64,000 nt of DNA from a virus. Its lineage: Duplodnaviria; Caudoviricetes. Positions 1 through 64,000 of this stretch are shown here, piece after piece. Under the pieces are notes generated by a model that saw nothing but the letters and a program-made list of their open reading frames with translations, had not been told where the DNA came from and ran no database searches. A program made the position numbers and the translations under genes. Within the stretch, counting starts at the first letter, position 1. Each line of letters starts with the position of its first letter. The DNA lies in IMG/VR virus record IMGVR_UViG_3300029319_000020, positions 1 through 64,000 of that record; one strand, written 5' to 3'.

Positions 1-1
1 C

Positions 2-364
2 ACCGGTGGAGGAGATGTCGGCGGCGACCAAGGGGGTGACACTGATCTGCTCGCCGAACCCTCTGCGAATAGAGACGATACACCTTCGTATGTTGATGTT
101 CCATCTAAACGTGGTCCATACAAAAGACATCAATCTTCCTATGATAAAGGCGGCATGAAAAAATCTATGCTTGGATCAACAGGGATTGAAACAGCAAGAT
201 CTACAGGTCGTAATATTTATAAGGGCTATATAGGAAACGAATATTCACTATCTCAAGCAGCCGGTGGTTATTTAGAAGAAGAGCAAAAACTAGAAACTGT
301 ATCTCGCGAAGTTGAGATACTTATTGAATCATTAAATAAAAAGGAACCAATCGATGAAACATAA
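2..364 (+). CDS. C-terminal end of a gene truncated by the window edge, probably the portal protein (gp20-like) with a Gly/Asp-rich tail
   Basis: The frame is open from base 2 (TGGGDVGGDQGGDTDLL...) into the 155..364 ORF. The portal call rests only on position upstream of the prohead protease cluster. Confidence 0.4.
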   Translation, partial: TGGGDVGGDQGGDTDLLAEPSANRDDTPSYVDVPSKRGPYKRHQSSYDKGGMKKSMLGSTGIETARSTGRNIYKGYIGNEYSLSQAAGGYLEEEQKLETVSREVEILIESLNKKEPIDET

Positions 365-1148
365 TAAGAAAAGAAATACCGCTTTTCTTTACGAGTGCCT
401 AATCAAAGAAATGACAAAGGCTGTTGTAAGAGGAGAGCTTCAAAAGAAACAACAAATTGTTGAGACACTTAAAAGATACTTCTCAAAAGGAAAACCTCTA
501 TATAACGATCTTCAATTGTATAAACAACTAATGGAACCCCAAAGATTAGAAGAATCTATTGGGCTTCGTTATATGAAAGAAGTGAAAGGGGACTGGGAAA
601 ACCTTGACAGAAAAGAAATATTTAATGAGCAAACCAATCTAATCAAAGAGTTTAATCAGAATCTTCCAGAGGCATTTGGTAACTTTATTCCTAACTATAA
701 ATCAATTGCAACAGTTGGCCAGTATTTTAATTCTAGTGGCCTTAAAGCAAAGACCCGTCTATTGATAGAAGAAAGAATCAAAACGCTTGTTATTTCGCAT
801 CCTCAAGCGATTAAAGAGGATAATTTAAAGACAGTTGATGCACTTACATATAAAACATTTGTTTCTAAATTTAATGACACATACAAAGAAACTCTTTTAA
901 AAGAACAAAGAGAGTTATTGACCAACTTTATAACGTCATTTTCTGATAATGGGCTAGGTCTTAAAATGTTTATGAATGAAGAGATTGGAAGATTAAAAGA
1001 GCAATGTGATCATCTTAGTAAAGGAGAGTGGTCAGACAAAATCAAACTAGTTAGAGAAAAACTTGAAAACTATAAAAACAAACCTTTAACAGAAGAAGTT
1101 GTCAAAGATGTGTTTCATATTCAACAACTATTATCGGAGATCAAATAA
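354..1148 (+). CDS. Hypothetical protein of the head-assembly cluster (helical, charged)
   Basis: 264-aa ORF overlapping the upstream stop, with an AAGGA SD; no recognised domain. Confidence 0.6.
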   Translation: MKHNKKRNTAFLYECLIKEMTKAVVRGELQKKQQIVETLKRYFSKGKPLYNDLQLYKQLMEPQRLEESIGLRYMKEVKGDWENLDRKEIFNEQTNLIKEFNQNLPEAFGNFIPNYKSIATVGQYFNSSGLKAKTRLLIEERIKTLVISHPQAIKEDNLKTVDALTYKTFVSKFNDTYKETLLKEQRELLTNFITSFSDNGLGLKMFMNEEIGRLKEQCDHLSKGEWSDKIKLVREKLENYKNKPLTEEVVKDVFHIQQLLSEIK

Positions 1149-1832
1149 ATGTATAAACCGCCACAAGATATTATAACAGAAATTCTTAATGAAGATATTG
1201 GTATTGACATCAACAGACCAACAGGCGTTAATATTAAGACTGAGCCTGAAGAGAGGGACGTTGATATTAAAATACAAGGGGATAAAGATATTCGCTTTGT
1301 TGATCCTGCAATTGGGATTAAAATTGTTAATCCAAACGAGAGAACAACAACTTTTGAAATGAATGTTCGCAAAGCTCTTAATGGAGACTTATTAATTTTT
1401 GATCATGCTGATATTGATATTGTACTAATGGTTGAAAAAAAGAAGTTGGTTGCTTTTCCAAAAGATTTAATGTCTGAAGTCGTTTACGGAGCAGAGTCTC
1501 GACTAATGGAATGGATGAGGAAGAGTGGTATCATCCAGTATGACTCAATACAAGGTGGAAATGTTTATGGATCTCTTGAGGGCAAAATTCATGAATCAAA
1601 AGAAAGAGATCCAATCAAATCTACAATTTATCAATTATCGGAATGGATAAAATCAGAAGCCCCATCGTCAAAGATGAAAAAAGGTCATGATGAAATGATG
1701 CAAGATGCTCAACTGCAACCTGATGAAAGCATGTCAACAGAGCTTGGTGAAGTTCCACATGAAGAAGAAAAAGGTTCAATAAAACAAAACAGTCTTTTCG
1801 CACCATATTTGTATGGACGATATACTTACTAG
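1149..1832 (+). CDS. Hypothetical acidic protein
   Basis: 227-aa ORF abutting the previous stop codon. Confidence 0.6.
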   Translation: MYKPPQDIITEILNEDIGIDINRPTGVNIKTEPEERDVDIKIQGDKDIRFVDPAIGIKIVNPNERTTTFEMNVRKALNGDLLIFDHADIDIVLMVEKKKLVAFPKDLMSEVVYGAESRLMEWMRKSGIIQYDSIQGGNVYGSLEGKIHESKERDPIKSTIYQLSEWIKSEAPSSKMKKGHDEMMQDAQLQPDESMSTELGEVPHEEEKGSIKQNSLFAPYLYGRYTY

Positions 1833-1839
1833 GAGAAAA

Positions 1840-2154
1840 ATGTTAAACTTTGTACTTGCCGCTTACGGCTTGACTTTTATTCTTGTCTACGGCAAAATAT
1901 TTGAAGACATTCGACCGAAAAAAGATTACACAAAGAAATGGAATACACTTTTTCATTGCCCTTTGTGTGTTGGCTTTTGGGTTGGCTGTTTTTTATTTTG
2001 CATTAACAAGTGGACAGAACTATTTACATTTGATTATACAATCGCTAATTTCTTTATTTGCGGTTGGATCTCTGCTGGGACATCTTATCTGATTTCTATG
2101 TTAGTTGGTGACTTTGGCTTTCGCGTTTCAAAAATTGGAGATAAAGATGAATAA
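1840..2154 (+). CDS. Small membrane protein, DUF1360-like (CPxC motif)
   Basis: Hydrophobic helices and LFHCPLCVGFWVG. Start refined to MLNFVLAA after AGGAG; the ORF track starts at 1813. Confidence 0.5.
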   Translation: MLNFVLAAYGLTFILVYGKIFEDIRPKKDYTKKWNTLFHCPLCVGFWVGCFLFCINKWTELFTFDYTIANFFICGWISAGTSYLISMLVGDFGFRVSKIGDKDE

Positions 2155-2200
2155 AAAATGGATGCTACAACCAGTTCGTCGTTGCTGTTCAGGCAGCTGA
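2147..2200 (+). CDS. Micro-ORF MNKKWMLQPVRRCCSGS (17 aa), not in the ORF track
   Basis: ATG at 2147 preceded by GGAG, TGA at 2198-2200, then a GC hairpin; in frame with the protease ATG at 2237. Confidence 0.35.
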   Translation: MNKKWMLQPVRRCCSGS

Positions 2201-2236
2201 CTCAGGCGGGTTGCGCCCGCTTCAAAGGAGAAAGAG

Positions 2237-2869
2237 ATGAGTAAACAATTATTAACAGAATTTTTTGAACTATGTCCCGATGGACGTTGTCTTGATCGCT
2301 TAAGCGAAGCTCAAAAGCGTGAGGTAATCCAAGAGGGAGCCGTTTATCTTGTTGGTCGTATTCAGACTGCTGATAAGAAGAATGGTAATGGACGTGTTTA
2401 TCCAATGAAGGTTCTCAAAAAAGAAGTAGACAATTATAAAAAGATTGTTGCTGATGGAAGAGCCACAGGTGAACTAGATCACCCTGACGATTCTGTTATA
2501 AACCTTAAGAACGTATCTCATATGATCACAGATTGCTGGTGGGAAGGTAAGGATGTTATGGGTAAAATCAAAGTTCTTGATACACCTTCAGGTCGTATTC
2601 TTAAAGATTTAATAAATGCTGGTGTAAAACTTGGTATTTCTTCTCGTGGACTTGGATCTGTTAAAGAATCAATGCATGGAGATACTGTGGTAGAAGAAGA
2701 CTTTCAACTTATTTGTTTTGATATTGTTGCAGAACCTTCTACACCAAATGCTTATGTTTATCCCAAAAGCAATCAATCAGGAGTAAACAGAGGAGCTATG
2801 AAGTTTAAAATTGCTGAAGGCAAAGAAAACAACATTGATCAACTATTTAATAAAATATTAAAGGAATAA
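2237..2869 (+). CDS. gp21: Prohead core protease (T4 gp21-like)
   Basis: Motifs NGNGRVYP, GELDHPD and LGISSRGLGS (catalytic His/Ser), FDIVAEPS. Confidence 0.95.
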   Translation: MSKQLLTEFFELCPDGRCLDRLSEAQKREVIQEGAVYLVGRIQTADKKNGNGRVYPMKVLKKEVDNYKKIVADGRATGELDHPDDSVINLKNVSHMITDCWWEGKDVMGKIKVLDTPSGRILKDLINAGVKLGISSRGLGSVKESMHGDTVVEEDFQLICFDIVAEPSTPNAYVYPKSNQSGVNRGAMKFKIAEGKENNIDQLFNKILKE

Positions 2870-2873
2870 AAAA

Positions 2874-3839
2874 ATGTATTCAAGTTATAAAAAAGATAAA
2901 AAATTATTTGAAAATTGGAGAAGGTATATAAAAGAAGAGCAAGAGAAAGATAACCTTACAGATTTCTTAAATCTTCCACTAGCTAGTTTTGTTCAAAAAA
3001 TGAATAGTATGCAAAAAGAAACACTAAGTAGTATCTTTTCTGGCTTAAAAGATGGAGCAGCTGAAGATGATTCAGTTACTATAACAGAAACCACTGTTAA
3101 AGCCAGTGTTCTTAGACCTACACAAAGTGAAGTTGTTTTTGGAAAATCAATACCATTTGCTTTACAAAGACCAGAAATGTTTATGCAATACTATTCTAGT
3201 AATGGACCTTTTAAAGTAGGACCACCAAATAACAACGCTATTGTTACATTTAAAGGCAAGTTTATTTTAGACGGACACCATCGTTGGTCTTCTTTGTATT
3301 GCGTAAATCCAGATGCTTCTTTGGCCACGTTCGATATATCTGCTCCTGTATCTCCTTTAACAGCTTTAAAACTAATGCAAGCTTCAATAAAACATTATAT
3401 TGGAGCAAAAAAAATACCTTCTAATAAAGGTGGTGGTATTAATCTATTCACTATTAATCAAGACACTCTTTTTGCAGAGGTAGAGAATTATATGACCCCC
3501 GAACTAGCTCAAAAGTATATGGAGTTAGGGTTAATGGATGCTTTAAAAGAAGATATAGAAACTGGTAGAGAACAAAGAAGAATTAGAAACCCTGATCGTG
3601 AACAAACAGGAATGATTACATCTGTTACACAAACTTTGCAGGGTATATATCTTGAAAATGTAAACAGAATGCAGTCTAAAAACAAACCAGTAAAAGGAGC
3701 AACACCAAGGCCACCAATGCCTCAAACAGACAAACCTGCTGGTTCTAGAGTAAAAGCTGGTGGTGGAACACCCGCAGCATTGGAACCTCTAGAGCAAGGA
3801 GTGATTGACTTTAGATCACCTTTTAACAAAGATCAATAA
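2874..3839 (+). CDS. Hypothetical protein with a ParB/sulfiredoxin-like core
   Basis: FILDGHHRW motif, PTQSEV upstream; N-terminal LFENWRRYIKEE leader. Confidence 0.55.
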   Translation: MYSSYKKDKKLFENWRRYIKEEQEKDNLTDFLNLPLASFVQKMNSMQKETLSSIFSGLKDGAAEDDSVTITETTVKASVLRPTQSEVVFGKSIPFALQRPEMFMQYYSSNGPFKVGPPNNNAIVTFKGKFILDGHHRWSSLYCVNPDASLATFDISAPVSPLTALKLMQASIKHYIGAKKIPSNKGGGINLFTINQDTLFAEVENYMTPELAQKYMELGLMDALKEDIETGREQRRIRNPDREQTGMITSVTQTLQGIYLENVNRMQSKNKPVKGATPRPPMPQTDKPAGSRVKAGGGTPAALEPLEQGVIDFRSPFNKDQ

Positions 3840-3850
3840 GCGGAGTAATA

Positions 3851-4270
3851 ATGAACAAAACAGAATTAAAAAAAATTTTAAAACCATTAATAAAAGAGTG
3901 TATCAAAGAAGTAATATTCGAAGATGGCACTCTTTCATCAATTATAAGCGAAGTTGTTCGAGGAGTTGGAGAACCTATTGTCGAAACTAAACAAAGGTTC
4001 CCAAAAAAACAACAACCTCAATATGAAACTGATGAACAAGCAAAAGCAAGATTAGCCAAGAAAAGAAAAAAAATGATGGACGCTATTGGCAAAGATGCAT
4101 ATAATGGTATCAATCTTTTTGAAGGAACAACTCCTGCTCCTGCTTCACAAGAATCAGGTCGAGGTGCTTTATCTGATGTTGATCCAAGAGACCCTGGAGT
4201 TGACATCTCGTCGTTTATGGGCAAATCTTCATTAATATGGCAAAAAATGGCAGGTAAAGATGGCAAATAA
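3851..4270 (+). CDS. Hypothetical protein with an amphipathic N-terminal leader
   Basis: GGAG SD; MNKTELKKILKPLIKECIKEVIFE. Confidence 0.6.
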   Translation: MNKTELKKILKPLIKECIKEVIFEDGTLSSIISEVVRGVGEPIVETKQRFPKKQQPQYETDEQAKARLAKKRKKMMDAIGKDAYNGINLFEGTTPAPASQESGRGALSDVDPRDPGVDISSFMGKSSLIWQKMAGKDGK

Positions 4271-4466
4271 TTACACGTACAGGGTAAGAAAAAAAGATAA
4301 CATTGATAGAGTTATTAAACGTTTTATTAAAAAATGTAAAAAACTAGGGATTATTGACGAAATAAAAGATCGTCAACATTATACAAAGCCCTCGGAGAAA
4401 AGACGAAGAGCTAAAGAAAGAGCTATTCGCAGAAGAATAAAAGAAGAGAAAAAACGAAGAAAATAG
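4260..4466 (+). CDS. rpsU: Phage-encoded ribosomal protein bS21
   Basis: 68 aa, very basic; NIDRVIKRFIKK...RQHYTKPSEKRRRAK matches the bS21 pattern. Confidence 0.9.
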   Translation: MANNYTYRVRKKDNIDRVIKRFIKKCKKLGIIDEIKDRQHYTKPSEKRRRAKERAIRRRIKEEKKRRK

Positions 4467-4497
4467 ACTATTTACAATAGTTTTTAAGGAGTTAACG

Positions 4498-4953
4498 ATG
4501 GCAATACATAATCATAACAGTTGGGGACGTACTAGAAGTCCCAAAAATTTAGCAGGCCCACCGGGTACAGAAATTACAGTTTTGGCAGATACATCCACTT
4601 TAGTAGGAATAACTGCGACTTCGGCAGGATACAATACAGAAAATCAAAGATTTCTTCATGTTTTAGTAGAAGATGCGACAACTTCAGATGATCCATCTGC
4701 TGTTACTGTTTTTGGATATTGCCATGCATTTCAACGTTGGTTTGAGATACCAGAGGTAAACTTGGCTTCTACTAACACAGCAGCTTCAGCAGCTTCAATA
4801 GATATAGCAAATGTTGCAGCAAGGGCACCAAATGCTCAAGTTCCAAGTGATAGGGAATACAGGCTTTACCACATTGTTGGTGTAGATAAAGTTGCTTTTG
4901 TTAATGGCACACCAGCTGAAGTTAATGTTTTTGCTGCGTGTAGTACATTTTAA
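4498..4953 (+). CDS. Hypothetical beta-rich protein, probably a virion component
   Basis: AAGGAG SD, preceded by ACTATTTA; lies between head and fibre genes. Confidence 0.55.
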   Translation: MAIHNHNSWGRTRSPKNLAGPPGTEITVLADTSTLVGITATSAGYNTENQRFLHVLVEDATTSDDPSAVTVFGYCHAFQRWFEIPEVNLASTNTAASAASIDIANVAARAPNAQVPSDREYRLYHIVGVDKVAFVNGTPAEVNVFAACSTF

Positions 4954-4962
4954 GAGGTTTAA

Positions 4963-7900
4963 ATGGGTGAATTTGGTTGGGCATATATTAGTGGAAGTGC
5001 AACAGGTGGAGCTGCGGCAGGTGTTACAAACTCTATACAAGTAAAGTATGGTGCTGCTAACACTACAGGTTCTCACGATTTTACTTTTAACAGGTCCACA
5101 AGAAAAGTTGAGTTAACAGGAAGCTTTAATGTGGAGGGTCACATTTCTGCTTCTTCTATTTCTTTATATAATACACCAGCAGGAACAGCTGCTACAAATA
5201 GATTTCTAGCTTTAGATGCAGGTAACAACGTTGTCACAACATCATCAGCAGGTGGTGGCGGTGGTGGCTCTGTATCTATTTCAAATAACGCTAACAATAG
5301 AGTTATAACTGCTGTGGGTGACGGTACATTAAATGGAGAACAAAATTTAACATTTGATGGATCGCAACTAATAGTATCTGGAACTTTGATTGTTTCAGGA
5401 TCTATTTTTGCTAGAGATTATTCAATAGATATAACTAATAAAAATGTAACAAATATTTCAGTGACAGGTTCTACTATTTTTGGTGACTCTTCTGGTGATC
5501 TTCATCAATTTACTGGTTCTCTGTCTGTAACTCAGAATGTATCTGCTTCTGCTTATTTTGGAGATGGATCTAACCTAACAGGCATAACAACGAACCCAAC
5601 TTTAAACGAAGTTGTAGGCAACGGAAACACAACAACAGGGTCTATAAACGTTGGCCCAATTACTGGTTCCACGATGAAGATGACTGGTTTAACAAGCGGC
5701 ACTGGTGTGTCTTCAAAATATTTGGCACTTGACTCTGGTAACAATGTAATACTTACATCATCTGCTGGAAGTGGAGGAGGTGGAGGAAGCTCCACAATAG
5801 GTAATGCAGAAGATGGTTCTTATGCTGATGGTTTGTTTACAGATTTTGCATCATCAACACCAATTGGTACTGCTATTGATAAGTTTAACGAAGTCTTAAA
5901 AATTCTTGCACCTAGTCCCGCACCAAACTTAAGTCTTATAAACGCTGATTCTAGAAATGGAGTATCAGCTAAGCTTTCTTTTGATGGTAGCAATGCTGTC
6001 ACTGGACACTCTGCTTCAGCAACAGCTGCTGGTTTTTCAGCAGTTACAAGAAATAACGTATATCAAGTCAGTTCTAGTAGTAATAATTTAAGATTAGGAG
6101 TATATGCTTCGCATGATATAACCGGTGCTTTAAACTTTAACACAGTTCCAAGTGTTACAAACAACTATATGGCGTATTCCTCTGGTGCTTTTGGTAATGC
6201 AGAAACTGGTTCGCTACAACTAGAATTGAATGGAGCTGTTGTTCACACATTAAATTTAAGTTCTTTTGCTGGTGCTGGTAATCCTGCAACAGGATCTGCT
6301 TCATCTTTGACAAACGGTTGTGGTTTTGTTAGTGTGTCAGTTTCTGCTTCATCATACGATGGTAACAATGCCGAGTGGTATATCTTCAAACACAGAACGG
6401 CAAAATATAAAGTAGCTTCAACATTCCAAAGAAAAGGTTGGAATTATGCGAGAGTTTTACATGTTATAGGCGCAACAACATATTCTACAAATTATGTTGA
6501 GTGGCTAACTGATCCTGAAGGATCTGCTGCTGCTTTAACTGCCACTAATCCAAGAATAGAAGATATTGTTTTACGTGGATCAAAGTACCTATCCGGTGTT
6601 CAGTATAATACTGGTTCAAATGCTAACTACAAAGTCGATATAAATAACATGTATAGAAATGTTTATCCATCTAATTCTAATACAATAACATTCACAGTAA
6701 CCAATAGTTCTACCCCAGGAGCACAATCTGTACCTGCAATAGGTGGTGGAGAAGACAATACAAAAGTTATAAGTGTAACAGGTGCTTTAGCTGTAAATGT
6801 TACAAGCTTACTAAGTGCATCATTAACTGCGAATGTTAGCGCAACACACCCTTTAAAAGCAAACTTATCTAATGCAGGATCAACTACTACTACAAACGGA
6901 TTCTTAATTGATAATAGAACATTAGCCAGTTCAAACTTAGTAGAAAACTTTCACGATGAATCTTACAGGATAACATCTGCTTCATATGATACACAAAATT
7001 CTGTTAGAGTTGATGCAGCTGCTTGGAATTCTCAAACACATATGACTGGGTCAAATGTAGATGGACATCAAGACGGTCTGTTATTTTATAATCAAAGACT
7101 TTATAGTCCTGTTGACAACGATATACCTAATAATGGTAATTTTGGTGCGTTAATAAACGTTCAATCTGGTCAGCCAAACTATAGTACAGTAGTTGGTAAT
7201 AGAACTTTCTATAGAGTTTTAACAAATTCTAGTGGTGTGAATACTAGTAATTTCAAAATAGTAACAACTAAAAATTCAACAACATTTAATAATTCCTCTT
7301 TGGCTGCTTCAAACGCACACTTCTTTTTTAAAGTTCCAGGTACTACAGGCTGGATGGATATAAGTCAAAACTTTGTTTATGGTCAAATAGGTAACAATAA
7401 CGGAGCATTAGTAGCAGGTGCATCTAATGATGTTGATAACGGAAATAACATTCATCACTTAACCATAGGAACAGCTTCATTAAATAATGGAAGTCTTGCA
7501 GTTATAAAAATTGTAGCTGATGAATCTTGGGGCGGTTACATATCAAAATTAGAATTTTTCTTAAGCGCATCAACAAACACACCGGTAAGCTCACAAGCTT
7601 TAGACAATATAGACAGTGATACTACAGGTAAAGGAGCTAGACTATCCTTTGGTTCATCTAATGTAATTAATGTTTATAGCTCAGCCACAGGATCAGGTCT
7701 AGGATCAATGTCCACTTTTAACACCAATGGTATTTACACAGCAACAGGAAACAGGAAAGGAATTTTTACTTCTTCACCTACTATTACTGGTACATTGAAT
7801 GAGGATATAAATGCTAGTGGTAGTAACTACACAGCTAACTCATTTAAAAATGCTTTTCAAGGTGCTTTGATTCTAGAAGTTAACGGATCTGAGGTTCATG

Positions 7901-9630
7901 AAACTTCTTTGATTAATCTTGAAGGTATTACAAATAGTTTAAACGGTAACTCCTCTGGGTTTACTGTATCTCCTGTTTTCTACGGAGAGTCAAATAATAT
8001 ACCTTTCTACGATAAAACCTATAGAACAGGATCTTACCAAGTAGGAGCAAATGATCAAAATATAGGCTGGAACTATGCTAGAGTAATACATAATTTAGAT
8101 AAAGCACCTATGCAGACCATTGTTGTCACAGTAGTCGGAGGTATTTTTTATTTTGATGGTGTAAGGGATACGACATTAAATTTAAAAGTCGGTAACACTT
8201 ATAGATTTGATACGTCTCACTCTTCAAATGGATCACACCCATTGGCATTTAGCACTACTTCTGGTGGATCACACAGTGGAGGTTCTGCTTATACAACAGG
8301 GGTAACTAGCGGTACTGGTTATATACAAATAATACCAGAAGCAGTAGTCACACTGTATCCATATTGTACTTCTCATCCTGGTATGGGTGGATCAACACAA
8401 TTAAGCATAACAGCGGCAACTAAAACTCAAACTAACTATGTTGAATGGATAGTAGATCCATCAGGTTCTGTTGAGGACACAGCTGTATCTGGTGAAGTTT
8501 TAAGTAACTTTGGACATAGCACTAAGTACTACCAATCTGGTATTGGATATTTTGCATCTCGACCAACAGGGAGCTATAGTTATTTAGCTTCAAACTTTTA
8601 TAGAAATGTTTATGCAACTGGTAGTTCAGCAATTAACTTTCCAACTACAACAAGATGTAGTATAACCAATGTAAGAATGAGTGGATCAGGTGTCACAACA
8701 ACAAACTCTGCATCTGCTACTTCTGGAATGGCTATTTTAAACAATTCAACAAATTGTCATCTTACAACTTTACAAGTTACGGGAACTGTGTTGTTTGATG
8801 CTAGTCCTTCTATTTCAATAAGTGGAGGGTTAAGTCAATTTACCTCTTATGGTGTTACTGTAAACTCTACAATAAGACATCCATTTAAAAATGATAAAAC
8901 AACTACCTCTTTATCTAAAAACTATTTTATGATTTATTCTGGTTCTGTTGGTAGTACAAATGAAAACACTTTAGAATACTTTGGTATGGAATCATATAGA
9001 ATAGTATCAGGAAATTATGGTACACAAACTTTAGCAACAGGCTCAGTTAGCAAATGGAACTCTTTAACTGCTATGAATAATGGTGGCACACATGATGATG
9101 GTATGGTAACTTCTAATGGTCACTTAATATCACCATTTCAAATTGGTAACAAAGGTGATACTAGAAGTGTTAAAGATGGCGGATCATTACAAGCACCAGA
9201 CAGTAATCCAAATTATTCAACACTTACTAATAGTACAAGGACTTATTATAGATATTTCAGAAACAACACTGGTAACGACAGATCTAGTATAACAATAACT
9301 CTTCATGGATCAGGTTCTATGGTTGAAAAATCAACTTCTCTTGGAAACAATGGTAATTTTCATTTAGAAGTTAAAGTGCCTGAAAGTACTGCTTGGTTAG
9401 ATGCGGGTAAATCTTATATTAGTAACAACAAAGATGTTGATGGCTCTGGTGCGTTAGTTGGTGGATCTTCACCAACTCCAATTTCTACTGGTGGTACTTC
9501 TTTCAGTGTTACTTTTAATGGTGGAAGTCAGTTAGGAACAGGTGGTGGTTCTAAAGCTGTTGTGTTGAAACTATCTGCTCATAAAGATTGGATAGGATAT
9601 TTAGAAAGAATAACGGTAGCGTATAGTTAG
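4963..9630 (+). CDS. Large virion structural / fibre-spike protein with an internal duplication and a cupredoxin-like insert
   Basis: 1555 aa, Ser/Gly/Thr/Asn-rich. Fibre-type motif FGDSSGDLHQFTGSL...SASAYFGDGSNLTGI. Repeated GWNYARV.H...TNYVEW..DP and ESYRI.S..Y.TQ. HP...YCTSHPGMG insert. Confidence 0.75.
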   Translation: MGEFGWAYISGSATGGAAAGVTNSIQVKYGAANTTGSHDFTFNRSTRKVELTGSFNVEGHISASSISLYNTPAGTAATNRFLALDAGNNVVTTSSAGGGGGGSVSISNNANNRVITAVGDGTLNGEQNLTFDGSQLIVSGTLIVSGSIFARDYSIDITNKNVTNISVTGSTIFGDSSGDLHQFTGSLSVTQNVSASAYFGDGSNLTGITTNPTLNEVVGNGNTTTGSINVGPITGSTMKMTGLTSGTGVSSKYLALDSGNNVILTSSAGSGGGGGSSTIGNAEDGSYADGLFTDFASSTPIGTAIDKFNEVLKILAPSPAPNLSLINADSRNGVSAKLSFDGSNAVTGHSASATAAGFSAVTRNNVYQVSSSSNNLRLGVYASHDITGALNFNTVPSVTNNYMAYSSGAFGNAETGSLQLELNGAVVHTLNLSSFAGAGNPATGSASSLTNGCGFVSVSVSASSYDGNNAEWYIFKHRTAKYKVASTFQRKGWNYARVLHVIGATTYSTNYVEWLTDPEGSAAALTATNPRIEDIVLRGSKYLSGVQYNTGSNANYKVDINNMYRNVYPSNSNTITFTVTNSSTPGAQSVPAIGGGEDNTKVISVTGALAVNVTSLLSASLTANVSATHPLKANLSNAGSTTTTNGFLIDNRTLASSNLVENFHDESYRITSASYDTQNSVRVDAAAWNSQTHMTGSNVDGHQDGLLFYNQRLYSPVDNDIPNNGNFGALINVQSGQPNYSTVVGNRTFYRVLTNSSGVNTSNFKIVTTKNSTTFNNSSLAASNAHFFFKVPGTTGWMDISQNFVYGQIGNNNGALVAGASNDVDNGNNIHHLTIGTASLNNGSLAVIKIVADESWGGYISKLEFFLSASTNTPVSSQALDNIDSDTTGKGARLSFGSSNVINVYSSATGSGLGSMSTFNTNGIYTATGNRKGIFTSSPTITGTLNEDINASGSNYTANSFKNAFQGALILEVNGSEVHETSLINLEGITNSLNGNSSGFTVSPVFYGESNNIPFYDKTYRTGSYQVGANDQNIGWNYARVIHNLDKAPMQTIVVTVVGGIFYFDGVRDTTLNLKVGNTYRFDTSHSSNGSHPLAFSTTSGGSHSGGSAYTTGVTSGTGYIQIIPEAVVTLYPYCTSHPGMGGSTQLSITAATKTQTNYVEWIVDPSGSVEDTAVSGEVLSNFGHSTKYYQSGIGYFASRPTGSYSYLASNFYRNVYATGSSAINFPTTTRCSITNVRMSGSGVTTTNSASATSGMAILNNSTNCHLTTLQVTGTVLFDASPSISISGGLSQFTSYGVTVNSTIRHPFKNDKTTTSLSKNYFMIYSGSVGSTNENTLEYFGMESYRIVSGNYGTQTLATGSVSKWNSLTAMNNGGTHDDGMVTSNGHLISPFQIGNKGDTRSVKDGGSLQAPDSNPNYSTLTNSTRTYYRYFRNNTGNDRSSITITLHGSGSMVEKSTSLGNNGNFHLEVKVPESTAWLDAGKSYISNNKDVDGSGALVGGSSPTPISTGGTSFSVTFNGGSQLGTGGGSKAVVLKLSAHKDWIGYLERITVAYS

Positions 9631-9638
9631 GAGTAAAA

Positions 9639-10661
9639 ATGGCAGTACCAGGAACAGGATCAACAAACCAATCTTTAACCATATCAGCATTCAAGAAACT
9701 TGCTGGTAAGGCCCATACATCTAACTTAAAAGAGTTTTATGAAGAAACAATACCTTCCAACGTTCAAATAAAAACTGATATTATTTTTGGTGAAGCAATT
9801 CCCCAAACAGTTACAACAAATACTCTGTACACTAGGTTTAGTGCTTCTGCTTCTGATCCTGAAACAGTTGAGTATGTTGAGTTTACTGTTGATTCTATCT
9901 CAGGCACGACTTATGATGCAAATGACGGCACATTTGGTGATGTTGGTTTTGGAGGTGGAGACGAAGCTCAAAGTGGAGGTCCTCACGGATATAAATTATC
10001 TTTACGTTCGTTCTATCAAGCCTCATCTAGTTTTTCTGGAAAAGGTAGTTCTCCGTTTGTAAACTCACAAACTGTTAATGAAACAAATGGTGCTTTGCAA
10101 TTAGTACACCCTTCTTTTGGTCCACAAGCTGGTAACAATTATGGCCTTTCTCTTTATACTGATCATCCTGATAATGGTGGATCATTGATAGTTCCAACAA
10201 ATGCAATTGATTGGTATATAGATTATTTTAATGGAATAGTTTTTATACAAGATTACAGAGCTGATTTTGTTCCTACATATGCCAGAGGCTTTATTTACAT
10301 TGGTAAGTTTGCTAATACTCTTATAACAGAGGCTTCTTCATCTGGAGGCGGAGGCGGAGGTGGTGACGTTTCTTATGGAAGGACAAACGTTGTTACTCAT
10401 ATAACCTCATCAACATCAGCAAAAATTTTAGGTGTAAATGCTACGGCTTCACTAGAAATAAGATTACCTGCTGCTTCAGGGTTTAGTGCAGGTCAGTACT
10501 TTACTGTTAAAGATGAAGGTGGAAATGCAAATTCTAACAACATTGTTGTAAAAACTACCGGTGCTGACACTATAGATGGATCCTCATCAATAACATTAGA
10601 ATCACCTTACGCAGCTGTAAATATCTATTCAAACGGTTCAAATAAATTCTTTATTTATTAG
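9639..10661 (+). CDS. Virion structural protein with a C-terminal beta domain
   Basis: Poly-Gly linker, then LPAASG...TVKDEGGNA...TIDG...LESPYAAV. Confidence 0.65.
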   Translation: MAVPGTGSTNQSLTISAFKKLAGKAHTSNLKEFYEETIPSNVQIKTDIIFGEAIPQTVTTNTLYTRFSASASDPETVEYVEFTVDSISGTTYDANDGTFGDVGFGGGDEAQSGGPHGYKLSLRSFYQASSSFSGKGSSPFVNSQTVNETNGALQLVHPSFGPQAGNNYGLSLYTDHPDNGGSLIVPTNAIDWYIDYFNGIVFIQDYRADFVPTYARGFIYIGKFANTLITEASSSGGGGGGGDVSYGRTNVVTHITSSTSAKILGVNATASLEIRLPAASGFSAGQYFTVKDEGGNANSNNIVVKTTGADTIDGSSSITLESPYAAVNIYSNGSNKFFIY

Positions 10662-10748
10662 GTCGATTGAGAAAGTAGATTCTATTTAACGTCTAGAGAG
10701 CTTTGTATGCTCTATTCTTATAACATATTATTCATGGAGGATTAAAAT

Positions 10749-12230
10749 ATGGCTTATAAATTTCAAAAGGGTTCTGCTGTTTTAAGCGGTTCTCTCACAC
10801 AAGAAGGACAAATTCTTGCTAAAGAAAGTAAGATTTCTGGTTCGACAATTGGGCTTGGAGATGCTTCTGGTCTTGCTGAAACCGGTGGTGGTATCGAAGC
10901 AACTGGTGGAAAGCTTGAGTTATCTATTGCTGGTATGACAACAGCAACCCCTCAAGTTGCTACTGATGCTTTCTTCTTTGCTGCACATGGTGGTGCTGCT
11001 GGAAATATCAGATCAGGTTCTTTTGCTGATTTGGCTACTGCTTTCGCTGGTAATGGTATTGCTGCTTCGTCTGGTGTCTTATCTGTTGATACCAATGGAA
11101 GTTCTATTAATAATGGTGTTAATGGTATTTCTGTAAACGTTGTTGGCCTTGCTGGTACCGGTCTTTCAGAAAACTCTGGTCAACTAGATGTTTCATCTGC
11201 TCAAACAGGTATCAGTTCTATTAAGCACAATTCATTAGTTATTGGTCGAGTTGATGGAAATGATGATATTAACTTTACTGATGGTTCGATTACTATCGAT
11301 ACTAACAATGTATCTAGAATTACTGTCGTTGACGCTTCGACCACAGTTTCAAACAATCTTATTGTTTCAGGTGATTTAACAGTAAACGGTACTCAAACTT
11401 TTGTTAATACTGCTACTCTTGTTGTAACTTCTTCGATCCAATTTGAAGGTACTACTCCAGATGCTAATGAAATTATTCTTACTGCTGCTGATGCTCAAGG
11501 ATCAGATAAAACAATTACACTTCCTGACTTGACTGGACATGTTCCACTTCTTGCTGGTGCTATTTCAACTGCTAACGTAACTGCTGCTGAATTTGGTCTT
11601 CTAGATGGAGCAACAAATCGTGTACCTGTTACAATTTTAGATACAGATGGTTTTTTTATGAACGATGGTGGAACAATGAAACACGTTAGTGGTTCTTCTG
11701 TTGTTTCTTACATTTTGCCTAAAATTACAGGTGGTGACGTTCATGTTGCTGCTAATGGTGCTGCTACTATTCAAGCAAATGCTGTTGAAGGCTCAATGCT
11801 TAACAACAACGTTATCTCTGGTCTAGATGATATCAATGCAGCTATTGTTGGAACTGATGAGTTATTGATTTCTGATAATGGTACCATTAGAAGAACTGAC
11901 ATGTCTCGTATTAAAACGTATATTGGTGCCGGAACAGTGTCTATTAATGCCATTGGGGATGCTAATGGTTCATTAGCCGTTGGTGTTAATGCTGCTTCAG
12001 ATAATGCTTCTGCAACAAGAACATGGACATTACCTGCTTCTGCTGGTTTGTCAACTGGTGATGCAATTATTATTAAAGCTTATGCAAATGCTGGTACTTA
12101 CCCTGTAACAATTGCATGTGCTGGTTCTCAAACTATTGATGATCCTTCTACAACTCAAATTGTTTTAGAATCTAACAATGCTGCTGTTACGCTGTATTAT
12201 GTTGATACTGATTTTTTCATTATTGTTTAA
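10749..12230 (+). CDS. Tail fibre-like protein
   Basis: Gly/Ser/Thr-rich; VSGDLTVNGTQTFVNT fibre motif; C-terminal domain resembles that of 9639..10661. Confidence 0.7.
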   Translation: MAYKFQKGSAVLSGSLTQEGQILAKESKISGSTIGLGDASGLAETGGGIEATGGKLELSIAGMTTATPQVATDAFFFAAHGGAAGNIRSGSFADLATAFAGNGIAASSGVLSVDTNGSSINNGVNGISVNVVGLAGTGLSENSGQLDVSSAQTGISSIKHNSLVIGRVDGNDDINFTDGSITIDTNNVSRITVVDASTTVSNNLIVSGDLTVNGTQTFVNTATLVVTSSIQFEGTTPDANEIILTAADAQGSDKTITLPDLTGHVPLLAGAISTANVTAAEFGLLDGATNRVPVTILDTDGFFMNDGGTMKHVSGSSVVSYILPKITGGDVHVAANGAATIQANAVEGSMLNNNVISGLDDINAAIVGTDELLISDNGTIRRTDMSRIKTYIGAGTVSINAIGDANGSLAVGVNAASDNASATRTWTLPASAGLSTGDAIIIKAYANAGTYPVTIACAGSQTIDDPSTTQIVLESNNAAVTLYYVDTDFFIIV

Positions 12231-12265
12231 TTTAACAAAAAGATTATTATCTTTGTTCTCAAAAG

Positions 12266-12292
12266 AAGGTCGGGTTTTTACTCGACCTTTTT
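12266..12292 (+). terminator. Rho-independent terminator
   Basis: AAGGTCGGG-ttttta-CTCGACCTT stem followed by a T tract. Confidence 0.7.
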
Positions 12293-12316
12293 CTATTTAT
12301 TGAAAAGGAGAAAAGC

Positions 12317-12751
12317 ATGTCGTATAAATTTTCAAGAGGAGCTCAAGTCATTGGAGATCTTAAAGCAGCAGATGACACTGAAAGAGACACAAAAATAGAT
12401 TTTGGAGAGGACTACATTGGTCTTGAAACCAGTGGCTCAGTAAGGATGGTCATATCTGGTTCAGATGGTAAAGTTGGTATTGGTGTTACATCCCCTTCTT
12501 ATAAGCTTGATGTTCAAGGTGACATTAGAATCAGAGGAAACGACATTCGAGATAACTCAGGAAATAAAGCTATCTCTTTTGATGGCTCAGGTCACGTAGA
12601 AATGATGCAAGTCGCTGGATCTGAAACAGCTAGTAGTGCTTTACAGAATGGAAGTATTTCATTTTATCTAGATGAAGGTAATAATCAATTAAAAGTTAAA
12701 GTAAAATACTCGGATGGTTTAATTAAAACAGGTACTATTGCTCTGTCTTGA
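12317..12751 (+). CDS. Short fibre-like structural protein
   Basis: GKVGIGVTSPSYKLDVQGDIR fibre repeat; MSYKF N-terminus resembles MAYKF of 10749. Confidence 0.65.
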   Translation: MSYKFSRGAQVIGDLKAADDTERDTKIDFGEDYIGLETSGSVRMVISGSDGKVGIGVTSPSYKLDVQGDIRIRGNDIRDNSGNKAISFDGSGHVEMMQVAGSETASSALQNGSISFYLDEGNNQLKVKVKYSDGLIKTGTIALS

Positions 12752-12780
12752 CATTGAATAGTTCTTTTCTTAATCATCAA

Positions 12781-12788
12781 ACTATTTA
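12781..12788 (+). promoter_or_regulatory. Representative ACTA(T/A)TTA motif, putative late promoter
   Basis: Same word before starts at 2842, 4467, 12781, 15806, 16793, 19412, 22227, 24459, 45221, 46622, 48033, 48248 and 52860; TCTATTTA variants at 10681 and 12292. Confidence 0.6.
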
Positions 12789-12823
12789 TTGTGATAAACG
12801 TTTATTTAAATAGGAGAGTATAG

Positions 12824-13870
12824 ATGTCATCTATGTTAGAACAAGCCATTGTTGATGCTAAGGCTTTAAAAGAAGCAGCACTAAAAAATGCTGAACAAGC
12901 TGTTATAGATAAGTATTCCTCTGAGATCAAAGCTGCTGTTGAAGAATTGCTTGAGGGAAACGAACCACAGCAAACTATTAACGAAGAAATGGATGTTCCT
13001 TTTGCTTCTGATCCTTCACTGACAGATGACAAACCTGTTGAAATGGAAATGGAATTTGAATTTAATCCTGAAGATTTTCGTCTTGATCTAGAGTCTATCA
13101 AAGCACAAGCAGAGGCTGATCCTGAAAGTGGTGGAGAAAAGCCACAAGATACTGAATCTCTTGCAGCTGATATAGGTGCAGATGCACCAGCTGAAGAAGC
13201 TCCAGCCGCAGACGCAGGTGGTCTTGAAGATCTTTTACAAGAAGGTGATGAAGAAGATGATGATCTTTTAAACGAACTTCTTAGTCTTTTAGAACAAGAA
13301 GATGAAGAAGAACTACTAGATGAATCTCTCATTGTTGATGTAGAAGAAGTTAAGCATGGTCATTTTGTCACAGATAATGCTACTAGACAATACGATGCTG
13401 AAAAAGAATTAGCCCATCAACAATCAACTCATTTTAAAGAAAAAGCTGATGAGTTAGAAAAAGAAGTCGGAGAATTAAAAAACTCTGTTCTTATGTATCA
13501 AGACAAGCAAGAAAAGTTAAGATCTGTGCTTGATGACATGAAAGGTAAGTTAGAAGAAATGGTTACACAAAATGCTAGACTTTTGTATAGCAATAAAGTT
13601 TTACGCGATTCCTCCTTGAATGAGCGACAAAAAGATAAAATTGTCGAAGCAATCGCTAAGGCAGAGACTTTGAAAGAAGCAAAAACTCTTTATCAAACTC
13701 TTAAAGAAACTACAGTGGGAACACCTAAAGAGCGTGGTCCAAAATCACTTAGTGAGTCAGTACAGAGAAAACAAATTCTTTCCGCACATCTGCCACGACG
13801 CAAGCAAGAAAACATATCTGAGTCGCATGATTTTGCTTCTCGTATGAGAAAACTTGCTGGCATAGACTAA
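12824..13870 (+). CDS. Prohead core scaffold protein (gp22-like)
   Basis: Very acidic coiled coil directly upstream of the major capsid gene; C-terminal FASRMRKLAGI. Confidence 0.8.
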   Translation: MSSMLEQAIVDAKALKEAALKNAEQAVIDKYSSEIKAAVEELLEGNEPQQTINEEMDVPFASDPSLTDDKPVEMEMEFEFNPEDFRLDLESIKAQAEADPESGGEKPQDTESLAADIGADAPAEEAPAADAGGLEDLLQEGDEEDDDLLNELLSLLEQEDEEELLDESLIVDVEEVKHGHFVTDNATRQYDAEKELAHQQSTHFKEKADELEKEVGELKNSVLMYQDKQEKLRSVLDDMKGKLEEMVTQNARLLYSNKVLRDSSLNERQKDKIVEAIAKAETLKEAKTLYQTLKETTVGTPKERGPKSLSESVQRKQILSAHLPRRKQENISESHDFASRMRKLAGID

Positions 13871-13889
13871 TAATAAAGGAGAAATTGAT

Positions 13890-15734
13890 ATGTCTATTAT
13901 ACAAACTCTTTCAGAGGGCATTGTCAATCGTGACTTGAAAAAAGAAGGTGCAGCTCTTCTCAATAAATGGGAAGCTACTGGTCTTCTTGAAGGTTTAGAT
14001 ACCGAACAATCTCGTCACAACATGGCTCGTCTTTTGGAAAACCAAGCCAAAGAACTTTTACGCGAGAGTTCTTCTATGAGTGCTGGTGATGTCGAAGGTT
14101 TTGCTTCTGTAGCGTTTCCTATCGTTCGTCGCGTATTTGCAGGTTTGATTGCTAACGAATTGGTTTCGGTTCAACCGATGTCTCTTCCAAGTGGTCTTAT
14201 CTTCTTCCTTGATTTTGTTTATTCACCAAACATTGGTGATGCTGGGTCTCAAGCTAATCGTTTGGGTAATGCACCAGAAAAATCAATCTATGGAACAAAT
14301 CAAGTTGCATCGCAAATTACAGGTGGTGTTGATCTTGTAGGTTCACAAAAAGAAAATATTGGTGGACTTCGTCAACAAGTTGGTTATTCTTATGCTCATC
14401 CAACAGGATCTTCTTCTGTTATTGCTAACAGTGATACAGCAGAAGGTGCTTTTCGTTCTATATTTAAGCTTGATGGTACTGTTTCTGAAACAAGAGCTAA
14501 ATATATTCAATATGACCCTGATCTTCTAGCTTCTGTTAATGATGGTTTAGGTGTTGTTATCTTGGATGTTGCTGATGATCTTTTTGATAGTATTGATTAC
14601 AACTTATTATCTTCTATTTCTTTTTCAGGATCTGCTTGTCCTACAAATCTTTTGGAAGCTCTTGGTAACAATGGTAATATTACACAACCTGGTGCAGAAT
14701 CTGAAGTTAAGCTTATTCGTCGTTTAACAACACGCGTTAAAGCTGCTGATGCTGCAACTTCAGTAGATGCTGTTCGATTTGTATTTACAATCGCTGATAG
14801 TTCAGATATTTCAGCTGAATCTGATGCTGCAACTGCTATCGCTTCGGCTGATATCGCAGCTGGTGCTTTCCAGTATCCTAAAAAAGATGCAATCACATCT
14901 TCATCAGGAAAACTTGGTGCAATTGACAGTTTTACATTCCCATTTGAAGGAAGTGAAGCGATGCCAGAAATCGATATCAAGGTAGATTCAATCGCAATTA
15001 CAGCAACAACCAAAAAGTTAAAAGCTAAGTGGACTCCAGAATTGGGTCAAGATCTTAATGCTTATCACAACTTGGATGCTGAAGTTGAATTGACATCTAT
15101 TCTTTCAGAACAAATTGCTTTGGAAATCGATCGTGAATTACTTGGCGAACTTGTTAATGGCGCAACTGCTGCAACATACTACTGGTCTCGTTCACCTGGT
15201 CTTTTTGTAAATAAAGTGACTGGTCAAGAACTTGGTGCTTCTTCTGCTGCTCCTGACTTTACAGGAACTGTTTCAGAATGGTATGAAACTCTTATTGAAA
15301 CCATCAATGACGTTTCTGCACAGATCCACTTGAAGACACTTCGTGGTGGTGCTAACTACATTGTTTGTGGTCCTGAAGTTGCTAACATTCTTGAGTTCAC
15401 CTCTGGATTCCGTGCTAACGTTACAGCTGATGCTGACAAAGGTCAAATCGGAGCCGTTAAGGTTGGTGCACTTTCTCGTAAGTTTGATGTAATCGTTGAT
15501 CCTTACTTCCCAAGAAATGCTATTCTTGTTGGACGTAAAGGTGGTTCTTTCTTAGAATCAGGATACGTTTATGCTCCTTACGTTCCACTACAAACAACAC
15601 CTACAATCTTCGGTGTCGAAGACTTTGTGCCACGTAAAGGCGTAATGACTCGATACGGTAAGAAGATGGTTCGTCCTGATATGTACGGTCTTGTAATTTG
15701 TCGTGGTCTTTTAGGTGAAGAAGGTTCTTCCTAA
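13890..15734 (+). CDS. gp23: Major capsid protein (T4 gp23-like)
   Basis: AFPIVRRVF, ELVSVQPMSLPSGLIFFLDF, KKLKAKWTPELGQDLNAYHNLDAEVEL, YAPYVPLQ, F.PRKGVMTRYG. Confidence 0.97.
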   Translation: MSIIQTLSEGIVNRDLKKEGAALLNKWEATGLLEGLDTEQSRHNMARLLENQAKELLRESSSMSAGDVEGFASVAFPIVRRVFAGLIANELVSVQPMSLPSGLIFFLDFVYSPNIGDAGSQANRLGNAPEKSIYGTNQVASQITGGVDLVGSQKENIGGLRQQVGYSYAHPTGSSSVIANSDTAEGAFRSIFKLDGTVSETRAKYIQYDPDLLASVNDGLGVVILDVADDLFDSIDYNLLSSISFSGSACPTNLLEALGNNGNITQPGAESEVKLIRRLTTRVKAADAATSVDAVRFVFTIADSSDISAESDAATAIASADIAAGAFQYPKKDAITSSSGKLGAIDSFTFPFEGSEAMPEIDIKVDSIAITATTKKLKAKWTPELGQDLNAYHNLDAEVELTSILSEQIALEIDRELLGELVNGATAATYYWSRSPGLFVNKVTGQELGASSAAPDFTGTVSEWYETLIETINDVSAQIHLKTLRGGANYIVCGPEVANILEFTSGFRANVTADADKGQIGAVKVGALSRKFDVIVDPYFPRNAILVGRKGGSFLESGYVYAPYVPLQTTPTIFGVEDFVPRKGVMTRYGKKMVRPDMYGLVICRGLLGEEGSS

Positions 15735-15765
15735 TTTTTGATTAGTTGAATTTATTCATCATGAG

Positions 15766-15801
15766 AGCCCCTTGGATTTTCCTTGGGGCTTTTCTTTTTT
15801 T
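15766..15801 (+). terminator. Terminator after the capsid gene, with a tandem U-U internal loop
   Basis: AGCCCC-TT-GG-atttt-CC-TT-GGGGCT followed by a T tract. Confidence 0.75.
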
Positions 15802-15825
15802 AAAAACTATTTACTACGACTTGAA

Positions 15826-15897
15826 TTCTGGTCTCCTTTGGGCGAGGCCCCTGCTCACTGTCTCTACCGGAATGGGGCTGGTAGAAACTGACCAGAA
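15826..15897 (+). ncRNA. Candidate structured 5' leader RNA with a possible pseudoknot
   Basis: 8-bp stem TTCTGGTC/GACCAGAA encloses TCTACC/GGTAGA; loop GGGG (15874-77) is complementary to CCCC (15848-51). GC-rich in an AT-rich genome. Confidence 0.5.
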
Positions 15898-15929
15898 AAC
15901 AGGTCCATAATTTAAAAAGGAGAAATATT

Positions 15930-16505
15930 ATGGGAAATAGAAGATTAGGAGCAAGACGTTTAGATTCTTTGCTTAGAAGAGGAACAACTGGTAAAGATAC
16001 TTCTTACCAAGCTGGACCGGGAATTTCAGGAGCAATTGTAAGCCATAGAATGTTTAATGAAGGTGTCTTCATTGTAACAGAGATAGTAGTAGACTTAGGT
16101 GCATCAGGAGTAAATATTGTTTCTAGTGATGGTGCTGATGAAGCATTTGGAGTTGCTGCTAGTGGTGGTTGTCAATTAATGCAGTGGGAAAATGATATTC
16201 ACGGTCAATTTTTATTTTCAGAAGCTTTTGTTGTAGAAACTTTTACAACAGTTACAGCAGTTAGTTTGTCTAGTGGTACAGCTGTAAATGCTGTTTCTGA
16301 TACAATTACAGGTAGAGCTGATGTTCAAGCTGGTATTGCTACAAATGCACTTGGAAGCGCTTCAGCTCACGGAGGCTCAACTGCATTAGCTGATGGGGAA
16401 TACTTGTATCTCACAGCAGATAACGGTACAGAAACTACAATGAATGCTGGTCAAATAATAATTCGTTTGGTCGGTGCTAAACCTACTGACATATCAAAAG
16501 ATTAA
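15930..16505 (+). CDS. Hypothetical virion protein (possible capsid decoration) with an Arg-rich N-terminus
   Basis: AAGGAG SD; position after the capsid gene; beta-rich. Confidence 0.55.
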   Translation: MGNRRLGARRLDSLLRRGTTGKDTSYQAGPGISGAIVSHRMFNEGVFIVTEIVVDLGASGVNIVSSDGADEAFGVAASGGCQLMQWENDIHGQFLFSEAFVVETFTTVTAVSLSSGTAVNAVSDTITGRADVQAGIATNALGSASAHGGSTALADGEYLYLTADNGTETTMNAGQIIIRLVGAKPTDISKD

Positions 16506-16525
16506 TTTAACCAAAGGAGTATAAA

Positions 16526-16702
16526 ATGATCAGATCATCTAGAATAAGCGAAGAGCAAAAAGCTAAAAAGGTCGAAGAAGCTAAACGTAAAGCAGAGGCG
16601 GAAGCCGAAGCAAAGCGTAAAGCTGATGAGGCTAAGAAAAAAGCTGCTGCAAAGAAAAAAGCGGAGGCTGCAAAGAAAAAAGCTGCTTCTACAGAGGAGT
16701 AG
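16526..16702 (+). CDS. Lys/Ala/Glu-rich 58-aa peptide (H1/TolA-like composition), not in the ORF track
   Basis: AAGGAG SD; MIRSSRISEEQKAKKVEEAKRKAEAEAEAKRKADEAKKKAAAKKKAEAAKKKAASTEE. Confidence 0.75.
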   Translation: MIRSSRISEEQKAKKVEEAKRKAEAEAEAKRKADEAKKKAAAKKKAEAAKKKAASTEE

Positions 16703-16750
16703 ACTAATTACTCTGTATACTTAACGCATATGTGTTAGTCCTCCGCTCTT

Positions 16751-16787
16751 GCCCCTTGCTCTCCAATTGCTTGGGGCTTTTCTTTTT
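16751..16787 (+). terminator. Terminator with a tandem U-U internal loop
   Basis: GCCCC-TT-GC-tctccaatt-GC-TT-GGGGC followed by a T tract. Confidence 0.75.
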
Positions 16788-16806
16788 AAAAAACTAATTA
16801 CTTGGA

Positions 16807-18066
16807 ATGGAGGCTCCATGTATGTCATTACCAACTTTAACACCAACATCAACTCAATCAGCGATCGCTTTACCTGTAACAGGAAACTTTTCTAACGTTG
16901 CTGCTGCATGCCCAATGGGTATCTATACAGGATCTGCTGAGTTTATAACAGGAGCAGTAAAACAAGTCAAGTTTACATTTAAAAGACTTGGTGGAGACGT
17001 TCTTGATATTGAACTAACAGAGCAAAATGTTTATGCTAACTACGAAGAAGCAGTTCTTGAATATTCTTATATTGTAAATAAACACCAAGCAAAAAACGTT
17101 ATTGGATCAGCTCTTGGAAGCCCCACAGGATCTTTTGATCATAAAGGTCAAGTTACAGAAGGACCTCAAGGATACGCACTTAAGTACCCAAAATTTTCTT
17201 TTGAAGCCGCTTTTAGAATTGGAGATGCTTTTGCCACAGAAGCTGGTATTGGTGGAACAACGCCTATATATAGCGCTTCTGTGACCGTAAACCCAGGACA
17301 GCAGGATTATGATCTACAAGCAATTGTAAGCTCTTCAGCAGCTGCTGGTAACGTTGAGTATGCAAATCTAGTTGGAGATAACAGAATAAAAATAAGAAAA
17401 ATGTATTATATCTCTCCTCAACAAATGTGGAGATTTTATGGATACTATGGTGGTCTTAATGTTGTTGGAGATTACAATAACTATGGACAGTATGCCGATG
17501 ATTCAACTTTTCAAGTTATTCCGGCTTATCACAATAAATTACAGGCCATAGCTTATGAAGATCATCTTTATACAAGAACTTCTCATTATTCTTATGAAAT
17601 AATTAACAATAAGCTAAGGTTATATCCAATACCAACATCAGTGTCTCCAGAAGAATTTTGGTTTCGATTTACAATTGAAGATGGAGACATTTGGACCAAC
17701 ACTGGAGCTGGGCAAGACGGTGTCAACAACATGAACACTCTTCCATTTGAAAATTTACCTTATGAAAATATAAATTCTATAGGTAAGCAATGGATAAGAA
17801 GGTATTCTTTGGCTCTTTCAAAAGAGACTCTTGGTCAAATAAGAGGCAAGTTTGGAGGACAAATACCAATACCCGGAGATAACATAACCCTTAATGCTTC
17901 AGATCTGCTTGGACAAGCTAAAGAAGAACAAACAGCTCTCAAAGAGGAACTAAATAAGATCTTAGATGAGATAACTTACTCTAAACTAATGGAAGCTGAT
18001 AAAACAATGACTGAGAACGCAAAAGAAATTGTAGCAGATAGTCCGATGGGAATTTTTGTAGGATAA
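16807..18066 (+). CDS. Neck protein (gp13-like head-tail adaptor)
   Basis: LGGDVLDIELTE, WIRRYSLALSKETLGQIRGKF..IPIPG.NITLNASDL; synteny. Confidence 0.8.
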   Translation: MEAPCMSLPTLTPTSTQSAIALPVTGNFSNVAAACPMGIYTGSAEFITGAVKQVKFTFKRLGGDVLDIELTEQNVYANYEEAVLEYSYIVNKHQAKNVIGSALGSPTGSFDHKGQVTEGPQGYALKYPKFSFEAAFRIGDAFATEAGIGGTTPIYSASVTVNPGQQDYDLQAIVSSSAAAGNVEYANLVGDNRIKIRKMYYISPQQMWRFYGYYGGLNVVGDYNNYGQYADDSTFQVIPAYHNKLQAIAYEDHLYTRTSHYSYEIINNKLRLYPIPTSVSPEEFWFRFTIEDGDIWTNTGAGQDGVNNMNTLPFENLPYENINSIGKQWIRRYSLALSKETLGQIRGKFGGQIPIPGDNITLNASDLLGQAKEEQTALKEELNKILDEITYSKLMEADKTMTENAKEIVADSPMGIFVG

Positions 18067-18070
18067 ATAA

Positions 18071-18565
18071 ATGTCAGATGATAATAAATGGTCAAAACTA
18101 GATGCTCCACCACCACCAATGTTTCTTGGAGAGAAAGAAAAGAATCTTGTAAAGCAAGTTAATGATGAAGTCATTGAAAGGGTTGTTGGGCAACAGGTCT
18201 TGTATTTTCCTATAGACATAGATCATACTAACTTTCACCCTTTATACGGAGAAGCCATAGAAAAAACGTTTTTACCTCCTGTTAGAGTGTTTGCAAGGGT
18301 TGAGTACCAAGGCGTTGAAACAAATGTCATAGACAATATAGGTTTAGATAAAAAAACTGCTTTAAAAGTCATGTTTCATAAAAGAAGACTAACAGAAGAT
18401 CAAAACCTTTTTGTTCGAGAAGGCGATTTTGTAAAATATGGTTCAATATTTTATGAAATTGTAAAAACAAATGAACCAAAACACCTTTTTGGTCAAGCTG
18501 ATACACAATTTGAAGTAACAGCTGACTGTATAAGAGCAAGAGATGGAGTATTTAATGCAAACTGA
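18071..18565 (+). CDS. Neck / head closure protein (gp14-like)
   Basis: QQVLYFPID...HPLYGEA..K.F; VREGDFVKYG; synteny. Confidence 0.75.
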   Translation: MSDDNKWSKLDAPPPPMFLGEKEKNLVKQVNDEVIERVVGQQVLYFPIDIDHTNFHPLYGEAIEKTFLPPVRVFARVEYQGVETNVIDNIGLDKKTALKVMFHKRRLTEDQNLFVREGDFVKYGSIFYEIVKTNEPKHLFGQADTQFEVTADCIRARDGVFNAN

Positions 18566-19391
18566 TATAATAAGATATGAAGCCTCTACTTTAGAGACAA
18601 TAGACACTGGTTTATATGAGTGGGTAAATGAATTTTTAGATATTCATACACAAACTAATAAAGGTATGTTTAAAGTGCCTGTGTTGTGGCTTGGAACAGA
18701 GCGTGTTTATCAAATAAAAAATGATCAAAGAATAAGAGATAAAGTAGGAAAGTTAATTTTACCTCTTATGACAATCAACAGAGATTCAGTAGATAAAGAT
18801 CCTTCTTTTAGAGGTTCGTTTCAAGCAAACATAAAAGAAGCAAATGATTATCGTGGTGGTGCAACTAAAAGATCAAGAAAAATAAACCAAGAAAAGACAA
18901 GAAATTTTCAAAATTCAATTGCTAATATTGCAACAAACCAAGAACAAACAACAGGAAAGATAAAAGATAATAATCAAATAGTTTATGATAATTATAATGC
19001 GCCAATACCTGTTTATGTTTCTATAATGTACACTGTTACGTTAAGAACTGAGTATCAACAACAAATGAATGATCTTTTACAACCTTTTGTAACCACAACA
19101 GGGCAGATTAATTCTTTTATATTTGACAAAGACGGTCATCGTTATGAAGCTTTTATACAATCTGGTTTTGGCATGAACAATAACACAACTAACATAGGTG
19201 AAGAAGAAAGAATGTTTGAAACAAAAGTTCAAATAAAAGTTCTTGGTTATTTAATGGGAGAAGGATACACAAGATCAAGATCCGTTAATGCACGGAGAGA
19301 AAACCGAGCAAAAATTGTTATTACTGGTGAAAGAACGATGGTTGGGGATAAAATACCTTGGAAAACAAAAGATAATGATTATAAAGACTAG
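18543..19391 (+). CDS. Tail completion / sheath terminator (gp15-like)
   Basis: LPLMTINR, PIPVYVSIMYTVTLRTEYQQQMNDLLQPF; lies between neck and sheath. Confidence 0.7.
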   Translation: MEYLMQTDIIRYEASTLETIDTGLYEWVNEFLDIHTQTNKGMFKVPVLWLGTERVYQIKNDQRIRDKVGKLILPLMTINRDSVDKDPSFRGSFQANIKEANDYRGGATKRSRKINQEKTRNFQNSIANIATNQEQTTGKIKDNNQIVYDNYNAPIPVYVSIMYTVTLRTEYQQQMNDLLQPFVTTTGQINSFIFDKDGHRYEAFIQSGFGMNNNTTNIGEEERMFETKVQIKVLGYLMGEGYTRSRSVNARRENRAKIVITGERTMVGDKIPWKTKDNDYKD

Positions 19392-19450
19392 TGCTTTTAC
19401 CTTTTCGTGTTACTATTTATTGTTGAGTATTTTTTTTAAGGAGATTATAA

Positions 19451-22219
19451 ATGCCTAGAAAGTTTAGTTTTTTATCGCCTGGTGTGCAGTTGAACGAGAT
19501 TGATGAATCTTTTTTACCAGCTGAGGCGCAAGATCCTGGAGTTATGATTATCGGAACCGCACCAAAAGGACCAGGACTAGAACCAGTTCTTATACCTGAT
19601 TTGCAAACATTTACCGAAGTTTTTGGAGCACCTGTTATTGAGGGCTCATCTGGTGAAGATGTTTGGAGAAATGGAAGTACGTCTGCAACATCATATGGTA
19701 TGGTTGCTGCTGAAATTCATTTTAATACTGGTGTTGGAACACCTGTTAAATACGTTAGACTTACAGGAGAAAAAGATTCTTCTGTTTCTAGTGATGATTA
19801 TTCTGCTGGTTGGAACCTTGGAGAAGCTGGTAATGCTAATACAGCTTTTAGTGACAATATAACAGCTTATGGACTTTGGGTTATTAATGAACAAACGTTC
19901 GTTGATACTGGAAATGCAGATGACAGTAGTGCATCTGGATCTTTGGCTGCTATTTTTTATGTTAGTGGAGCTGCTTTACACTTAAGTGGTACAGTATCAG
20001 GAATGAGTAATCAACAAGCTGCAAACAGTACTGCCGATAAAGGTGTTGGAGTTGCTAGAAAATGTGGAGCAGGAAACATATATAAAATTTCAATCGTTAG
20101 TGATGATGCTACTGTAGCTGATGTACAAAATGTAGATTTTAAAAGTCGTGAATCTGTTCAAGTTTACAACACAAACCCTGAACAATTAAGAGCTTCATCT
20201 AATTTTGGAAAAACAAATAAAAAATATTTCTTAGGTGAAACTTTTGAACTTGAAACAAGCAAGTACACAACAAGTACAGATGCTGGTTCACAATCTGCTA
20301 TTCTGTTCCCACTACAAACTGCTGGTGGACTTAACTGGTCAGATCATAAAAGAGATTGTACGTTTGCTAAATCTGGTTGGTTTATTGACAGAAAACCAAA
20401 TCAAACAAAATTATTTAAACTAACTTCTTTGCACAAAGGAGAGTCTTTTCAAAATGAATATTATCCCACAATTGAATCATTAAGATTAGGTACAGACAAC
20501 CTTGATCCTTCAACATTCAAAGTCTGTATTTACAAGTTTTCTGACAATGTAAGTCCTGTTTTTTCTGCTGTTTGTTCTTTATTACCAGAAAGAGAAGATT
20601 TTATTGGAAAAATGATCGGAGATCAATTTCAAACTTGGGATTCATCACAAAAGAAATATAACTTAAGAGGAAAGTACCCTGTAACTAATAATTATGTTAG
20701 AGTTGAGTTAGCTGATGACGTTGCTAATGGAACTCTTAATGATCCTTTAGCCTTACCAGTTGGTTTTTATGGACCAGCAAAGCCTAAGAAAATTTCAATA
20801 ACATCAGTCGCAAATGGTACCGGTACTATTTCTTCAAATGCATTTATAGTAAATCCAAACTCAGTTCCTCTTGGTCACAACATTGCTGCTTCTGGTGGTA
20901 TGGTTGGTACATCAAGATTAACTTTAGAATGGCCAACATTAAGACTTTCAACTACACAAGCTACTTATGGAGCTGGTTCTTTTATGGGTGTTGATCACAG
21001 TTCTCAACCTGGTGGTGATGTGTCACCTTGTTATGCTGATATTGTTAGAGCTTTACCTGGAAACAATGCTAATGCAATTGATGAACATGCAGACTCTCTT
21101 AATTCTATACTAGCATACAGTTTTATCTTTACCATGGAAGATGTAAAGAAAGCAAACGGATATTTTTATTATGAATCTGGATCTTTCAATGCAGGAACCT
21201 CAGTTGCTGCTGGTGGATCTGTTCAAACTCTTTTTGACGACAATATCAAAAAGTTTAGAGGAAACTTCCACGGTGGATTTGATGGACTAGATATTAAGAA
21301 TTCTTATCCTTTTGCAAATACAATTTTATCAGGAAAATCTGAAGTGACTTCTTATGCTTATAATTCTATTAAGAAAGCACTTTCAACTATTGAAGATCCG
21401 GAGATTACACAATTTGATTTGTTAGCTGTCCCTGGTCTTACTAATACAACTTTAACAGATGATATTTCAAACCTTGCGAAGAAAAGACAAGATTGTCTTT
21501 ATATTATGGATATACCTAGTATTTATCTTCCAAAGTATGAAAATTCAGGAACTGAATCTTTTGGGACTTTGAACACAATTGTTTCAACCTTTAAGAATAG
21601 AAAAGTAGACTCTTCTTATGCTGCTACTTACTATCCTTGGGTAAGATACAATGGGTATGGCCTTGTTCCTCCATCAGTTGCTGCTATTGAAGCTATTTCT
21701 AAATCAGAAGCTCTTTCACAACCTTGGTTTGCTCCTGCTGGATTTAACAGAGGAACAATTAATGCAGCTTCAACAAGTGAACATTTAACAAAAGCTAACA
21801 GAGATGCTCTTTATGAAGCAAGAATTAATCCAATTGCAAAATTTCCTGCTTCTAACCAGATTGTTGCTTTTGGACAAAAAACACTTCAAAGAAGACCTTC
21901 GGCTCTTGACAGAATCAACGTCAGAAGATTGTTGATTTATCTTAAAAGAGAGATTGGTGTCATTGCAGATCAGTTGTTGTTTGATCAAAATGTTGAATCA
22001 ACTTGGGCTAGATTTACTTCACAAGCTTCTGCTGTTTTAGATCAAGTTCAATCTAACTTGGGTATTACAGAATATAAGTTGGTTCTTGACGAAACAACAA
22101 CAACAGCTGATTTGGTCGACAGAAACATAATGTACGCAAAAATTCTTATTAAACCTGCAAGAGCAATAGAGTTTATCGTTGTTGACTTTGTTATAACAAG
22201 AAGTGGCGTTGAATTTTAA
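19451..22219 (+). CDS. gp18: Contractile tail sheath protein (gp18-like)
   Basis: FLSPGVQLNEID, YAATYYPW, PWFAPAGFNRG, LYEARINPI, LDRINVRRLLIYL, IKPARAIEFI. Confidence 0.95.
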   Translation: MPRKFSFLSPGVQLNEIDESFLPAEAQDPGVMIIGTAPKGPGLEPVLIPDLQTFTEVFGAPVIEGSSGEDVWRNGSTSATSYGMVAAEIHFNTGVGTPVKYVRLTGEKDSSVSSDDYSAGWNLGEAGNANTAFSDNITAYGLWVINEQTFVDTGNADDSSASGSLAAIFYVSGAALHLSGTVSGMSNQQAANSTADKGVGVARKCGAGNIYKISIVSDDATVADVQNVDFKSRESVQVYNTNPEQLRASSNFGKTNKKYFLGETFELETSKYTTSTDAGSQSAILFPLQTAGGLNWSDHKRDCTFAKSGWFIDRKPNQTKLFKLTSLHKGESFQNEYYPTIESLRLGTDNLDPSTFKVCIYKFSDNVSPVFSAVCSLLPEREDFIGKMIGDQFQTWDSSQKKYNLRGKYPVTNNYVRVELADDVANGTLNDPLALPVGFYGPAKPKKISITSVANGTGTISSNAFIVNPNSVPLGHNIAASGGMVGTSRLTLEWPTLRLSTTQATYGAGSFMGVDHSSQPGGDVSPCYADIVRALPGNNANAIDEHADSLNSILAYSFIFTMEDVKKANGYFYYESGSFNAGTSVAAGGSVQTLFDDNIKKFRGNFHGGFDGLDIKNSYPFANTILSGKSEVTSYAYNSIKKALSTIEDPEITQFDLLAVPGLTNTTLTDDISNLAKKRQDCLYIMDIPSIYLPKYENSGTESFGTLNTIVSTFKNRKVDSSYAATYYPWVRYNGYGLVPPSVAAIEAISKSEALSQPWFAPAGFNRGTINAASTSEHLTKANRDALYEARINPIAKFPASNQIVAFGQKTLQRRPSALDRINVRRLLIYLKREIGVIADQLLFDQNVESTWARFTSQASAVLDQVQSNLGITEYKLVLDETTTTADLVDRNIMYAKILIKPARAIEFIVVDFVITRSGVEF

Positions 22220-22262
22220 ATAAAAAACTAATTAAGATTATAATATATAGGAGAATAATAAT

Positions 22263-22871
22263 ATGAGTTTTTGGACAGATGGTTCGGTTGAACCAAAAAG
22301 AAATTACAGATACCTTGTTACATTTACAGGAGTTCAAGGTGCAACTGAAAATAAAACAGTTTTGGATGAAACTAATGTTATCTGGTTTGCTAAAAATGTA
22401 ACAGTTCCTTCGTTTAATGTTACTTCGGTAACTCATGATTTCTTGGATAACAAATACTACTATCCTGGTCGCGTTGAGTGGCAAACAATAAGTTTAACTC
22501 TTGTTGATCCAGTTTCTCCTGATGCTGTAGAATTTGTAAACGAAATACTAACAAATACCGGTTATAAAATCAAAGGACAAGGTGCAGCTAAAATAAGCAC
22601 CGGAGCTGGCCTTGGAGCTACAACAATATCAAAATCTGGTGCTATAAAGGCTGGGTTGGGTAACTTAACTATTGATATTATTAATGAAAATGGAGAATCT
22701 TTGGAACAATGGAAGTTGCAAAATCCTTTTATTGAATCAGCAAAGTTTGGAGATCTAGATTATACAAACGATGAGTTAAGAACTGTTGAACTAACCATCA
22801 AGTATGATTGGGCAACCTGTGATGTTGGCGTTAGCAAAGGTGATCCATTCTATCAAATAAAAGACACCTAA
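22263..22871 (+). CDS. Tail tube protein (gp19-like), copy 1
   Basis: YYPGRVEWQTISLTLVDP, EQWKLQNPFI..AKFGDLDY, LTIKYDWA. Confidence 0.85.
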   Translation: MSFWTDGSVEPKRNYRYLVTFTGVQGATENKTVLDETNVIWFAKNVTVPSFNVTSVTHDFLDNKYYYPGRVEWQTISLTLVDPVSPDAVEFVNEILTNTGYKIKGQGAAKISTGAGLGATTISKSGAIKAGLGNLTIDIINENGESLEQWKLQNPFIESAKFGDLDYTNDELRTVELTIKYDWATCDVGVSKGDPFYQIKDT

Positions 22872-22890
22872 TAAAACAGGCAATTAATTT

Positions 22891-23433
22891 ATGTTTTGGA
22901 CTAATCCAACCACAATTGAACCCTTACGACAACACCGTTGGTTATTATCAAACGGTGTTGTTTGGGTTTGGGCAAAATCTGTCAAACCTCCTTCTCATAC
23001 TATTGAAACACAAAAGTATCAAATTGGCAATCACAGGATTAACTATCCCGGTTTGTTGGAGTGGCAAGATGTTACTGTAACCATAGTAGATCTAACCACT
23101 CCTTTAGATGTCCAAGGAACAGAAACACCAAATTCACAAGCATTGTATGATAGCTTGAGAGACAGTGGTTATGATCCTAATGGTGTTGGAGACGGAATAT
23201 CAAAACAAAGGTTAGCTGCTGGTGTAAAACACATTTTTCATGCTACTGCTGGTGCTGAGTTAAAGATTTCACAAATAGACCATACCGGAAAACAAATACA
23301 ACAATGGAAACTATTTAACGCTTTAATTAAAGATGTTACTGTTGGACAACTAGATTATTCTAGTGATGAACTAATTACTATAGATTTAACTATAGCATAT
23401 GACCATGCTGAGTTAACATATCAAGATGAATAA
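22891..23433 (+). CDS. Tail tube-like protein, copy 2
   Basis: NYPGLLEWQDVTVTIVD, QQWKLFNALIK.V.VGQLDYSSDE, LTIAYDHA. Confidence 0.75.
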   Translation: MFWTNPTTIEPLRQHRWLLSNGVVWVWAKSVKPPSHTIETQKYQIGNHRINYPGLLEWQDVTVTIVDLTTPLDVQGTETPNSQALYDSLRDSGYDPNGVGDGISKQRLAAGVKHIFHATAGAELKISQIDHTGKQIQQWKLFNALIKDVTVGQLDYSSDELITIDLTIAYDHAELTYQDE

Positions 23434-23445
23434 CAAGAGGTGTAA

Positions 23446-24264
23446 ATGAAAAACGATTTAATTGATGACAAAAAACAAAACAGCGATGAAACAGCAGCTT
23501 TAAATGTACTTGATTTTATAACACCAACAGAAATAGTAGACTTACCTTCAAAAGGATTAGGATATCCCAAAGATCATGCTCTTTGTGGAAAAGATTCTAT
23601 TGAGATAAAGTTTATGACAGCAAAGGAAGAAGACATTCTATCCTCTGCCTCTCTGTTGAAAAAAGGAATTGCTTTGGAAAGGTTTTTAAAAGCAATAGTT
23701 AAAGATCAATCAATAGACACAGAGAAAATGCTTTCTGGTGATAGAAATGCTGTTATAATTGCGGCTAGGAGGTCTGGCTATGGTGCAGATTATGAAACAA
23801 AAGTTAACTGTCCTGCATGCGGTGAAGTAAACAAAATGACATTTGATTTATCTCAACCAAAAATTAAAGAACCATCAAGCGAAGTTGAAATAGATGATCA
23901 AGGCATAATGACAGTTATGACCCCAATGACAAAAATTGAAATAAAAATGAAGTTAATGAACGGTAAAGACGAAACTTATCTAGCAAAACAAGCCAAAATG
24001 AAGAAAGATAAAAACCTTCCAGATTCTCAAATAACAGATCAGTTCAAAAGAATGATTGTTTCTGTTGCTGGACATACTGATCGTCAAGTTATTAACATAT
24101 ATGTTGATAAAATGCCAACAAGAGACTCAAGATATCTTCGAAAAATATTTAAAGAAGCGTCTCCAAATGTTGAAATAAAAGAAATGTTTACTTGCAGGTC
24201 TTGCAACTTTACGCAAGAATTGGAGGTGCCTTTCGGGGCGGACTTTTTTTGGCCTGACACCTAA
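23446..24264 (+). CDS. Tail / baseplate hub assembly chaperone (gp26-like)
   Basis: VDLPSKG, MTAKEEDIL, two CxxC pairs (CPAC, CRSC), ends ADFFWPDT; located between tube and tape measure. Confidence 0.75.
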   Translation: MKNDLIDDKKQNSDETAALNVLDFITPTEIVDLPSKGLGYPKDHALCGKDSIEIKFMTAKEEDILSSASLLKKGIALERFLKAIVKDQSIDTEKMLSGDRNAVIIAARRSGYGADYETKVNCPACGEVNKMTFDLSQPKIKEPSSEVEIDDQGIMTVMTPMTKIEIKMKLMNGKDETYLAKQAKMKKDKNLPDSQITDQFKRMIVSVAGHTDRQVINIYVDKMPTRDSRYLRKIFKEASPNVEIKEMFTCRSCNFTQELEVPFGADFFWPDT

Positions 24265-24268
24265 ATAT

Positions 24269-24433
24269 ATGGAAACTGTTTATGAACAGTTCTTTTTATT
24301 AAAATATCATAGCGGTTGGTCTTTGATTGAAATGTACAACTTGCCTATTGGATTGCGTAACTGGTTTGTTCAAAGGTTAGAAAAACAATTTAAAGATGAA
24401 AAAGAAGCTATGGACAAAGCTAGAAGAAAATAA
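24269..24433 (+). CDS. Small tail assembly chaperone C-terminal module (gp51-like / GT-like), not in the ORF track
   Basis: METVYEQFFLLKYHSGWSLIEMYNLPIGLRNWFVQRL...; no SD; frame open back through the T7 run at 24244-24250. Confidence 0.7.
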   Translation: METVYEQFFLLKYHSGWSLIEMYNLPIGLRNWFVQRLEKQFKDEKEAMDKARRK

Positions 24434-24484
24434 CAGCTTCTAGCTTTTTGTTTTTAAAACTATTTATTTCACGAGGACTACGCT

Positions 24485-24865
24485 ATGGTTATTGATCTAA
24501 CAAAGAAAAAACTATTAACCGAATCTTGGTTAAAAATGTTTGGAGAATGGAACAAAGAGTTTCTTAAGTATGTTTATGGCAAAGATGTTAAAATGCAAGC
24601 ACAACTTGGTGCTCACAACATACTTGGTAAACTAATGGAAGAGGAAGATGATGGACAAAAATTAAAGTTTGTTATTCGTGGAGAACAACAAGATGTTGAA
24701 GCTTATGCAAAAGCTATATTTGCTGAAAAAGAATATTTGGATCATTTTATTCGATACGGAAAAGATCATCCCCAATCACACAAATCAAAAGAAAAGTTAG
24801 ATCATGCGGTAGATCACTTTGAACAAACAACTGGCATTACTTGGCCATTTAAAGACGAGGCATAA
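24485..24865 (+). CDS. Hypothetical protein
   Basis: GAGGA SD, preceded by ACTATTTA. Confidence 0.6.
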   Translation: MVIDLTKKKLLTESWLKMFGEWNKEFLKYVYGKDVKMQAQLGAHNILGKLMEEEDDGQKLKFVIRGEQQDVEAYAKAIFAEKEYLDHFIRYGKDHPQSHKSKEKLDHAVDHFEQTTGITWPFKDEA

Positions 24866-24869
24866 ATGA

Positions 24870-27623
24870 ATGGCAGACGGAAAGATATCAGTTGAAGAAC
24901 TAGTCAAGCTTGTAGAAGAGAACAGTGACAACAAAAAGCTAAAAGACGCTATGAAAAAACTTGGTGTTATGAAAGGTGCTAAGTTGGATCTTGGAATCGA
25001 TACAGGTGATCTTGAAAAAATGAGACAATCAACTGAATATTTGCGACTTCAGGCTGATTATTTAGCACAGATTGGAGACAGAGAGGCTCTTCGTGAACAA
25101 GTTGCTGAGAATTTAAAAAATCTACAAGAAGAATACGACAAACTCGCTCTTGTAGATGAAACTAGTCCTGTTCTTGAAGAGCTTAAAGCTTTGCAAGAAG
25201 AAGCTATAGAACAAGCAAAAGATCTTGGTTTTGCTATTGACGAGACTGGTAAAAAAATAATGGAATTATCTCCTGCTGCAAAACAAGCTGCAAAAGAAGT
25301 TACACCTGCTTTTCAAAGGTTGGCAAGAAATATGGGTATGGCTTCAAACAAACAAGAAACAATGACAGCTAGTATGATCAGAGGATTTACTATGCTAAGA
25401 TCAAAAGACGGTTTAAAAGGAGTTTTTGAATCGTTTACTTCTGTATTTGGTGCTATAAGCATAGCAGAATCTATAGTCCTTAAGTTTGTTGAGTCAACCA
25501 TAGCTATGGTTAAGCAGTTTGATAAAGCAAGAACCAGTTTTGCTGCTGCTACAGGAGCTGCTGATAAATATACCGGTGCTCTTTTGCAAGCCCAACAGCA
25601 AGGAAATATGCTTGGAGTAACTTTTGACAACGCGGGTAACGCTATAAAAGGAATGTTTGAAAACTTTGTTGGTTTTGTTGATATGTCAGAATCAGCCCAA
25701 GCAGCTTTAGTACAAGATGCTGCTCTTTTTGAAAGAATCGGTGTTAACGCTCAAACATCAGGAAAGATGCTTACAACTTTCACAAGAAACTTGGATATGT
25801 CAGCATCAGGTGCTATGCACATGACCAAAGCTTTATCTCAAATGGGAGATGAAATAGGTGTTTCTGCACAAAAAATGATGTCTGACTTTGAAACAGCATT
25901 TAAATCTTTAGCAGTATACGGAGATCAGTCCATAGAGGTCTTTCAAGGGCTTGCTGCGGCCGCTAAAGCTGCTGGTGTAGAGGTTGCTACCCTAACATCA
26001 ATAGCGGGCAAATTTGATACATTTGCGGGCGCTGCTGAGTCTGTTGGAAAACTAAATGCTTTACTTGGATCTCAAATATCTTCAACAGAAATGTTAATGA
26101 TGACAGAGGATCAAAGAATTGAAACTCTTATACAACAAGTCCAACTAAGTGGAACTAATTTTAAAGATATGAACAAGTTCCAACAAATGGCTATAGCAAA
26201 CGCTGCTGGTATTCAAGACATGGCTGAGGCTCAAAGAATTTTTGGTATGTCTTTTAACGAATACGGAAAGTACAAAGACAGAATGCAAGCTCAAAGTAGC
26301 GTTCAAGAAAATTATGCTAAAGCTATAGAAGCTACTTTAGGTTTTCAAGAAAAGTTTTCTATTTTTATGAGAGAGATGGCTGTTTTTGTAGAGCCTTTAT
26401 CAGAAGCATTTGGTATGCTTTTAGATGGATTTTTAGCTTTTGCTAAACTCGGTGATGGTGTTGTTCTGGCGACACTTGGAATAGTTTCAGTTTTAACTTT
26501 AGCTTATTTTGCTGTGTCAGCTCTTACTGGTGGTTATAAAACAATGATGGCAGTTAAAGAAGTAGCACAAGTTTTACAAAAGGAAGAAATCCTTCAAAAA
26601 CAACTAGCAAATCAACAAGATATTGTTAAAAACACACAACTTATAGCAAACAATTCGCAAAAAGCCATACAAAACGGTTTAGACGCAACAAACAATGCAC
26701 AAAAAACCGTAGAAAATGGACTTACTGCTACAGGTAATGCACAAAAAGAAATAGAAATTGGCGTAAGAACAGGAACAAACAGAATCAAACAACAAGAAAT
26801 AGTAACAAATCAAGGTCTTGCAGGAACACAAACAGAAGTTGGAGTAACTTCTCGTTTTGCAGCCAAAGGTTTGGTGCAAATGGGAGCCGCTGTGGCACTT
26901 ATTGGTGCTGGTATTGCGGCGGCTGCCTTTGGTCTTTCTTACTTTGTTGAAGCTTTTAATGGCTTAAGCGTGGCACAACTAGTAGCAGTGACAGTGGCTT
27001 TAGCAGGTTTTGCAGCAACAGTGTTTGGTATAGTAGGGATCATGGCTATTTTAGTCGCAACAGGTGTAGCAGAAGCAGCCGCACTAGGATTGATAGGAAT
27101 AGGAGCTGGTATTGCATTAATAGGCCTAGGTGTTGGTTTAGCAGGAGCTGGTATTGGCTATATGGCTAAAGGCATTGCTGAGTTAGCTGATAAAGGAGCA
27201 ATAGCTATTGGTGTTTTGGCTGGATTGGCTGCTGCAATGGCAGTACTTGCAGCTAGTACTTTATTGTCTGGTTTTGGTTTTATAGGTGGAGGTAGTTTGC
27301 TACAAAGCTTAAAAGATGATTTAGAAGAAATAGGTACTCTATTAAAGGGAGATGATATACTACAAGACGGTTTAGAAAACATGGCTCTTGTTGTAACAGG
27401 AAGATCAGCTAAAGTAACCACAGAAGGTGCAACAGAGGCAATAACTCAATTAAAAACAGCTTTCTCTGGGCTTATGGAACAAAAAGTTACAATATCACTA
27501 GATATTAAAGACAACGCCTTAGCTGATATGGTTGAAAACGTAGTTATAAATGGTATGGATTCAACCAAAAATGGTGCAATTTACAAAGCAACTGTTAAAG
27601 CAGTTGGTGGTGTAGGAGGATAA
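24870..27623 (+). CDS. Tape measure protein
   Basis: 917 aa, Ala-rich helical protein with C-terminal hydrophobic Gly/Ala segments; canonical position. Confidence 0.85.
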   Translation: MADGKISVEELVKLVEENSDNKKLKDAMKKLGVMKGAKLDLGIDTGDLEKMRQSTEYLRLQADYLAQIGDREALREQVAENLKNLQEEYDKLALVDETSPVLEELKALQEEAIEQAKDLGFAIDETGKKIMELSPAAKQAAKEVTPAFQRLARNMGMASNKQETMTASMIRGFTMLRSKDGLKGVFESFTSVFGAISIAESIVLKFVESTIAMVKQFDKARTSFAAATGAADKYTGALLQAQQQGNMLGVTFDNAGNAIKGMFENFVGFVDMSESAQAALVQDAALFERIGVNAQTSGKMLTTFTRNLDMSASGAMHMTKALSQMGDEIGVSAQKMMSDFETAFKSLAVYGDQSIEVFQGLAAAAKAAGVEVATLTSIAGKFDTFAGAAESVGKLNALLGSQISSTEMLMMTEDQRIETLIQQVQLSGTNFKDMNKFQQMAIANAAGIQDMAEAQRIFGMSFNEYGKYKDRMQAQSSVQENYAKAIEATLGFQEKFSIFMREMAVFVEPLSEAFGMLLDGFLAFAKLGDGVVLATLGIVSVLTLAYFAVSALTGGYKTMMAVKEVAQVLQKEEILQKQLANQQDIVKNTQLIANNSQKAIQNGLDATNNAQKTVENGLTATGNAQKEIEIGVRTGTNRIKQQEIVTNQGLAGTQTEVGVTSRFAAKGLVQMGAAVALIGAGIAAAAFGLSYFVEAFNGLSVAQLVAVTVALAGFAATVFGIVGIMAILVATGVAEAAALGLIGIGAGIALIGLGVGLAGAGIGYMAKGIAELADKGAIAIGVLAGLAAAMAVLAASTLLSGFGFIGGGSLLQSLKDDLEEIGTLLKGDDILQDGLENMALVVTGRSAKVTTEGATEAITQLKTAFSGLMEQKVTISLDIKDNALADMVENVVINGMDSTKNGAIYKATVKAVGGVGG

Positions 27624-27626
27624 TAA

Positions 27627-28484
27627 ATGGCTTTTCCAAGTGTTAATATATCAAGTACCAGTGACTTATCAACAACAATAACTAATATACAAACAGGTCC
27701 TTTGCAGTTCAAAAGCATGATTACAGGACACAAAGTACAATTCAAAGCATTTATAGAGTCTTTATCCAACTCTTTTAAATCAACATGGAACACAGAAAAC
27801 GTTTACGGAAGGATGGATCCGGTAGCAACGTTTCAGAATACCCAAAGAACTATAGCTATCTCTTGGGTTATTCCTGCTGCTAATATATCAGAAGCTCAGC
27901 ATAACTTAAACGCTATTGCATCCTTAAGTTCTATGTTATATCCTGGTTACAGTTCTAATCCTGTTACTGTTGATAATAACACCTTCACAACAGCTAATTC
28001 TATTTCAAGATCTCCTTTGATAAAAATGAAGTTTGCTAACTTAATAAACGCAGCAGGTGAATCTGGTGAAGGATCAGATGGTCTATTGGGGTACGTTGAT
28101 GGTTTTGATCATCAAATAGAGGTTAGTATGGGATTTTTTATTAATAACAAAAAGATGTATCCAAAAGTCATAAAATTAAGTTGCAACTTTACTGTTCTTC
28201 ACCAACATGATCTTGGGTTTGATAACGACAACGATTGGATTTCTGGTAATGATAGTAGCTGGATTTATGATAATGATCAAAAACTAGAAGGACCAACACC
28301 TGAAGTTGCTGGAGACACACCAGATTCTCAAGATCAAGATACAACAAACGCTGCTAACCAAAAAAATCAAGAAAAAATACAAGAAGCAGAGAGAAAACTT
28401 GACGAATGTATTGCGCAAAATGGAAGTACATCTGAAAAATGCATAGACTTATTCCTCGAACTTGAGGCCTTAAAAAGTGAGTAA
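27627..28484 (+). CDS. Baseplate / tube initiator protein (gp48/gp54-like)
   Basis: WNTENVYGRMDPVATFQNTQRTI; follows the tape measure gene. Confidence 0.6.
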   Translation: MAFPSVNISSTSDLSTTITNIQTGPLQFKSMITGHKVQFKAFIESLSNSFKSTWNTENVYGRMDPVATFQNTQRTIAISWVIPAANISEAQHNLNAIASLSSMLYPGYSSNPVTVDNNTFTTANSISRSPLIKMKFANLINAAGESGEGSDGLLGYVDGFDHQIEVSMGFFINNKKMYPKVIKLSCNFTVLHQHDLGFDNDNDWISGNDSSWIYDNDQKLEGPTPEVAGDTPDSQDQDTTNAANQKNQEKIQEAERKLDECIAQNGSTSEKCIDLFLELEALKSE

Positions 28485-28489
28485 CAACA

Positions 28490-28822
28490 ATGAGTAGATA
28501 TAAAAGAAGAAAAATAGTTTTTAACGATGTATACAAAGAAGAAGAGATCTTTGATAAGAGAGGTGTGGAAAAAATAGACCAGTTTACAACTCCAAAGTTT
28601 AAGAACCCTCCAGAAAAGTTGGTTGATAGTATTGATTATTTTCTGTACAACTTCAAACAAGGGGATCGTTTTTTTAAATTGGCACAAAGGTTTTTTAATG
28701 ATCCAAACTTGTGGTACTTAATAGCTTTACTTAACAGAAAACCAACGGAGGCACACGTAAAGCCGGGCGAAAAATTAAAAATTCCAACAAACATCGCCCA
28801 AGCAATTGAGGTACTAGGATGA
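28490..28822 (+). CDS. LysM-like / gp53-like baseplate protein
   Basis: KQGDRFFKLAQRFFNDPNLWYLIALLN...PGEKLKIP. Confidence 0.75.
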   Translation: MSRYKRRKIVFNDVYKEEEIFDKRGVEKIDQFTTPKFKNPPEKLVDSIDYFLYNFKQGDRFFKLAQRFFNDPNLWYLIALLNRKPTEAHVKPGEKLKIPTNIAQAIEVLG

Positions 28823-31800
28823 GCGAAGAATACTATAAAGAATTAGTTGCACATAATAATACAAAAAATAAGTCATCTAGCAGTAAATTAATTTTCGAGA
28901 ACGATTCACAAGCTGTCTATTTAGAACTTGATCGAGGTCACACATTCTCGACTTATGATACAAAGTTTTACGTTCTTGATGGAAATGATGGTATACCTGG
29001 TGGTAATCAAGATGGTATAGATGTACCAATTGCTCCTCAATTGAGAAGAATTTTAACTTCAAGACAAGTATTTGCAGCAAGAGGTTTCAAAACATTTAAT
29101 GCTTTACCACCTCTTGTGCAGTGGATAGTTATAACTTCAACTTCTTTTAAAGGTGACTTAGACGGAAGTTTAGGGGCTAAAATAGTTGAACTATACAATT
29201 CTGTTAGATTTGCTACTGGAATCGATGGAGAAAGAATAAATAATGCTGAAAAAGATATTGTTGTTTATAGAATAAAAAGATTGTTCAACATGATGAACAA
29301 TCAATTTAAACTAGGTACAACTGAAGAAGTACCTTTAAGTGATGGAGCATTAGAAATCTTTGCTTTATATGACAACATACTGATTGCTTGTGGAGAAGAA
29401 GATTCTGGTAAAGCAAATGATTCTTTTAATTCTACAAAAGAAAACAGACAAAGAATAATACAAAATTCAGTACAATCCAAGGGAAATAATTTCTTACTTA
29501 AAAGATTTGGTTCAGCACTTGCTGATACTTTTAGTTTGGGCTCATTTAGAATAGCTATAAATAAAAATATAAGAGACTATATTGATTGGGGCCTTGCTTT
29601 GACTGATGTAGGCCTTGATAATGGCTCTTTTTTAGCTGATAATATTCTTTTACCGGAAACAGATGGAGACATGGTATATTATATAGATCTTGATGGTGAC
29701 GAACCAGAGATTTTAGAAGTTGAAAAGAGTAAAGTAGACGCTGCTTCTGATGAACTTAAAGAAGTTTTAAAAGTTGACAAAGGGCAGAAAAAAGATCCTC
29801 AAGGTTTTGGTGGTAGATTTTTAAAATCAACTGATTTTTACCCAGTTAAATGGCAAGATATTAAAGATGCTGGAGACATATACAACAACGCACTAAGATT
29901 TAATGAATTTAAAACTGGTAAGAGTGTTCTATATGATATAAATCATAGATACACTGAACCGGCACTTTTTAATCTTGAAAGAATAAATTCAGAAGAGGGC
30001 GAAATGCTGAAGTTTGCCAATGAAAATTTACCAAACGTAACAATTTACGATAAGCCAGGAAACACACTTCCTTCAGCAGCGACAAGATCATTGGGCGGGG
30101 TATATGACCCAACAAAAAGCAAACCAAATATGTTTTGGGATTTTAACTTTTTTCAATTCAATGATTTTAGTCCTAAAAGTGAAGACTTGGTTGTAGGACA
30201 TTATTTAAGATTTATGCAAGCAGTAAAAGTTGATATTGAAAAAGATAAGGATCTTGACAGTACTTTAGGTTATTATTTTTATTGGGAAGCTCAAGACGCT
30301 GCTTTGACTCTTTTACCTTTCTTAGCTAAAGCACGTCAAGAAATGATTATTTCTAATATCTTGAAACAGTTAAAAGATAAAACTGAAGATGAAATAACAA
30401 ACATGGACTCTGAACAAGCTCTAGAACAGGCTGAGGCAGATGCGCAAAAAAACTTAAACGATCTTCCTACTTCTGAAGATGAAGATAAAAAACTATCTCC
30501 TGAGGATATAGAAAAAAGACAAAAACTTTATAAGCAATGTGCTTTACTTTTAAATGCTCACACTTTAAAAAATGAATATAATGCAATATTAATAGATAGA
30601 AAAGACAACGATCCTGTTCATAATAAAAATTTTTTTAATGGAAGATTTTGGATGGTTGAGGACAAGCCAAACCATAATACAGTACTAAACAAATTAGTAA
30701 CTCCAACAGGCGAAGCAGCAAAACCTTTTATGGAAATCACACCAGACATAATAGCGGCTCTTCAACCTAGATTACGACTACACAAAATTTACAAAACAAA
30801 AAACAATAAAATACAAACTCATGAAATTCCTTTTGAATCATTTTATCCAAAATCAAGATCCGAGGGTTTATCAAATGGTGCGACTTTTGATAAAGGAGCA
30901 GGATATGGCATAAAAGAATTTTCTTTTTCTTTTGATGGAGAAACACCAGCCACAGCTCAAAAGTTTATAAAAGCAAAACTGTCTCTTTATTTTCAAACTT
31001 TTAATGATTTTATAAAAGAAAGAACTTTAGAACTTCAAAACGAAAAATATACTTTTCGTTATTTAGATTTATTTGTTAATACTAAATTTTGTCCCAGATC
31101 AGGTTTAAACTCCTTTTCTCCTCTTTATTATGATCCTTCGTTTTATAGGCTTAGAGTTGATGTTGGCTGGGAACCAAGATTTGATAAACAGTTTGCTGAA
31201 TTATTATCAAAGAGGTATGGAGGTACTGTTGATATTGCAAAGTTTGCAGATGCTCTTAATAGTACAAATAAAACTTTTTATTTAAACCTATTAGATCACT
31301 CTATCAATATAAATGAAGATGGAACAGTAACAATAGATGCTGAATATATAGCTTATATGCAAGGAATATTACAATCTAATTCTTTTAACGCCTTAACAAC
31401 AAAGTATGCCAAACAACAACAAAGAACATATGCTAGAAAATATGAAGAACTGTTAGGTAGCGAATCATGCACTCCTCGGGAATTAGATGAATTAGCTGCT
31501 ACTATAAATTCTATAAATGATAAAATTACGCAATCTTTACACCAAGGAATTATAAAAAGATTAATATTGAACAAAGCTATATATAACGTAAAAATAGACG
31601 AGTCAGCTATTAATGATTTTAGAAATACAAGTTTTTTTAGCAGTATTCCAAAATTAAAAAAATCAAGCACTGTGGCTCAGAACAAAAGTCAAGCAGTTGC
31701 TAATACAAAAGATGCAGAAGAGTTAACCAACGTTATACAATCTACGTTTATACAAGATGAACAATATAGGGAAAATAGAAAAATATATTTTTTCTTTATG

Positions 31801-32994
31801 GCTGATCTTATTTATATAATTCTAGATTCTCTTTATAATGAGGACGGAACACAAGAAGAATCAGCAGAAAATTTAAAACTAATACTAAGCTCTTTTTCTT
31901 TTAAAAACCCTTATAAAACAGAGGATATTCACTTAAATATTGGTCAAATTCCTATTGATATAGATACTTTTCTTTCTTGGTATGAAAAAGAAATTATAAA
32001 AAAAGATATTACAAACATGCCAATCTTAACTTTTATAAAAAGGTTGTTGCACTATTTGGTTCAAGATGTTTTTTTAGAAACTTGTATAAACAGACAAGAA
32101 CATAAAAGGTTAGTTTTCCAAAGTACAAGTTTTCTTGCAAATGATGATGGAGCTTTTGAGATGGGTGCAGATGAAGAAGAAACAGACATAAATATAACCA
32201 ACGATCCTATGAACACTGTTGTGGATAATATTCCAGTTGCAAACCTTTCTACAATCTATGGTGATGGGTATTTACCTTTATCGACTGGTTTTCGATTTAA
32301 TGGTCCTAAGCCAACTTCAGAGTTTTATAATTATCTTTTTATATATCCTCATTATAGATCAGCACAACATGTAGGTAGAGGAAATCCTTCTGAAGATGAA
32401 AGTAGAGGAGTCCAACATCTTTATATAGGGGCGGATAAGGGCTTAACAAAAAAGATTTCTTTTTCAAAATCAGATATTCAGTACATAAGAGAATCTAGAA
32501 TGATGCAACAAGGATCAAATGGTCTTTTACAGTTGTCTTCTGTTTATAGGGCTTCTATCTCTATGATAGGTAACACTCTATTTTATCCTGGTATGGAGGT
32601 GTATATAAACCCATTTGGGTTTGGAGGTCTTGAGTTTGGATTACCAAATCAAGGACCGGGAACCGTTCAGGCACCTAATCTTTCTAATATTATGGGTATT
32701 GGTGGTTACTATCAAATTTTGAAAGTTAGTTCAAAAATATCTCCCGGATCTTTTACAACAGATGTAGACGCACATTTTATATACTCTGGTGATGGTCAAC
32801 CAGTCAACAGAGATGGTTTAAAAAAAGTTGATTTATGTAAAGATATAAAGTCTATAGCTAAAGGTGAAGAAAGCGATGAAGATTGTCGAACTGTTATACT
32901 GGAAGCACAAAATGTTGTTTTAAACTCTGATGGAGCCAGTACTACACCAGCTACTAGTGAAGCAGTAAATGAACAGGAGCCTCAAAGTGAGTGA
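28819..32994 (+). CDS. Large baseplate hub-like protein
   Basis: 1391 aa. C-terminal ISMIGNTLFYPGMEVYINP...GGYYQILKVSSKI resembles hub (gp27/late-control-D-type) beta barrels; synteny. Confidence 0.55.
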   Translation: MSEEYYKELVAHNNTKNKSSSSKLIFENDSQAVYLELDRGHTFSTYDTKFYVLDGNDGIPGGNQDGIDVPIAPQLRRILTSRQVFAARGFKTFNALPPLVQWIVITSTSFKGDLDGSLGAKIVELYNSVRFATGIDGERINNAEKDIVVYRIKRLFNMMNNQFKLGTTEEVPLSDGALEIFALYDNILIACGEEDSGKANDSFNSTKENRQRIIQNSVQSKGNNFLLKRFGSALADTFSLGSFRIAINKNIRDYIDWGLALTDVGLDNGSFLADNILLPETDGDMVYYIDLDGDEPEILEVEKSKVDAASDELKEVLKVDKGQKKDPQGFGGRFLKSTDFYPVKWQDIKDAGDIYNNALRFNEFKTGKSVLYDINHRYTEPALFNLERINSEEGEMLKFANENLPNVTIYDKPGNTLPSAATRSLGGVYDPTKSKPNMFWDFNFFQFNDFSPKSEDLVVGHYLRFMQAVKVDIEKDKDLDSTLGYYFYWEAQDAALTLLPFLAKARQEMIISNILKQLKDKTEDEITNMDSEQALEQAEADAQKNLNDLPTSEDEDKKLSPEDIEKRQKLYKQCALLLNAHTLKNEYNAILIDRKDNDPVHNKNFFNGRFWMVEDKPNHNTVLNKLVTPTGEAAKPFMEITPDIIAALQPRLRLHKIYKTKNNKIQTHEIPFESFYPKSRSEGLSNGATFDKGAGYGIKEFSFSFDGETPATAQKFIKAKLSLYFQTFNDFIKERTLELQNEKYTFRYLDLFVNTKFCPRSGLNSFSPLYYDPSFYRLRVDVGWEPRFDKQFAELLSKRYGGTVDIAKFADALNSTNKTFYLNLLDHSININEDGTVTIDAEYIAYMQGILQSNSFNALTTKYAKQQQRTYARKYEELLGSESCTPRELDELAATINSINDKITQSLHQGIIKRLILNKAIYNVKIDESAINDFRNTSFFSSIPKLKKSSTVAQNKSQAVANTKDAEELTNVIQSTFIQDEQYRENRKIYFFFMADLIYIILDSLYNEDGTQEESAENLKLILSSFSFKNPYKTEDIHLNIGQIPIDIDTFLSWYEKEIIKKDITNMPILTFIKRLLHYLVQDVFLETCINRQEHKRLVFQSTSFLANDDGAFEMGADEEETDINITNDPMNTVVDNIPVANLSTIYGDGYLPLSTGFRFNGPKPTSEFYNYLFIYPHYRSAQHVGRGNPSEDESRGVQHLYIGADKGLTKKISFSKSDIQYIRESRMMQQGSNGLLQLSSVYRASISMIGNTLFYPGMEVYINPFGFGGLEFGLPNQGPGTVQAPNLSNIMGIGGYYQILKVSSKISPGSFTTDVDAHFIYSGDGQPVNRDGLKKVDLCKDIKSIAKGEESDEDCRTVILEAQNVVLNSDGASTTPATSEAVNEQEPQSE

Positions 32995-34189
32995 TTACAA
33001 AGGAAAAAATAAAACTAAATCTACAAGAATTCTTGCTACTCAAAGAGTTATTTATAAAACAAAATCTTTTAGAGAAGAGTTATCAGATAAACCAAAAAAT
33101 ATAAAAGATTTCAATTTTGTTGAAAGGACTCAGTATGGTAGAGTAAATCAAGTGTTTGATACAGTATACCCTAACAAGACAACTCTCAAGACTATTAAGA
33201 ATCCTGATAAACCTGCAAACTATTATGTTATACAAGATTTTGTTGCTGATGCTTTTGAAAGATTTGTAGCAAAAATGAAGCAAGCTGTTACTTTTGGTAA
33301 CTGTCCCTCTGATCATCCTTATTTATCTGAGATAAAAGTTTATCATGCTTTTAAAGATCCATATGCTTTATACAACGAATATATGGAAAATTATTTAGAT
33401 GAGTTTGTCAATTCCATAGATGAAAGATCAATCTTATCATTTGATGATTGGGTAAATTCTTTTTTATTTTTCTGTAGAAGAAACGGAGCTAAGTTTCCTA
33501 CAACTTTTTCAGGATTTCAAAGAACAGATAAGTCAAACATATTTACCTCCGGATTAGCAATTTCAATATCAGATTTAAAAGCTGATGACGATACAAAAAA
33601 ACAAGAATTTTTTCTGGATTATCCTGCTCTTGACTTTTATATAAACGCAGCAAAGCAGTATGGTTTTTACATAAGCCAAACAACTCCGTGGGTTCTTGTA
33701 GCAGATCTAGACTCTCCAGCTTTATCATTATACCTTCAAAAATACAACTTGTCAACAGTTAATCAAATATTTTCTGAAAATTATTTAAAGTGCTATAAAG
33801 AAGATCTAAGATTATTACGATCATTACTAGAAACTTCTTATGATGAATTTATTATAGCTAATCCTTACAATACAGAATTAGATATATCTTGTAAAAAAAC
33901 TAAAATTAATATTAATAATAAAAAAATAATAAATAATAAATATAATAATAAATATTATATAAATATTATAATAGAATTATATAATATAGAACAATACAAT
34001 ATACTAACTCCAGCTGATATACAAAGAATAAAAGAAAAAGCAATTTTTTTTGAAAAAAAACTTGACATTTCCAAGTCAATAGATTATATTAATAGTCAGT
34101 TCAATCAACTAGTTCTAGCAAGACCTGGTGGAATGAATGATCTAATATCTAGACAACGACGGAGGAACAGTGATATTTCAAATAATTGA
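32969..34189 (+). CDS. Hypothetical protein, last gene of the tail module
   Basis: 406-aa ORF whose C-terminal part is encoded by a pure A/T tract. Confidence 0.6.
   Translation: MNRSLKVSDYKGKNKTKSTRILATQRVIYKTKSFREELSDKPKNIKDFNFVERTQYGRVNQVFDTVYPNKTTLKTIKNPDKPANYYVIQDFVADAFERFVAKMKQAVTFGNCPSDHPYLSEIKVYHAFKDPYALYNEYMENYLDEFVNSIDERSILSFDDWVNSFLFFCRRNGAKFPTTFSGFQRTDKSNIFTSGLAISISDLKADDDTKKQEFFLDYPALDFYINAAKQYGFYISQTTPWVLVADLDSPALSLYLQKYNLSTVNQIFSENYLKCYKEDLRLLRSLLETSYDEFIIANPYNTELDISCKKTKININNKKIINNKYNNKYYINIIIELYNIEQYNILTPADIQRIKEKAIFFEKKLDISKSIDYINSQFNQLVLARPGGMNDLISRQRRRNSDISNN
33901..33973. repeat. 73-bp uninterrupted A/T tract
   Basis: No G or C from 33901 to 33973; repeated AATAAT/AAATA words. 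Confidence 0.9.
34062..34090 (+). promoter_or_regulatory. Sigma70-type promoter (polA-like gene)
   Basis: TTGACA-17-TATATT. Confidence 0.75.
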
Positions 34190-35345
34190 TGATAAAAAAG
34201 AATGTAGAGGCTATTTTGCTGATGGTAAATTAAGAATAAGAGACTTACCACAGTCTCTTTCTGCTACTTGGGATTGGTCAGAGTTAATTGGAGATCGTGA
34301 TATTGTTTTGGCTAAAATACTTACTAAAGGCAAATCAGTTAATGATGCTTGTCCTGATCATTTAAAAGAAAGATTAGAGGCAAGAGAACGAAAAATTAAA
34401 GCTCACTTAAAATCTTTTATTAAATCTAAAGTAAAACTTGAAGACATTTGTTTTTATGATCTTGTTCCAACAAAAGACCTTCAGCATTACTATAATTTAC
34501 TTAATGAAATAACCAAATGGACAATTGACAATTATCCTAAACCTAAAAACTATCGTTTAATGCATAATGTTAATCAGATGTGTAAAGAAATTTCTAAACA
34601 AACTTTAAAAGTCAACAAAGAAAGATGGAAATGGCATGCAGAACGAGATCAGAAAGCTATGTATTTAGCAAATAGCTTTTGGGATAAACCTCTAAGGGTA
34701 GATTACAACCCTTGGGGTACGGTTACAGGACGTTTAGGGCTTAACGAAGGGTCTTTTCCTATCCTTAACCTTAAAAACTCTATAAAGGACATTGTCGTTC
34801 CAAAGTGGGACTGTTTTGTAGAGCTTGACTTTAATGGTGCCGAGTTAAGAACCCTGCTACACCTCTCCGGGCACCCACAACCGCACGAGGACATACATGA
34901 TTTCAATCAAACTAGCATTTTTAACAATAATATTTCTAGAGATGATGCAAAAAAGCAGATTTTTGCATGGCTCTATAACCCGACTTCAACAGCAGTTACA
35001 ACTGATCTGTATGATAAGCAAAAAGTCTTGGACAAACACTATACAGAGGGAATTGTATCTACTCCGTTTGGAAGAACAATACCTTCAGATGATTTCCACG
35101 CACTTAACTACCTTATACAATCGACCTCCTCAGATAATTTCCTTGACAGAGCATCCGCGATACACAAATACTGTAAGGGATTCAAAACTAACGTAGTATT
35201 TCTTGTTCACGATTCAATTGTCTTGGATGTTCCATTCTCGGAGAAGAATAGAATAAAAGAAATTGTTGAGATCTTTCAAAACACAAAACTTGGAAAGTTC
35301 AAAGTTAATATCAATGTCGCAAAGAACCTAGGGGAATTAAAATGA
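34170..35345 (+). CDS. Miniature family-A DNA polymerase (polymerase domain only)
   Basis: TVTGRL, motif A ELDFNGAELR, motif B RDDAKKQIFAWLY, NYLIQST, motif C VHDS; GTG start after CGGAGG. Confidence 0.85.
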   Translation: MIFQIIDDKKECRGYFADGKLRIRDLPQSLSATWDWSELIGDRDIVLAKILTKGKSVNDACPDHLKERLEARERKIKAHLKSFIKSKVKLEDICFYDLVPTKDLQHYYNLLNEITKWTIDNYPKPKNYRLMHNVNQMCKEISKQTLKVNKERWKWHAERDQKAMYLANSFWDKPLRVDYNPWGTVTGRLGLNEGSFPILNLKNSIKDIVVPKWDCFVELDFNGAELRTLLHLSGHPQPHEDIHDFNQTSIFNNNISRDDAKKQIFAWLYNPTSTAVTTDLYDKQKVLDKHYTEGIVSTPFGRTIPSDDFHALNYLIQSTSSDNFLDRASAIHKYCKGFKTNVVFLVHDSIVLDVPFSEKNRIKEIVEIFQNTKLGKFKVNINVAKNLGELK

Positions 35346-35800
35346 AGAAATGTCCTACATGTAAAATAAAGAAAGAATCTAAATTCTTTACAAAAGATAA
35401 AACAAAAAAAGATGGTCTTTATGCAATTTGCAAGGCTTGTCGAATGAGAAGAAGAAAAGAACGATACGAAAAAGATTATGAAACCATGAAAGAAAAAATG
35501 AAAAACATGACCGGTGGAATTTACATAATCAAAAATGAAAAAGAAAACAAGATTTATGTAGGGCAATCTATTATGATTGAACAAAGAAAAAAACAACACT
35601 TCACAGATCTTAGAGGAAAGAGGCATCCAAACAAACAATTGCAAGAAGATTTTAATAGACTCGGAGAAGATGCGTTTGATCATCAAGTTTATCAAGAAGT
35701 AGTTAAAGATGATGTCTTATTGATAAAATTAAAAGAACTTGAGACTATGTTCAAATTTAGAAACGAAGGTTGGAAACTATATAATTCGGAGGAAAAATGA
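35342..35800 (+). CDS. Free-standing GIY-YIG endonuclease with an N-terminal CxxC...CxxC finger
   Basis: GIYIIKN...KIYVGQS...RKKQH; C-terminal E and LYN; CPTC and CKAC. Confidence 0.85.
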   Translation: MKKCPTCKIKKESKFFTKDKTKKDGLYAICKACRMRRRKERYEKDYETMKEKMKNMTGGIYIIKNEKENKIYVGQSIMIEQRKKQHFTDLRGKRHPNKQLQEDFNRLGEDAFDHQVYQEVVKDDVLLIKLKELETMFKFRNEGWKLYNSEEK

Positions 35801-36474
35801 AAAAATGTACAAAATGTGGAATTGAAAAAAATCTTGATGAATATCATAAAAACAAAATGGGAGCTTTTGGAAGACAAGCAGAATGTAAAGAGTGTAAAAA
35901 AAAATATTTCTTACGCAATAGAGACAAGATTAGAAAAAAACAAAAAGAATACGAGAACAATAACAAAGAAAAAATAAAATTAAAAGATCAAAAAAAGTAT
36001 CTCAAAAATAAAGAATACATACTTGAACGAAATGCTAAATATCGTAAAAAAAACAAAGAAAAAATAGAAGAATATAGAAAAAACAATAGAGATTTTATAA
36101 ACAAAAATCAAAGGGCAAGTTATAAAAAACAAGTAACTATACAGCCTGCCTGTATCTATTTAATAAGGTGTGTAAAAAACAATAAAGTCTATATTGGAGA
36201 AACAATTCGAGGAAAAATGAGATGGTCTAGTCATCTTACTAAGCTTAGAGGCGATTATCATCCAAACAGTAAACTACAAGAAGATTATAATAAACACGGA
36301 GAAGATTCTTTTGAATGGTTAATAATAAAAGAAACATCAAAGGATAAGAACACACTCCTGCTCGAAGAAGCAAGAGAAATTCAAAGAAGAATAAACAACG
36401 GAGAAGAACTTTATAATCTGATACTAACAGTAGAGCAACTGAAACTACTAAACGAAAATCAGGAGTTAAAATGA
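35797..36474 (+). CDS. Second GIY-YIG endonuclease with an N-terminal Zn finger
   Basis: CIYLIRC...KVYIGET...RWSSH, LYNL; CTKC and CKEC. Confidence 0.85.
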   Translation: MKKCTKCGIEKNLDEYHKNKMGAFGRQAECKECKKKYFLRNRDKIRKKQKEYENNNKEKIKLKDQKKYLKNKEYILERNAKYRKKNKEKIEEYRKNNRDFINKNQRASYKKQVTIQPACIYLIRCVKNNKVYIGETIRGKMRWSSHLTKLRGDYHPNSKLQEDYNKHGEDSFEWLIIKETSKDKNTLLLEEAREIQRRINNGEELYNLILTVEQLKLLNENQELK

Positions 36475-37280
36475 TAACAATTGGACTTGGCAACGCTGGA
36501 AAAAACATATGCCGTAAGCTCTCAAATTTGGGCAAATACAAGACGATAGAGTTGGACGAGGGTAAAGGGTTACCTAAGTGTGAAACACACGAAGAATACG
36601 AATCTAGCGTCCCTAAACTAGGAAATAAGTTACGACTTGGAAAAGAACAAGATATTTGGTTTATTGTTTGTGGAGCTTCAAAAGTATCTGGAGCAACTCT
36701 TAGCATTTTAGAACAAATTAAAGATCGTCAGATCAAAGTAATGTATATTGTTCCTGATCCTTTCTTTCTTTCAAAAACACAAAAATTACAACATAAAGTT
36801 GTGTTTAATGTTCTTCAAGAATATGCAAGATCTGGATTGATAAATTCTGTGTGGCTTTTTGATAATAAAATTATTTCTTCAATTGTTGGAGAAGGAGCTC
36901 TTGGATCTTATTATGATAATGCAAATTCTGCTATTGCAAACTTTCTTGCAAATTATAAATGGTTTAAAAATACACAACCAATTATGGGCAACTTACACGA
37001 ACCAAAAAGTATATCAAGAATCAGAACCGTGTCAATCGGAGAACTAGAAAAAAATGAAGAAAATTTATATTTTTTACTTGACAACATAACAGAATCATGT
37101 TATTATTATAGTATAAGTTCTTACAAAAAAGAAAATGATAAACATCTTTTAAATAATATAAGGACTTATCTACAAACGAAAGATAATACAACCTTTGGAA
37201 TATGGGAAAACGGATCTGATCATTCGTTTTTCTATTCCATTAAGTTTACTCACTACATACAAGGAGGTTTAAATGAGTGA
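36471..37280 (+). CDS. Divergent tubulin/FtsZ-family protein (PhuZ/TubZ-like)
   Basis: N-terminal IGLGNAGKNI (T1 loop), CGASKVSGAT (degenerate GGGTGSG), VWLFDN. Confidence 0.65.
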   Translation: MITIGLGNAGKNICRKLSNLGKYKTIELDEGKGLPKCETHEEYESSVPKLGNKLRLGKEQDIWFIVCGASKVSGATLSILEQIKDRQIKVMYIVPDPFFLSKTQKLQHKVVFNVLQEYARSGLINSVWLFDNKIISSIVGEGALGSYYDNANSAIANFLANYKWFKNTQPIMGNLHEPKSISRIRTVSIGELEKNEENLYFLLDNITESCYYYSISSYKKENDKHLLNNIRTYLQTKDNTTFGIWENGSDHSFFYSIKFTHYIQGGLNE

Positions 37281-37461
37281 TTTAGAATACACTATTCAAA
37301 AAAATGAGCGTGATTTGCGTTTAACTGCTTTTCATATGGCAAGAGAAATTCTCAATGAGCAGCGTCATTTTGGTGCTCAACTAGGACAAACTGTCAAAGC
37401 TCCCACCACTGAGGAGATAAAATCAGAAGCAGAAAAAATATTAACTTTTTTAAAAAAATAA
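37273..37461 (+). CDS. Hypothetical protein
   Basis: AAGGAGG SD; LRLTAFHMAREIL...PTTEEIKSEAEKILTF. Confidence 0.65.
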   Translation: MSDLEYTIQKNERDLRLTAFHMAREILNEQRHFGAQLGQTVKAPTTEEIKSEAEKILTFLKK

Positions 37462-37462
37462 C

Positions 37463-37491
37463 TTGACAAATCTCTAATATCATGTTATAAT
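37463..37491 (+). promoter_or_regulatory. Sigma70-type promoter (extended -10)
   Basis: TTGACA-17-TATAAT with TG upstream of the -10. Confidence 0.85.
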
Positions 37492-37564
37492 ATATATACA
37501 AAAAAACAAAACTTTATTAAGTTTGCTCTTACATCGCTGAAACAAAAAAAATAAAAAAAATTAC

Positions 37565-37593
37565 TTGACAAAATGTTAAGAACATGTTATAAT
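37565..37593 (+). promoter_or_regulatory. Sigma70-type promoter, tandem with the previous one
   Basis: TTGACA-17-TATAAT with TG upstream of the -10. Confidence 0.85.
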
Positions 37594-37675
37594 AATAACA
37601 CGATGGTTGTTGAGAGATCAACCGAAATAAAAATCCTCAAACTATTAAGACATTTCATTATATAAAGGAGGATCT

Positions 37676-37939
37676 ATGTCTAACAATACATTCACATTCA
37701 ACGCTAACGTTTATACCGGAAGCTTTACAAAAAAAGATGGTACAACTCGTACAATGCGCTTCTTAAAGCAAAATGCTGTACCACAATCCCTTCAAGGTTC
37801 TGGAGTAAAACCACGTTACTTAGATACAAAACATGAAGTAGTATTTGATCTTGACCAAAATGGTTGGAGAGTTTTCAATCACAATAGAATTGTAGAATCA
37901 CCAACATTTACAAGACAAGAAGTAACTATAAACGGATAG
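37676..37939 (+). CDS. Small SH3/WYL-like (DUF2693-type) protein
   Basis: FTKKDGTTRTM...VFDLDQNGWRVF; AAGGAGG SD. Confidence 0.65.
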   Translation: MSNNTFTFNANVYTGSFTKKDGTTRTMRFLKQNAVPQSLQGSGVKPRYLDTKHEVVFDLDQNGWRVFNHNRIVESPTFTRQEVTING

Positions 37940-38144
37940 TTTTACAATAAAAATATAAAAAAATAATAAATAGGAATTACCTTCCTCCGAGTTGTTTGTC
38001 AAGATAACCAACGCATCATAAAAAACTTGACCCTCATTATCTTCCTATTACAAGGACTGTAAATGGAAGTTTTTATCTGGTTGAGATACAAAGTATCTTT
38101 GCCTTAGACAGTTAAGTCAATAATAACAACAAAGGAGTAAAATT

Positions 38145-38897
38145 ATGGCACTAAATCTAGACGCGATGCGTAAAAAACTTGAAGCATCAAAAAATGGTAA
38201 CAAAAAATCCAATGATACTAAGTGGAAACCTGAACAAGGTGATCAAACTATTAGGATTCTTCCTACAAAAGATGGTGATCCGTTCAAAGAATATCACTTT
38301 CATTATAATGTTGGAAAAAATCCTGGGATAATGTGTCCCAAAAAGAACTTTAATGAAGAATGTCCTATTTGTGACTTCGCATCAAAGTTATGGAAAGAAG
38401 GTGTTGAGAATAATGATGACGTTGCAAAACGTGAAGCTAAGAAACTTTTTGTTCGAAAGCGATATTATTCTCCCATCTTGGTTCGTGGAAGAGAATCAGA
38501 AGGTGTTAAAATCTGGGCTTATGGTAAACAAGCTTATGAAACACTTTTAGGTTATGTGTTAGATCCTGACTACGGAGATATCACTGACGTTGAGGCTGGA
38601 ACTGATATTGTATTAAATTATGATGTCCCTGGCACTCCTGGTTCTTTTCCTAAGACCACTCTCAAACCACGTCGTCGTCCCTCTATTCTCTGTGATGATG
38701 ATGTTGCGGACTGTGAAGCTTTACTAGACTCAATTCCTGATATCGGCTCACAGTTTGACCGCAAAACAACAGCAGATGTTCAAGCTATTTTGAACGAAGC
38801 CCTTTCCTCCGATGGCTCTGAAGGTCGAACTTCTGAGACCAGAAAGTATGGTGATCAAGATGCTGTTGATGCTGCCTTCGATAAGTTGGGAGCATAA
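38145..38897 (+). CDS. Single-stranded DNA-binding protein (T4 gp32-like)
   Basis: WKP..GDQTIRILP, FHYNVG, CP...EECPIC, RYYSPILVRG, acidic C-tail. Confidence 0.85.
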   Translation: MALNLDAMRKKLEASKNGNKKSNDTKWKPEQGDQTIRILPTKDGDPFKEYHFHYNVGKNPGIMCPKKNFNEECPICDFASKLWKEGVENNDDVAKREAKKLFVRKRYYSPILVRGRESEGVKIWAYGKQAYETLLGYVLDPDYGDITDVEAGTDIVLNYDVPGTPGSFPKTTLKPRRRPSILCDDDVADCEALLDSIPDIGSQFDRKTTADVQAILNEALSSDGSEGRTSETRKYGDQDAVDAAFDKLGA

Positions 38898-38907
38898 GAG
38901 AATCGGT

Positions 38908-38937
38908 TGCCCTCTCCGTTATGAGGGCACTTTTTTT
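38908..38937 (+). terminator. Rho-independent terminator
   Basis: TGCCCTC-tccgttat-GAGGGCA followed by a T tract. Confidence 0.75.
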
Positions 38938-38954
38938 AATAACGAGGAATAATA

Positions 38955-40079
38955 ATGGGAAAAGTAATACAAATGGCAACACGAAAGAAAGCAGGAAAAA
39001 TTAATATAAAAGACTTGAAAAAGTCAATGAATAAGTCGATGGGTATTGAAGCAGCGTATGATCTGAGAGAAGATAATCCGACTGAAGTTAAAGATTGGAT
39101 TCCAATAGGTTCTCGATGGCTTGATTCAATTATCTGTAAAGGAAAGATGGGAGGTATTCCTGTTGGTAAGATAACAGAAATCGCAGGTCAATCAGGTGTA
39201 GGTAAATCCTACCTTGCTGTACAAATTGCTGTGGAAGCACAAAAACAAGGAAAGTTTGTGGTTTATTATGATGCAGAATCAGCAATTGATCCTGTGTTTC
39301 TCACAGATGCTGGTATTGACATGAATGAGAACTTTCTATACATACAAGCAGTTTCAGTTGAAAAAGTTTTAAAATCAATTGAAGATATGATGATTCAATT
39401 TGGTGATCAACAAAACATTCTTTTTATTTGGGATTCCATAGCTGCAACATCCGCAGAGAAAGACTTAGAAGGAGATTTTGATCCTCAGTCATCAATGGCA
39501 GTTAAACCAAGAATCTTTTCAAAAGCATTTCCAAAATTAACAATTCCATTAGCAAACGGACAACACACACTTTTGTTGATCAATCAGTTGAAAACAAATA
39601 TTACAACCAATATAGCTGAACAAATGACTAGACCTTTTAAGGCACCCGGTGGTATGGCTATTGAATACTTTTGTTCGCTTCGCATTTGGCTTACAAGCCG
39701 TAGAGCAAAAGCATCTTATGTGCTTGATGATACAGGAAGAAGAGTGGGCTCTGAAGTTAAAGCAAAGATAGAGAAGTCTCGTTTTGGAACACAAGGTCGC
39801 ATAGCAACATTTCAAATTAGATGGGGTGATGGTGTTGGAGTCATGGATGAAGAATCTTGGCTCGAGGTTATAAAGAAGTCTTCCTATTATAAAAATGCTG
39901 GTGGCTGGTGTGTTTTAAGTTATGGTGGGAAAGAACACAAGTTCAGATCAGCTGAATGGGTAGCGAAGCTACAAGATGAAAAATTCAAAAAAATGATTAT
40001 AGAGATTATGGATGAAGAACTAATACACAAGTTTGAATCATCAGGATCAAATATAGTCCCTGATGATATAGACGATTAA
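38955..40079 (+). CDS. recA: RecA/UvsX recombinase
   Basis: GGIPVGKITEIAGQSGVGKS (Walker A), YDAESAID, WDSIAA, LLINQL, PGG.A..Y. Confidence 0.93.
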   Translation: MGKVIQMATRKKAGKINIKDLKKSMNKSMGIEAAYDLREDNPTEVKDWIPIGSRWLDSIICKGKMGGIPVGKITEIAGQSGVGKSYLAVQIAVEAQKQGKFVVYYDAESAIDPVFLTDAGIDMNENFLYIQAVSVEKVLKSIEDMMIQFGDQQNILFIWDSIAATSAEKDLEGDFDPQSSMAVKPRIFSKAFPKLTIPLANGQHTLLLINQLKTNITTNIAEQMTRPFKAPGGMAIEYFCSLRIWLTSRRAKASYVLDDTGRRVGSEVKAKIEKSRFGTQGRIATFQIRWGDGVGVMDEESWLEVIKKSSYYKNAGGWCVLSYGGKEHKFRSAEWVAKLQDEKFKKMIIEIMDEELIHKFESSGSNIVPDDIDD

Positions 40080-40103
40080 CATAAAACTCCTGTTGTTGAT
40101 GGT

Positions 40104-40133
40104 AGCCCCCTTGCGATTGCTTGGGGGTTTTTT
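40104..40133 (+). terminator. Terminator with a tandem U-U internal loop
   Basis: AGCCCCC-TT-GC-gatt-GC-TT-GGGGG followed by a T tract. Confidence 0.75.
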
Positions 40134-40152
40134 ATTTTTTTATACTTTTTAC

Positions 40153-40181
40153 TTGACAAAAACAGGATAACATGTTATACT
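40153..40181 (+). promoter_or_regulatory. Sigma70-type promoter
   Basis: TTGACA-17-TATACT. Confidence 0.8.
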
Positions 40182-40211
40182 ACTAGTATCTATAAAACAA
40201 CGGAGGAAATT

Positions 40212-40304
40212 ATGGATTATACTTATTTATGGTTAGCGTTTGCAGTGGTATTCATTGGGATACCTTGTATAGGTTCTTGGGCTATTCATCAGGATTGGAG
40301 ATGA
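40212..40304 (+). CDS. 30-aa single-pass membrane peptide, not in the ORF track
   Basis: CGGAGG SD; MDYTYLWLAFAVVFIGIPCIGSWAIHQDWR; ATGA overlap with the next gene. Confidence 0.6.
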   Translation: MDYTYLWLAFAVVFIGIPCIGSWAIHQDWR

Positions 40305-40777
40305 AAAAGCCATCCTATGTTGACTTTGATCAAAAGTCTTATCAATGGAAAGCTAACATAGATTACAGACAAAATCCACACCTTTATAAGGTTGGAAGAG
40401 GACAACAAGGTGTTTTAACCTGTGAGCCTTACAAGTCTGAGATCTGTCAACACTGGAGATTTAAAACTCCTGAGTTAGCAAAACAGTCTTCAACAAAGAT
40501 ACTAAAAATGTTTTATGATTACTTGAAACAGGGTGACTTTGTTGGAGCTGACATGGCAAAGAAGTTTCTTCACATGGGCTTTACAAGATCTCGAAGATAT
40601 GCAAACCACAGAGACGGCAAAAAGTGGACAAAAGAGAACAACCAATGGAAAATTTTACCACAAGAATCAGATGCTATGGACTGTGATAAAGCAAAATCAG
40701 CAGAGATTTTCAAACAAGCTTGGATAGAGGCAAGAACAAACAAACAATATCTTAAAATGAAAAAGGAGTGGAAGTGA
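40301..40777 (+). CDS. DUF4385-like protein
   Basis: YKVGRGQQGVLTCEPYKSEICQHWRFKTP...DFVGADMAKKFLHMGFTRSRRYANH; start refined from 40229. Confidence 0.7.
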   Translation: MKKPSYVDFDQKSYQWKANIDYRQNPHLYKVGRGQQGVLTCEPYKSEICQHWRFKTPELAKQSSTKILKMFYDYLKQGDFVGADMAKKFLHMGFTRSRRYANHRDGKKWTKENNQWKILPQESDAMDCDKAKSAEIFKQAWIEARTNKQYLKMKKEWK

Positions 40778-41724
40778 AAAAGTTATTAATAATCGATGGA
40801 TTAAATATGTTTCTTAGGAACTATATTGTTAATCCAGCTCTTGCTCCTGACGGGCATCCAATAGGGGGCTGTATTGGCTTTTTAAAGAGCCTTCAAAAGG
40901 TTTGTGGTATGTTCACACCTGACGAGATTATAGTAGCGTGGGATGGGCATTCTGGGTCTTCTAAACGTAAAGAAATGAATAAAGGATACAAGGATGGTCG
41001 TAAGCCTGTCCGGTTTAACAGAAGAATGGTCGAGTTGAACGAAAAGGAACAAAAAATTAATAAAGCAGAACAATATATTAAACTCGTGGAGTATTTAAAT
41101 GAAACACCAATTATACAAGCAGTTGTGGACTATGTGGAAGCCGATGATATTATCGCTTATGCTGTTAGACATAACAAGTATCGAGACTATCACAAGTACA
41201 TTGTGTCAAGTGATCGAGACTTCTTTCAACTCGTTGGAGCAGATTGCACCCTCTGGAGACCAATCCAGAAGAAACTGGTGGATCTCGAAACTCTCATGGA
41301 TGAACACGGTATTCATCCCAATAACTTTGCCCTTTGTCGTGCCATTGCTGGAGATAAGTCAGATAACTTGCCAGGGATACCTAGAGCTGGGCTTAAAACA
41401 ATCAAAAACCGTTTTCCTTTTATGGCTGACCCACAGGTTCAAACTGTTGAGTCGCTTGCAGAGTTTTGCAGACAAGTGGATAAACCGGTTAAGCTTCATG
41501 AAAACATACTTGGAGATCTTGATTTGATAGAAAACAATTATGATGTTATGCAGTTGTATAAACCAGTAATGGGAACAGTAGCTAAACAACAAGTAGAGTT
41601 TTCGATAAATCAGTTTGAGCCTGAGTGGAATAAAATAAAGTTCCAAAAGTATTTGATGCGAGATGGACAGATTACTTTAAAGTTTGATACACTGTTTGCA
41701 AATTTTAATAAAATAATTTCTTGA
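40768..41724 (+). CDS. 5'-3' exonuclease / flap endonuclease (T4 RNase H-like, Pol I 5' nuclease family)
   Basis: IIDGLNMF, VAWDG, YKDGR, EADDIIAY, SSDRDFFQL, GDKSDNLPGI. Confidence 0.92.
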   Translation: MEVKKLLIIDGLNMFLRNYIVNPALAPDGHPIGGCIGFLKSLQKVCGMFTPDEIIVAWDGHSGSSKRKEMNKGYKDGRKPVRFNRRMVELNEKEQKINKAEQYIKLVEYLNETPIIQAVVDYVEADDIIAYAVRHNKYRDYHKYIVSSDRDFFQLVGADCTLWRPIQKKLVDLETLMDEHGIHPNNFALCRAIAGDKSDNLPGIPRAGLKTIKNRFPFMADPQVQTVESLAEFCRQVDKPVKLHENILGDLDLIENNYDVMQLYKPVMGTVAKQQVEFSINQFEPEWNKIKFQKYLMRDGQITLKFDTLFANFNKIIS

Positions 41725-41748
41725 CATTTAGAAATTATAGGTTATACT
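41721..41748 (+). promoter_or_regulatory. Sigma70-type promoter (helicase)
   Basis: TTGACA-16-TATACT. Confidence 0.65.
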
Positions 41749-41769
41749 TAATGAACATTCGGAGGAAAT

Positions 41770-43119
41770 ATGAGTAAAGGAAAAGAAACATTTGTTGCCT
41801 ATGGGAAGAAATTCCAAGAGAAGGTAGCTCAATTAATGCTAGAGGATCGCCCGTTTTGTGATCAACTGGAAGAGGTTTTAGAGTTGGAGTTTTTTGACTC
41901 CACTTATCTAAGAGCTTTTGTAGAGATTATTTTAGATCATAGAGAAAAGTATGGAAGACATCCACACTTTGCAACTCTTCACACAGAAATAAAAAAAGGA
42001 AATAAAAATTATGATAGAGCTGTTAATCAGCAACTAAGAGCATTTCTTGTTAGAATACAATCAGAAGACTTACCAGATAAGCAATACATTAAAGATCAAG
42101 CTGTTGACTTCTGTAAAAAACAATGTCTTAAAAAAGCTATTCTTCAATCTGCCGATCTTGTTAAAAAAGGTAATTATGATTCCATAACTAAGATTATAAA
42201 CGAAGCTTTATCAAAAGGAAACGATCAGAATTTTGGTCATGACTGGTATAAGGATCTTGATCATCGTTATATCAAAAAATCAAGAAAGCAAATCACAACT
42301 GGTTGGCCAAGGATTGATGATATAACCAAAGGTGGTATTGGATCAAAAGAATTGGCTGTTGTTATTGCTCCAACTGGTGCTGGTAAATCAATGGTCTTAG
42401 TTCATCTTGGTGCTCAAGCTCTTAAACTTGGTAAGAAAGTTGTTCATTATACTTTGGAACTTGCAGATACAGTTGTTGGGATTAGATACGACTCTTGTTT
42501 GTCTCAAATAGATTTAAGAGAAATAATGGATTCAAAAGATTTAGTAAAAGAAAAGATTCAAGACATACCTGGTAAACTAATTATCAAAGAATATCCTACT
42601 AAGTCTGCTTCGACTAAGTCTCTGAAGAACCATTTGGAAAAGTTGAGAAAGCAAAATATCATGCCCGATGTTGTGATTGTTGATTATGCTGATCTACTTC
42701 GCCCTGTGTCTCACGGAGCAGAAAAGAGACATGATTTAGAAGGTATCTATGAAGAACTTAGAGGCATGGCAACAGAGTTTGATTGTGCTTTTATTACAGC
42801 GTCCCAAACAAACCGTGGAGGTCTTAATGCTGAAGTTATCACAATGGAGTCCATATCAGAGGCTTTTAACAAATGCTTTGTTGCTGACTTTATTTTTTCA
42901 TTATCGAGAACTCCGCAAGATAAGCAAGCTAATTCGGGGCGTATATTTATTGCTAAAAACAGAAATGGACCGGATGGATTGGTATTCCATGCTGCTGTTA
43001 ATTGGGCAACTGTTTCAATAGAAGTGTTAAAAAGAAACAATGAAGAAGAAAACACTCTTCTTACTATGAAAGATCAAAAAGAAAGCTTAAAAAACTATCA
43101 ACATCTAAATGATAAATAA
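41770..43119 (+). CDS. DnaB-like replicative helicase (gp41-like)
   Basis: IAPTGAGKS, HYTLEL, IKEYPT, VIVDYADLL, TASQTNR, AKNRNG. Confidence 0.93.
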   Translation: MSKGKETFVAYGKKFQEKVAQLMLEDRPFCDQLEEVLELEFFDSTYLRAFVEIILDHREKYGRHPHFATLHTEIKKGNKNYDRAVNQQLRAFLVRIQSEDLPDKQYIKDQAVDFCKKQCLKKAILQSADLVKKGNYDSITKIINEALSKGNDQNFGHDWYKDLDHRYIKKSRKQITTGWPRIDDITKGGIGSKELAVVIAPTGAGKSMVLVHLGAQALKLGKKVVHYTLELADTVVGIRYDSCLSQIDLREIMDSKDLVKEKIQDIPGKLIIKEYPTKSASTKSLKNHLEKLRKQNIMPDVVIVDYADLLRPVSHGAEKRHDLEGIYEELRGMATEFDCAFITASQTNRGGLNAEVITMESISEAFNKCFVADFIFSLSRTPQDKQANSGRIFIAKNRNGPDGLVFHAAVNWATVSIEVLKRNNEEENTLLTMKDQKESLKNYQHLNDK

Positions 43120-43135
43120 CAAAAAGGAGAACAAG

Positions 43136-44992
43136 ATGGCTATAGAAAATAAAATACTATCGGACATAACTGTCCATATGAAATATGCTCGTTACCTTCC
43201 TGATGAGCAGAGAAGAGAAAACTGGGAAGAATTGGTTACTAGAAATAAGAATATGCATTTAAAAAAGTTCCCTCATTTACAACAAACAATTGAGTGGGCT
43301 TACGGGTATGTTTATGATAAAAAAATACTACCATCTATGAGAAGTATGCAGTTTGGTGGCAAACCTATTGATGTATCACCAAATCGTATATTTAATTGTG
43401 CTTATGCTCCAATTGATCATATGAAGGTCTTTGGAGAAATAATGTTTCTTCTTCTCGGAGGAACAGGGGTTGGTTATTCAGTTCAAAATCATCACGTTGA
43501 GAAACTTCCTGCGATACACAAACCATCGGGAAAAAGAACAAGACGTTATCTTATTGGTGACTCTATTGAAGGATGGTCTGATTCTGTAAATGCTTTAATG
43601 AAAGTTTATTTTACAGGTGGATCAAAACTACGATTTGATTTTTCAGATATACGCCCCAAGGGCGCAAGACTAGTTACTAGTGGAGGCAAAGCTCCTGGTC
43701 CACAACCGTTAAAAGAGTGTCTCATTAAGATACAAGGAATATTAGATGAAAAAGAAAACGGTGATCAACTCACCACACTTGAAGTTCACGATATTATCTG
43801 CCACATCGCAGACGCTGTATTGGCCGGCGGTATTCGTAGGGCTGCTCTCATTAGCTTATTTAGCGCTACTGATCAATATATGCTTGGTGCTAAGTCAGGT
43901 AGATGGTACGAGACAAACCCACAACGTGGAAGAGCAAACAACTCAGTAGTTATTATGAGACATAGGATAGACAAGGACACGTTTCTTGATTTATGGGATC
44001 GTGTTAAAGCTTCTGGTGCTGGAGAACCTGGGTTCTATTTTACAAATGATAAGGACTATGGTTGTAATCCTTGTTGCGAAATTTCTCTTAGACCATTTCA
44101 GTTCTGTAACTTAACTGAGATCAATGTTTCAGATATTGAAACACAAGAAGATTTAAATGATAGAGCTAAAGCTGCTTCGGTTATAGGAACTCTTCAAGCA
44201 GCTTACACAGATTTTCACTATCTTCGTCCTGTTTGGAAAAGAAACACAGAAAAAGATTATCTTATTGGCGTATCTATGACAGGCATAGCATCAGGTAAGG
44301 TGTTAGAACTAGATATGAAATTAGCTGCTAACAATGTTAAAATGGCTAATTCTGAAATTGCTTTAAGAATAGGTATTGGACCTGCTTCACGCTGTACAAC
44401 AGTAAAACCAGCAGGAACAACATCACTTACACTAGGAACAAGCTCAGGAATTCATGCGTGGCATAATGACTATTATCTACGCAGAATCCGCGTAGGTAAA
44501 GGTGAATCAATTTATACTTATCTTCAAGTAAATCATCCTGAATTGATTGAAGACGAATATTTTAGACCACATGATACTGCTGTGATCTCCGTACCACAGA
44601 AGGCACCTGAAGGATCGATTACTCGTCATGAATCAGCTCTTGATTTATTGGAGAGAGTAAAGAAAGTCCATCTCGAATGGGTAAAGACAGGACATAGAAA
44701 AGGACAGAACACTAATAATGTTTCTGCTACTATTACTATCAAACCTGACGAGTGGCAAGAGGTTGGAGAATGGATGTGGGAGAACAAGCATAACTATAAT
44801 GGTTTGTCTGTGCTTCCTTATTCAGACCACTCTTACAAGCAAGCTCCTTTTGAGGACTGTACCAAAGAAGAATATGAAGCTTTGCTACCTTCTTTGAAAG
44901 TAGTTGACTTGGACAAAGTCGTTGAAATCGACGACAACACAAACCTTACAGGCGAACTGGCGTGTGCCGGCGGTGCTTGTGAAATTAACTAA
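43136..44992 (+). CDS. nrdJ: Class II (adenosylcobalamin-dependent) ribonucleotide reductase
   Basis: ILPSMRSMQFGG, FNC, GGIRRAALIS, RANNS, NPCCEISL, TTVKPAGTTSL, C-terminal ACAGGACEI; start refined to MAIENK after AAGGAG. Confidence 0.9.
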   Translation: MAIENKILSDITVHMKYARYLPDEQRRENWEELVTRNKNMHLKKFPHLQQTIEWAYGYVYDKKILPSMRSMQFGGKPIDVSPNRIFNCAYAPIDHMKVFGEIMFLLLGGTGVGYSVQNHHVEKLPAIHKPSGKRTRRYLIGDSIEGWSDSVNALMKVYFTGGSKLRFDFSDIRPKGARLVTSGGKAPGPQPLKECLIKIQGILDEKENGDQLTTLEVHDIICHIADAVLAGGIRRAALISLFSATDQYMLGAKSGRWYETNPQRGRANNSVVIMRHRIDKDTFLDLWDRVKASGAGEPGFYFTNDKDYGCNPCCEISLRPFQFCNLTEINVSDIETQEDLNDRAKAASVIGTLQAAYTDFHYLRPVWKRNTEKDYLIGVSMTGIASGKVLELDMKLAANNVKMANSEIALRIGIGPASRCTTVKPAGTTSLTLGTSSGIHAWHNDYYLRRIRVGKGESIYTYLQVNHPELIEDEYFRPHDTAVISVPQKAPEGSITRHESALDLLERVKKVHLEWVKTGHRKGQNTNNVSATITIKPDEWQEVGEWMWENKHNYNGLSVLPYSDHSYKQAPFEDCTKEEYEALLPSLKVVDLDKVVEIDDNTNLTGELACAGGACEIN

Positions 44993-45003
44993 ATGGAGAA
45001 AAT

Positions 45004-45189
45004 ATGAAACAAAAACTAGAACAACTAATTGAAGGGCTACAAGCCATTCTTGAGGATATAGAAAAAGTGGATGAAAAGTCCTATGGTTACAAAGCAGCTG
45101 CTGTCCGTGCCAGAAAGACTCTTCATGAAGCAAGAGGTCAGTTCCAAGAACTTCGTAAAGAAATTCAAGCAAAGAAAAACGAAAAGTAA
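45004..45189 (+). CDS. Hc1 (histone H1-like) family-like small protein
   Basis: KAAAVRARKTLHEARGQFQELRKEI resembles the Hc1 NKAAGTRARK motif; GGAG SD. Confidence 0.6.
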   Translation: MKQKLEQLIEGLQAILEDIEKVDEKSYGYKAAAVRARKTLHEARGQFQELRKEIQAKKNEK

Positions 45190-45208
45190 AATCTAAATTT
45201 TGTTATTT

Positions 45209-45243
45209 AAAAACCCTGTGACTAATTATCATAGGGTTTTTTT
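45209..45243 (+). terminator. Terminator hairpin whose loop carries the ACTAATTA motif
   Basis: AAAAACCCTGTGA-ctaatta-TCATAGGGTTTTT. Confidence 0.65.
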
Positions 45244-45258
45244 ATTAGGAGAAATAAC

Positions 45259-45801
45259 ATGAAGATCACAAACCAAGAATTAAAACAAATTATAAAAGAA
45301 GAATTAGATAAAGTTCTTGAAGAATATTATTCTTTACCACAATCATATGATAAAGTAAGTAATCAAGCTTTTTATGATAGAAGAGACAATGTTAGAGATG
45401 CAAAAGGTCCTCAAACTTATAAAGGACTAGAAGGTGGATCTATAGGCAGTATTGAACAAGATCCAAACATTCCACCTGAGCATAAAGAAAAATTAATCAG
45501 ATTATTTAAACAAGGCCCAGAAGGTAGAAGACAAGCTTTAGAATTAATGGACGCGATGGGCTATGGTGTTGAACCAATTCTTGACACCGAAGAAGGACCT
45601 TTTGAAAAAATAAGAAATCCTTTTTCTGGAGATGATCATCCAACCACACACCATCCCGAAATGATGGGTTATGGATATAATAAGTATAAAAAAGCACCAC
45701 ACTATATGAGAGGTGGTGGTACTTTTACTTACGATGAGAATGACCCTAATCAATATGGAAACATAGATAAACTAATGAAACATTATGAGAAGAAAAAGTG
45801 A
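45259..45801 (+). CDS. Hypothetical protein with an MKIT..LKQIIKEE leader
   Basis: AGGAG SD; leader shared with 45798, 46664 and 54842. Confidence 0.7.
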   Translation: MKITNQELKQIIKEELDKVLEEYYSLPQSYDKVSNQAFYDRRDNVRDAKGPQTYKGLEGGSIGSIEQDPNIPPEHKEKLIRLFKQGPEGRRQALELMDAMGYGVEPILDTEEGPFEKIRNPFSGDDHPTTHHPEMMGYGYNKYKKAPHYMRGGGTFTYDENDPNQYGNIDKLMKHYEKKK

Positions 45802-46277
45802 AACTTACAAAGAAAAAATTAGAAAAATTGATAACTGAAGAATATGTGAGAAGGATTGGTGATGAATATAAACCAACTAACTATCCTGAATACGCTGATA
45901 AACTAACTACACTAGCAAAAGATGATTATAATCAAGCCAGAGAGTTAGCAGATGCTATAGATGAACCTTTGAATATTGAACTAGATTCAGGTGATTTTAT
46001 GGAATTTTTACCATTTGGAATCGAACAATTTAAACAAACCAGCCCTGTCACTGTTGCCGCAAAAAACTTGGGGACACTATTAGATCAAGGTAAAGTTGAG
46101 ATTTATTTTAGTACACACCATTCTAAATGGATAGTGGCTTATTATAAACAAAGACCCGATGGTCGTTATAGATACGTTGGAAGACATTCAAAAGACTATC
46201 CTAAATATGAATTTGAAAAAGCAGTCCAACATTACAATGCCCTTGCAGATAACAAATATATTCATAAATCTACTTGA
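45798..46277 (+). CDS. Hypothetical protein with an MKLT leader; paralog of 54842
   Basis: GTG start; first ~63 aa closely match 54842..55348. Confidence 0.7.
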   Translation: MKLTKKKLEKLITEEYVRRIGDEYKPTNYPEYADKLTTLAKDDYNQARELADAIDEPLNIELDSGDFMEFLPFGIEQFKQTSPVTVAAKNLGTLLDQGKVEIYFSTHHSKWIVAYYKQRPDGRYRYVGRHSKDYPKYEFEKAVQHYNALADNKYIHKST

Positions 46278-46302
46278 CAAACAATAGATAATGTGTTATA
46301 CT
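46274..46302 (+). promoter_or_regulatory. Sigma70-type promoter (GroES-like gene)
   Basis: TTGACA-17-TATACT. Confidence 0.8.
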
Positions 46303-46389
46303 ATATATATGCTGTTCGACTTATGGTGTTGAATAGAACTTGTGGCAACTTCTTCTTTGCGCGACAAGTTTAATTTTATTGGAGGTTGA

Positions 46390-46677
46390 ATGTTTACACA
46401 CGTTTACAATAGACACGTTCTTGTTGAGCTTGTCGATGAAGAAGAAGAAAAGCAAGAGTCGCTTATTGCCTTACCACAAGATTACAAGAGACAAGAGTCA
46501 CCATACTTAGTGGTTAAAGTTCTCGATAAAGCAGAGGACTGTAAAACCTTTGTAGAAGTATGTGATAAAGTTGTTATCGAACGTAGAATGCTAATTGAAA
46601 TAGAAATTAAAGGTGAAAAGAACTATTTAGTTTTAGAAAATTACATCTACGGGAGATTAGAAGATGAAACTGACTAA
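46390..46677 (+). CDS. GroES/Cpn10-like co-chaperonin
   Basis: NRHVLVELVDEEEEKQESLIALP (mobile-loop pattern), V.V.DKVV, GEKNYLVLENYIYG. Confidence 0.75.
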   Translation: MFTHVYNRHVLVELVDEEEEKQESLIALPQDYKRQESPYLVVKVLDKAEDCKTFVEVCDKVVIERRMLIEIEIKGEKNYLVLENYIYGRLEDETD

Positions 46678-47335
46678 AGAACTATTAAAAGAAATGATTC
46701 TTAAAGAAATGAAGAATCTTACACCTGCTCAAATAGAGCAAGAAGTTAGAAAACACATAATGCAAATAGGAGATCCAGATGGAGTTAAGAATATAGCTTT
46801 TGTAACAGCTCATGAACCACCTGAAGGTGGTAAAAACTTTGAATGGGATAACGATGAGATGCAATTTCATTTAAAATCAATGTTAAAAAGAAGAGGTTAT
46901 AAAGAGTTCTATCCAATAATTGGAAATTATGGTGGACAACTTGAAGGATCTTTAATGGTAGTTGAAAGAGATCAATCACAGTCTGAATTTCTTGATCAAA
47001 TGGTTTCAATTGGAAAACAATTTAATCAAGATGCTGTAATTGTTGGTACGAAACAAGAATCAATGCAAACAGACCCTAGTCAATCTGGGCCGGCTTACCA
47101 CATGGATTTTGAAATGATAAACTTACACCCAACAAAAACAGGTGTTCCAAATATGGATTTTAGACAACAAAGTACATATGATGAGAGAGACCAAGTTCAG
47201 TATGGACCAGCTGTGCAAAGCAGAGCAACTGATTTTTCTCAAGCAGGAAACTTTAAATTTGTTATTCCTTTCTTTTCATCAGCACCAGCAGATCAAAACA
47301 AATTTAGAGCAAATGTTAGAAACGTTGGAGAATAA
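46664..47335 (+). CDS. Hypothetical protein with an MKLT leader and a DUF3293-like core
   Basis: IAFVTAHEP...LKRRGY...GNYGG..EGSLMV...GKQFNQDAVI. Confidence 0.55.
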   Translation: MKLTKELLKEMILKEMKNLTPAQIEQEVRKHIMQIGDPDGVKNIAFVTAHEPPEGGKNFEWDNDEMQFHLKSMLKRRGYKEFYPIIGNYGGQLEGSLMVVERDQSQSEFLDQMVSIGKQFNQDAVIVGTKQESMQTDPSQSGPAYHMDFEMINLHPTKTGVPNMDFRQQSTYDERDQVQYGPAVQSRATDFSQAGNFKFVIPFFSSAPADQNKFRANVRNVGE

Positions 47336-48037
47336 ATGTCATACAATAAAACAATACCCCTTTACGATGATAATATCGGGTGTGTCTCTTATGTGGAGCA
47401 TATGGGGAGCGATCTTACTGTGGTTAATTCAGCAAGAGTCTCCTTTGGTGTGGAGAAAACTGATTTGGACGATAGAGACAGAAAGCTTATTAATTACCTT
47501 ATTAAACACAGACATACATCAACTCTCGAGCACAATGTTATTACTTTCAAGTTTGTCGTGCCTTTATTTATTCGTTCACAACATCATCGTCATAGGACTT
47601 GGTCTTATAACGAGATCAGCAGAAGATATACAGATAAAGATTTACAGTTCTATCTTCCAAACAGCTTTAGGACACAACACAAGTCAAACAGACAAGCATC
47701 AAACGCCAATGAGCTAATAAATCCAAAAGTCTATCCAAACATGTCTTCTATGAAGGCAGCAGAACTTTTAGAAGCAAAAACCTATGAGTGCTTAAACACA
47801 TTTGAAACATTACTTGATGCTGGAGTTTGCAGAGAGCAAGCAAGAATGGTTCTTCCACAAAATCTATACACAGAGTACTATGGAACAGTAAACTTAAACA
47901 ATCTCTTAAAATTCATAGACCTTAGGACACATGAAGGCGCGCAATGGGAAATACAGAAAGTTGCGGAAGCCTGTTTAGAGATCGCATCTGACTTATGGCC
48001 AGTGTCTGTAGAGTCTTATAGTAAAATTAGAAACTAA
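47336..48037 (+). CDS. thyX: Flavin-dependent thymidylate synthase
   Basis: VNSARVSF, HTSTLEH, QHHRHRTWSYNEISRRY, REQARMVLP, HEGAQWEI. Confidence 0.95.
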   Translation: MSYNKTIPLYDDNIGCVSYVEHMGSDLTVVNSARVSFGVEKTDLDDRDRKLINYLIKHRHTSTLEHNVITFKFVVPLFIRSQHHRHRTWSYNEISRRYTDKDLQFYLPNSFRTQHKSNRQASNANELINPKVYPNMSSMKAAELLEAKTYECLNTFETLLDAGVCREQARMVLPQNLYTEYYGTVNLNNLLKFIDLRTHEGAQWEIQKVAEACLEIASDLWPVSVESYSKIRN

Positions 48038-48044
48038 TTATTTC

Positions 48045-48317
48045 ATGATTCAAAGCCAACCAGTAACTAAACCTCTTTTTTCTATCGGTGATCTTGTAAA
48101 GGTAAGAGGTTTTGGTATTGTTCTGTCACCTGAAGAAGTTCAAATTGGTATAATTAGTAATGGACCATATTCATTTAAATCATTAGAATCATATCATGAA
48201 TTAGTTTATTTTGAATGGTGGTGTTATGATATAATCATCGGCAGCTCACTAATTACAATGATGCCAGAAAACTTTTTATTAAGGGTAAGTGTAGATGAAA
48301 GTGAAAAAGATATTTGA
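48045..48317 (+). CDS. Small SH3/KOW-like hypothetical protein
   Basis: FSIGDLVKV...IGII; short beta-rich protein. Confidence 0.5.
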   Translation: MIQSQPVTKPLFSIGDLVKVRGFGIVLSPEEVQIGIISNGPYSFKSLESYHELVYFEWWCYDIIIGSSLITMMPENFLLRVSVDESEKDI

Positions 48318-49650
48318 ATCTTATGAAAGATTTTTAGAAGAGTTAAAAGAACTACCAGGTGATGAAGTAGACTATGTCAGGATTGGTATAGCAAAAGAAA
48401 TAGATGCAACACTTCAAAGACCTTCAAACGATCAAGAATTAAATAAGCTACTCAGAGCTAAAACTCCTGGCATAACAAAAAGGAACGCCAACTTATTACT
48501 GTATCTTTATAGAGGTGTTGATGAAAAAGGTAACTTACTTAAGAATGAAAATGTTAAAGCTGTTATCGATGAGCTTGATAAAAGGGCTGAAAGGTTTCTT
48601 GATTCTTTTGAAACTCAAGTTCATTTTTTAGTTTTTTTGAATGATGCTCCAATGCTTATGAATGAGTATATGCCACGCATGAGAGAAGTTAGTAAAACAG
48701 ATAGTCATGAATCTAAGTTCATGTTAAAAACTGCACCTGGTCATTTTGACGCATTTCAGTTTGCCAAGAAGAAACCGTTTGCCATCTTTTCAGACACAAC
48801 AGCTAACTCAGGTATGAAAGATTTTATGCACAAGCAAACACCAGAGCTTCATAATATAAACCCTCAACATCATTATTTGTTTAAGCTAGAGTTCTTGATA
48901 GAAATTGCATACGATATAGTAAAAGACAATATAGATTTTTTAGTTCCTGATAGAAATAAAATTGATATTGATATAAAGCCTCTAGTACCTCAAAGGTTTA
49001 TTGCAAATTATTTGAAAGGAATAACTGTAACTACAGATGATTACAGAAAAGAGTTACGTAAAAAACCACATCCAACTTTTGATCCAATGGTAAAAGCTCA
49101 AAGATACGCAATGAATAAATTGTTTAGATACTATTATTACGGTGATTACCTAAGAGATAGCGAAGAAAAACAAATGAAACTAATCGATGACTACATGCCA
49201 CAAATATTAGACTTAGATACAGAAAATGTACAAGCTGGTATGGTACCAAACAAAAGCTTATTACTGTCTTTGGTGTGGGAAAACTTTCCTAAAGAAAGTA
49301 AAGAAAAATACAAATTACCTTTTCTAAAGATTTTATATACAGTAAAAAACACAAAATGGATGGATTATTCTCTTAGAGATATTATAAATAAACCTGGTGT
49401 TTTAGATAGAGAGAGGGGCGACACCGAATTTCTTCCTTTAGGAAGCCCAGGAGAAACTGAGGATCATAGAAAAGAATATGCAGAAAATGAATTAAACGTT
49501 ATGATACGTATGCTAAATAATAAAGAAAACATATCTGAACGTTGGGATGAATTCAAAATTCTTTGGTCTAAACTAGCATCTGACACAAAAGAAGAATTGA
49601 CTCCAAAAATAAATGAACTCATAAAAATAATTGAAGGTGATAATGAGTGA
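48295..49650 (+). CDS. Hypothetical protein with a KKIFESYERFLEE leader
   Basis: 451-aa ORF; ACTAATTA 40 bp upstream. Confidence 0.6.
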   Translation: MKVKKIFESYERFLEELKELPGDEVDYVRIGIAKEIDATLQRPSNDQELNKLLRAKTPGITKRNANLLLYLYRGVDEKGNLLKNENVKAVIDELDKRAERFLDSFETQVHFLVFLNDAPMLMNEYMPRMREVSKTDSHESKFMLKTAPGHFDAFQFAKKKPFAIFSDTTANSGMKDFMHKQTPELHNINPQHHYLFKLEFLIEIAYDIVKDNIDFLVPDRNKIDIDIKPLVPQRFIANYLKGITVTTDDYRKELRKKPHPTFDPMVKAQRYAMNKLFRYYYYGDYLRDSEEKQMKLIDDYMPQILDLDTENVQAGMVPNKSLLLSLVWENFPKESKEKYKLPFLKILYTVKNTKWMDYSLRDIINKPGVLDRERGDTEFLPLGSPGETEDHRKEYAENELNVMIRMLNNKENISERWDEFKILWSKLASDTKEELTPKINELIKIIEGDNE

Positions 49651-50458
49651 TTTTTATTTTGATGAATTAGTGCTTGGTGGATCTCTAACTGCTTTACTGT
49701 ATGCTTACAAAAAAAACCTTCCAATACTTATTGACATAGCTCATGTTCCGTTTGTTCTTGAAGAGGTTCCGCATCATTGGAATTTATCTTTTTTAGGATT
49801 CAAGAGAGGTGGGGATCATAGAAAATCACAAGTATGGGATCGAGTATCTTTTTTATTAGCAATGTCTGGATTAGTTCTGTTCCCAAACAATATTCAATCT
49901 TTTAGAATGGAAGATGATCATATCAACATAATTGGTCTTGATAATAAACGTATGAAAGTGCACTACAAAAAACTAACAGAGTTCGATAGAGACACTAAAG
50001 AGCATCTGATGGTTTACGATTGGTTTGCAGTGTCATCAGGTTCCCGACACGATTGGGAAGTTATACCAAACCCAAAAGAAGATCTATGTCATTTACTATT
50101 ATTTCACAGATCAACAAGACCTCGTACAAGATCGGATGTAAAAGATGTTTGCGCGGTCTCTAAGGTACCTAGAAACGAGTTAAATAATCTAGAGTGGTCA
50201 GAGACCTATACACGAATTAAAACGCTTCAAATGATGAAAGAGATAGGAATAAAAGGACGTGCGAATGGTTACAATAGAAAAGGAAATACACTTCATTATG
50301 CTATAGCAATTGAGCATATGTATCGTGAAGTTTTTGAACAAGTAACTAACACAATAAATATTGAAGAGATCTTATCTTGGGAAGATAAGAAAGGAACAAA
50401 CTTATGGAATTTGACACAAAAAATGTTAATGGCTCATCTTACCACCTCGCCGGAATAG
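49643..50458 (+). CDS. Degenerate FAD/NAD-binding (Rossmann-like) protein
   Basis: DELVLGGSLTALLYAY...ILID resembles the beta-alpha-beta dinucleotide-binding motif; start refined from 49631. Confidence 0.45.
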   Translation: MSDFYFDELVLGGSLTALLYAYKKNLPILIDIAHVPFVLEEVPHHWNLSFLGFKRGGDHRKSQVWDRVSFLLAMSGLVLFPNNIQSFRMEDDHINIIGLDNKRMKVHYKKLTEFDRDTKEHLMVYDWFAVSSGSRHDWEVIPNPKEDLCHLLLFHRSTRPRTRSDVKDVCAVSKVPRNELNNLEWSETYTRIKTLQMMKEIGIKGRANGYNRKGNTLHYAIAIEHMYREVFEQVTNTINIEEILSWEDKKGTNLWNLTQKMLMAHLTTSPE

Positions 50459-51312
50459 TTCCGTGCGGAGGCCAACCTCTTGATTTTGGAATGGAGTGGC
50501 CTGATTTTATGATGCCGATAGCTCCTAATTATACAATGATTGAGGCGGCAATAATGGAATGTGCATGGGCTGGATGTGAAACGATATGGGTTTGCCTTTA
50601 TGAAGATACCGCACCCTTAGTAAGACATCGTATTGGTGACTTTGTTCAAGACCCTGTATGGGCTTGGAGAGGAATGGATCCACAACCAACAGCGAAGCAA
50701 AGAAGGATACCAATTTTTTATGTACCAGTTCACCCAAAAAACAGATTCAGAAGAGATTGTCTGGCATGGTCAGTTATTGAGGGAGCCCTGTCGGCATTTA
50801 AAGTGTCAGCAACAGTATCAAAGTGGATCTATCCAAATAAATATTGGGTTTCCTTTCCTTATGGGTATTTTAATCCAGAGTTGTTGAGAGAACACCGCCA
50901 AAAAATTTCCTCTCCAAAAAATTTCTACGTTACACACAAAGGCAAAACACCGGAACAAGGTATACACACCTCATTTTCGTTTGGTAAAGATGAGTTTGTA
51001 AGATTTCGAAGACAAATACGGAAAGGAACAGGAGCATTTACAAACGAGATTAATGAAAAAGGAATTCCAACAAAGAAGTTACCACTTGAAAAAAGATATT
51101 CAGCTCGTTGGTTTAACCTAGAGGACGTTTTTATAGATTTGGATAACACAACTGATAATTCTATGGAAGTAGATCAATTTTTCGATCTTTCTAGTTGGGA
51201 AAATTATAGAAACTATTTATCATCAGAACTTTCGTCAACAACAACAAGGCCTCCAGACTGGTTAATAAAATATAAAGAATTTGGATCAATTTCACTTGAC
51301 AGAACAGATTAG
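50404..51312 (+). CDS. Degenerate nucleotidyltransferase (GT-A, NTP_transferase-like)
   Basis: LAGIVPCGG...PDFMMPIAPNYTMIEAAIMECAWAGCETIWV resembles AIILAGG...PK.LLP....PMI...L...AG...I. Confidence 0.6.
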   Translation: MEFDTKNVNGSSYHLAGIVPCGGQPLDFGMEWPDFMMPIAPNYTMIEAAIMECAWAGCETIWVCLYEDTAPLVRHRIGDFVQDPVWAWRGMDPQPTAKQRRIPIFYVPVHPKNRFRRDCLAWSVIEGALSAFKVSATVSKWIYPNKYWVSFPYGYFNPELLREHRQKISSPKNFYVTHKGKTPEQGIHTSFSFGKDEFVRFRRQIRKGTGAFTNEINEKGIPTKKLPLEKRYSARWFNLEDVFIDLDNTTDNSMEVDQFFDLSSWENYRNYLSSELSSTTTRPPDWLIKYKEFGSISLDRTD

Positions 51313-51324
51313 GTGTGTTATAAT
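51296..51324 (+). promoter_or_regulatory. Sigma70-type promoter (J-domain gene)
   Basis: TTGACA-17-TATAAT; the -10 overlaps the first ATG, so the real start is probably 51365. Confidence 0.75.
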
Positions 51325-51934
51325 GAATACAGAAATAAAAAGAAAAAGGTATAAGAAACATATTATGGAACTAAAGTTTTTAAGATCAGAATTGGCATAT
51401 CAAGAAGAAGTTTTAGCTACGGCACATTATGACTTTGAAGCATGGCATAAGCAATGGTGTAAGGATAACAATATAGATTTGACAGAACTAAACAAAAAAC
51501 ATAAAACTCAAGTTTCAAAAATTTTATCGCAGCCAAATTTTTCAGATTTGAAAAATGATGAGCAAGGTTTAGTGCCTTTAAGTGTAGAAAAAAAAGAAGA
51601 AAAAAAGAAGTTTCATAATCTTTTTAAACAAGTTGCAAAAGCCACTCATCCAGACAAGAATGAAGGTACTACACTAGATTTTAAAGCAGCTTCAGCAGCT
51701 TATGAGTCAAGTGATTGGGCTATGTTGTTACAAGTTGCAGAACAGTATGATATATTACCTGAAGATTTATCAGAAATCATTCCAGTGATGAAAGAAGAGG
51801 CAAAAAGACTAAGATCAATGATCAAACACAACAAAACAATGTATTCTTGGAAATTTCAAGAATGTGAAACACAAGAGTGTAAAGAAAAGTTAGTAAAAGA
51901 CTTTTTAAAACAATTATTTAATTTGGAGTTATAA
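51323..51934 (+). CDS. J-domain (Hsp70 co-chaperone) protein
   Basis: LFKQVAKATHPDK...FKAASAAYE (HPD motif, helices II and III); start uncertain (51323 or 51365). Confidence 0.8.
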   Translation: MNTEIKRKRYKKHIMELKFLRSELAYQEEVLATAHYDFEAWHKQWCKDNNIDLTELNKKHKTQVSKILSQPNFSDLKNDEQGLVPLSVEKKEEKKKFHNLFKQVAKATHPDKNEGTTLDFKAASAAYESSDWAMLLQVAEQYDILPEDLSEIIPVMKEEAKRLRSMIKHNKTMYSWKFQECETQECKEKLVKDFLKQLFNLEL

Positions 51935-52860
51935 TGTTATTATTATTGTTATTATGGGCATGCGATTCGGACGTGTCAATTATAAAAAGAATAGAAGAGG
52001 AAGAAACAGGACAAGCGCTTGGTATAGGTGAACCTGGTGAGCCTGCGGCTATTGTTGGACAACCTGCTTCTGAGGTCGGATCACAGCCATCAAGTGAAGT
52101 TGGATCTGAACCAGCATATGAGCAGCAACGAACCGGAGTTACAGGTCTATCGACCATGTATCTTAGACAGATCGCTTGCCCTGCTTGTATGGGTGAGACA
52201 CAAGAGCTAACTGTAGAGTATGAACTACAAGTTCACCAACCTATATCTGATTCATGGAACTCATGGATGCTACCTGATGGAACTTGCACACAGTATTTGT
52301 ATCAAGGTGTACCATCTACACAACCAATCCAAGTTGGTCAATCTGTACAAGTTATGAACCAAAGTCATCAATTTGATGCTTATCAAAGCGGAGCAGGAAC
52401 TTATACATCACAAAACATATGGGAGTCTCACTTACAACGTAATGCAAACTATATGGTGCAAACAAGTGAGGGTTCGTTTAACTTTACAACTGTCGAGGGC
52501 TTTGACTATATAGAACCATACACAATGCTTTGGGTTGATCCGTCTTATGCTTTCGAAGCTGCCGTTCGTAGATCTGGCTTTACTGTAACATGGGCACCAG
52601 CTCGTCAAACCAGTAGAATGATGATAACTCTTGGTGTTTACTCTAGTGATGGTGCTTATTTATTAGGACAAGTCTCTTGTTTTGGAGCAGATAATGGATC
52701 TATGTTTATACCTGCTCAATATCTTAATTATCCTACATGGTCGTTGGTTGCAATTCATATAGAAAGGTTTGAAACTGATGTCGTTGAGACCAGTATTAAT
52801 AACTCTTATATGGAAACTTTACAAATTTGGGAAGTTGTGGGCACTGGACACATCGAGTAA
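51934..52860 (+). CDS. Predicted lipoprotein
   Basis: MLLLLLLWA-C lipobox-like signal, Pro/Ser/Gly linker, then a beta-rich domain with Cys pairs. Confidence 0.65.
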   Translation: MLLLLLLWACDSDVSIIKRIEEEETGQALGIGEPGEPAAIVGQPASEVGSQPSSEVGSEPAYEQQRTGVTGLSTMYLRQIACPACMGETQELTVEYELQVHQPISDSWNSWMLPDGTCTQYLYQGVPSTQPIQVGQSVQVMNQSHQFDAYQSGAGTYTSQNIWESHLQRNANYMVQTSEGSFNFTTVEGFDYIEPYTMLWVDPSYAFEAAVRRSGFTVTWAPARQTSRMMITLGVYSSDGAYLLGQVSCFGADNGSMFIPAQYLNYPTWSLVAIHIERFETDVVETSINNSYMETLQIWEVVGTGHIE

Positions 52861-52894
52861 CTATTTATTATCCAGACTAGGGAGGAAATATGTC

Positions 52895-53218
52895 ATGGAA
52901 AAATCTAAAATTGCGGATTATGCGTGGAAAGGCTTTACTATATGTTTATCTATCATTATTGTGCCTTGTTTTGTATGGATATGGGATTCAGAAATGAGAC
53001 TTGGAGCCTTAGAGTATAAAATGGATGATGCTAATAAAAATCTTGAAAAGATTATTGCACACATGGATAGTCAAAATGGAACAGATGCGATAGATCGCCA
53101 AGTTCAATTTAAACTAATGGAAGAGAGACTTGAACAACTTGAGAAAAATCAAGAAAGATTAGAAGAAGAAGTTCTTCATTATGCCAAAAAATTTGTTGAA
53201 AAAGGAGACAGAAGATGA
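52895..53218 (+). CDS. Single-pass membrane / coiled-coil protein
   Basis: GGGAGG SD; TM FTICLSIIIVPCFVWIW, then coiled coil; preceded by ACTATTTA; start refined from 52769. Confidence 0.6.
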   Translation: MEKSKIADYAWKGFTICLSIIIVPCFVWIWDSEMRLGALEYKMDDANKNLEKIIAHMDSQNGTDAIDRQVQFKLMEERLEQLEKNQERLEEEVLHYAKKFVEKGDRR

Positions 53219-53268
53219 AAAATTGTAATTGTTGTAAAGATTGTTGCTCATGTGAATGTTGTGACTAG
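53215..53268 (+). CDS. 17-aa Cys-rich microprotein MKNCNCCKDCCSCECCD, not in the ORF track
   Basis: AAAGGAGA SD, ATGA coupling to the upstream stop, 8 Cys in 17 residues. Confidence 0.55.
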   Translation: MKNCNCCKDCCSCECCD

Positions 53269-53701
53269 TGATAGATGTCCATTTTGTAACTGTGATCCGT
53301 GTGATTGCGATTGGGGGTTAAATGAATTGTTTAAAAAAGGGAACGTTATTGCTAGTAAATCCTTGGTTAAAGGATCACTTAGCGGTAGTTATTACCCCAC
53401 CATCGAAGATCTCAGACTACCAACTTTTGACAGTATTTATAATACGTTGGGGACAGGTGGAGCAAGTGCACATAAGCAACGTTATAAGAGTGTTATCATA
53501 GATAAATCAATATATAAAGTTGGAGATTTGGTCAATTGGCACCCTTTTTGGGGAATAGCTGATTGGAATAAGCCTTGGATTATTAAAGAGGTTTATTCGC
53601 ACGATCCTTTAGACTGTGCGTTTTATGATTATGAAATTACCGATGGACTATCAGTCCATAAGGTAACTTTTAGTGAAATAAAAAAATTGGGGGATAAATG
53701 A
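53252..53701 (+). CDS. Hypothetical protein (Cys-rich N-terminus, SH3-like C-terminus); may be a chance fusion
   Basis: CPFCNCDPCDCDWG at the N-terminus, YKVGDLV at the C-terminus; overlapped by an alternative-frame ORF. Confidence 0.45.
   Translation: MNVVTSDRCPFCNCDPCDCDWGLNELFKKGNVIASKSLVKGSLSGSYYPTIEDLRLPTFDSIYNTLGTGGASAHKQRYKSVIIDKSIYKVGDLVNWHPFWGIADWNKPWIIKEVYSHDPLDCAFYDYEITDGLSVHKVTFSEIKKLGDK
53322..53501 (+). CDS. 59-aa SH3/KOW-like ORF nested out of frame inside 53252..53701
   Basis: GGGGG SD-like run; MNCLKKGTLLLVNPWLKDHLAVVI...GQVEQVHISNVIRVLS. Confidence 0.45.
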   Translation: MNCLKKGTLLLVNPWLKDHLAVVITPPSKISDYQLLTVFIIRWGQVEQVHISNVIRVLS

Positions 53702-54084
53702 AAAAGTACAAAAATGATTGGGTGTGGAACGAAAAGATGTGCCACCATCTTGATAAAAGTTATGAATTAGAGTGTATAAGCTTATATAGGAACTGTTACG
53801 ACTATTCACCAGAACACTTTTATGATGATATTATGGTGTTTGTGACCAAAGCATTTATTGACAGAAATAGACAGTTGGGCATGGATAACAGAAGATGCAT
53901 CGTTCAAGTTAAAATGAAATTCGGTTTTCTAACTATTTACTATGATGGGGGAAACGACCCTTATCTTGATGAAATAATCAACACTGCTACCAAAATGGCT
54001 CAACAAGTCAAAAAGAAAATTGACGAGCAATATGGTAGAGGAGGGTGGAGACATCGAAAAATACTTTACTCAAATAAGAATTGA
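53698..54084 (+). CDS. Hypothetical protein
   Basis: IVQVKMKFGFLTIYY, a motif type common in small phage proteins. Confidence 0.6.
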   Translation: MKKYKNDWVWNEKMCHHLDKSYELECISLYRNCYDYSPEHFYDDIMVFVTKAFIDRNRQLGMDNRRCIVQVKMKFGFLTIYYDGGNDPYLDEIINTATKMAQQVKKKIDEQYGRGGWRHRKILYSNKN

Positions 54085-54358
54085 TGAATTACCAAAAGGA
54101 AGAAAACCAAAATTTCAAATTGGTAATTTAGTAAGAATTGTCTTTCGATCAGATGATGGACCAGCTTCATATCAAATAAAAGACAATCTTGGACTTGTTT
54201 GTGAAGTTCTCTACTATGAATGTACTAACTACGATTGGCAACAAATGGATGAAAGAGATCCTTTTTATATTATAGAATACAAACTGTTACCACCAGGTAG
54301 AGATAAAGAGTATCGATATGTTTCCGAACAAAATTTAAGGAAGGTCGAAGATGTTTAG
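54020..54358 (+). CDS. SH3/KOW-like hypothetical protein
   Basis: PKFQIGNLVRI...LGLVCEV...YVSEQNLRKV. Confidence 0.55.
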   Translation: MTSNMVEEGGDIEKYFTQIRIDELPKGRKPKFQIGNLVRIVFRSDDGPASYQIKDNLGLVCEVLYYECTNYDWQQMDERDPFYIIEYKLLPPGRDKEYRYVSEQNLRKVEDV

Positions 54359-54845
54359 TTTACTGCTATCTCTTGCATTTGCAGGTACTACTGTTTATGC
54401 TCCAATGGAAACACAACTGGAGACAACTGTGGTTCATTATTTTATTGATAAAGACTTTCATGCTAGAAAAAAAGATATGCTTGTTATTAACTGGGCTGAC
54501 TGTGAGAATATGGGGCACCGAGAGTGTGCTATGATGAAAGAGTTTTGGTATTTAGATACAGTTGTGTTTGAAGGTGAGGAATCATACCAAATCAATATTT
54601 TTCTTTATGACGAAAAATCAAGAATTGTATCTCAGTCGATTATACACAAAAGATATAAGATTGAAAAGATCCCTCAAAAAACCACAGTTAAAGGAACTAA
54701 GGTTGAGCGAGGTACAATCGCACCATTCAAGACAGAAATAGAAAAACCTCCAATTTTAATAAAAAAGAAGCCTGAAATTACAGCAAGAGAAATAGAACAA
54801 GCTGTTATTAAACTACTTATTAACATTAAGGAGTATGAAGAATGA
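54351..54845 (+). CDS. Hypothetical secreted protein
   Basis: Signal peptide MFSLLLSLAFA. Confidence 0.55.
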   Translation: MFSLLLSLAFAGTTVYAPMETQLETTVVHYFIDKDFHARKKDMLVINWADCENMGHRECAMMKEFWYLDTVVFEGEESYQINIFLYDEKSRIVSQSIIHKRYKIEKIPQKTTVKGTKVERGTIAPFKTEIEKPPILIKKKPEITAREIEQAVIKLLINIKEYEE

Positions 54846-55348
54846 AACTAACAAAACAAAAACTAGAACAATTAATAGCGGAAGAATATGTAAGAAGGGT
54901 TGCCGATGATGGAAAGCCAACTAACTATCCTGAATACGCAGATAAGCTTACTGCTTTGGCAAAATCAGACCCTTTACAAGCTAGAGAACTAGCTGATGCT
55001 TTGGGTGAGCCTTTAGATATTGAATTTGACAAAATCAGCAGCCATGTGCCAATTCCACGTTCTGATAGTGAAAAGAATGACTTCGATCTTCATATTGATT
55101 TTCTTATGGAAGATCACGTTTCATCGTTAGCAGAAGAACCAGACATGCAAGAAGCGTATGAATTCGCACAAAGAAAAGGGCTTGATCCTCAAGAAACATA
55201 CAATTCATTAATGAGAAATTATAAAAGAATAATGTTACGACATGTAAACCAACCAAAAACCGAACATGATCGAAATAAAGAATTAGAAGATCTTTATGGT
55301 CTTGATCTCCGCCCAGATTGGATGAAAAAAAGCAAACCAAAAAGATAA
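54842..55348 (+). CDS. Hypothetical protein with an MKLT leader; paralog of 45798
   Basis: Shared N-terminal ~63 aa, including 23 identical nucleotides CCAACTAACTATCCTGAATACGC. Confidence 0.7.
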   Translation: MKLTKQKLEQLIAEEYVRRVADDGKPTNYPEYADKLTALAKSDPLQARELADALGEPLDIEFDKISSHVPIPRSDSEKNDFDLHIDFLMEDHVSSLAEEPDMQEAYEFAQRKGLDPQETYNSLMRNYKRIMLRHVNQPKTEHDRNKELEDLYGLDLRPDWMKKSKPKR

Positions 55349-55358
55349 ACAAAAATAC

Positions 55359-55387
55359 TTGACAAATCTTTCGAAGTGTGTTATACT
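55359..55387 (+). promoter_or_regulatory. Sigma70-type promoter (uvsE)
   Basis: TTGACA-17-TATACT. Confidence 0.8.
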
Positions 55388-55415
55388 ATATGTATCAATA
55401 AATAACGGAGGATTT

Positions 55416-56354
55416 ATGACCAATTACAACTTGGGTTATGCTTGTATTAACAAAGGTTTCTCGGAGAGGCCAAAGAAACAACGCATAACTACAAACCGAA
55501 GCATGATCAAACGAACATTCAAAGAAAAAGGTTTGCCTTACGCTTCCGAACTTGCACTTCTTAACTCAAAAGATTTGCTTACAATCATGAAGTGGAACAA
55601 AGAAAACAACATTCACTTCTACAGAATGTCCTCAGACCTTATACCTTGGGCTTCTGAATATGAACTAAACAAACTACCAGACTATGATGCGATTGCTGAA
55701 GCACTGTATGAAGTTGGTTTGTATGCTGCGGAGAACAATATCCGTATCACAACTCACCCTGGTCCGTTTAACAAATTGACCAGTCCAAAAGAATCTGTAA
55801 TACTAAATACTATTAGGGACTTGGAGATTCATGGTGAGATCTTTGACTTAATGTGTTTGCCTAGAACACCTTATGCCAAAATTAACATCCACGTAGGAGC
55901 TGCTTATGATGATAAACCTATGGCCCTTGATAACTTTTGCAAGAATTTTCAAAGACTCTCAGAAGCTGTCAAGACAAGATTAACAGTCGAAAACGATGAT
56001 AAACCATCGTTATACACCACAGAGGAATTATACAATGATATCTATAAACGTATTAATATCCCTGTGGTGTTTGACTACCATCATCACGATCTGCACTCTG
56101 GAGGACTCTCCGAGAAAGAAGCATTGGACATGGCTCTTGCTACTTGGCCTGTGGATGTGCGTCCTGTGGTGCACTACTCTGAATCAAGATCTGATGAATA
56201 TGGTGATCCTAAGATAAAACCACAAGCACATTCAGACTCTTATGTAAGACCTGTGAACACTTATGGGTTACCAATGGATATTATGCTTGAAGCAAAACAC
56301 AAAGAGCTCGCACTCTTTAAAATGCGTGAACTAATGGAGGACAATAATGTTTGA
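55416..56354 (+). CDS. uvsE: UV damage endonuclease (UVDE)
   Basis: LGYACIN, FYRMSSDLIP, RITTHPG, NIHVG, RLTVENDD, VFDYHHH, HYSES, DIMLEAKHKE; start refined after CGGAGG. Confidence 0.93.
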   Translation: MTNYNLGYACINKGFSERPKKQRITTNRSMIKRTFKEKGLPYASELALLNSKDLLTIMKWNKENNIHFYRMSSDLIPWASEYELNKLPDYDAIAEALYEVGLYAAENNIRITTHPGPFNKLTSPKESVILNTIRDLEIHGEIFDLMCLPRTPYAKINIHVGAAYDDKPMALDNFCKNFQRLSEAVKTRLTVENDDKPSLYTTEELYNDIYKRINIPVVFDYHHHDLHSGGLSEKEALDMALATWPVDVRPVVHYSESRSDEYGDPKIKPQAHSDSYVRPVNTYGLPMDIMLEAKHKELALFKMRELMEDNNV

Positions 56355-56610
56355 TAAATTTTTTAAAAAAGTTTTTAAATCAAGAAAACTTTATTCTGAA
56401 GAAGAGGCTGAAGAAATGCAAAAGCAAATTCAAAGGCTTCAAGAGGATAACAAGCTTCGTGAAGCCCAAGTGGTTAAATTAGGAAGACTTTTGCATGATG
56501 ATCCTGTACACAAAGATAGGTATGCAAAAAGAATTAATATTCACAGTAGAATAATAAACGATAACAAAAAAATAATTCAAGAACTTGAAATGAAACTATT
56601 AGACAGTTAG
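56347..56610 (+). CDS. Hypothetical coiled-coil protein
   Basis: GGAGG SD; 87 aa. Confidence 0.55.
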   Translation: MFDKFFKKVFKSRKLYSEEEAEEMQKQIQRLQEDNKLREAQVVKLGRLLHDDPVHKDRYAKRINIHSRIINDNKKIIQELEMKLLDS

Positions 56611-56618
56611 GAGGATAA

Positions 56619-56942
56619 ATGTCAACAGAAAAAAAACGTAAAGAAGGTACTGGGCACGGTGTTGATCTACAAGACCGTCAAAAAGTAGAGCCACCAAAGA
56701 AGTACAAAGTTATCTTACACAACGATGACTATACACCAATGGACTTTGTTATCATAGTTCTAATGGATGCTTTTAACTTTAGCTTTCAAAAAGCATCAGC
56801 AATTATGATGCAGGTGCATGAACAAGGTAAAGGCATAGCAGGAGCTTATTCTAAAGAAATTGCTCTAATGAAAGTAAAAAAGTGTAATCAAATAGCCCGT
56901 CATGAAGGGCATCCTTTGATGGTCACTATGGAACAAGAATAA
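56619..56942 (+). CDS. clpS: ATP-dependent Clp protease adaptor ClpS
   Basis: YKVILHNDDYTPMDFVI, MMQVHEQGKG, KEIALMK, GHPLMVTME. Confidence 0.93.
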   Translation: MSTEKKRKEGTGHGVDLQDRQKVEPPKKYKVILHNDDYTPMDFVIIVLMDAFNFSFQKASAIMMQVHEQGKGIAGAYSKEIALMKVKKCNQIARHEGHPLMVTMEQE

Positions 56943-56970
56943 AAAAAATAATTTTTTTTATAAAAAATAC

Positions 56971-56999
56971 TTGACAAGTGTTCAAAAATATGTTATATT
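56971..56999 (+). promoter_or_regulatory. Sigma70-type promoter
   Basis: TTGACA-17-TATATT. Confidence 0.75.
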
Positions 57000-57074
57000 A
57001 TATATGGTTTGAAAAAGAACCGTCCGGGGTTTGATTTACCCCTTCACCGTACGCAAAAGTACAAGGGAGGTTTT

Positions 57075-58121
57075 ATGCCTTTAACAAATCAAAACACACA
57101 AATTTTTCAATTATCCCCTACGGGTTTTAAATCAGAACCAATTGAGAATTACGCATATGATCAAGATTTACTTGATGAGTTTAAAGTAACCATAGTTGGT
57201 ACTTTTATGGTAAGCTACTCTGATATCGACATGGATACAAGATCTGGACAAATCAGAGCTAAAGACATTGACCCAGCTCATGTTGATAGGATGAAAATGT
57301 CCATTCAGCATAGCGGTATTACAGACTGGATAATAGGTTCTATTGATCCTAAAACAAAAAAGATCAACTTGTTATCTGGACACCATAGGGTTACGGCTCT
57401 TTTAGATCTGCATTTAGATACAGAATCGCCTATATTCCCAGTTATGTTGGTTAAGCATCATTCTAAACTGTCTAAAAGACAATGGATGCGAAAGGAAAAC
57501 TTACACACAGATGTTGCTAGACCATCTTCTAAAGATGATGCTGTGCTTTTCATCAAAGAGATGAAAGACGAGTTTAATCTTTTTAAAAATTTAGACGAAG
57601 AACAAACAAAAAAGAAAGTATATGATTTATTAAACGAATACTTTCCTTTTGTTAAATCTAGTGCAAAGAAGTATGTTTACGAGCATGGTGTACTTGGTAA
57701 ACCTGTAAGCTCAGTTAAAACTATTACAAAGCAAGATCAAATCAAATTGCAAAATTCTGAATGGGGCAATGTATATGGTGCTAGTAAAACTATTGGTAAC
57801 ATTAGCTATATTACATCAGAGTATAATCCTTCTAGAAAAGGTATTATGATGCAGTGCTTGGAAAGATCAATCGCACATGAAAATGATCCTAATACTTCAG
57901 CTATGGAAATTAAGTTAATAACATGGTTTACTCCAAAGGCTTCTAATCCTACAGTAGAGCGTAAAAAAGCTTTGGAATCATACAAAAGAATGAATTTGTA
58001 TGTACTTAATGAAGATATGGGATTCATAGGTGAAGTTATCTTTCCTGAACAAGATAAAACTAAAAATCTGAATAACATTCACACCTACACATGGGATCCT
58101 GTGAAAAAAGATTTTGTGTAA
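57075..58121 (+). CDS. ParB N-terminal-domain protein
   Basis: IDPAHVDRMKMSI...INLLSGHHRVTAL; start refined after GGGAGG. Confidence 0.65.
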   Translation: MPLTNQNTQIFQLSPTGFKSEPIENYAYDQDLLDEFKVTIVGTFMVSYSDIDMDTRSGQIRAKDIDPAHVDRMKMSIQHSGITDWIIGSIDPKTKKINLLSGHHRVTALLDLHLDTESPIFPVMLVKHHSKLSKRQWMRKENLHTDVARPSSKDDAVLFIKEMKDEFNLFKNLDEEQTKKKVYDLLNEYFPFVKSSAKKYVYEHGVLGKPVSSVKTITKQDQIKLQNSEWGNVYGASKTIGNISYITSEYNPSRKGIMMQCLERSIAHENDPNTSAMEIKLITWFTPKASNPTVERKKALESYKRMNLYVLNEDMGFIGEVIFPEQDKTKNLNNIHTYTWDPVKKDFV

Positions 58122-58138
58122 AAGCAAAAAAAAATCCC

Positions 58139-58167
58139 TTGACAAACTGTCAAGGGTATGTTATATT
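58139..58167 (+). promoter_or_regulatory. Sigma70-type promoter with the -35 inside a perfect inverted repeat
   Basis: TTGACA-17-TATATT; CCCTTGACA-aac-TGTCAAGGG. Confidence 0.75.
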
Positions 58168-58201
58168 CATATTGTTCGATATAGAACAATAATAATTAAT
58201 C

Positions 58202-58768
58202 GTGCGCAATAGCACAAAGGAGTTAAACATGAAAGTAACATTAAGAGAACATTTAGATGTTCTAGATCAAAACAGTAAAGCAAGTAATGAGAACTATAGA
58301 TCTCTTGCTAGAAGACTTAAACAAAAGTTTGTTGATTGTGGTTATCCTAGATCATCACAAAACTTAGGCTTAATTCTTGAGTACATGCACATGATCTTTG
58401 AAACACAAGGTTATAGGTGTACACATTGGCTTGAAGTAAAAGGTGACGAACTAAATGGTGTCTGGAACCGACCAGGAAAAGATTATAATTCTTGGAAAAC
58501 ACCATTAGTTAAGTATGAAATTGATCATGTTCACCCTAGAAACGCTGGTGGAACTGATAGGCTTGATAATTTTCAATTTTTATCAGCAAACGCAAATCAG
58601 TTTACGAAGTGCTCTTTAACTTATGATGACTTATTTAAAAGATTAGATCTTTCTGATAAGTTAAAAGTAAGAATCGCCAAAGTGCTTTCAAAAAGAGAAC
58701 AACTGTTTAGATCAGAAAAATGGGAAAACTTTATTTTAAAGCTACAAAAATTTGAAGACAAAAAATAA
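58202..58768 (+). CDS. HNH endonuclease-like protein
   Basis: EIDHVHPRNAGGTDRLDNFQFLSANAN; likely start at the ATG at 58229 after AAGGAG. Confidence 0.8.
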   Translation: MRNSTKELNMKVTLREHLDVLDQNSKASNENYRSLARRLKQKFVDCGYPRSSQNLGLILEYMHMIFETQGYRCTHWLEVKGDELNGVWNRPGKDYNSWKTPLVKYEIDHVHPRNAGGTDRLDNFQFLSANANQFTKCSLTYDDLFKRLDLSDKLKVRIAKVLSKREQLFRSEKWENFILKLQKFEDKK

Positions 58769-58793
58769 ATCAAAAAAACCTTACCTTAAGCCC

Positions 58794-58822
58794 TTGACAA
58801 ACAAGGGCTTTTGTGTTATAAT
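58794..58822 (+). promoter_or_regulatory. Sigma70-type promoter (dnaE) overlapping a terminator-like hairpin
   Basis: TTGACA-17-TATAAT; AAGCCCTTG-acaaa-CAAGGGCTT. Confidence 0.8.
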
Positions 58823-58845
58823 ACATAAACAACAACGGAGGATAT

Positions 58846-61800
58846 ATGAATTCAATAACATTGGGAATTCAAACATCAAATCAATATGATGGGTGGATTA
58901 ACAAAGATGGTGAAAGCTTAAACTTTCCCACAGAAGATTTAAAACAAATTGGTATTTCTGAGATTAATATTTCAAAAATAACTGAACTGATCTCAAATGA
59001 AACCAGAGAGAAACATGGGTGTTTCACATTTACTATTAAAGGAAACGGTGGGCATAAAATGTCCAAAGCAGAAATAGCATATGCTAAAAAAATTCTTAAA
59101 GAAATTATTAGGTGCAATGAAAGTATAACTAGAGCTATTAGTAAAATAAAGTTTATTAATTTACATGCACATAGTGGTGTAGGTTCACCCTTTGACGGTT
59201 TTGGCTATCCACAGGAACACATGGATTTTGCATACAACAATGGTTGTGAAGGGCTTGCCTTGACTGATCATGGTAACATGAATGGCTTTGCTTATCAAGT
59301 TCTTCACGCAAAGAAGATGAAGAAACAAGGTAAAAACTTCAAGCCTATCTTTGGTGTTGAGGCTTATTTTATTCCATCAGTTTCTGAATGGAAAATTAAA
59401 CTTGAAGAACACAAAAAAGATAAAAAGAAAGCTAAGTCTATCGACGCTGATAGATCTGGTACTAATATTGAAGCAGATGGAGAGTCCAAAGGTCTTTCCA
59501 AGTCTGATATAAATAGAACAAGACATTTGGTTCTTATTGCTATGAATCAAACAGGTCTTAACAATATATTTAAAATGGTTTCTGAGTCATATCATGGAGA
59601 CTATTATTATCGTAAACCTAGAGTAGACTTTGAACTATTACGCAAGTATCATGAGGGTGTCATAGCTCTTTCTGCTTGTCTTGGTGGTGTTTATGCTGGT
59701 TGTTACTGGCAAAACCGTGAAGAAGGATCAGAAGCTGTTCTCAAGTGTATGAGAGAGATGACTGAAGAAATGCTTTTCACGTTTGGTGATCGTTGGTATC
59801 CTGAAGTTCAATGGAACGCTGTTCCTGAACAACATGAGCTAAACCAATATATCATACAGATTGCCAAAGAATACAATATGAAAATAGTCTCCACTGGTGA
59901 CTCTCACTATCCAACACCTGATGCTTGGAAAGACAGAGAACTTTACAAACGTCTTGGCTGGATTGGTAAGGGTAAACCAGAGTGGCTCGATATGAATCTT
60001 CCAACCTCAGTTCAAGAGATGGAATACGAATTGTATCCAAAGAACGGACAACAGATGTGGGAGTCTTACAAACAATATTCTGAAGAATGTGAGCAAGAAT
60101 ATGATGACGATCTTATTCGTCAGTCAATCGAAGAGTCTTACCACATTGCTATGGAACGTTGTGAGGACTTTTTGCCTGACACAACGGTAAGACTCCCCGA
60201 CTTTGTTGTTCCTGCTGGATACAATGAAGACGAGTATCTTGAAAGACTTGCTAGTAAGGGTTTGTTCTCTATTCTTCAAGAAAGAGGTCTAACGCAAAAG
60301 CAAGGAAGAGCATCGTCACCTATTTATTTATATGAGAAACGTTTGAAGCATGAGTTACAAGTAATTGCAGATCGTGGTTTTTCAAAATACTTTCTCACTA
60401 TGAAAGCAATCACGGATAAAACAAATGAAGTACAATTATCGGGACCTGGTCGTGGGTCTGCGGCTGGTTCTCTTGTTGCTTATTGTTTGGGCATTACTCA
60501 AGTTGATCCAATTAAATACGGCCTTTTATTCTCGCGTTTCCTCAGATCAGATGCGACTGATTATCCTGACATTGATTATGATGTATCCGATCCTATGGTT
60601 CTTAAGGACATTATGATTGAGGAGTGGGGTAACTCAACTGTTGTGCCTATCTCAAACTGGAACACACTACAGCTCCGTTCTCTTATCAAAGACATATCAA
60701 AGTTCTATGAGATCCCTTTTATGGAAGTTAATGCTGTTACTGGTAAGATGATGCACGAAGCCACACCGTTGGCGAAGAAGAAGCACGGTATCAAAGCAGG
60801 TGTTTACACTCCTACGTTTGATGAGGTTATTGAGTTCTCTGAATCCCTTCAGAAGTTCTTCAAGAAATATCCTCATGTCAAAGAACACGTTCAGGCTCTT
60901 CATGGGTCTTATCGTTCGTGTTCTAGGCATGCTGGCGGCGTTGTAGTTGGTGAAGACTTAGACAAGTATATGCCTCTGATATCATCCAAAGGTGTCCGAC
61001 AAACTCCTTGGTCTGAAGGACAAAACGTTCGCCAGTTAGAGCCAATGGGTTTCATTAAGTTTGATATTCTTGGACTCTCTACTCTTCGTATGATTGAAGA
61101 TTGTATCACCAAGATACTTCGTAGACATCATGGTATTGAAAGCCCAACATTTGCTGATATCAAAGAGTTTTACGATAATCATATCCATCCAGACCAGATA
61201 GATCTTAATGATCAAAATGTATATGAAAATGTATTTCACAACGGACAGTGGGTTGGAGTATTTCAGTTTACTGAGGAAGGCGTACAGAAGCTCGCAGAGA
61301 GAACTAAGCCTACATCTATTGTAGATCTCTCTGCTATCACTTCTATTTATCGTCCTGGTCCTTTATCGGCAGGTGTTGACAAAGCCTATATAAAAGCAGT
61401 ACAAGATCCAGACGAGGTTGATTATTTAAATGAAACTGTAAGAGGTATCACTGAAGAAACTTACGGCTTTCTTATTTTCCAAGAACAGATTGCTAGATTG
61501 GCTCATGAACTTGGTGATGATATAACAATGGACGAAGCAAACCTTCTCCGTAAAATCTTAACAAAGAAAGGAACAGGTAAAGGTCATGAGGTTAAAGACG
61601 CGATTCACGAAAAATTCATCAGAGGCTGTGTACAAAAGAATATTAACAAACACGCTGCCCAAGACTTGTGGCAGACCTTTGAGTACTTTTCCGGTTATGG
61701 GTTTAATAAGTCTCACGCTGTATCCTACTCTATTATTTCTTATCAATGTGCTTGGTTGTGTACCTACTACAAAGCCGAGTGGGTTGCATCATTCTTGGAC

Positions 61801-62592
61801 AAAGAACCTGAGTCTCGTAAGGAGAAGGCGATCAACCTTGCTAAACAGCATGGCTACAAAATCAAGCCTTTGAACATTAATTACTCTGAATCTACTTGGA
61901 AGATTGAAGGTGAAGATACCTTGATTGCTCCGCTTACAGGAATCAAAGGTTTTGGTGATGCTGCTTTTGAACAAGTAATACAACACAGACCTTTTGACAC
62001 TATCGATGAGTTATTGTTTCACGATGATGTAAAGTATTCTAAGTTAAACAAAAAAGCTCTTGATGTTCTTTGCAGAGCAGGTGCTTTAAATGATTTGATC
62101 GATGAACGCTTTACAGGTGATAAACACTTTTGGTCAGCAGCGATTGTGGAACGTCCAAAGAATCGTAAAAGGTTTGAGGATAATATAGAACTGTATAGAC
62201 CTGAAGGATCATTTACAGAAGATGAGAAGATTGGTTTCTTAGCAAATCTAACAGGTATCTTCCCTGTGTCTATGGTTATGTCTGATCATATAATGAATAA
62301 GTTAGATCAAAAAGGTGTTCCACCTATATCTGAATATGATCCCGACTTGATGTTTTGTTGGGGGATTGTTCGAGAAGTAACAAAGAAGAAGTCAAAGAAT
62401 GGTAAATATTTTTATACTGTCAAGCTGATTGATTCTAACTCTGTAGAAACAAAGATTAGATGTTGGGGTGTTGACCCTAATAAAGATACATTGGTTATCA
62501 ACAGACCTTATATGTTGAAACCAAAGCATTCATTAGACTGGGGCTTCTCAACCTATGGAGCACTAAACAATACTTGGGCAATCTTAATATAG
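58846..62592 (+). CDS. dnaE: DNA polymerase III alpha subunit (family C) with an N-terminal extension
   Basis: PHP motifs LHAHS and ALTDHG, GPGRGSAAGSL, catalytic PDIDYD, HAGGVV, KFDILGL, GYGFNKSHA. Confidence 0.96.
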   Translation: MNSITLGIQTSNQYDGWINKDGESLNFPTEDLKQIGISEINISKITELISNETREKHGCFTFTIKGNGGHKMSKAEIAYAKKILKEIIRCNESITRAISKIKFINLHAHSGVGSPFDGFGYPQEHMDFAYNNGCEGLALTDHGNMNGFAYQVLHAKKMKKQGKNFKPIFGVEAYFIPSVSEWKIKLEEHKKDKKKAKSIDADRSGTNIEADGESKGLSKSDINRTRHLVLIAMNQTGLNNIFKMVSESYHGDYYYRKPRVDFELLRKYHEGVIALSACLGGVYAGCYWQNREEGSEAVLKCMREMTEEMLFTFGDRWYPEVQWNAVPEQHELNQYIIQIAKEYNMKIVSTGDSHYPTPDAWKDRELYKRLGWIGKGKPEWLDMNLPTSVQEMEYELYPKNGQQMWESYKQYSEECEQEYDDDLIRQSIEESYHIAMERCEDFLPDTTVRLPDFVVPAGYNEDEYLERLASKGLFSILQERGLTQKQGRASSPIYLYEKRLKHELQVIADRGFSKYFLTMKAITDKTNEVQLSGPGRGSAAGSLVAYCLGITQVDPIKYGLLFSRFLRSDATDYPDIDYDVSDPMVLKDIMIEEWGNSTVVPISNWNTLQLRSLIKDISKFYEIPFMEVNAVTGKMMHEATPLAKKKHGIKAGVYTPTFDEVIEFSESLQKFFKKYPHVKEHVQALHGSYRSCSRHAGGVVVGEDLDKYMPLISSKGVRQTPWSEGQNVRQLEPMGFIKFDILGLSTLRMIEDCITKILRRHHGIESPTFADIKEFYDNHIHPDQIDLNDQNVYENVFHNGQWVGVFQFTEEGVQKLAERTKPTSIVDLSAITSIYRPGPLSAGVDKAYIKAVQDPDEVDYLNETVRGITEETYGFLIFQEQIARLAHELGDDITMDEANLLRKILTKKGTGKGHEVKDAIHEKFIRGCVQKNINKHAAQDLWQTFEYFSGYGFNKSHAVSYSIISYQCAWLCTYYKAEWVASFLDKEPESRKEKAINLAKQHGYKIKPLNINYSESTWKIEGEDTLIAPLTGIKGFGDAAFEQVIQHRPFDTIDELLFHDDVKYSKLNKKALDVLCRAGALNDLIDERFTGDKHFWSAAIVERPKNRKRFEDNIELYRPEGSFTEDEKIGFLANLTGIFPVSMVMSDHIMNKLDQKGVPPISEYDPDLMFCWGIVREVTKKKSKNGKYFYTVKLIDSNSVETKIRCWGVDPNKDTLVINRPYMLKPKHSLDWGFSTYGALNNTWAILI

Positions 62593-62600
62593 GAGGATAA

Positions 62601-63473
62601 ATGATTGATTTACATGTACATCTCGACGGTTCAATAAGACATAAAACTCTTGAAGAATTGTATGAGGGAGATCTTCCCGATGTTAAGTTTTATACAAATA
62701 TGGGAATACAAAAGGCTCTTGCTTCGTTTAGGACTACCCTATCTGTTATGCAAGAGTTAGACAGAATTACAAGGATAACCACAGAACTGTGCATAGATTT
62801 ATCCGAACTTGGAACAAAGAGAGCAGAGATAAGATTTGCACCTCAGTTACATTGTAATGGAGACATAGGGTCTGTTATTGATGCTGCAGTTGCTGGTCTT
62901 AAGCCAAGGTTTAATCTGATCCTTTGCGGTTTATATGGTGAACCACCTGAAATGTTAGATGAGTTGGTTAAAGCCGCTAGAAAGCGTCCTAGAGTCGTTG
63001 GAATTGATCTGGCTGGTTCGCCATTGGAAGAGCACAAATGGAGCCTTATGGACTATTCTCGTCCCTTTACGGAGGCTATGAGAGTTGGTCTTGGCAGAAC
63101 AGTTCATGCTGGAGAAGGAAGACCGTCCGAGGAGATCAAAATGGCTATTGAAAACCTTCATGCTCAAAGAATTGGACACGGCTTATCTGTTCTTGGAGAT
63201 CCTGAGTTGGTTGACTTGGTGAGAGAAAAAAAGATACACATAGAAGCTTGCCCAACCTCAAACGTCCACACAGGTTGTATTGAAAAATTTGAGTACCATC
63301 CAATGATGGATTGGTTTAAAAAAGAAATTCGTTTTTCTTTGTGTTGTGATAACGTTTTATTATCTCAAACATGGGGAAGAAAAGAATATTTCAAAGCAAG
63401 ATTAATGTGTAATATGACGTTTGAACAACAAAACCAAACACAAATTTGGGCAAAAGAAGCACTTTTTTCTTGA
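62601..63473 (+). CDS. add: Adenosine deaminase family (amidohydrolase)
   Basis: DLHVHLDGS, AEIRFAP, GIDLAG, TVHAGE, RIGHG, CPTSN, CDN. Confidence 0.88.
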   Translation: MIDLHVHLDGSIRHKTLEELYEGDLPDVKFYTNMGIQKALASFRTTLSVMQELDRITRITTELCIDLSELGTKRAEIRFAPQLHCNGDIGSVIDAAVAGLKPRFNLILCGLYGEPPEMLDELVKAARKRPRVVGIDLAGSPLEEHKWSLMDYSRPFTEAMRVGLGRTVHAGEGRPSEEIKMAIENLHAQRIGHGLSVLGDPELVDLVREKKIHIEACPTSNVHTGCIEKFEYHPMMDWFKKEIRFSLCCDNVLLSQTWGRKEYFKARLMCNMTFEQQNQTQIWAKEALFS

Positions 63474-63497
63474 CATTTTTTTAAATGTGGTTATATT
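63470..63497 (+). promoter_or_regulatory. Sigma70-type promoter (Hsp20)
   Basis: TTGACA-16-TATATT. Confidence 0.6.
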
Positions 63498-63560
63498 ATA
63501 TATGTGTCGCCTTATGGGACACAACAAAAAGTCAACTTGCTTATAAAAGGAGAAAACAAA

Positions 63561-63980
63561 ATGACTAATATTACACTAAGAGCCCCTGCGGTATTGGGCA
63601 GAACCGCATTTGATCAACTGTTTGAACAGTTCTTTCAAGACCCCCGACCTTTGGTCAAGCGAACAACGGACGGTTATCCGTTGACTGATGTTTATCGTGA
63701 TGAAAACGACAACCAAGTAATTGAAATGGCTTTGGCTGGATTTTCGAAGAAGGATCTAGAAATCAAAGTAAAAGATAATACTATTACTATTGGACACCAA
63801 TCATCAGCATCAGGTAATAGTGGTCGTCGTATTGCACGAAGATCTTTTACTAAGACCTTTGTGGATTACAACAACACACTTGACCTTGCCAAATCCAAAG
63901 CAAATTTTGAGAACGGTCTTCTTGTAATTACAATCCCACAACTTGAGGATAAAAAAGCATTGTCAATCGAAATTAAATAA
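63561..63980 (+). CDS. Small heat shock protein Hsp20 (IbpA-like)
   Basis: YPLTDV, IEMALAGF, IARRSFTKTF, ANFENGLLVI.IP; start refined after AAGGAG. Confidence 0.92.
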   Translation: MTNITLRAPAVLGRTAFDQLFEQFFQDPRPLVKRTTDGYPLTDVYRDENDNQVIEMALAGFSKKDLEIKVKDNTITIGHQSSASGNSGRRIARRSFTKTFVDYNNTLDLAKSKANFENGLLVITIPQLEDKKALSIEIK

Positions 63981-64000
63981 AATAAATTATTTATTTTTTT

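Follow-up and report, generated by a model that had tools for sequence, protein, structure and literature searches.

In phage T4, the capsid-targeting sequence (CTS) of IPI, IPII, IPIII and Alt is a peptide of 10 residues, MKTYQEFIAE, removed by gp21; the mature internal proteins are small, basic and DNA-associated. Across T-even phages, the internal proteins are diverse and conserved in the CTS only (PMC3012670; PMC9026906). In the giant phages phiKZ, 201phi2-1 and SPN3US, head and ejection propeptides are cut after S/A-x-E by diverged gp21 homologues (PMC9026906). Here we describe a window of 64,000 nt from an uncultured marine far-T4 myophage, in which four proteins share an N-terminal leader reminiscent of the CTS: a short peptide placed on diverse proteins and ending with hydrophobic-x-Glu. 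The likeness is one of design only (MK start, amphipathic character, I-x-E end), as both peptides are too short for a homology statistic. We found no published description of this leader.

The leader genes, named below by their start positions, are located at 45259..45801, 45798..46277, 46664..47335 and 54842..55348 and encode proteins of 180, 159, 223 and 168 aa, respectively (all genes and motif copies given here by both ends are on the plus strand). The GTG start of 45798 overlaps the stop of 45259. Common to the four proteins is the start MK[IL]T[KN]xxLxx[ILM]I, followed by I-x-E at residues 12-14 in 45259, 45798 and 54842 and by L-K-E in 46664 (MKLTKELLKEMILKEM), which has L-K-E10 and L-K-E15. 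In 45259 (MKITNQELKQIIKEELDKVLEE...), the motifs are I-K-E14 and L-E-E22. The full consensus, M-K-[IL]-T-K-x-Q-L-K-Q-I-I-K-E14-E-[LI]-x-x-[VL]-[LM]-x-E22, forms an amphipathic helix, about 22 residues long; behind it come a disordered linker, either acidic or rich in Gly, and an arbitrary body.

The first-pass annotation, whose quoted N-termini and motif coordinates were all correct, had called these ORFs otherwise unrelated. This is true of 46664, which has nothing but the leader in common with the other three, and it is not true of 45798 and 54842, whose N-terminal modules are 76% identical across residues 1-63; 45259 is a distant member of the same module family. Behind the module, 45798 has a C-terminal body of its own and 54842 an all-alpha C-domain with no assigned fold (pLDDT 80-86 in the predicted structure). 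A stretch of 63 conserved residues is far beyond the needs of a disposable tag of 10-14 residues. Despite its high conservation, the module is predicted with a pLDDT below 50.

In the window, the leader is real, specific and restricted to N-termini. We scanned 19,703 positions in 71 window proteins with a 16-residue matrix, its training set consisting only of outside homologues of 54842. The four leaders took ranks 1-4, every one at residue 1 (54842, 46.2; 45798, 42.3; 46664, 25.9; 45259, 25.6), and the best score after them, 12.7, fell at an internal position. The scan with a leader HMM that had been proposed as a check, here built from 110 leaders, matched the same four ORFs and no others in the window (E from 1e-6 to 1e-14), with E values of 8.5e-15 for 45259 and of 4.5e-8 for 45798, though the latter was absent from the training set. 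The looser leader versions previously seen in 3851 and 24485 do not rise above background (E of 0.76 at best) and do not belong to the family; the second flavour of leader described for 2874 and 48295 proved to be a separate, weaker motif.

Synonymous codons are free to differ at the conserved leader residues, with six Leu codons in use at position 8; the leader is conserved at the protein level, and so is its amphipathic periodicity. Among 171 IMG/VR leader proteins, positions left free by the search pattern are still conserved, and composition becomes flat beyond about residue 23. In 43% of these proteins, residue 21 or 22 is the Glu of a second [LI]xE; at other positions the frequency is 1-2% each. 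Two families of homologues were collected without using the leader pattern: in one (A2), E14 is invariant, and in the other (A1), L8 is invariant and E10 is kept in at least 90%; residue 15 is free to vary. By itself, [LI]xE is low in information (1.34 per 100 aa overall), and in the bodies of the four window leader proteins it is not enriched over shuffles.

A T4 gp21-type prohead core serine protease is encoded at 2237..2869 (Peptidase_S77 PF03420, 116 bits with a cut-off of 27, 2e-33); with 40-50% identity, it is much nearer to T4 gp21 than the giant-phage homologues are. Its residues 33-178 align to residues 54-203 of 5JBL (E 8.8e-21), and it has His (ELDHP) and Ser (ISSRG), which we take to be the catalytic pair, where the crystallised 5JBL chain has Ala. 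At the protease N-terminus, LLxE is conserved, with L-T-E8 in the window protein. The gp23-type major capsid protein (13890..15734) has a conserved L-[RK]-E59 that sits between a propeptide-like block and the mature block. [LI]xE is in excess over shuffles in the conserved protein at 354..1148 (KHNKKRNTAF...; z 4.8, the highest of the window), in the conserved small head-module protein at 3851..4270 (MNKTELKKILKPLIKECIKEVIFEDG; z 4.1) and in the acidic coiled-coil protein encoded upstream of the capsid gene at 12824..13870 (z 2.5). The first is likely a core protein, its homologue in relatives coming after a putative portal gene (called by position); 3851 is likely a prohead core component outside the strict leader family, and 12824 is taken to be the scaffold, judged by position and composition. 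Altogether, these sites suggest that the T4 L/I-x-E cutting rule is kept.

The protease gene and the leader occur together. Peptidase_S77 is found in 9 of 10 long leader contigs (3/3 of those at least 90% complete) and in all three MAG contigs with several leader copies, as opposed to 0 of 14 control genomes. It is also present in 21 of 40 short leader contigs, where about 8 were expected, an excess that may partly reflect the IMG/VR choice of viral contigs. In the relatives L129, L130, L134, L135, L139 and L140, leader genes adjoin the protease gene. Since every T4-like phage has an S77 protease, co-occurrence cannot single it out as the partner of the leader. The variable slot directly after the protease gene, which holds strict-leader genes in some relatives, is occupied in the window by a second-flavour protein (2874..3839, KKLFENWRRYIKEE). 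The other protein of this kind, of 451 aa, is encoded at 48295..49650 (KKIFESYERFLEE). A regular expression for the second flavour gave 7 N-terminal matches and 1 internal match in 116,278 residues; it was made after seeing the examples and is circular, the N-terminal bias being suggestive.

The observation that a structural-type motif stands upstream of leader genes was borne out: every leader transcription unit carries a compact motif 26-47 nt before its first gene. In the window, ACTA[ATC]TTA occurs 21 times on the plus strand and twice on the minus strand; for ACTAWTTA, the 21 copies observed compare with 10.3 expected, a count reached in 0 of 100 shuffles. At a distance of 26-47 nt, the motif precedes the starts at 2874, 4498, 12824, 19451, 22263, 24485, 45259, 46664, 48295 and 54842, and the scaffold/capsid, sheath and tube operons are headed by it with the same spacing as the leader units. 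The leader copies are ACTAATTA at 45221..45228, 38 nt upstream of 45259, ACTATTTA at 46622..46629, within the 3' end of the Cpn10 gene and 42 nt upstream of 46664, and ACTACTTA at 54812..54819, 30 nt upstream of 54842. Those of the second-flavour genes are ACTAATTA at 48248..48255 (47 nt upstream of 48295) and ACTATTTA at 2842..2849 (32 nt upstream of 2874). In the non-structural part (33-64 kb), only four called genes have the motif at this spacing, namely 48295 and those that open the three leader units; if the start of the gene at 52895, which encodes a 107-aa membrane protein, is re-read, it joins them as a fifth, the copy at 52860 preceding it by 35 nt. We regard the motif as a putative late promoter. 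The copy at 45221 forms part of the loop in a terminator-like hairpin (45209-45241), which counts against the reading favoured below.

A leader profile search matched 13,734 protein clusters in related uncultured phages. In one sample, 156 bodies fell into 142 unrelated clusters, and none of the leader families checked has any annotation. The leader is nearly missing from 596 Gb of prokaryote genomes, and the cultured phages HTVC008M, immuto, P-SSM2, Syn9 and Mel-JY01 gave no leader matches. In common with T4, the phage encodes a gp21-family protease and a gp23-type capsid, bodies are hypervariable when related phages are compared, and leader genes occur dispersed beyond the head module; in complete genomes, most of them form arrays distant from head genes. 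Each genome has 3-19 leader genes or more, frequently in tandem arrays, where T4 has a handful. Unlike the 10-residue CTS, the leader spans 14-22 residues and often has two cut-type sites. The bodies are mostly acidic, of low complexity and often short (median pI 5.2, with 62% below 6; 5.1-6.3 in the four window proteins), whereas T4 internal proteins are basic. Also unlike in T4, some chains are built of several modules and carry internal leader copies without Met, which excludes a role solely in translation initiation.

One of the window bodies may be an enzyme. The product of 46664 matches PF23780 (S-adenosylmethionine lyase) with 21.8 bits, under the Pfam cut-off of 28, and 22 of its 27 homologues match the same family, also below cut-off. 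With a model of mean pLDDT only 58, the best Foldseek matches were the phage SAM lyases 6zm9 (E 1.9e-3), 6znb, 9lqe and 8bb1_E (TM 0.63 normalised to the target); a sequence search for a solved SAM lyase to align with it residue by residue returned none. The body may be SAM-lyase-like in fold. Its likeness to phage SAM lyases (T3 SAMase, Svi3-3; PF23780, DUF3293) concerns the body only: 46664 also carries the N-terminal leader and, at its C-terminus, about 90 additional aa, and known SAM lyases are early proteins, not known as packaged, unlike in the role proposed here.

We lean towards reading the leader as a T4-CTS-like prohead-targeting propeptide of late-made proteins, cut after Glu14 and often after Glu22. 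On this view, ACTAWTTA-type promoters would drive late synthesis of the leader proteins, which would attach through the leader to the scaffolding core while the prohead is being assembled. There the gp21-type serine protease would cleave them behind Glu14 (I-x-E) and often behind Glu22 (L-x-E) too, and the body left inside the head would be delivered along with the DNA. We infer these steps of docking, cleavage, retention and delivery; it is more conjectural that some bodies, such as the SAM-lyase-like 46664, serve as counter-defence cargo. The head-cargo interpretation of the first-pass annotation survives in part: the specific leader, I-x-E at residues 12-14, the S77 protease, the late-type motif and the hypervariable bodies speak for it, and the kinship of some of the proteins, the loss of the looser versions, the acidic bodies and the 63-aa module do not.

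A constant N-terminus joined to a variable C-terminus is also what would be expected of polymorphic intracellular effectors, neither packaged nor cut, with the leader acting as a docking or oligomerisation helix for a non-capsid partner, either a target in the host or a factor of the phage. The module of 45798 and 54842, conserved yet of low pLDDT as if folding only on a partner, would suit such proteins, as would acidic bodies and arrays distant from head genes. We consider this unlikely, as it leaves unexplained the invariant Glu14 beside a free residue 15, the second [LI]xE at 21/22, the leader genes in slots beside the protease, the structural-type motif upstream and the internal leader copies at module joints. 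Acidity, low complexity and shortness of the bodies, together with the position of some leader genes within the head-core module, may point instead to auxiliary scaffold or core proteins, targeted to the prohead core and cut, then degraded and expelled before DNA packaging rather than delivered (as T4 gp22, gp67 and gp68); T4 core proteins are indeed cut into small pieces that exit the head (PMC9026906). Such a fate seems quite improbable: some bodies resemble folded enzymes or domains (46664, the C-domain of 54842), their hypervariability is unlike that of structural scaffolds, and the bodies of the window proteins show no [LI]xE enrichment.

Two further explanations dispense with the capsid. 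A short tag shared by thousands of unrelated proteins would suit one enzyme with many substrates, and the leader could be its recognition sequence in the manner of RiPPs; but within the window the surroundings of the leader genes contain no radical-SAM enzyme or modifying enzyme of another kind, none recurs beside the five arrays inspected (flanking ORFs read by eye), and the S77 protease is the sole consistent partner found, making this reading very improbable. We give just as little credence to conservation for a nucleic-acid-level function, either a translation-boosting 5' coding element or a cassette-swap recombination joint. The leader is indeed an A-rich 5' coding stretch, and tandem arrays of small genes do share this constant 5' end; however, free synonymous variation at conserved residues, periodicity kept at the protein level and in-frame internal copies devoid of a start codon all argue against it.

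The targeting propeptide that we favour would also resemble the giant-phage systems in the processing of many head proteins after Glu, in redundant propeptide sites and in varied internal or ejected proteins (PMC9026906). No single common leader is described for giant phages in that work, whereas here a near-invariant one is found on thousands of families. As a tentative and rather doubtful extension, one address peptide (MK[IL]TKxQLKQIIKEE, about 22 residues long), near-invariant in a large uncultured marine T4-like clade, might load fast-evolving capsid cargo of more than 13,000 families, including enzymes such as a SAM-lyase-like protein and multi-module chains cut at internal leaders, all delivered with the DNA as first-strike counter-defence. 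If the targeting reading is right, a short peptide would give more than 13,000 marine phage protein families their first functional label, "head-packaged, protease-processed", and would offer a natural address tag to load foreign proteins into the capsids of non-model phages. These families would provide many candidates for injected anti-defence proteins, and the T4 internal-protein strategy would be, on a much larger scale, a major modular cargo route for ocean phages.

Four ORFs of the window, named here by their start positions, carry the strict leader at residue 1. A 16-residue matrix trained on outside metagenomic homologues of 54842 only was scored at all 19,703 positions across the 71 proteins of the window. 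Its top four hits, 54842 (46.2), 45798 (42.3), 46664 (25.9) and 45259 (25.6), all fell on the first residue, and the fifth-best (12.7) was internal. The leader HMM proposed by the first-pass annotation, built from 110 leaders, retrieved the same four proteins and no others in the window; 45798, left out of the training set, scored 4.5e-8. Together, matrix and HMM show the strict leader to be real in these four ORFs and the looser versions not to be members: 3851 and 24485, once listed as carrying them, score at background and are thereby ruled out. The N-termini and motif positions quoted in that annotation proved correct on re-reading. Its description of the ORFs as otherwise unrelated holds for 46664, which has only the leader in common, but not for 45798 and 54842, 76% identical over residues 1-63 and divergent afterwards, nor for 45259, which carries a diverged, expanded copy of their N-terminal module. 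A 61-aa homologue of the histone H1-like Hc1 (45004-45189; PF07432, 1e-8) has a leader-like N-terminus, MKQKLEQLIEG, that receives no HMM score.

The leader is widespread in metagenomes. ORF 54842 has 178 metagenomic homologues, none named and none with a Pfam domain, whose N-terminus MKLTKQKLEQLIxEEY is near-invariant and whose C-termini vary; the 46664 family keeps MKLTKQLLKEM over 44-100% identity. In IMG/VR, at least 120 stretches match a degenerate DNA pattern that encodes MK-h-TK-xx-L-xx-h-I-x-E-[DE], with 181 matches in the loci listed. Among the matches listed, a median of 7 codons separates the leader start from the in-frame stop upstream, and the matches are therefore true N-termini. 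Pattern-free positions are still conserved in this listed set (Q7 52%, K/R9 82%, Q10 53%, K/R13 84%; 80% with a hydrophobic L/I/V/M as residue 16), 43% of the leader proteins have another [LI]xE finishing at residue 21/22 versus 1-2% per position elsewhere, and composition is flat (G, D, E, S, P) beyond about residue 23. When the first 30 residues were searched as a profile, 13,734 proteins matched at E <=0.001 among 1.84 billion 50%-identity representatives.

Across 596 Gb of prokaryote genomes the same DNA pattern was found in just 25 stretches, all in MAGs. All three checked MAG contigs with several leader copies encode an S77 (T4 gp21-type) protease, for which reason we take them as mis-binned phage. 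Allowing up to one mismatch, the pattern gave 0 matches in the cultured T4-like phages HTVC008M, immuto, P-SSM2, Syn9 and Mel-JY01, and these five genomes lent no support to the idea that cultured cyanophages or pelagiphages carry MKITKSQLKQIIKEE. A tblastn search with the 22-aa leader returned no match, probably because the query is short and subject to low-complexity filtering. The principle is already known from T4; our literature search for the leader strings found no paper describing this particular leader.

The bodies behind the leader are mainly acidic (median pI 5.2). Among the matches listed, 156 bodies form 142 BLAST clusters, and the 20 longest IMG/VR leader proteins contain no Pfam domain. 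Homologues of 46664 match S-AdoMet_lyase (22/27) and DUF3293 (16/27), every one below cut-off; the best Foldseek matches of its AlphaFold model (pLDDT 58) are phage SAM lyases (6zm9, E 1.9e-3; 8bb1_E, TM 0.63). Pfam and PHROGs yielded only noise for 45259, 45798 and 54842, and no lead for 45259 came from the ESM Atlas. In the model of 54842 the N-module has pLDDT <50 and the C-domain 80-86; no known fold matched, C-domain included. Weak tblastn matches of 54842 to MazG-like proteins of Klebsiella phages (E 6e-4 to 6e-3) were taken as chance.

The window comes from a far-T4-type myophage, marine and uncultured, with every called gene on the + strand and a GC content of ~35%. It encodes a gp23-type major capsid protein (13890-15734, + strand; Pfam Gp23, 4.6e-72), a tail sheath (19451-22219, + strand) and a T4 gp21-type prohead protease (2237-2869, + strand; Peptidase_S77, 116 bits vs a cut-off of 27) that aligns to structure 5JBL. 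Other genes specify DNA polymerase III alpha, RecA, class II ribonucleotide reductase, ThyX, UvdE, ClpS, Hsp20, adenosine deaminase, ribosomal protein S21, Cpn10 and the Hc1-like histone. The closest cultured capsid proteins, those of Flavobacterium phage immuto, Microcystis phage Mel-JY01 and Rhodothermus phage RM378, share 39-47% identity; an 11-kb region had no nucleotide match among 50,697 phage records.

In relatives, the protease is preceded by a putative portal (a large gene, assigned by position), a KHNKKRNTAF protein (354 in the window), a ~180-aa protein (1149), a small membrane protein (1813) and a variable slot. It is followed by a second variable slot, the MKKxELKKxLKPLIKECIKEVIFEDG protein (3851, for which tblastn gave no match) and S21. 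The S21 gene (4260-4466; phrog_21469, 3e-14) keeps its head-module position in relatives. Strict-leader genes fill the variable slots around the protease in six loci (L129, L130, L134, L135, L139 and L140). S77 is encoded by 9/10 leader contigs >120 kb, among them 3/3 that are >=90% complete, and by 21/40 short leader fragments vs ~8 predicted from summed CheckV completeness, an excess that the way viral contigs are recognised may inflate. Near-complete genomes carry 3-19 leader genes each (one mismatch allowed; reversed-pattern control 0), mostly in tandem arrays distant from the protease, which rules out protease adjacency as a general rule. One jumbo relative has ~25 leader genes consecutively, with I-x-E14 retained and residue 15 free. 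Arrays in jumbo relatives (L179, G004 8-19 kb; L177, G006 49-63 kb) comprise ~13-25 small genes in tandem; nearly all begin MKIT[KR][KR]QL..I[IV].E, with residue 15 free.

T4 gp21 cleaves after L/I-x-E; the T4 CTS comprises the first 10 residues of IPIII, with processing governed by residues 8 and 10, and Asp in place of the Glu prevents processing while leaving targeting intact (PMC9026906). T-even internal proteins are diverse save for the CTS (PMC3012670). T4 gp21 itself has LIE-9 at its N-terminus (PMC9026906). Its counterpart at the window protease N-terminus is a conserved LLxE. Over composition-matched shuffles, [LI]xE is in excess in 354 (z 4.8), 3851 (z 4.1) and 12824, presumed to be the scaffold (z 2.5); the three rank 1, 2 and 5 among the 71 window proteins. 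In the capsid protein, a single conserved L-[RK]-E59 separates a gp23-propeptide-like block from the block aligning to mature gp23. At the sequence level this is consistent with, rather than proof of, the T4 cutting rule being kept by the window protease. At leader position 16, 39% of proteins have Leu, and 45798 and 54842 have Tyr; the window encodes a ClpS N-degron adaptor (56619-56942; PF02617, 8e-31) in synteny with L001 and L002. Exposure of an N-degron by cleavage behind Glu15 is pure speculation.

The window has 21 copies of the motif ACTA[ATC]TTA on its + strand and 2 on its - strand. Ten start codons have a copy 26-47 nt upstream, namely those of the scaffold/capsid unit, the sheath, the tube, 4498, 24485, 2874, 48295 and three leader units (45259+45798, 46664 and 54842). 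A structural-type motif ahead of the leader genes, as originally reported, is present before all three units and before 2874 and 48295. The copy at 45221 has an ambiguous role because it sits in the loop of a terminator-like hairpin (45209-45241, -15.5 kcal/mol, then a T-run) 3' of the Hc1-like gene. The ACTAWTTA copies at 15806, 16793, 24459 and 45221 often come immediately after a hairpin of terminator type with its T-run, and one lies within it, a pattern that suggests paired terminator and late-promoter units. Near-consensus sigma-70 promoters with extended -10 precede Cpn10 (46274), 51296 and UvdE (55359). The Cpn10/GroES-like gene (46390-46677; PF00166, 6e-6), lies behind the 11/12 sigma-70 promoter at 46274, and leader gene 46664 starts before it ends; in T4 the co-chaperonin role belongs to gp31. 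A 107-aa protein (52895-53218) that combines a single membrane helix with a coiled coil has its true start at MEKSKIADYAW, matching relatives, 35 nt downstream of ACTATTTA at 52860, and may act late, in lysis or in the virion. Among the IMG/VR matches listed, the commonest upstream 7-mer is ACTATTT (19/180), and T4 TATAAATA is not enriched.

The second flavour, first seen in 2874 and 48295, scores at background with the strict-leader HMM; its own N-terminal motif (FENWRRYIKEE, FESYERFLEE) recurs in relatives. A regex composed after the examples were seen gave 7 N-terminal vs 1 internal matches, only suggestive of a recurrent N-terminal motif. Genes of this type occupy head-module slots in the window, L130, L140 and L141. 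N-termini of the form h-x-E-W/F-R-K/R-F/Y-h (L180 234-1507, L130 4871-5440, L140 7200-8243, L141 5065-5994) are found in arrays together with strict-leader genes and also in head-module slots. The second flavour may be a second address code.

The best profile hits contain 2-4 leader copies per chain (e.g. P0148, P0155, P0156, P0205). Of the internal copies, 27/127 lack Met, and E-[SN]-K precedes many; in-frame two-module ORFs also occur in DNA (L040:+11177, L116:+692, L122:+1218). All synonymous codons are used at conserved leader residues, position 8 alone showing six Leu codons, so that selection must act on the leader peptide. This freedom, the internal copies, some without Met, and the two-module ORFs contradict an RNA- or DNA-level element, which we regard as highly improbable. 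There is just as little to expect from a tag for a modifying enzyme, none such having been seen near the leader genes inspected. It is unlikely that the leader is a helix by which polymorphic effectors dock onto a non-capsid partner, and rather improbable that the leader proteins are expendable core proteins.

On balance, we favour the leader as a T4-CTS-like address and propeptide. Multi-module proteins may represent polyproteins of cargo that are cleaved at every leader copy, or else tandem-gene fusions. More tentatively, the leader proteins could be delivered as counter-defence cargo.
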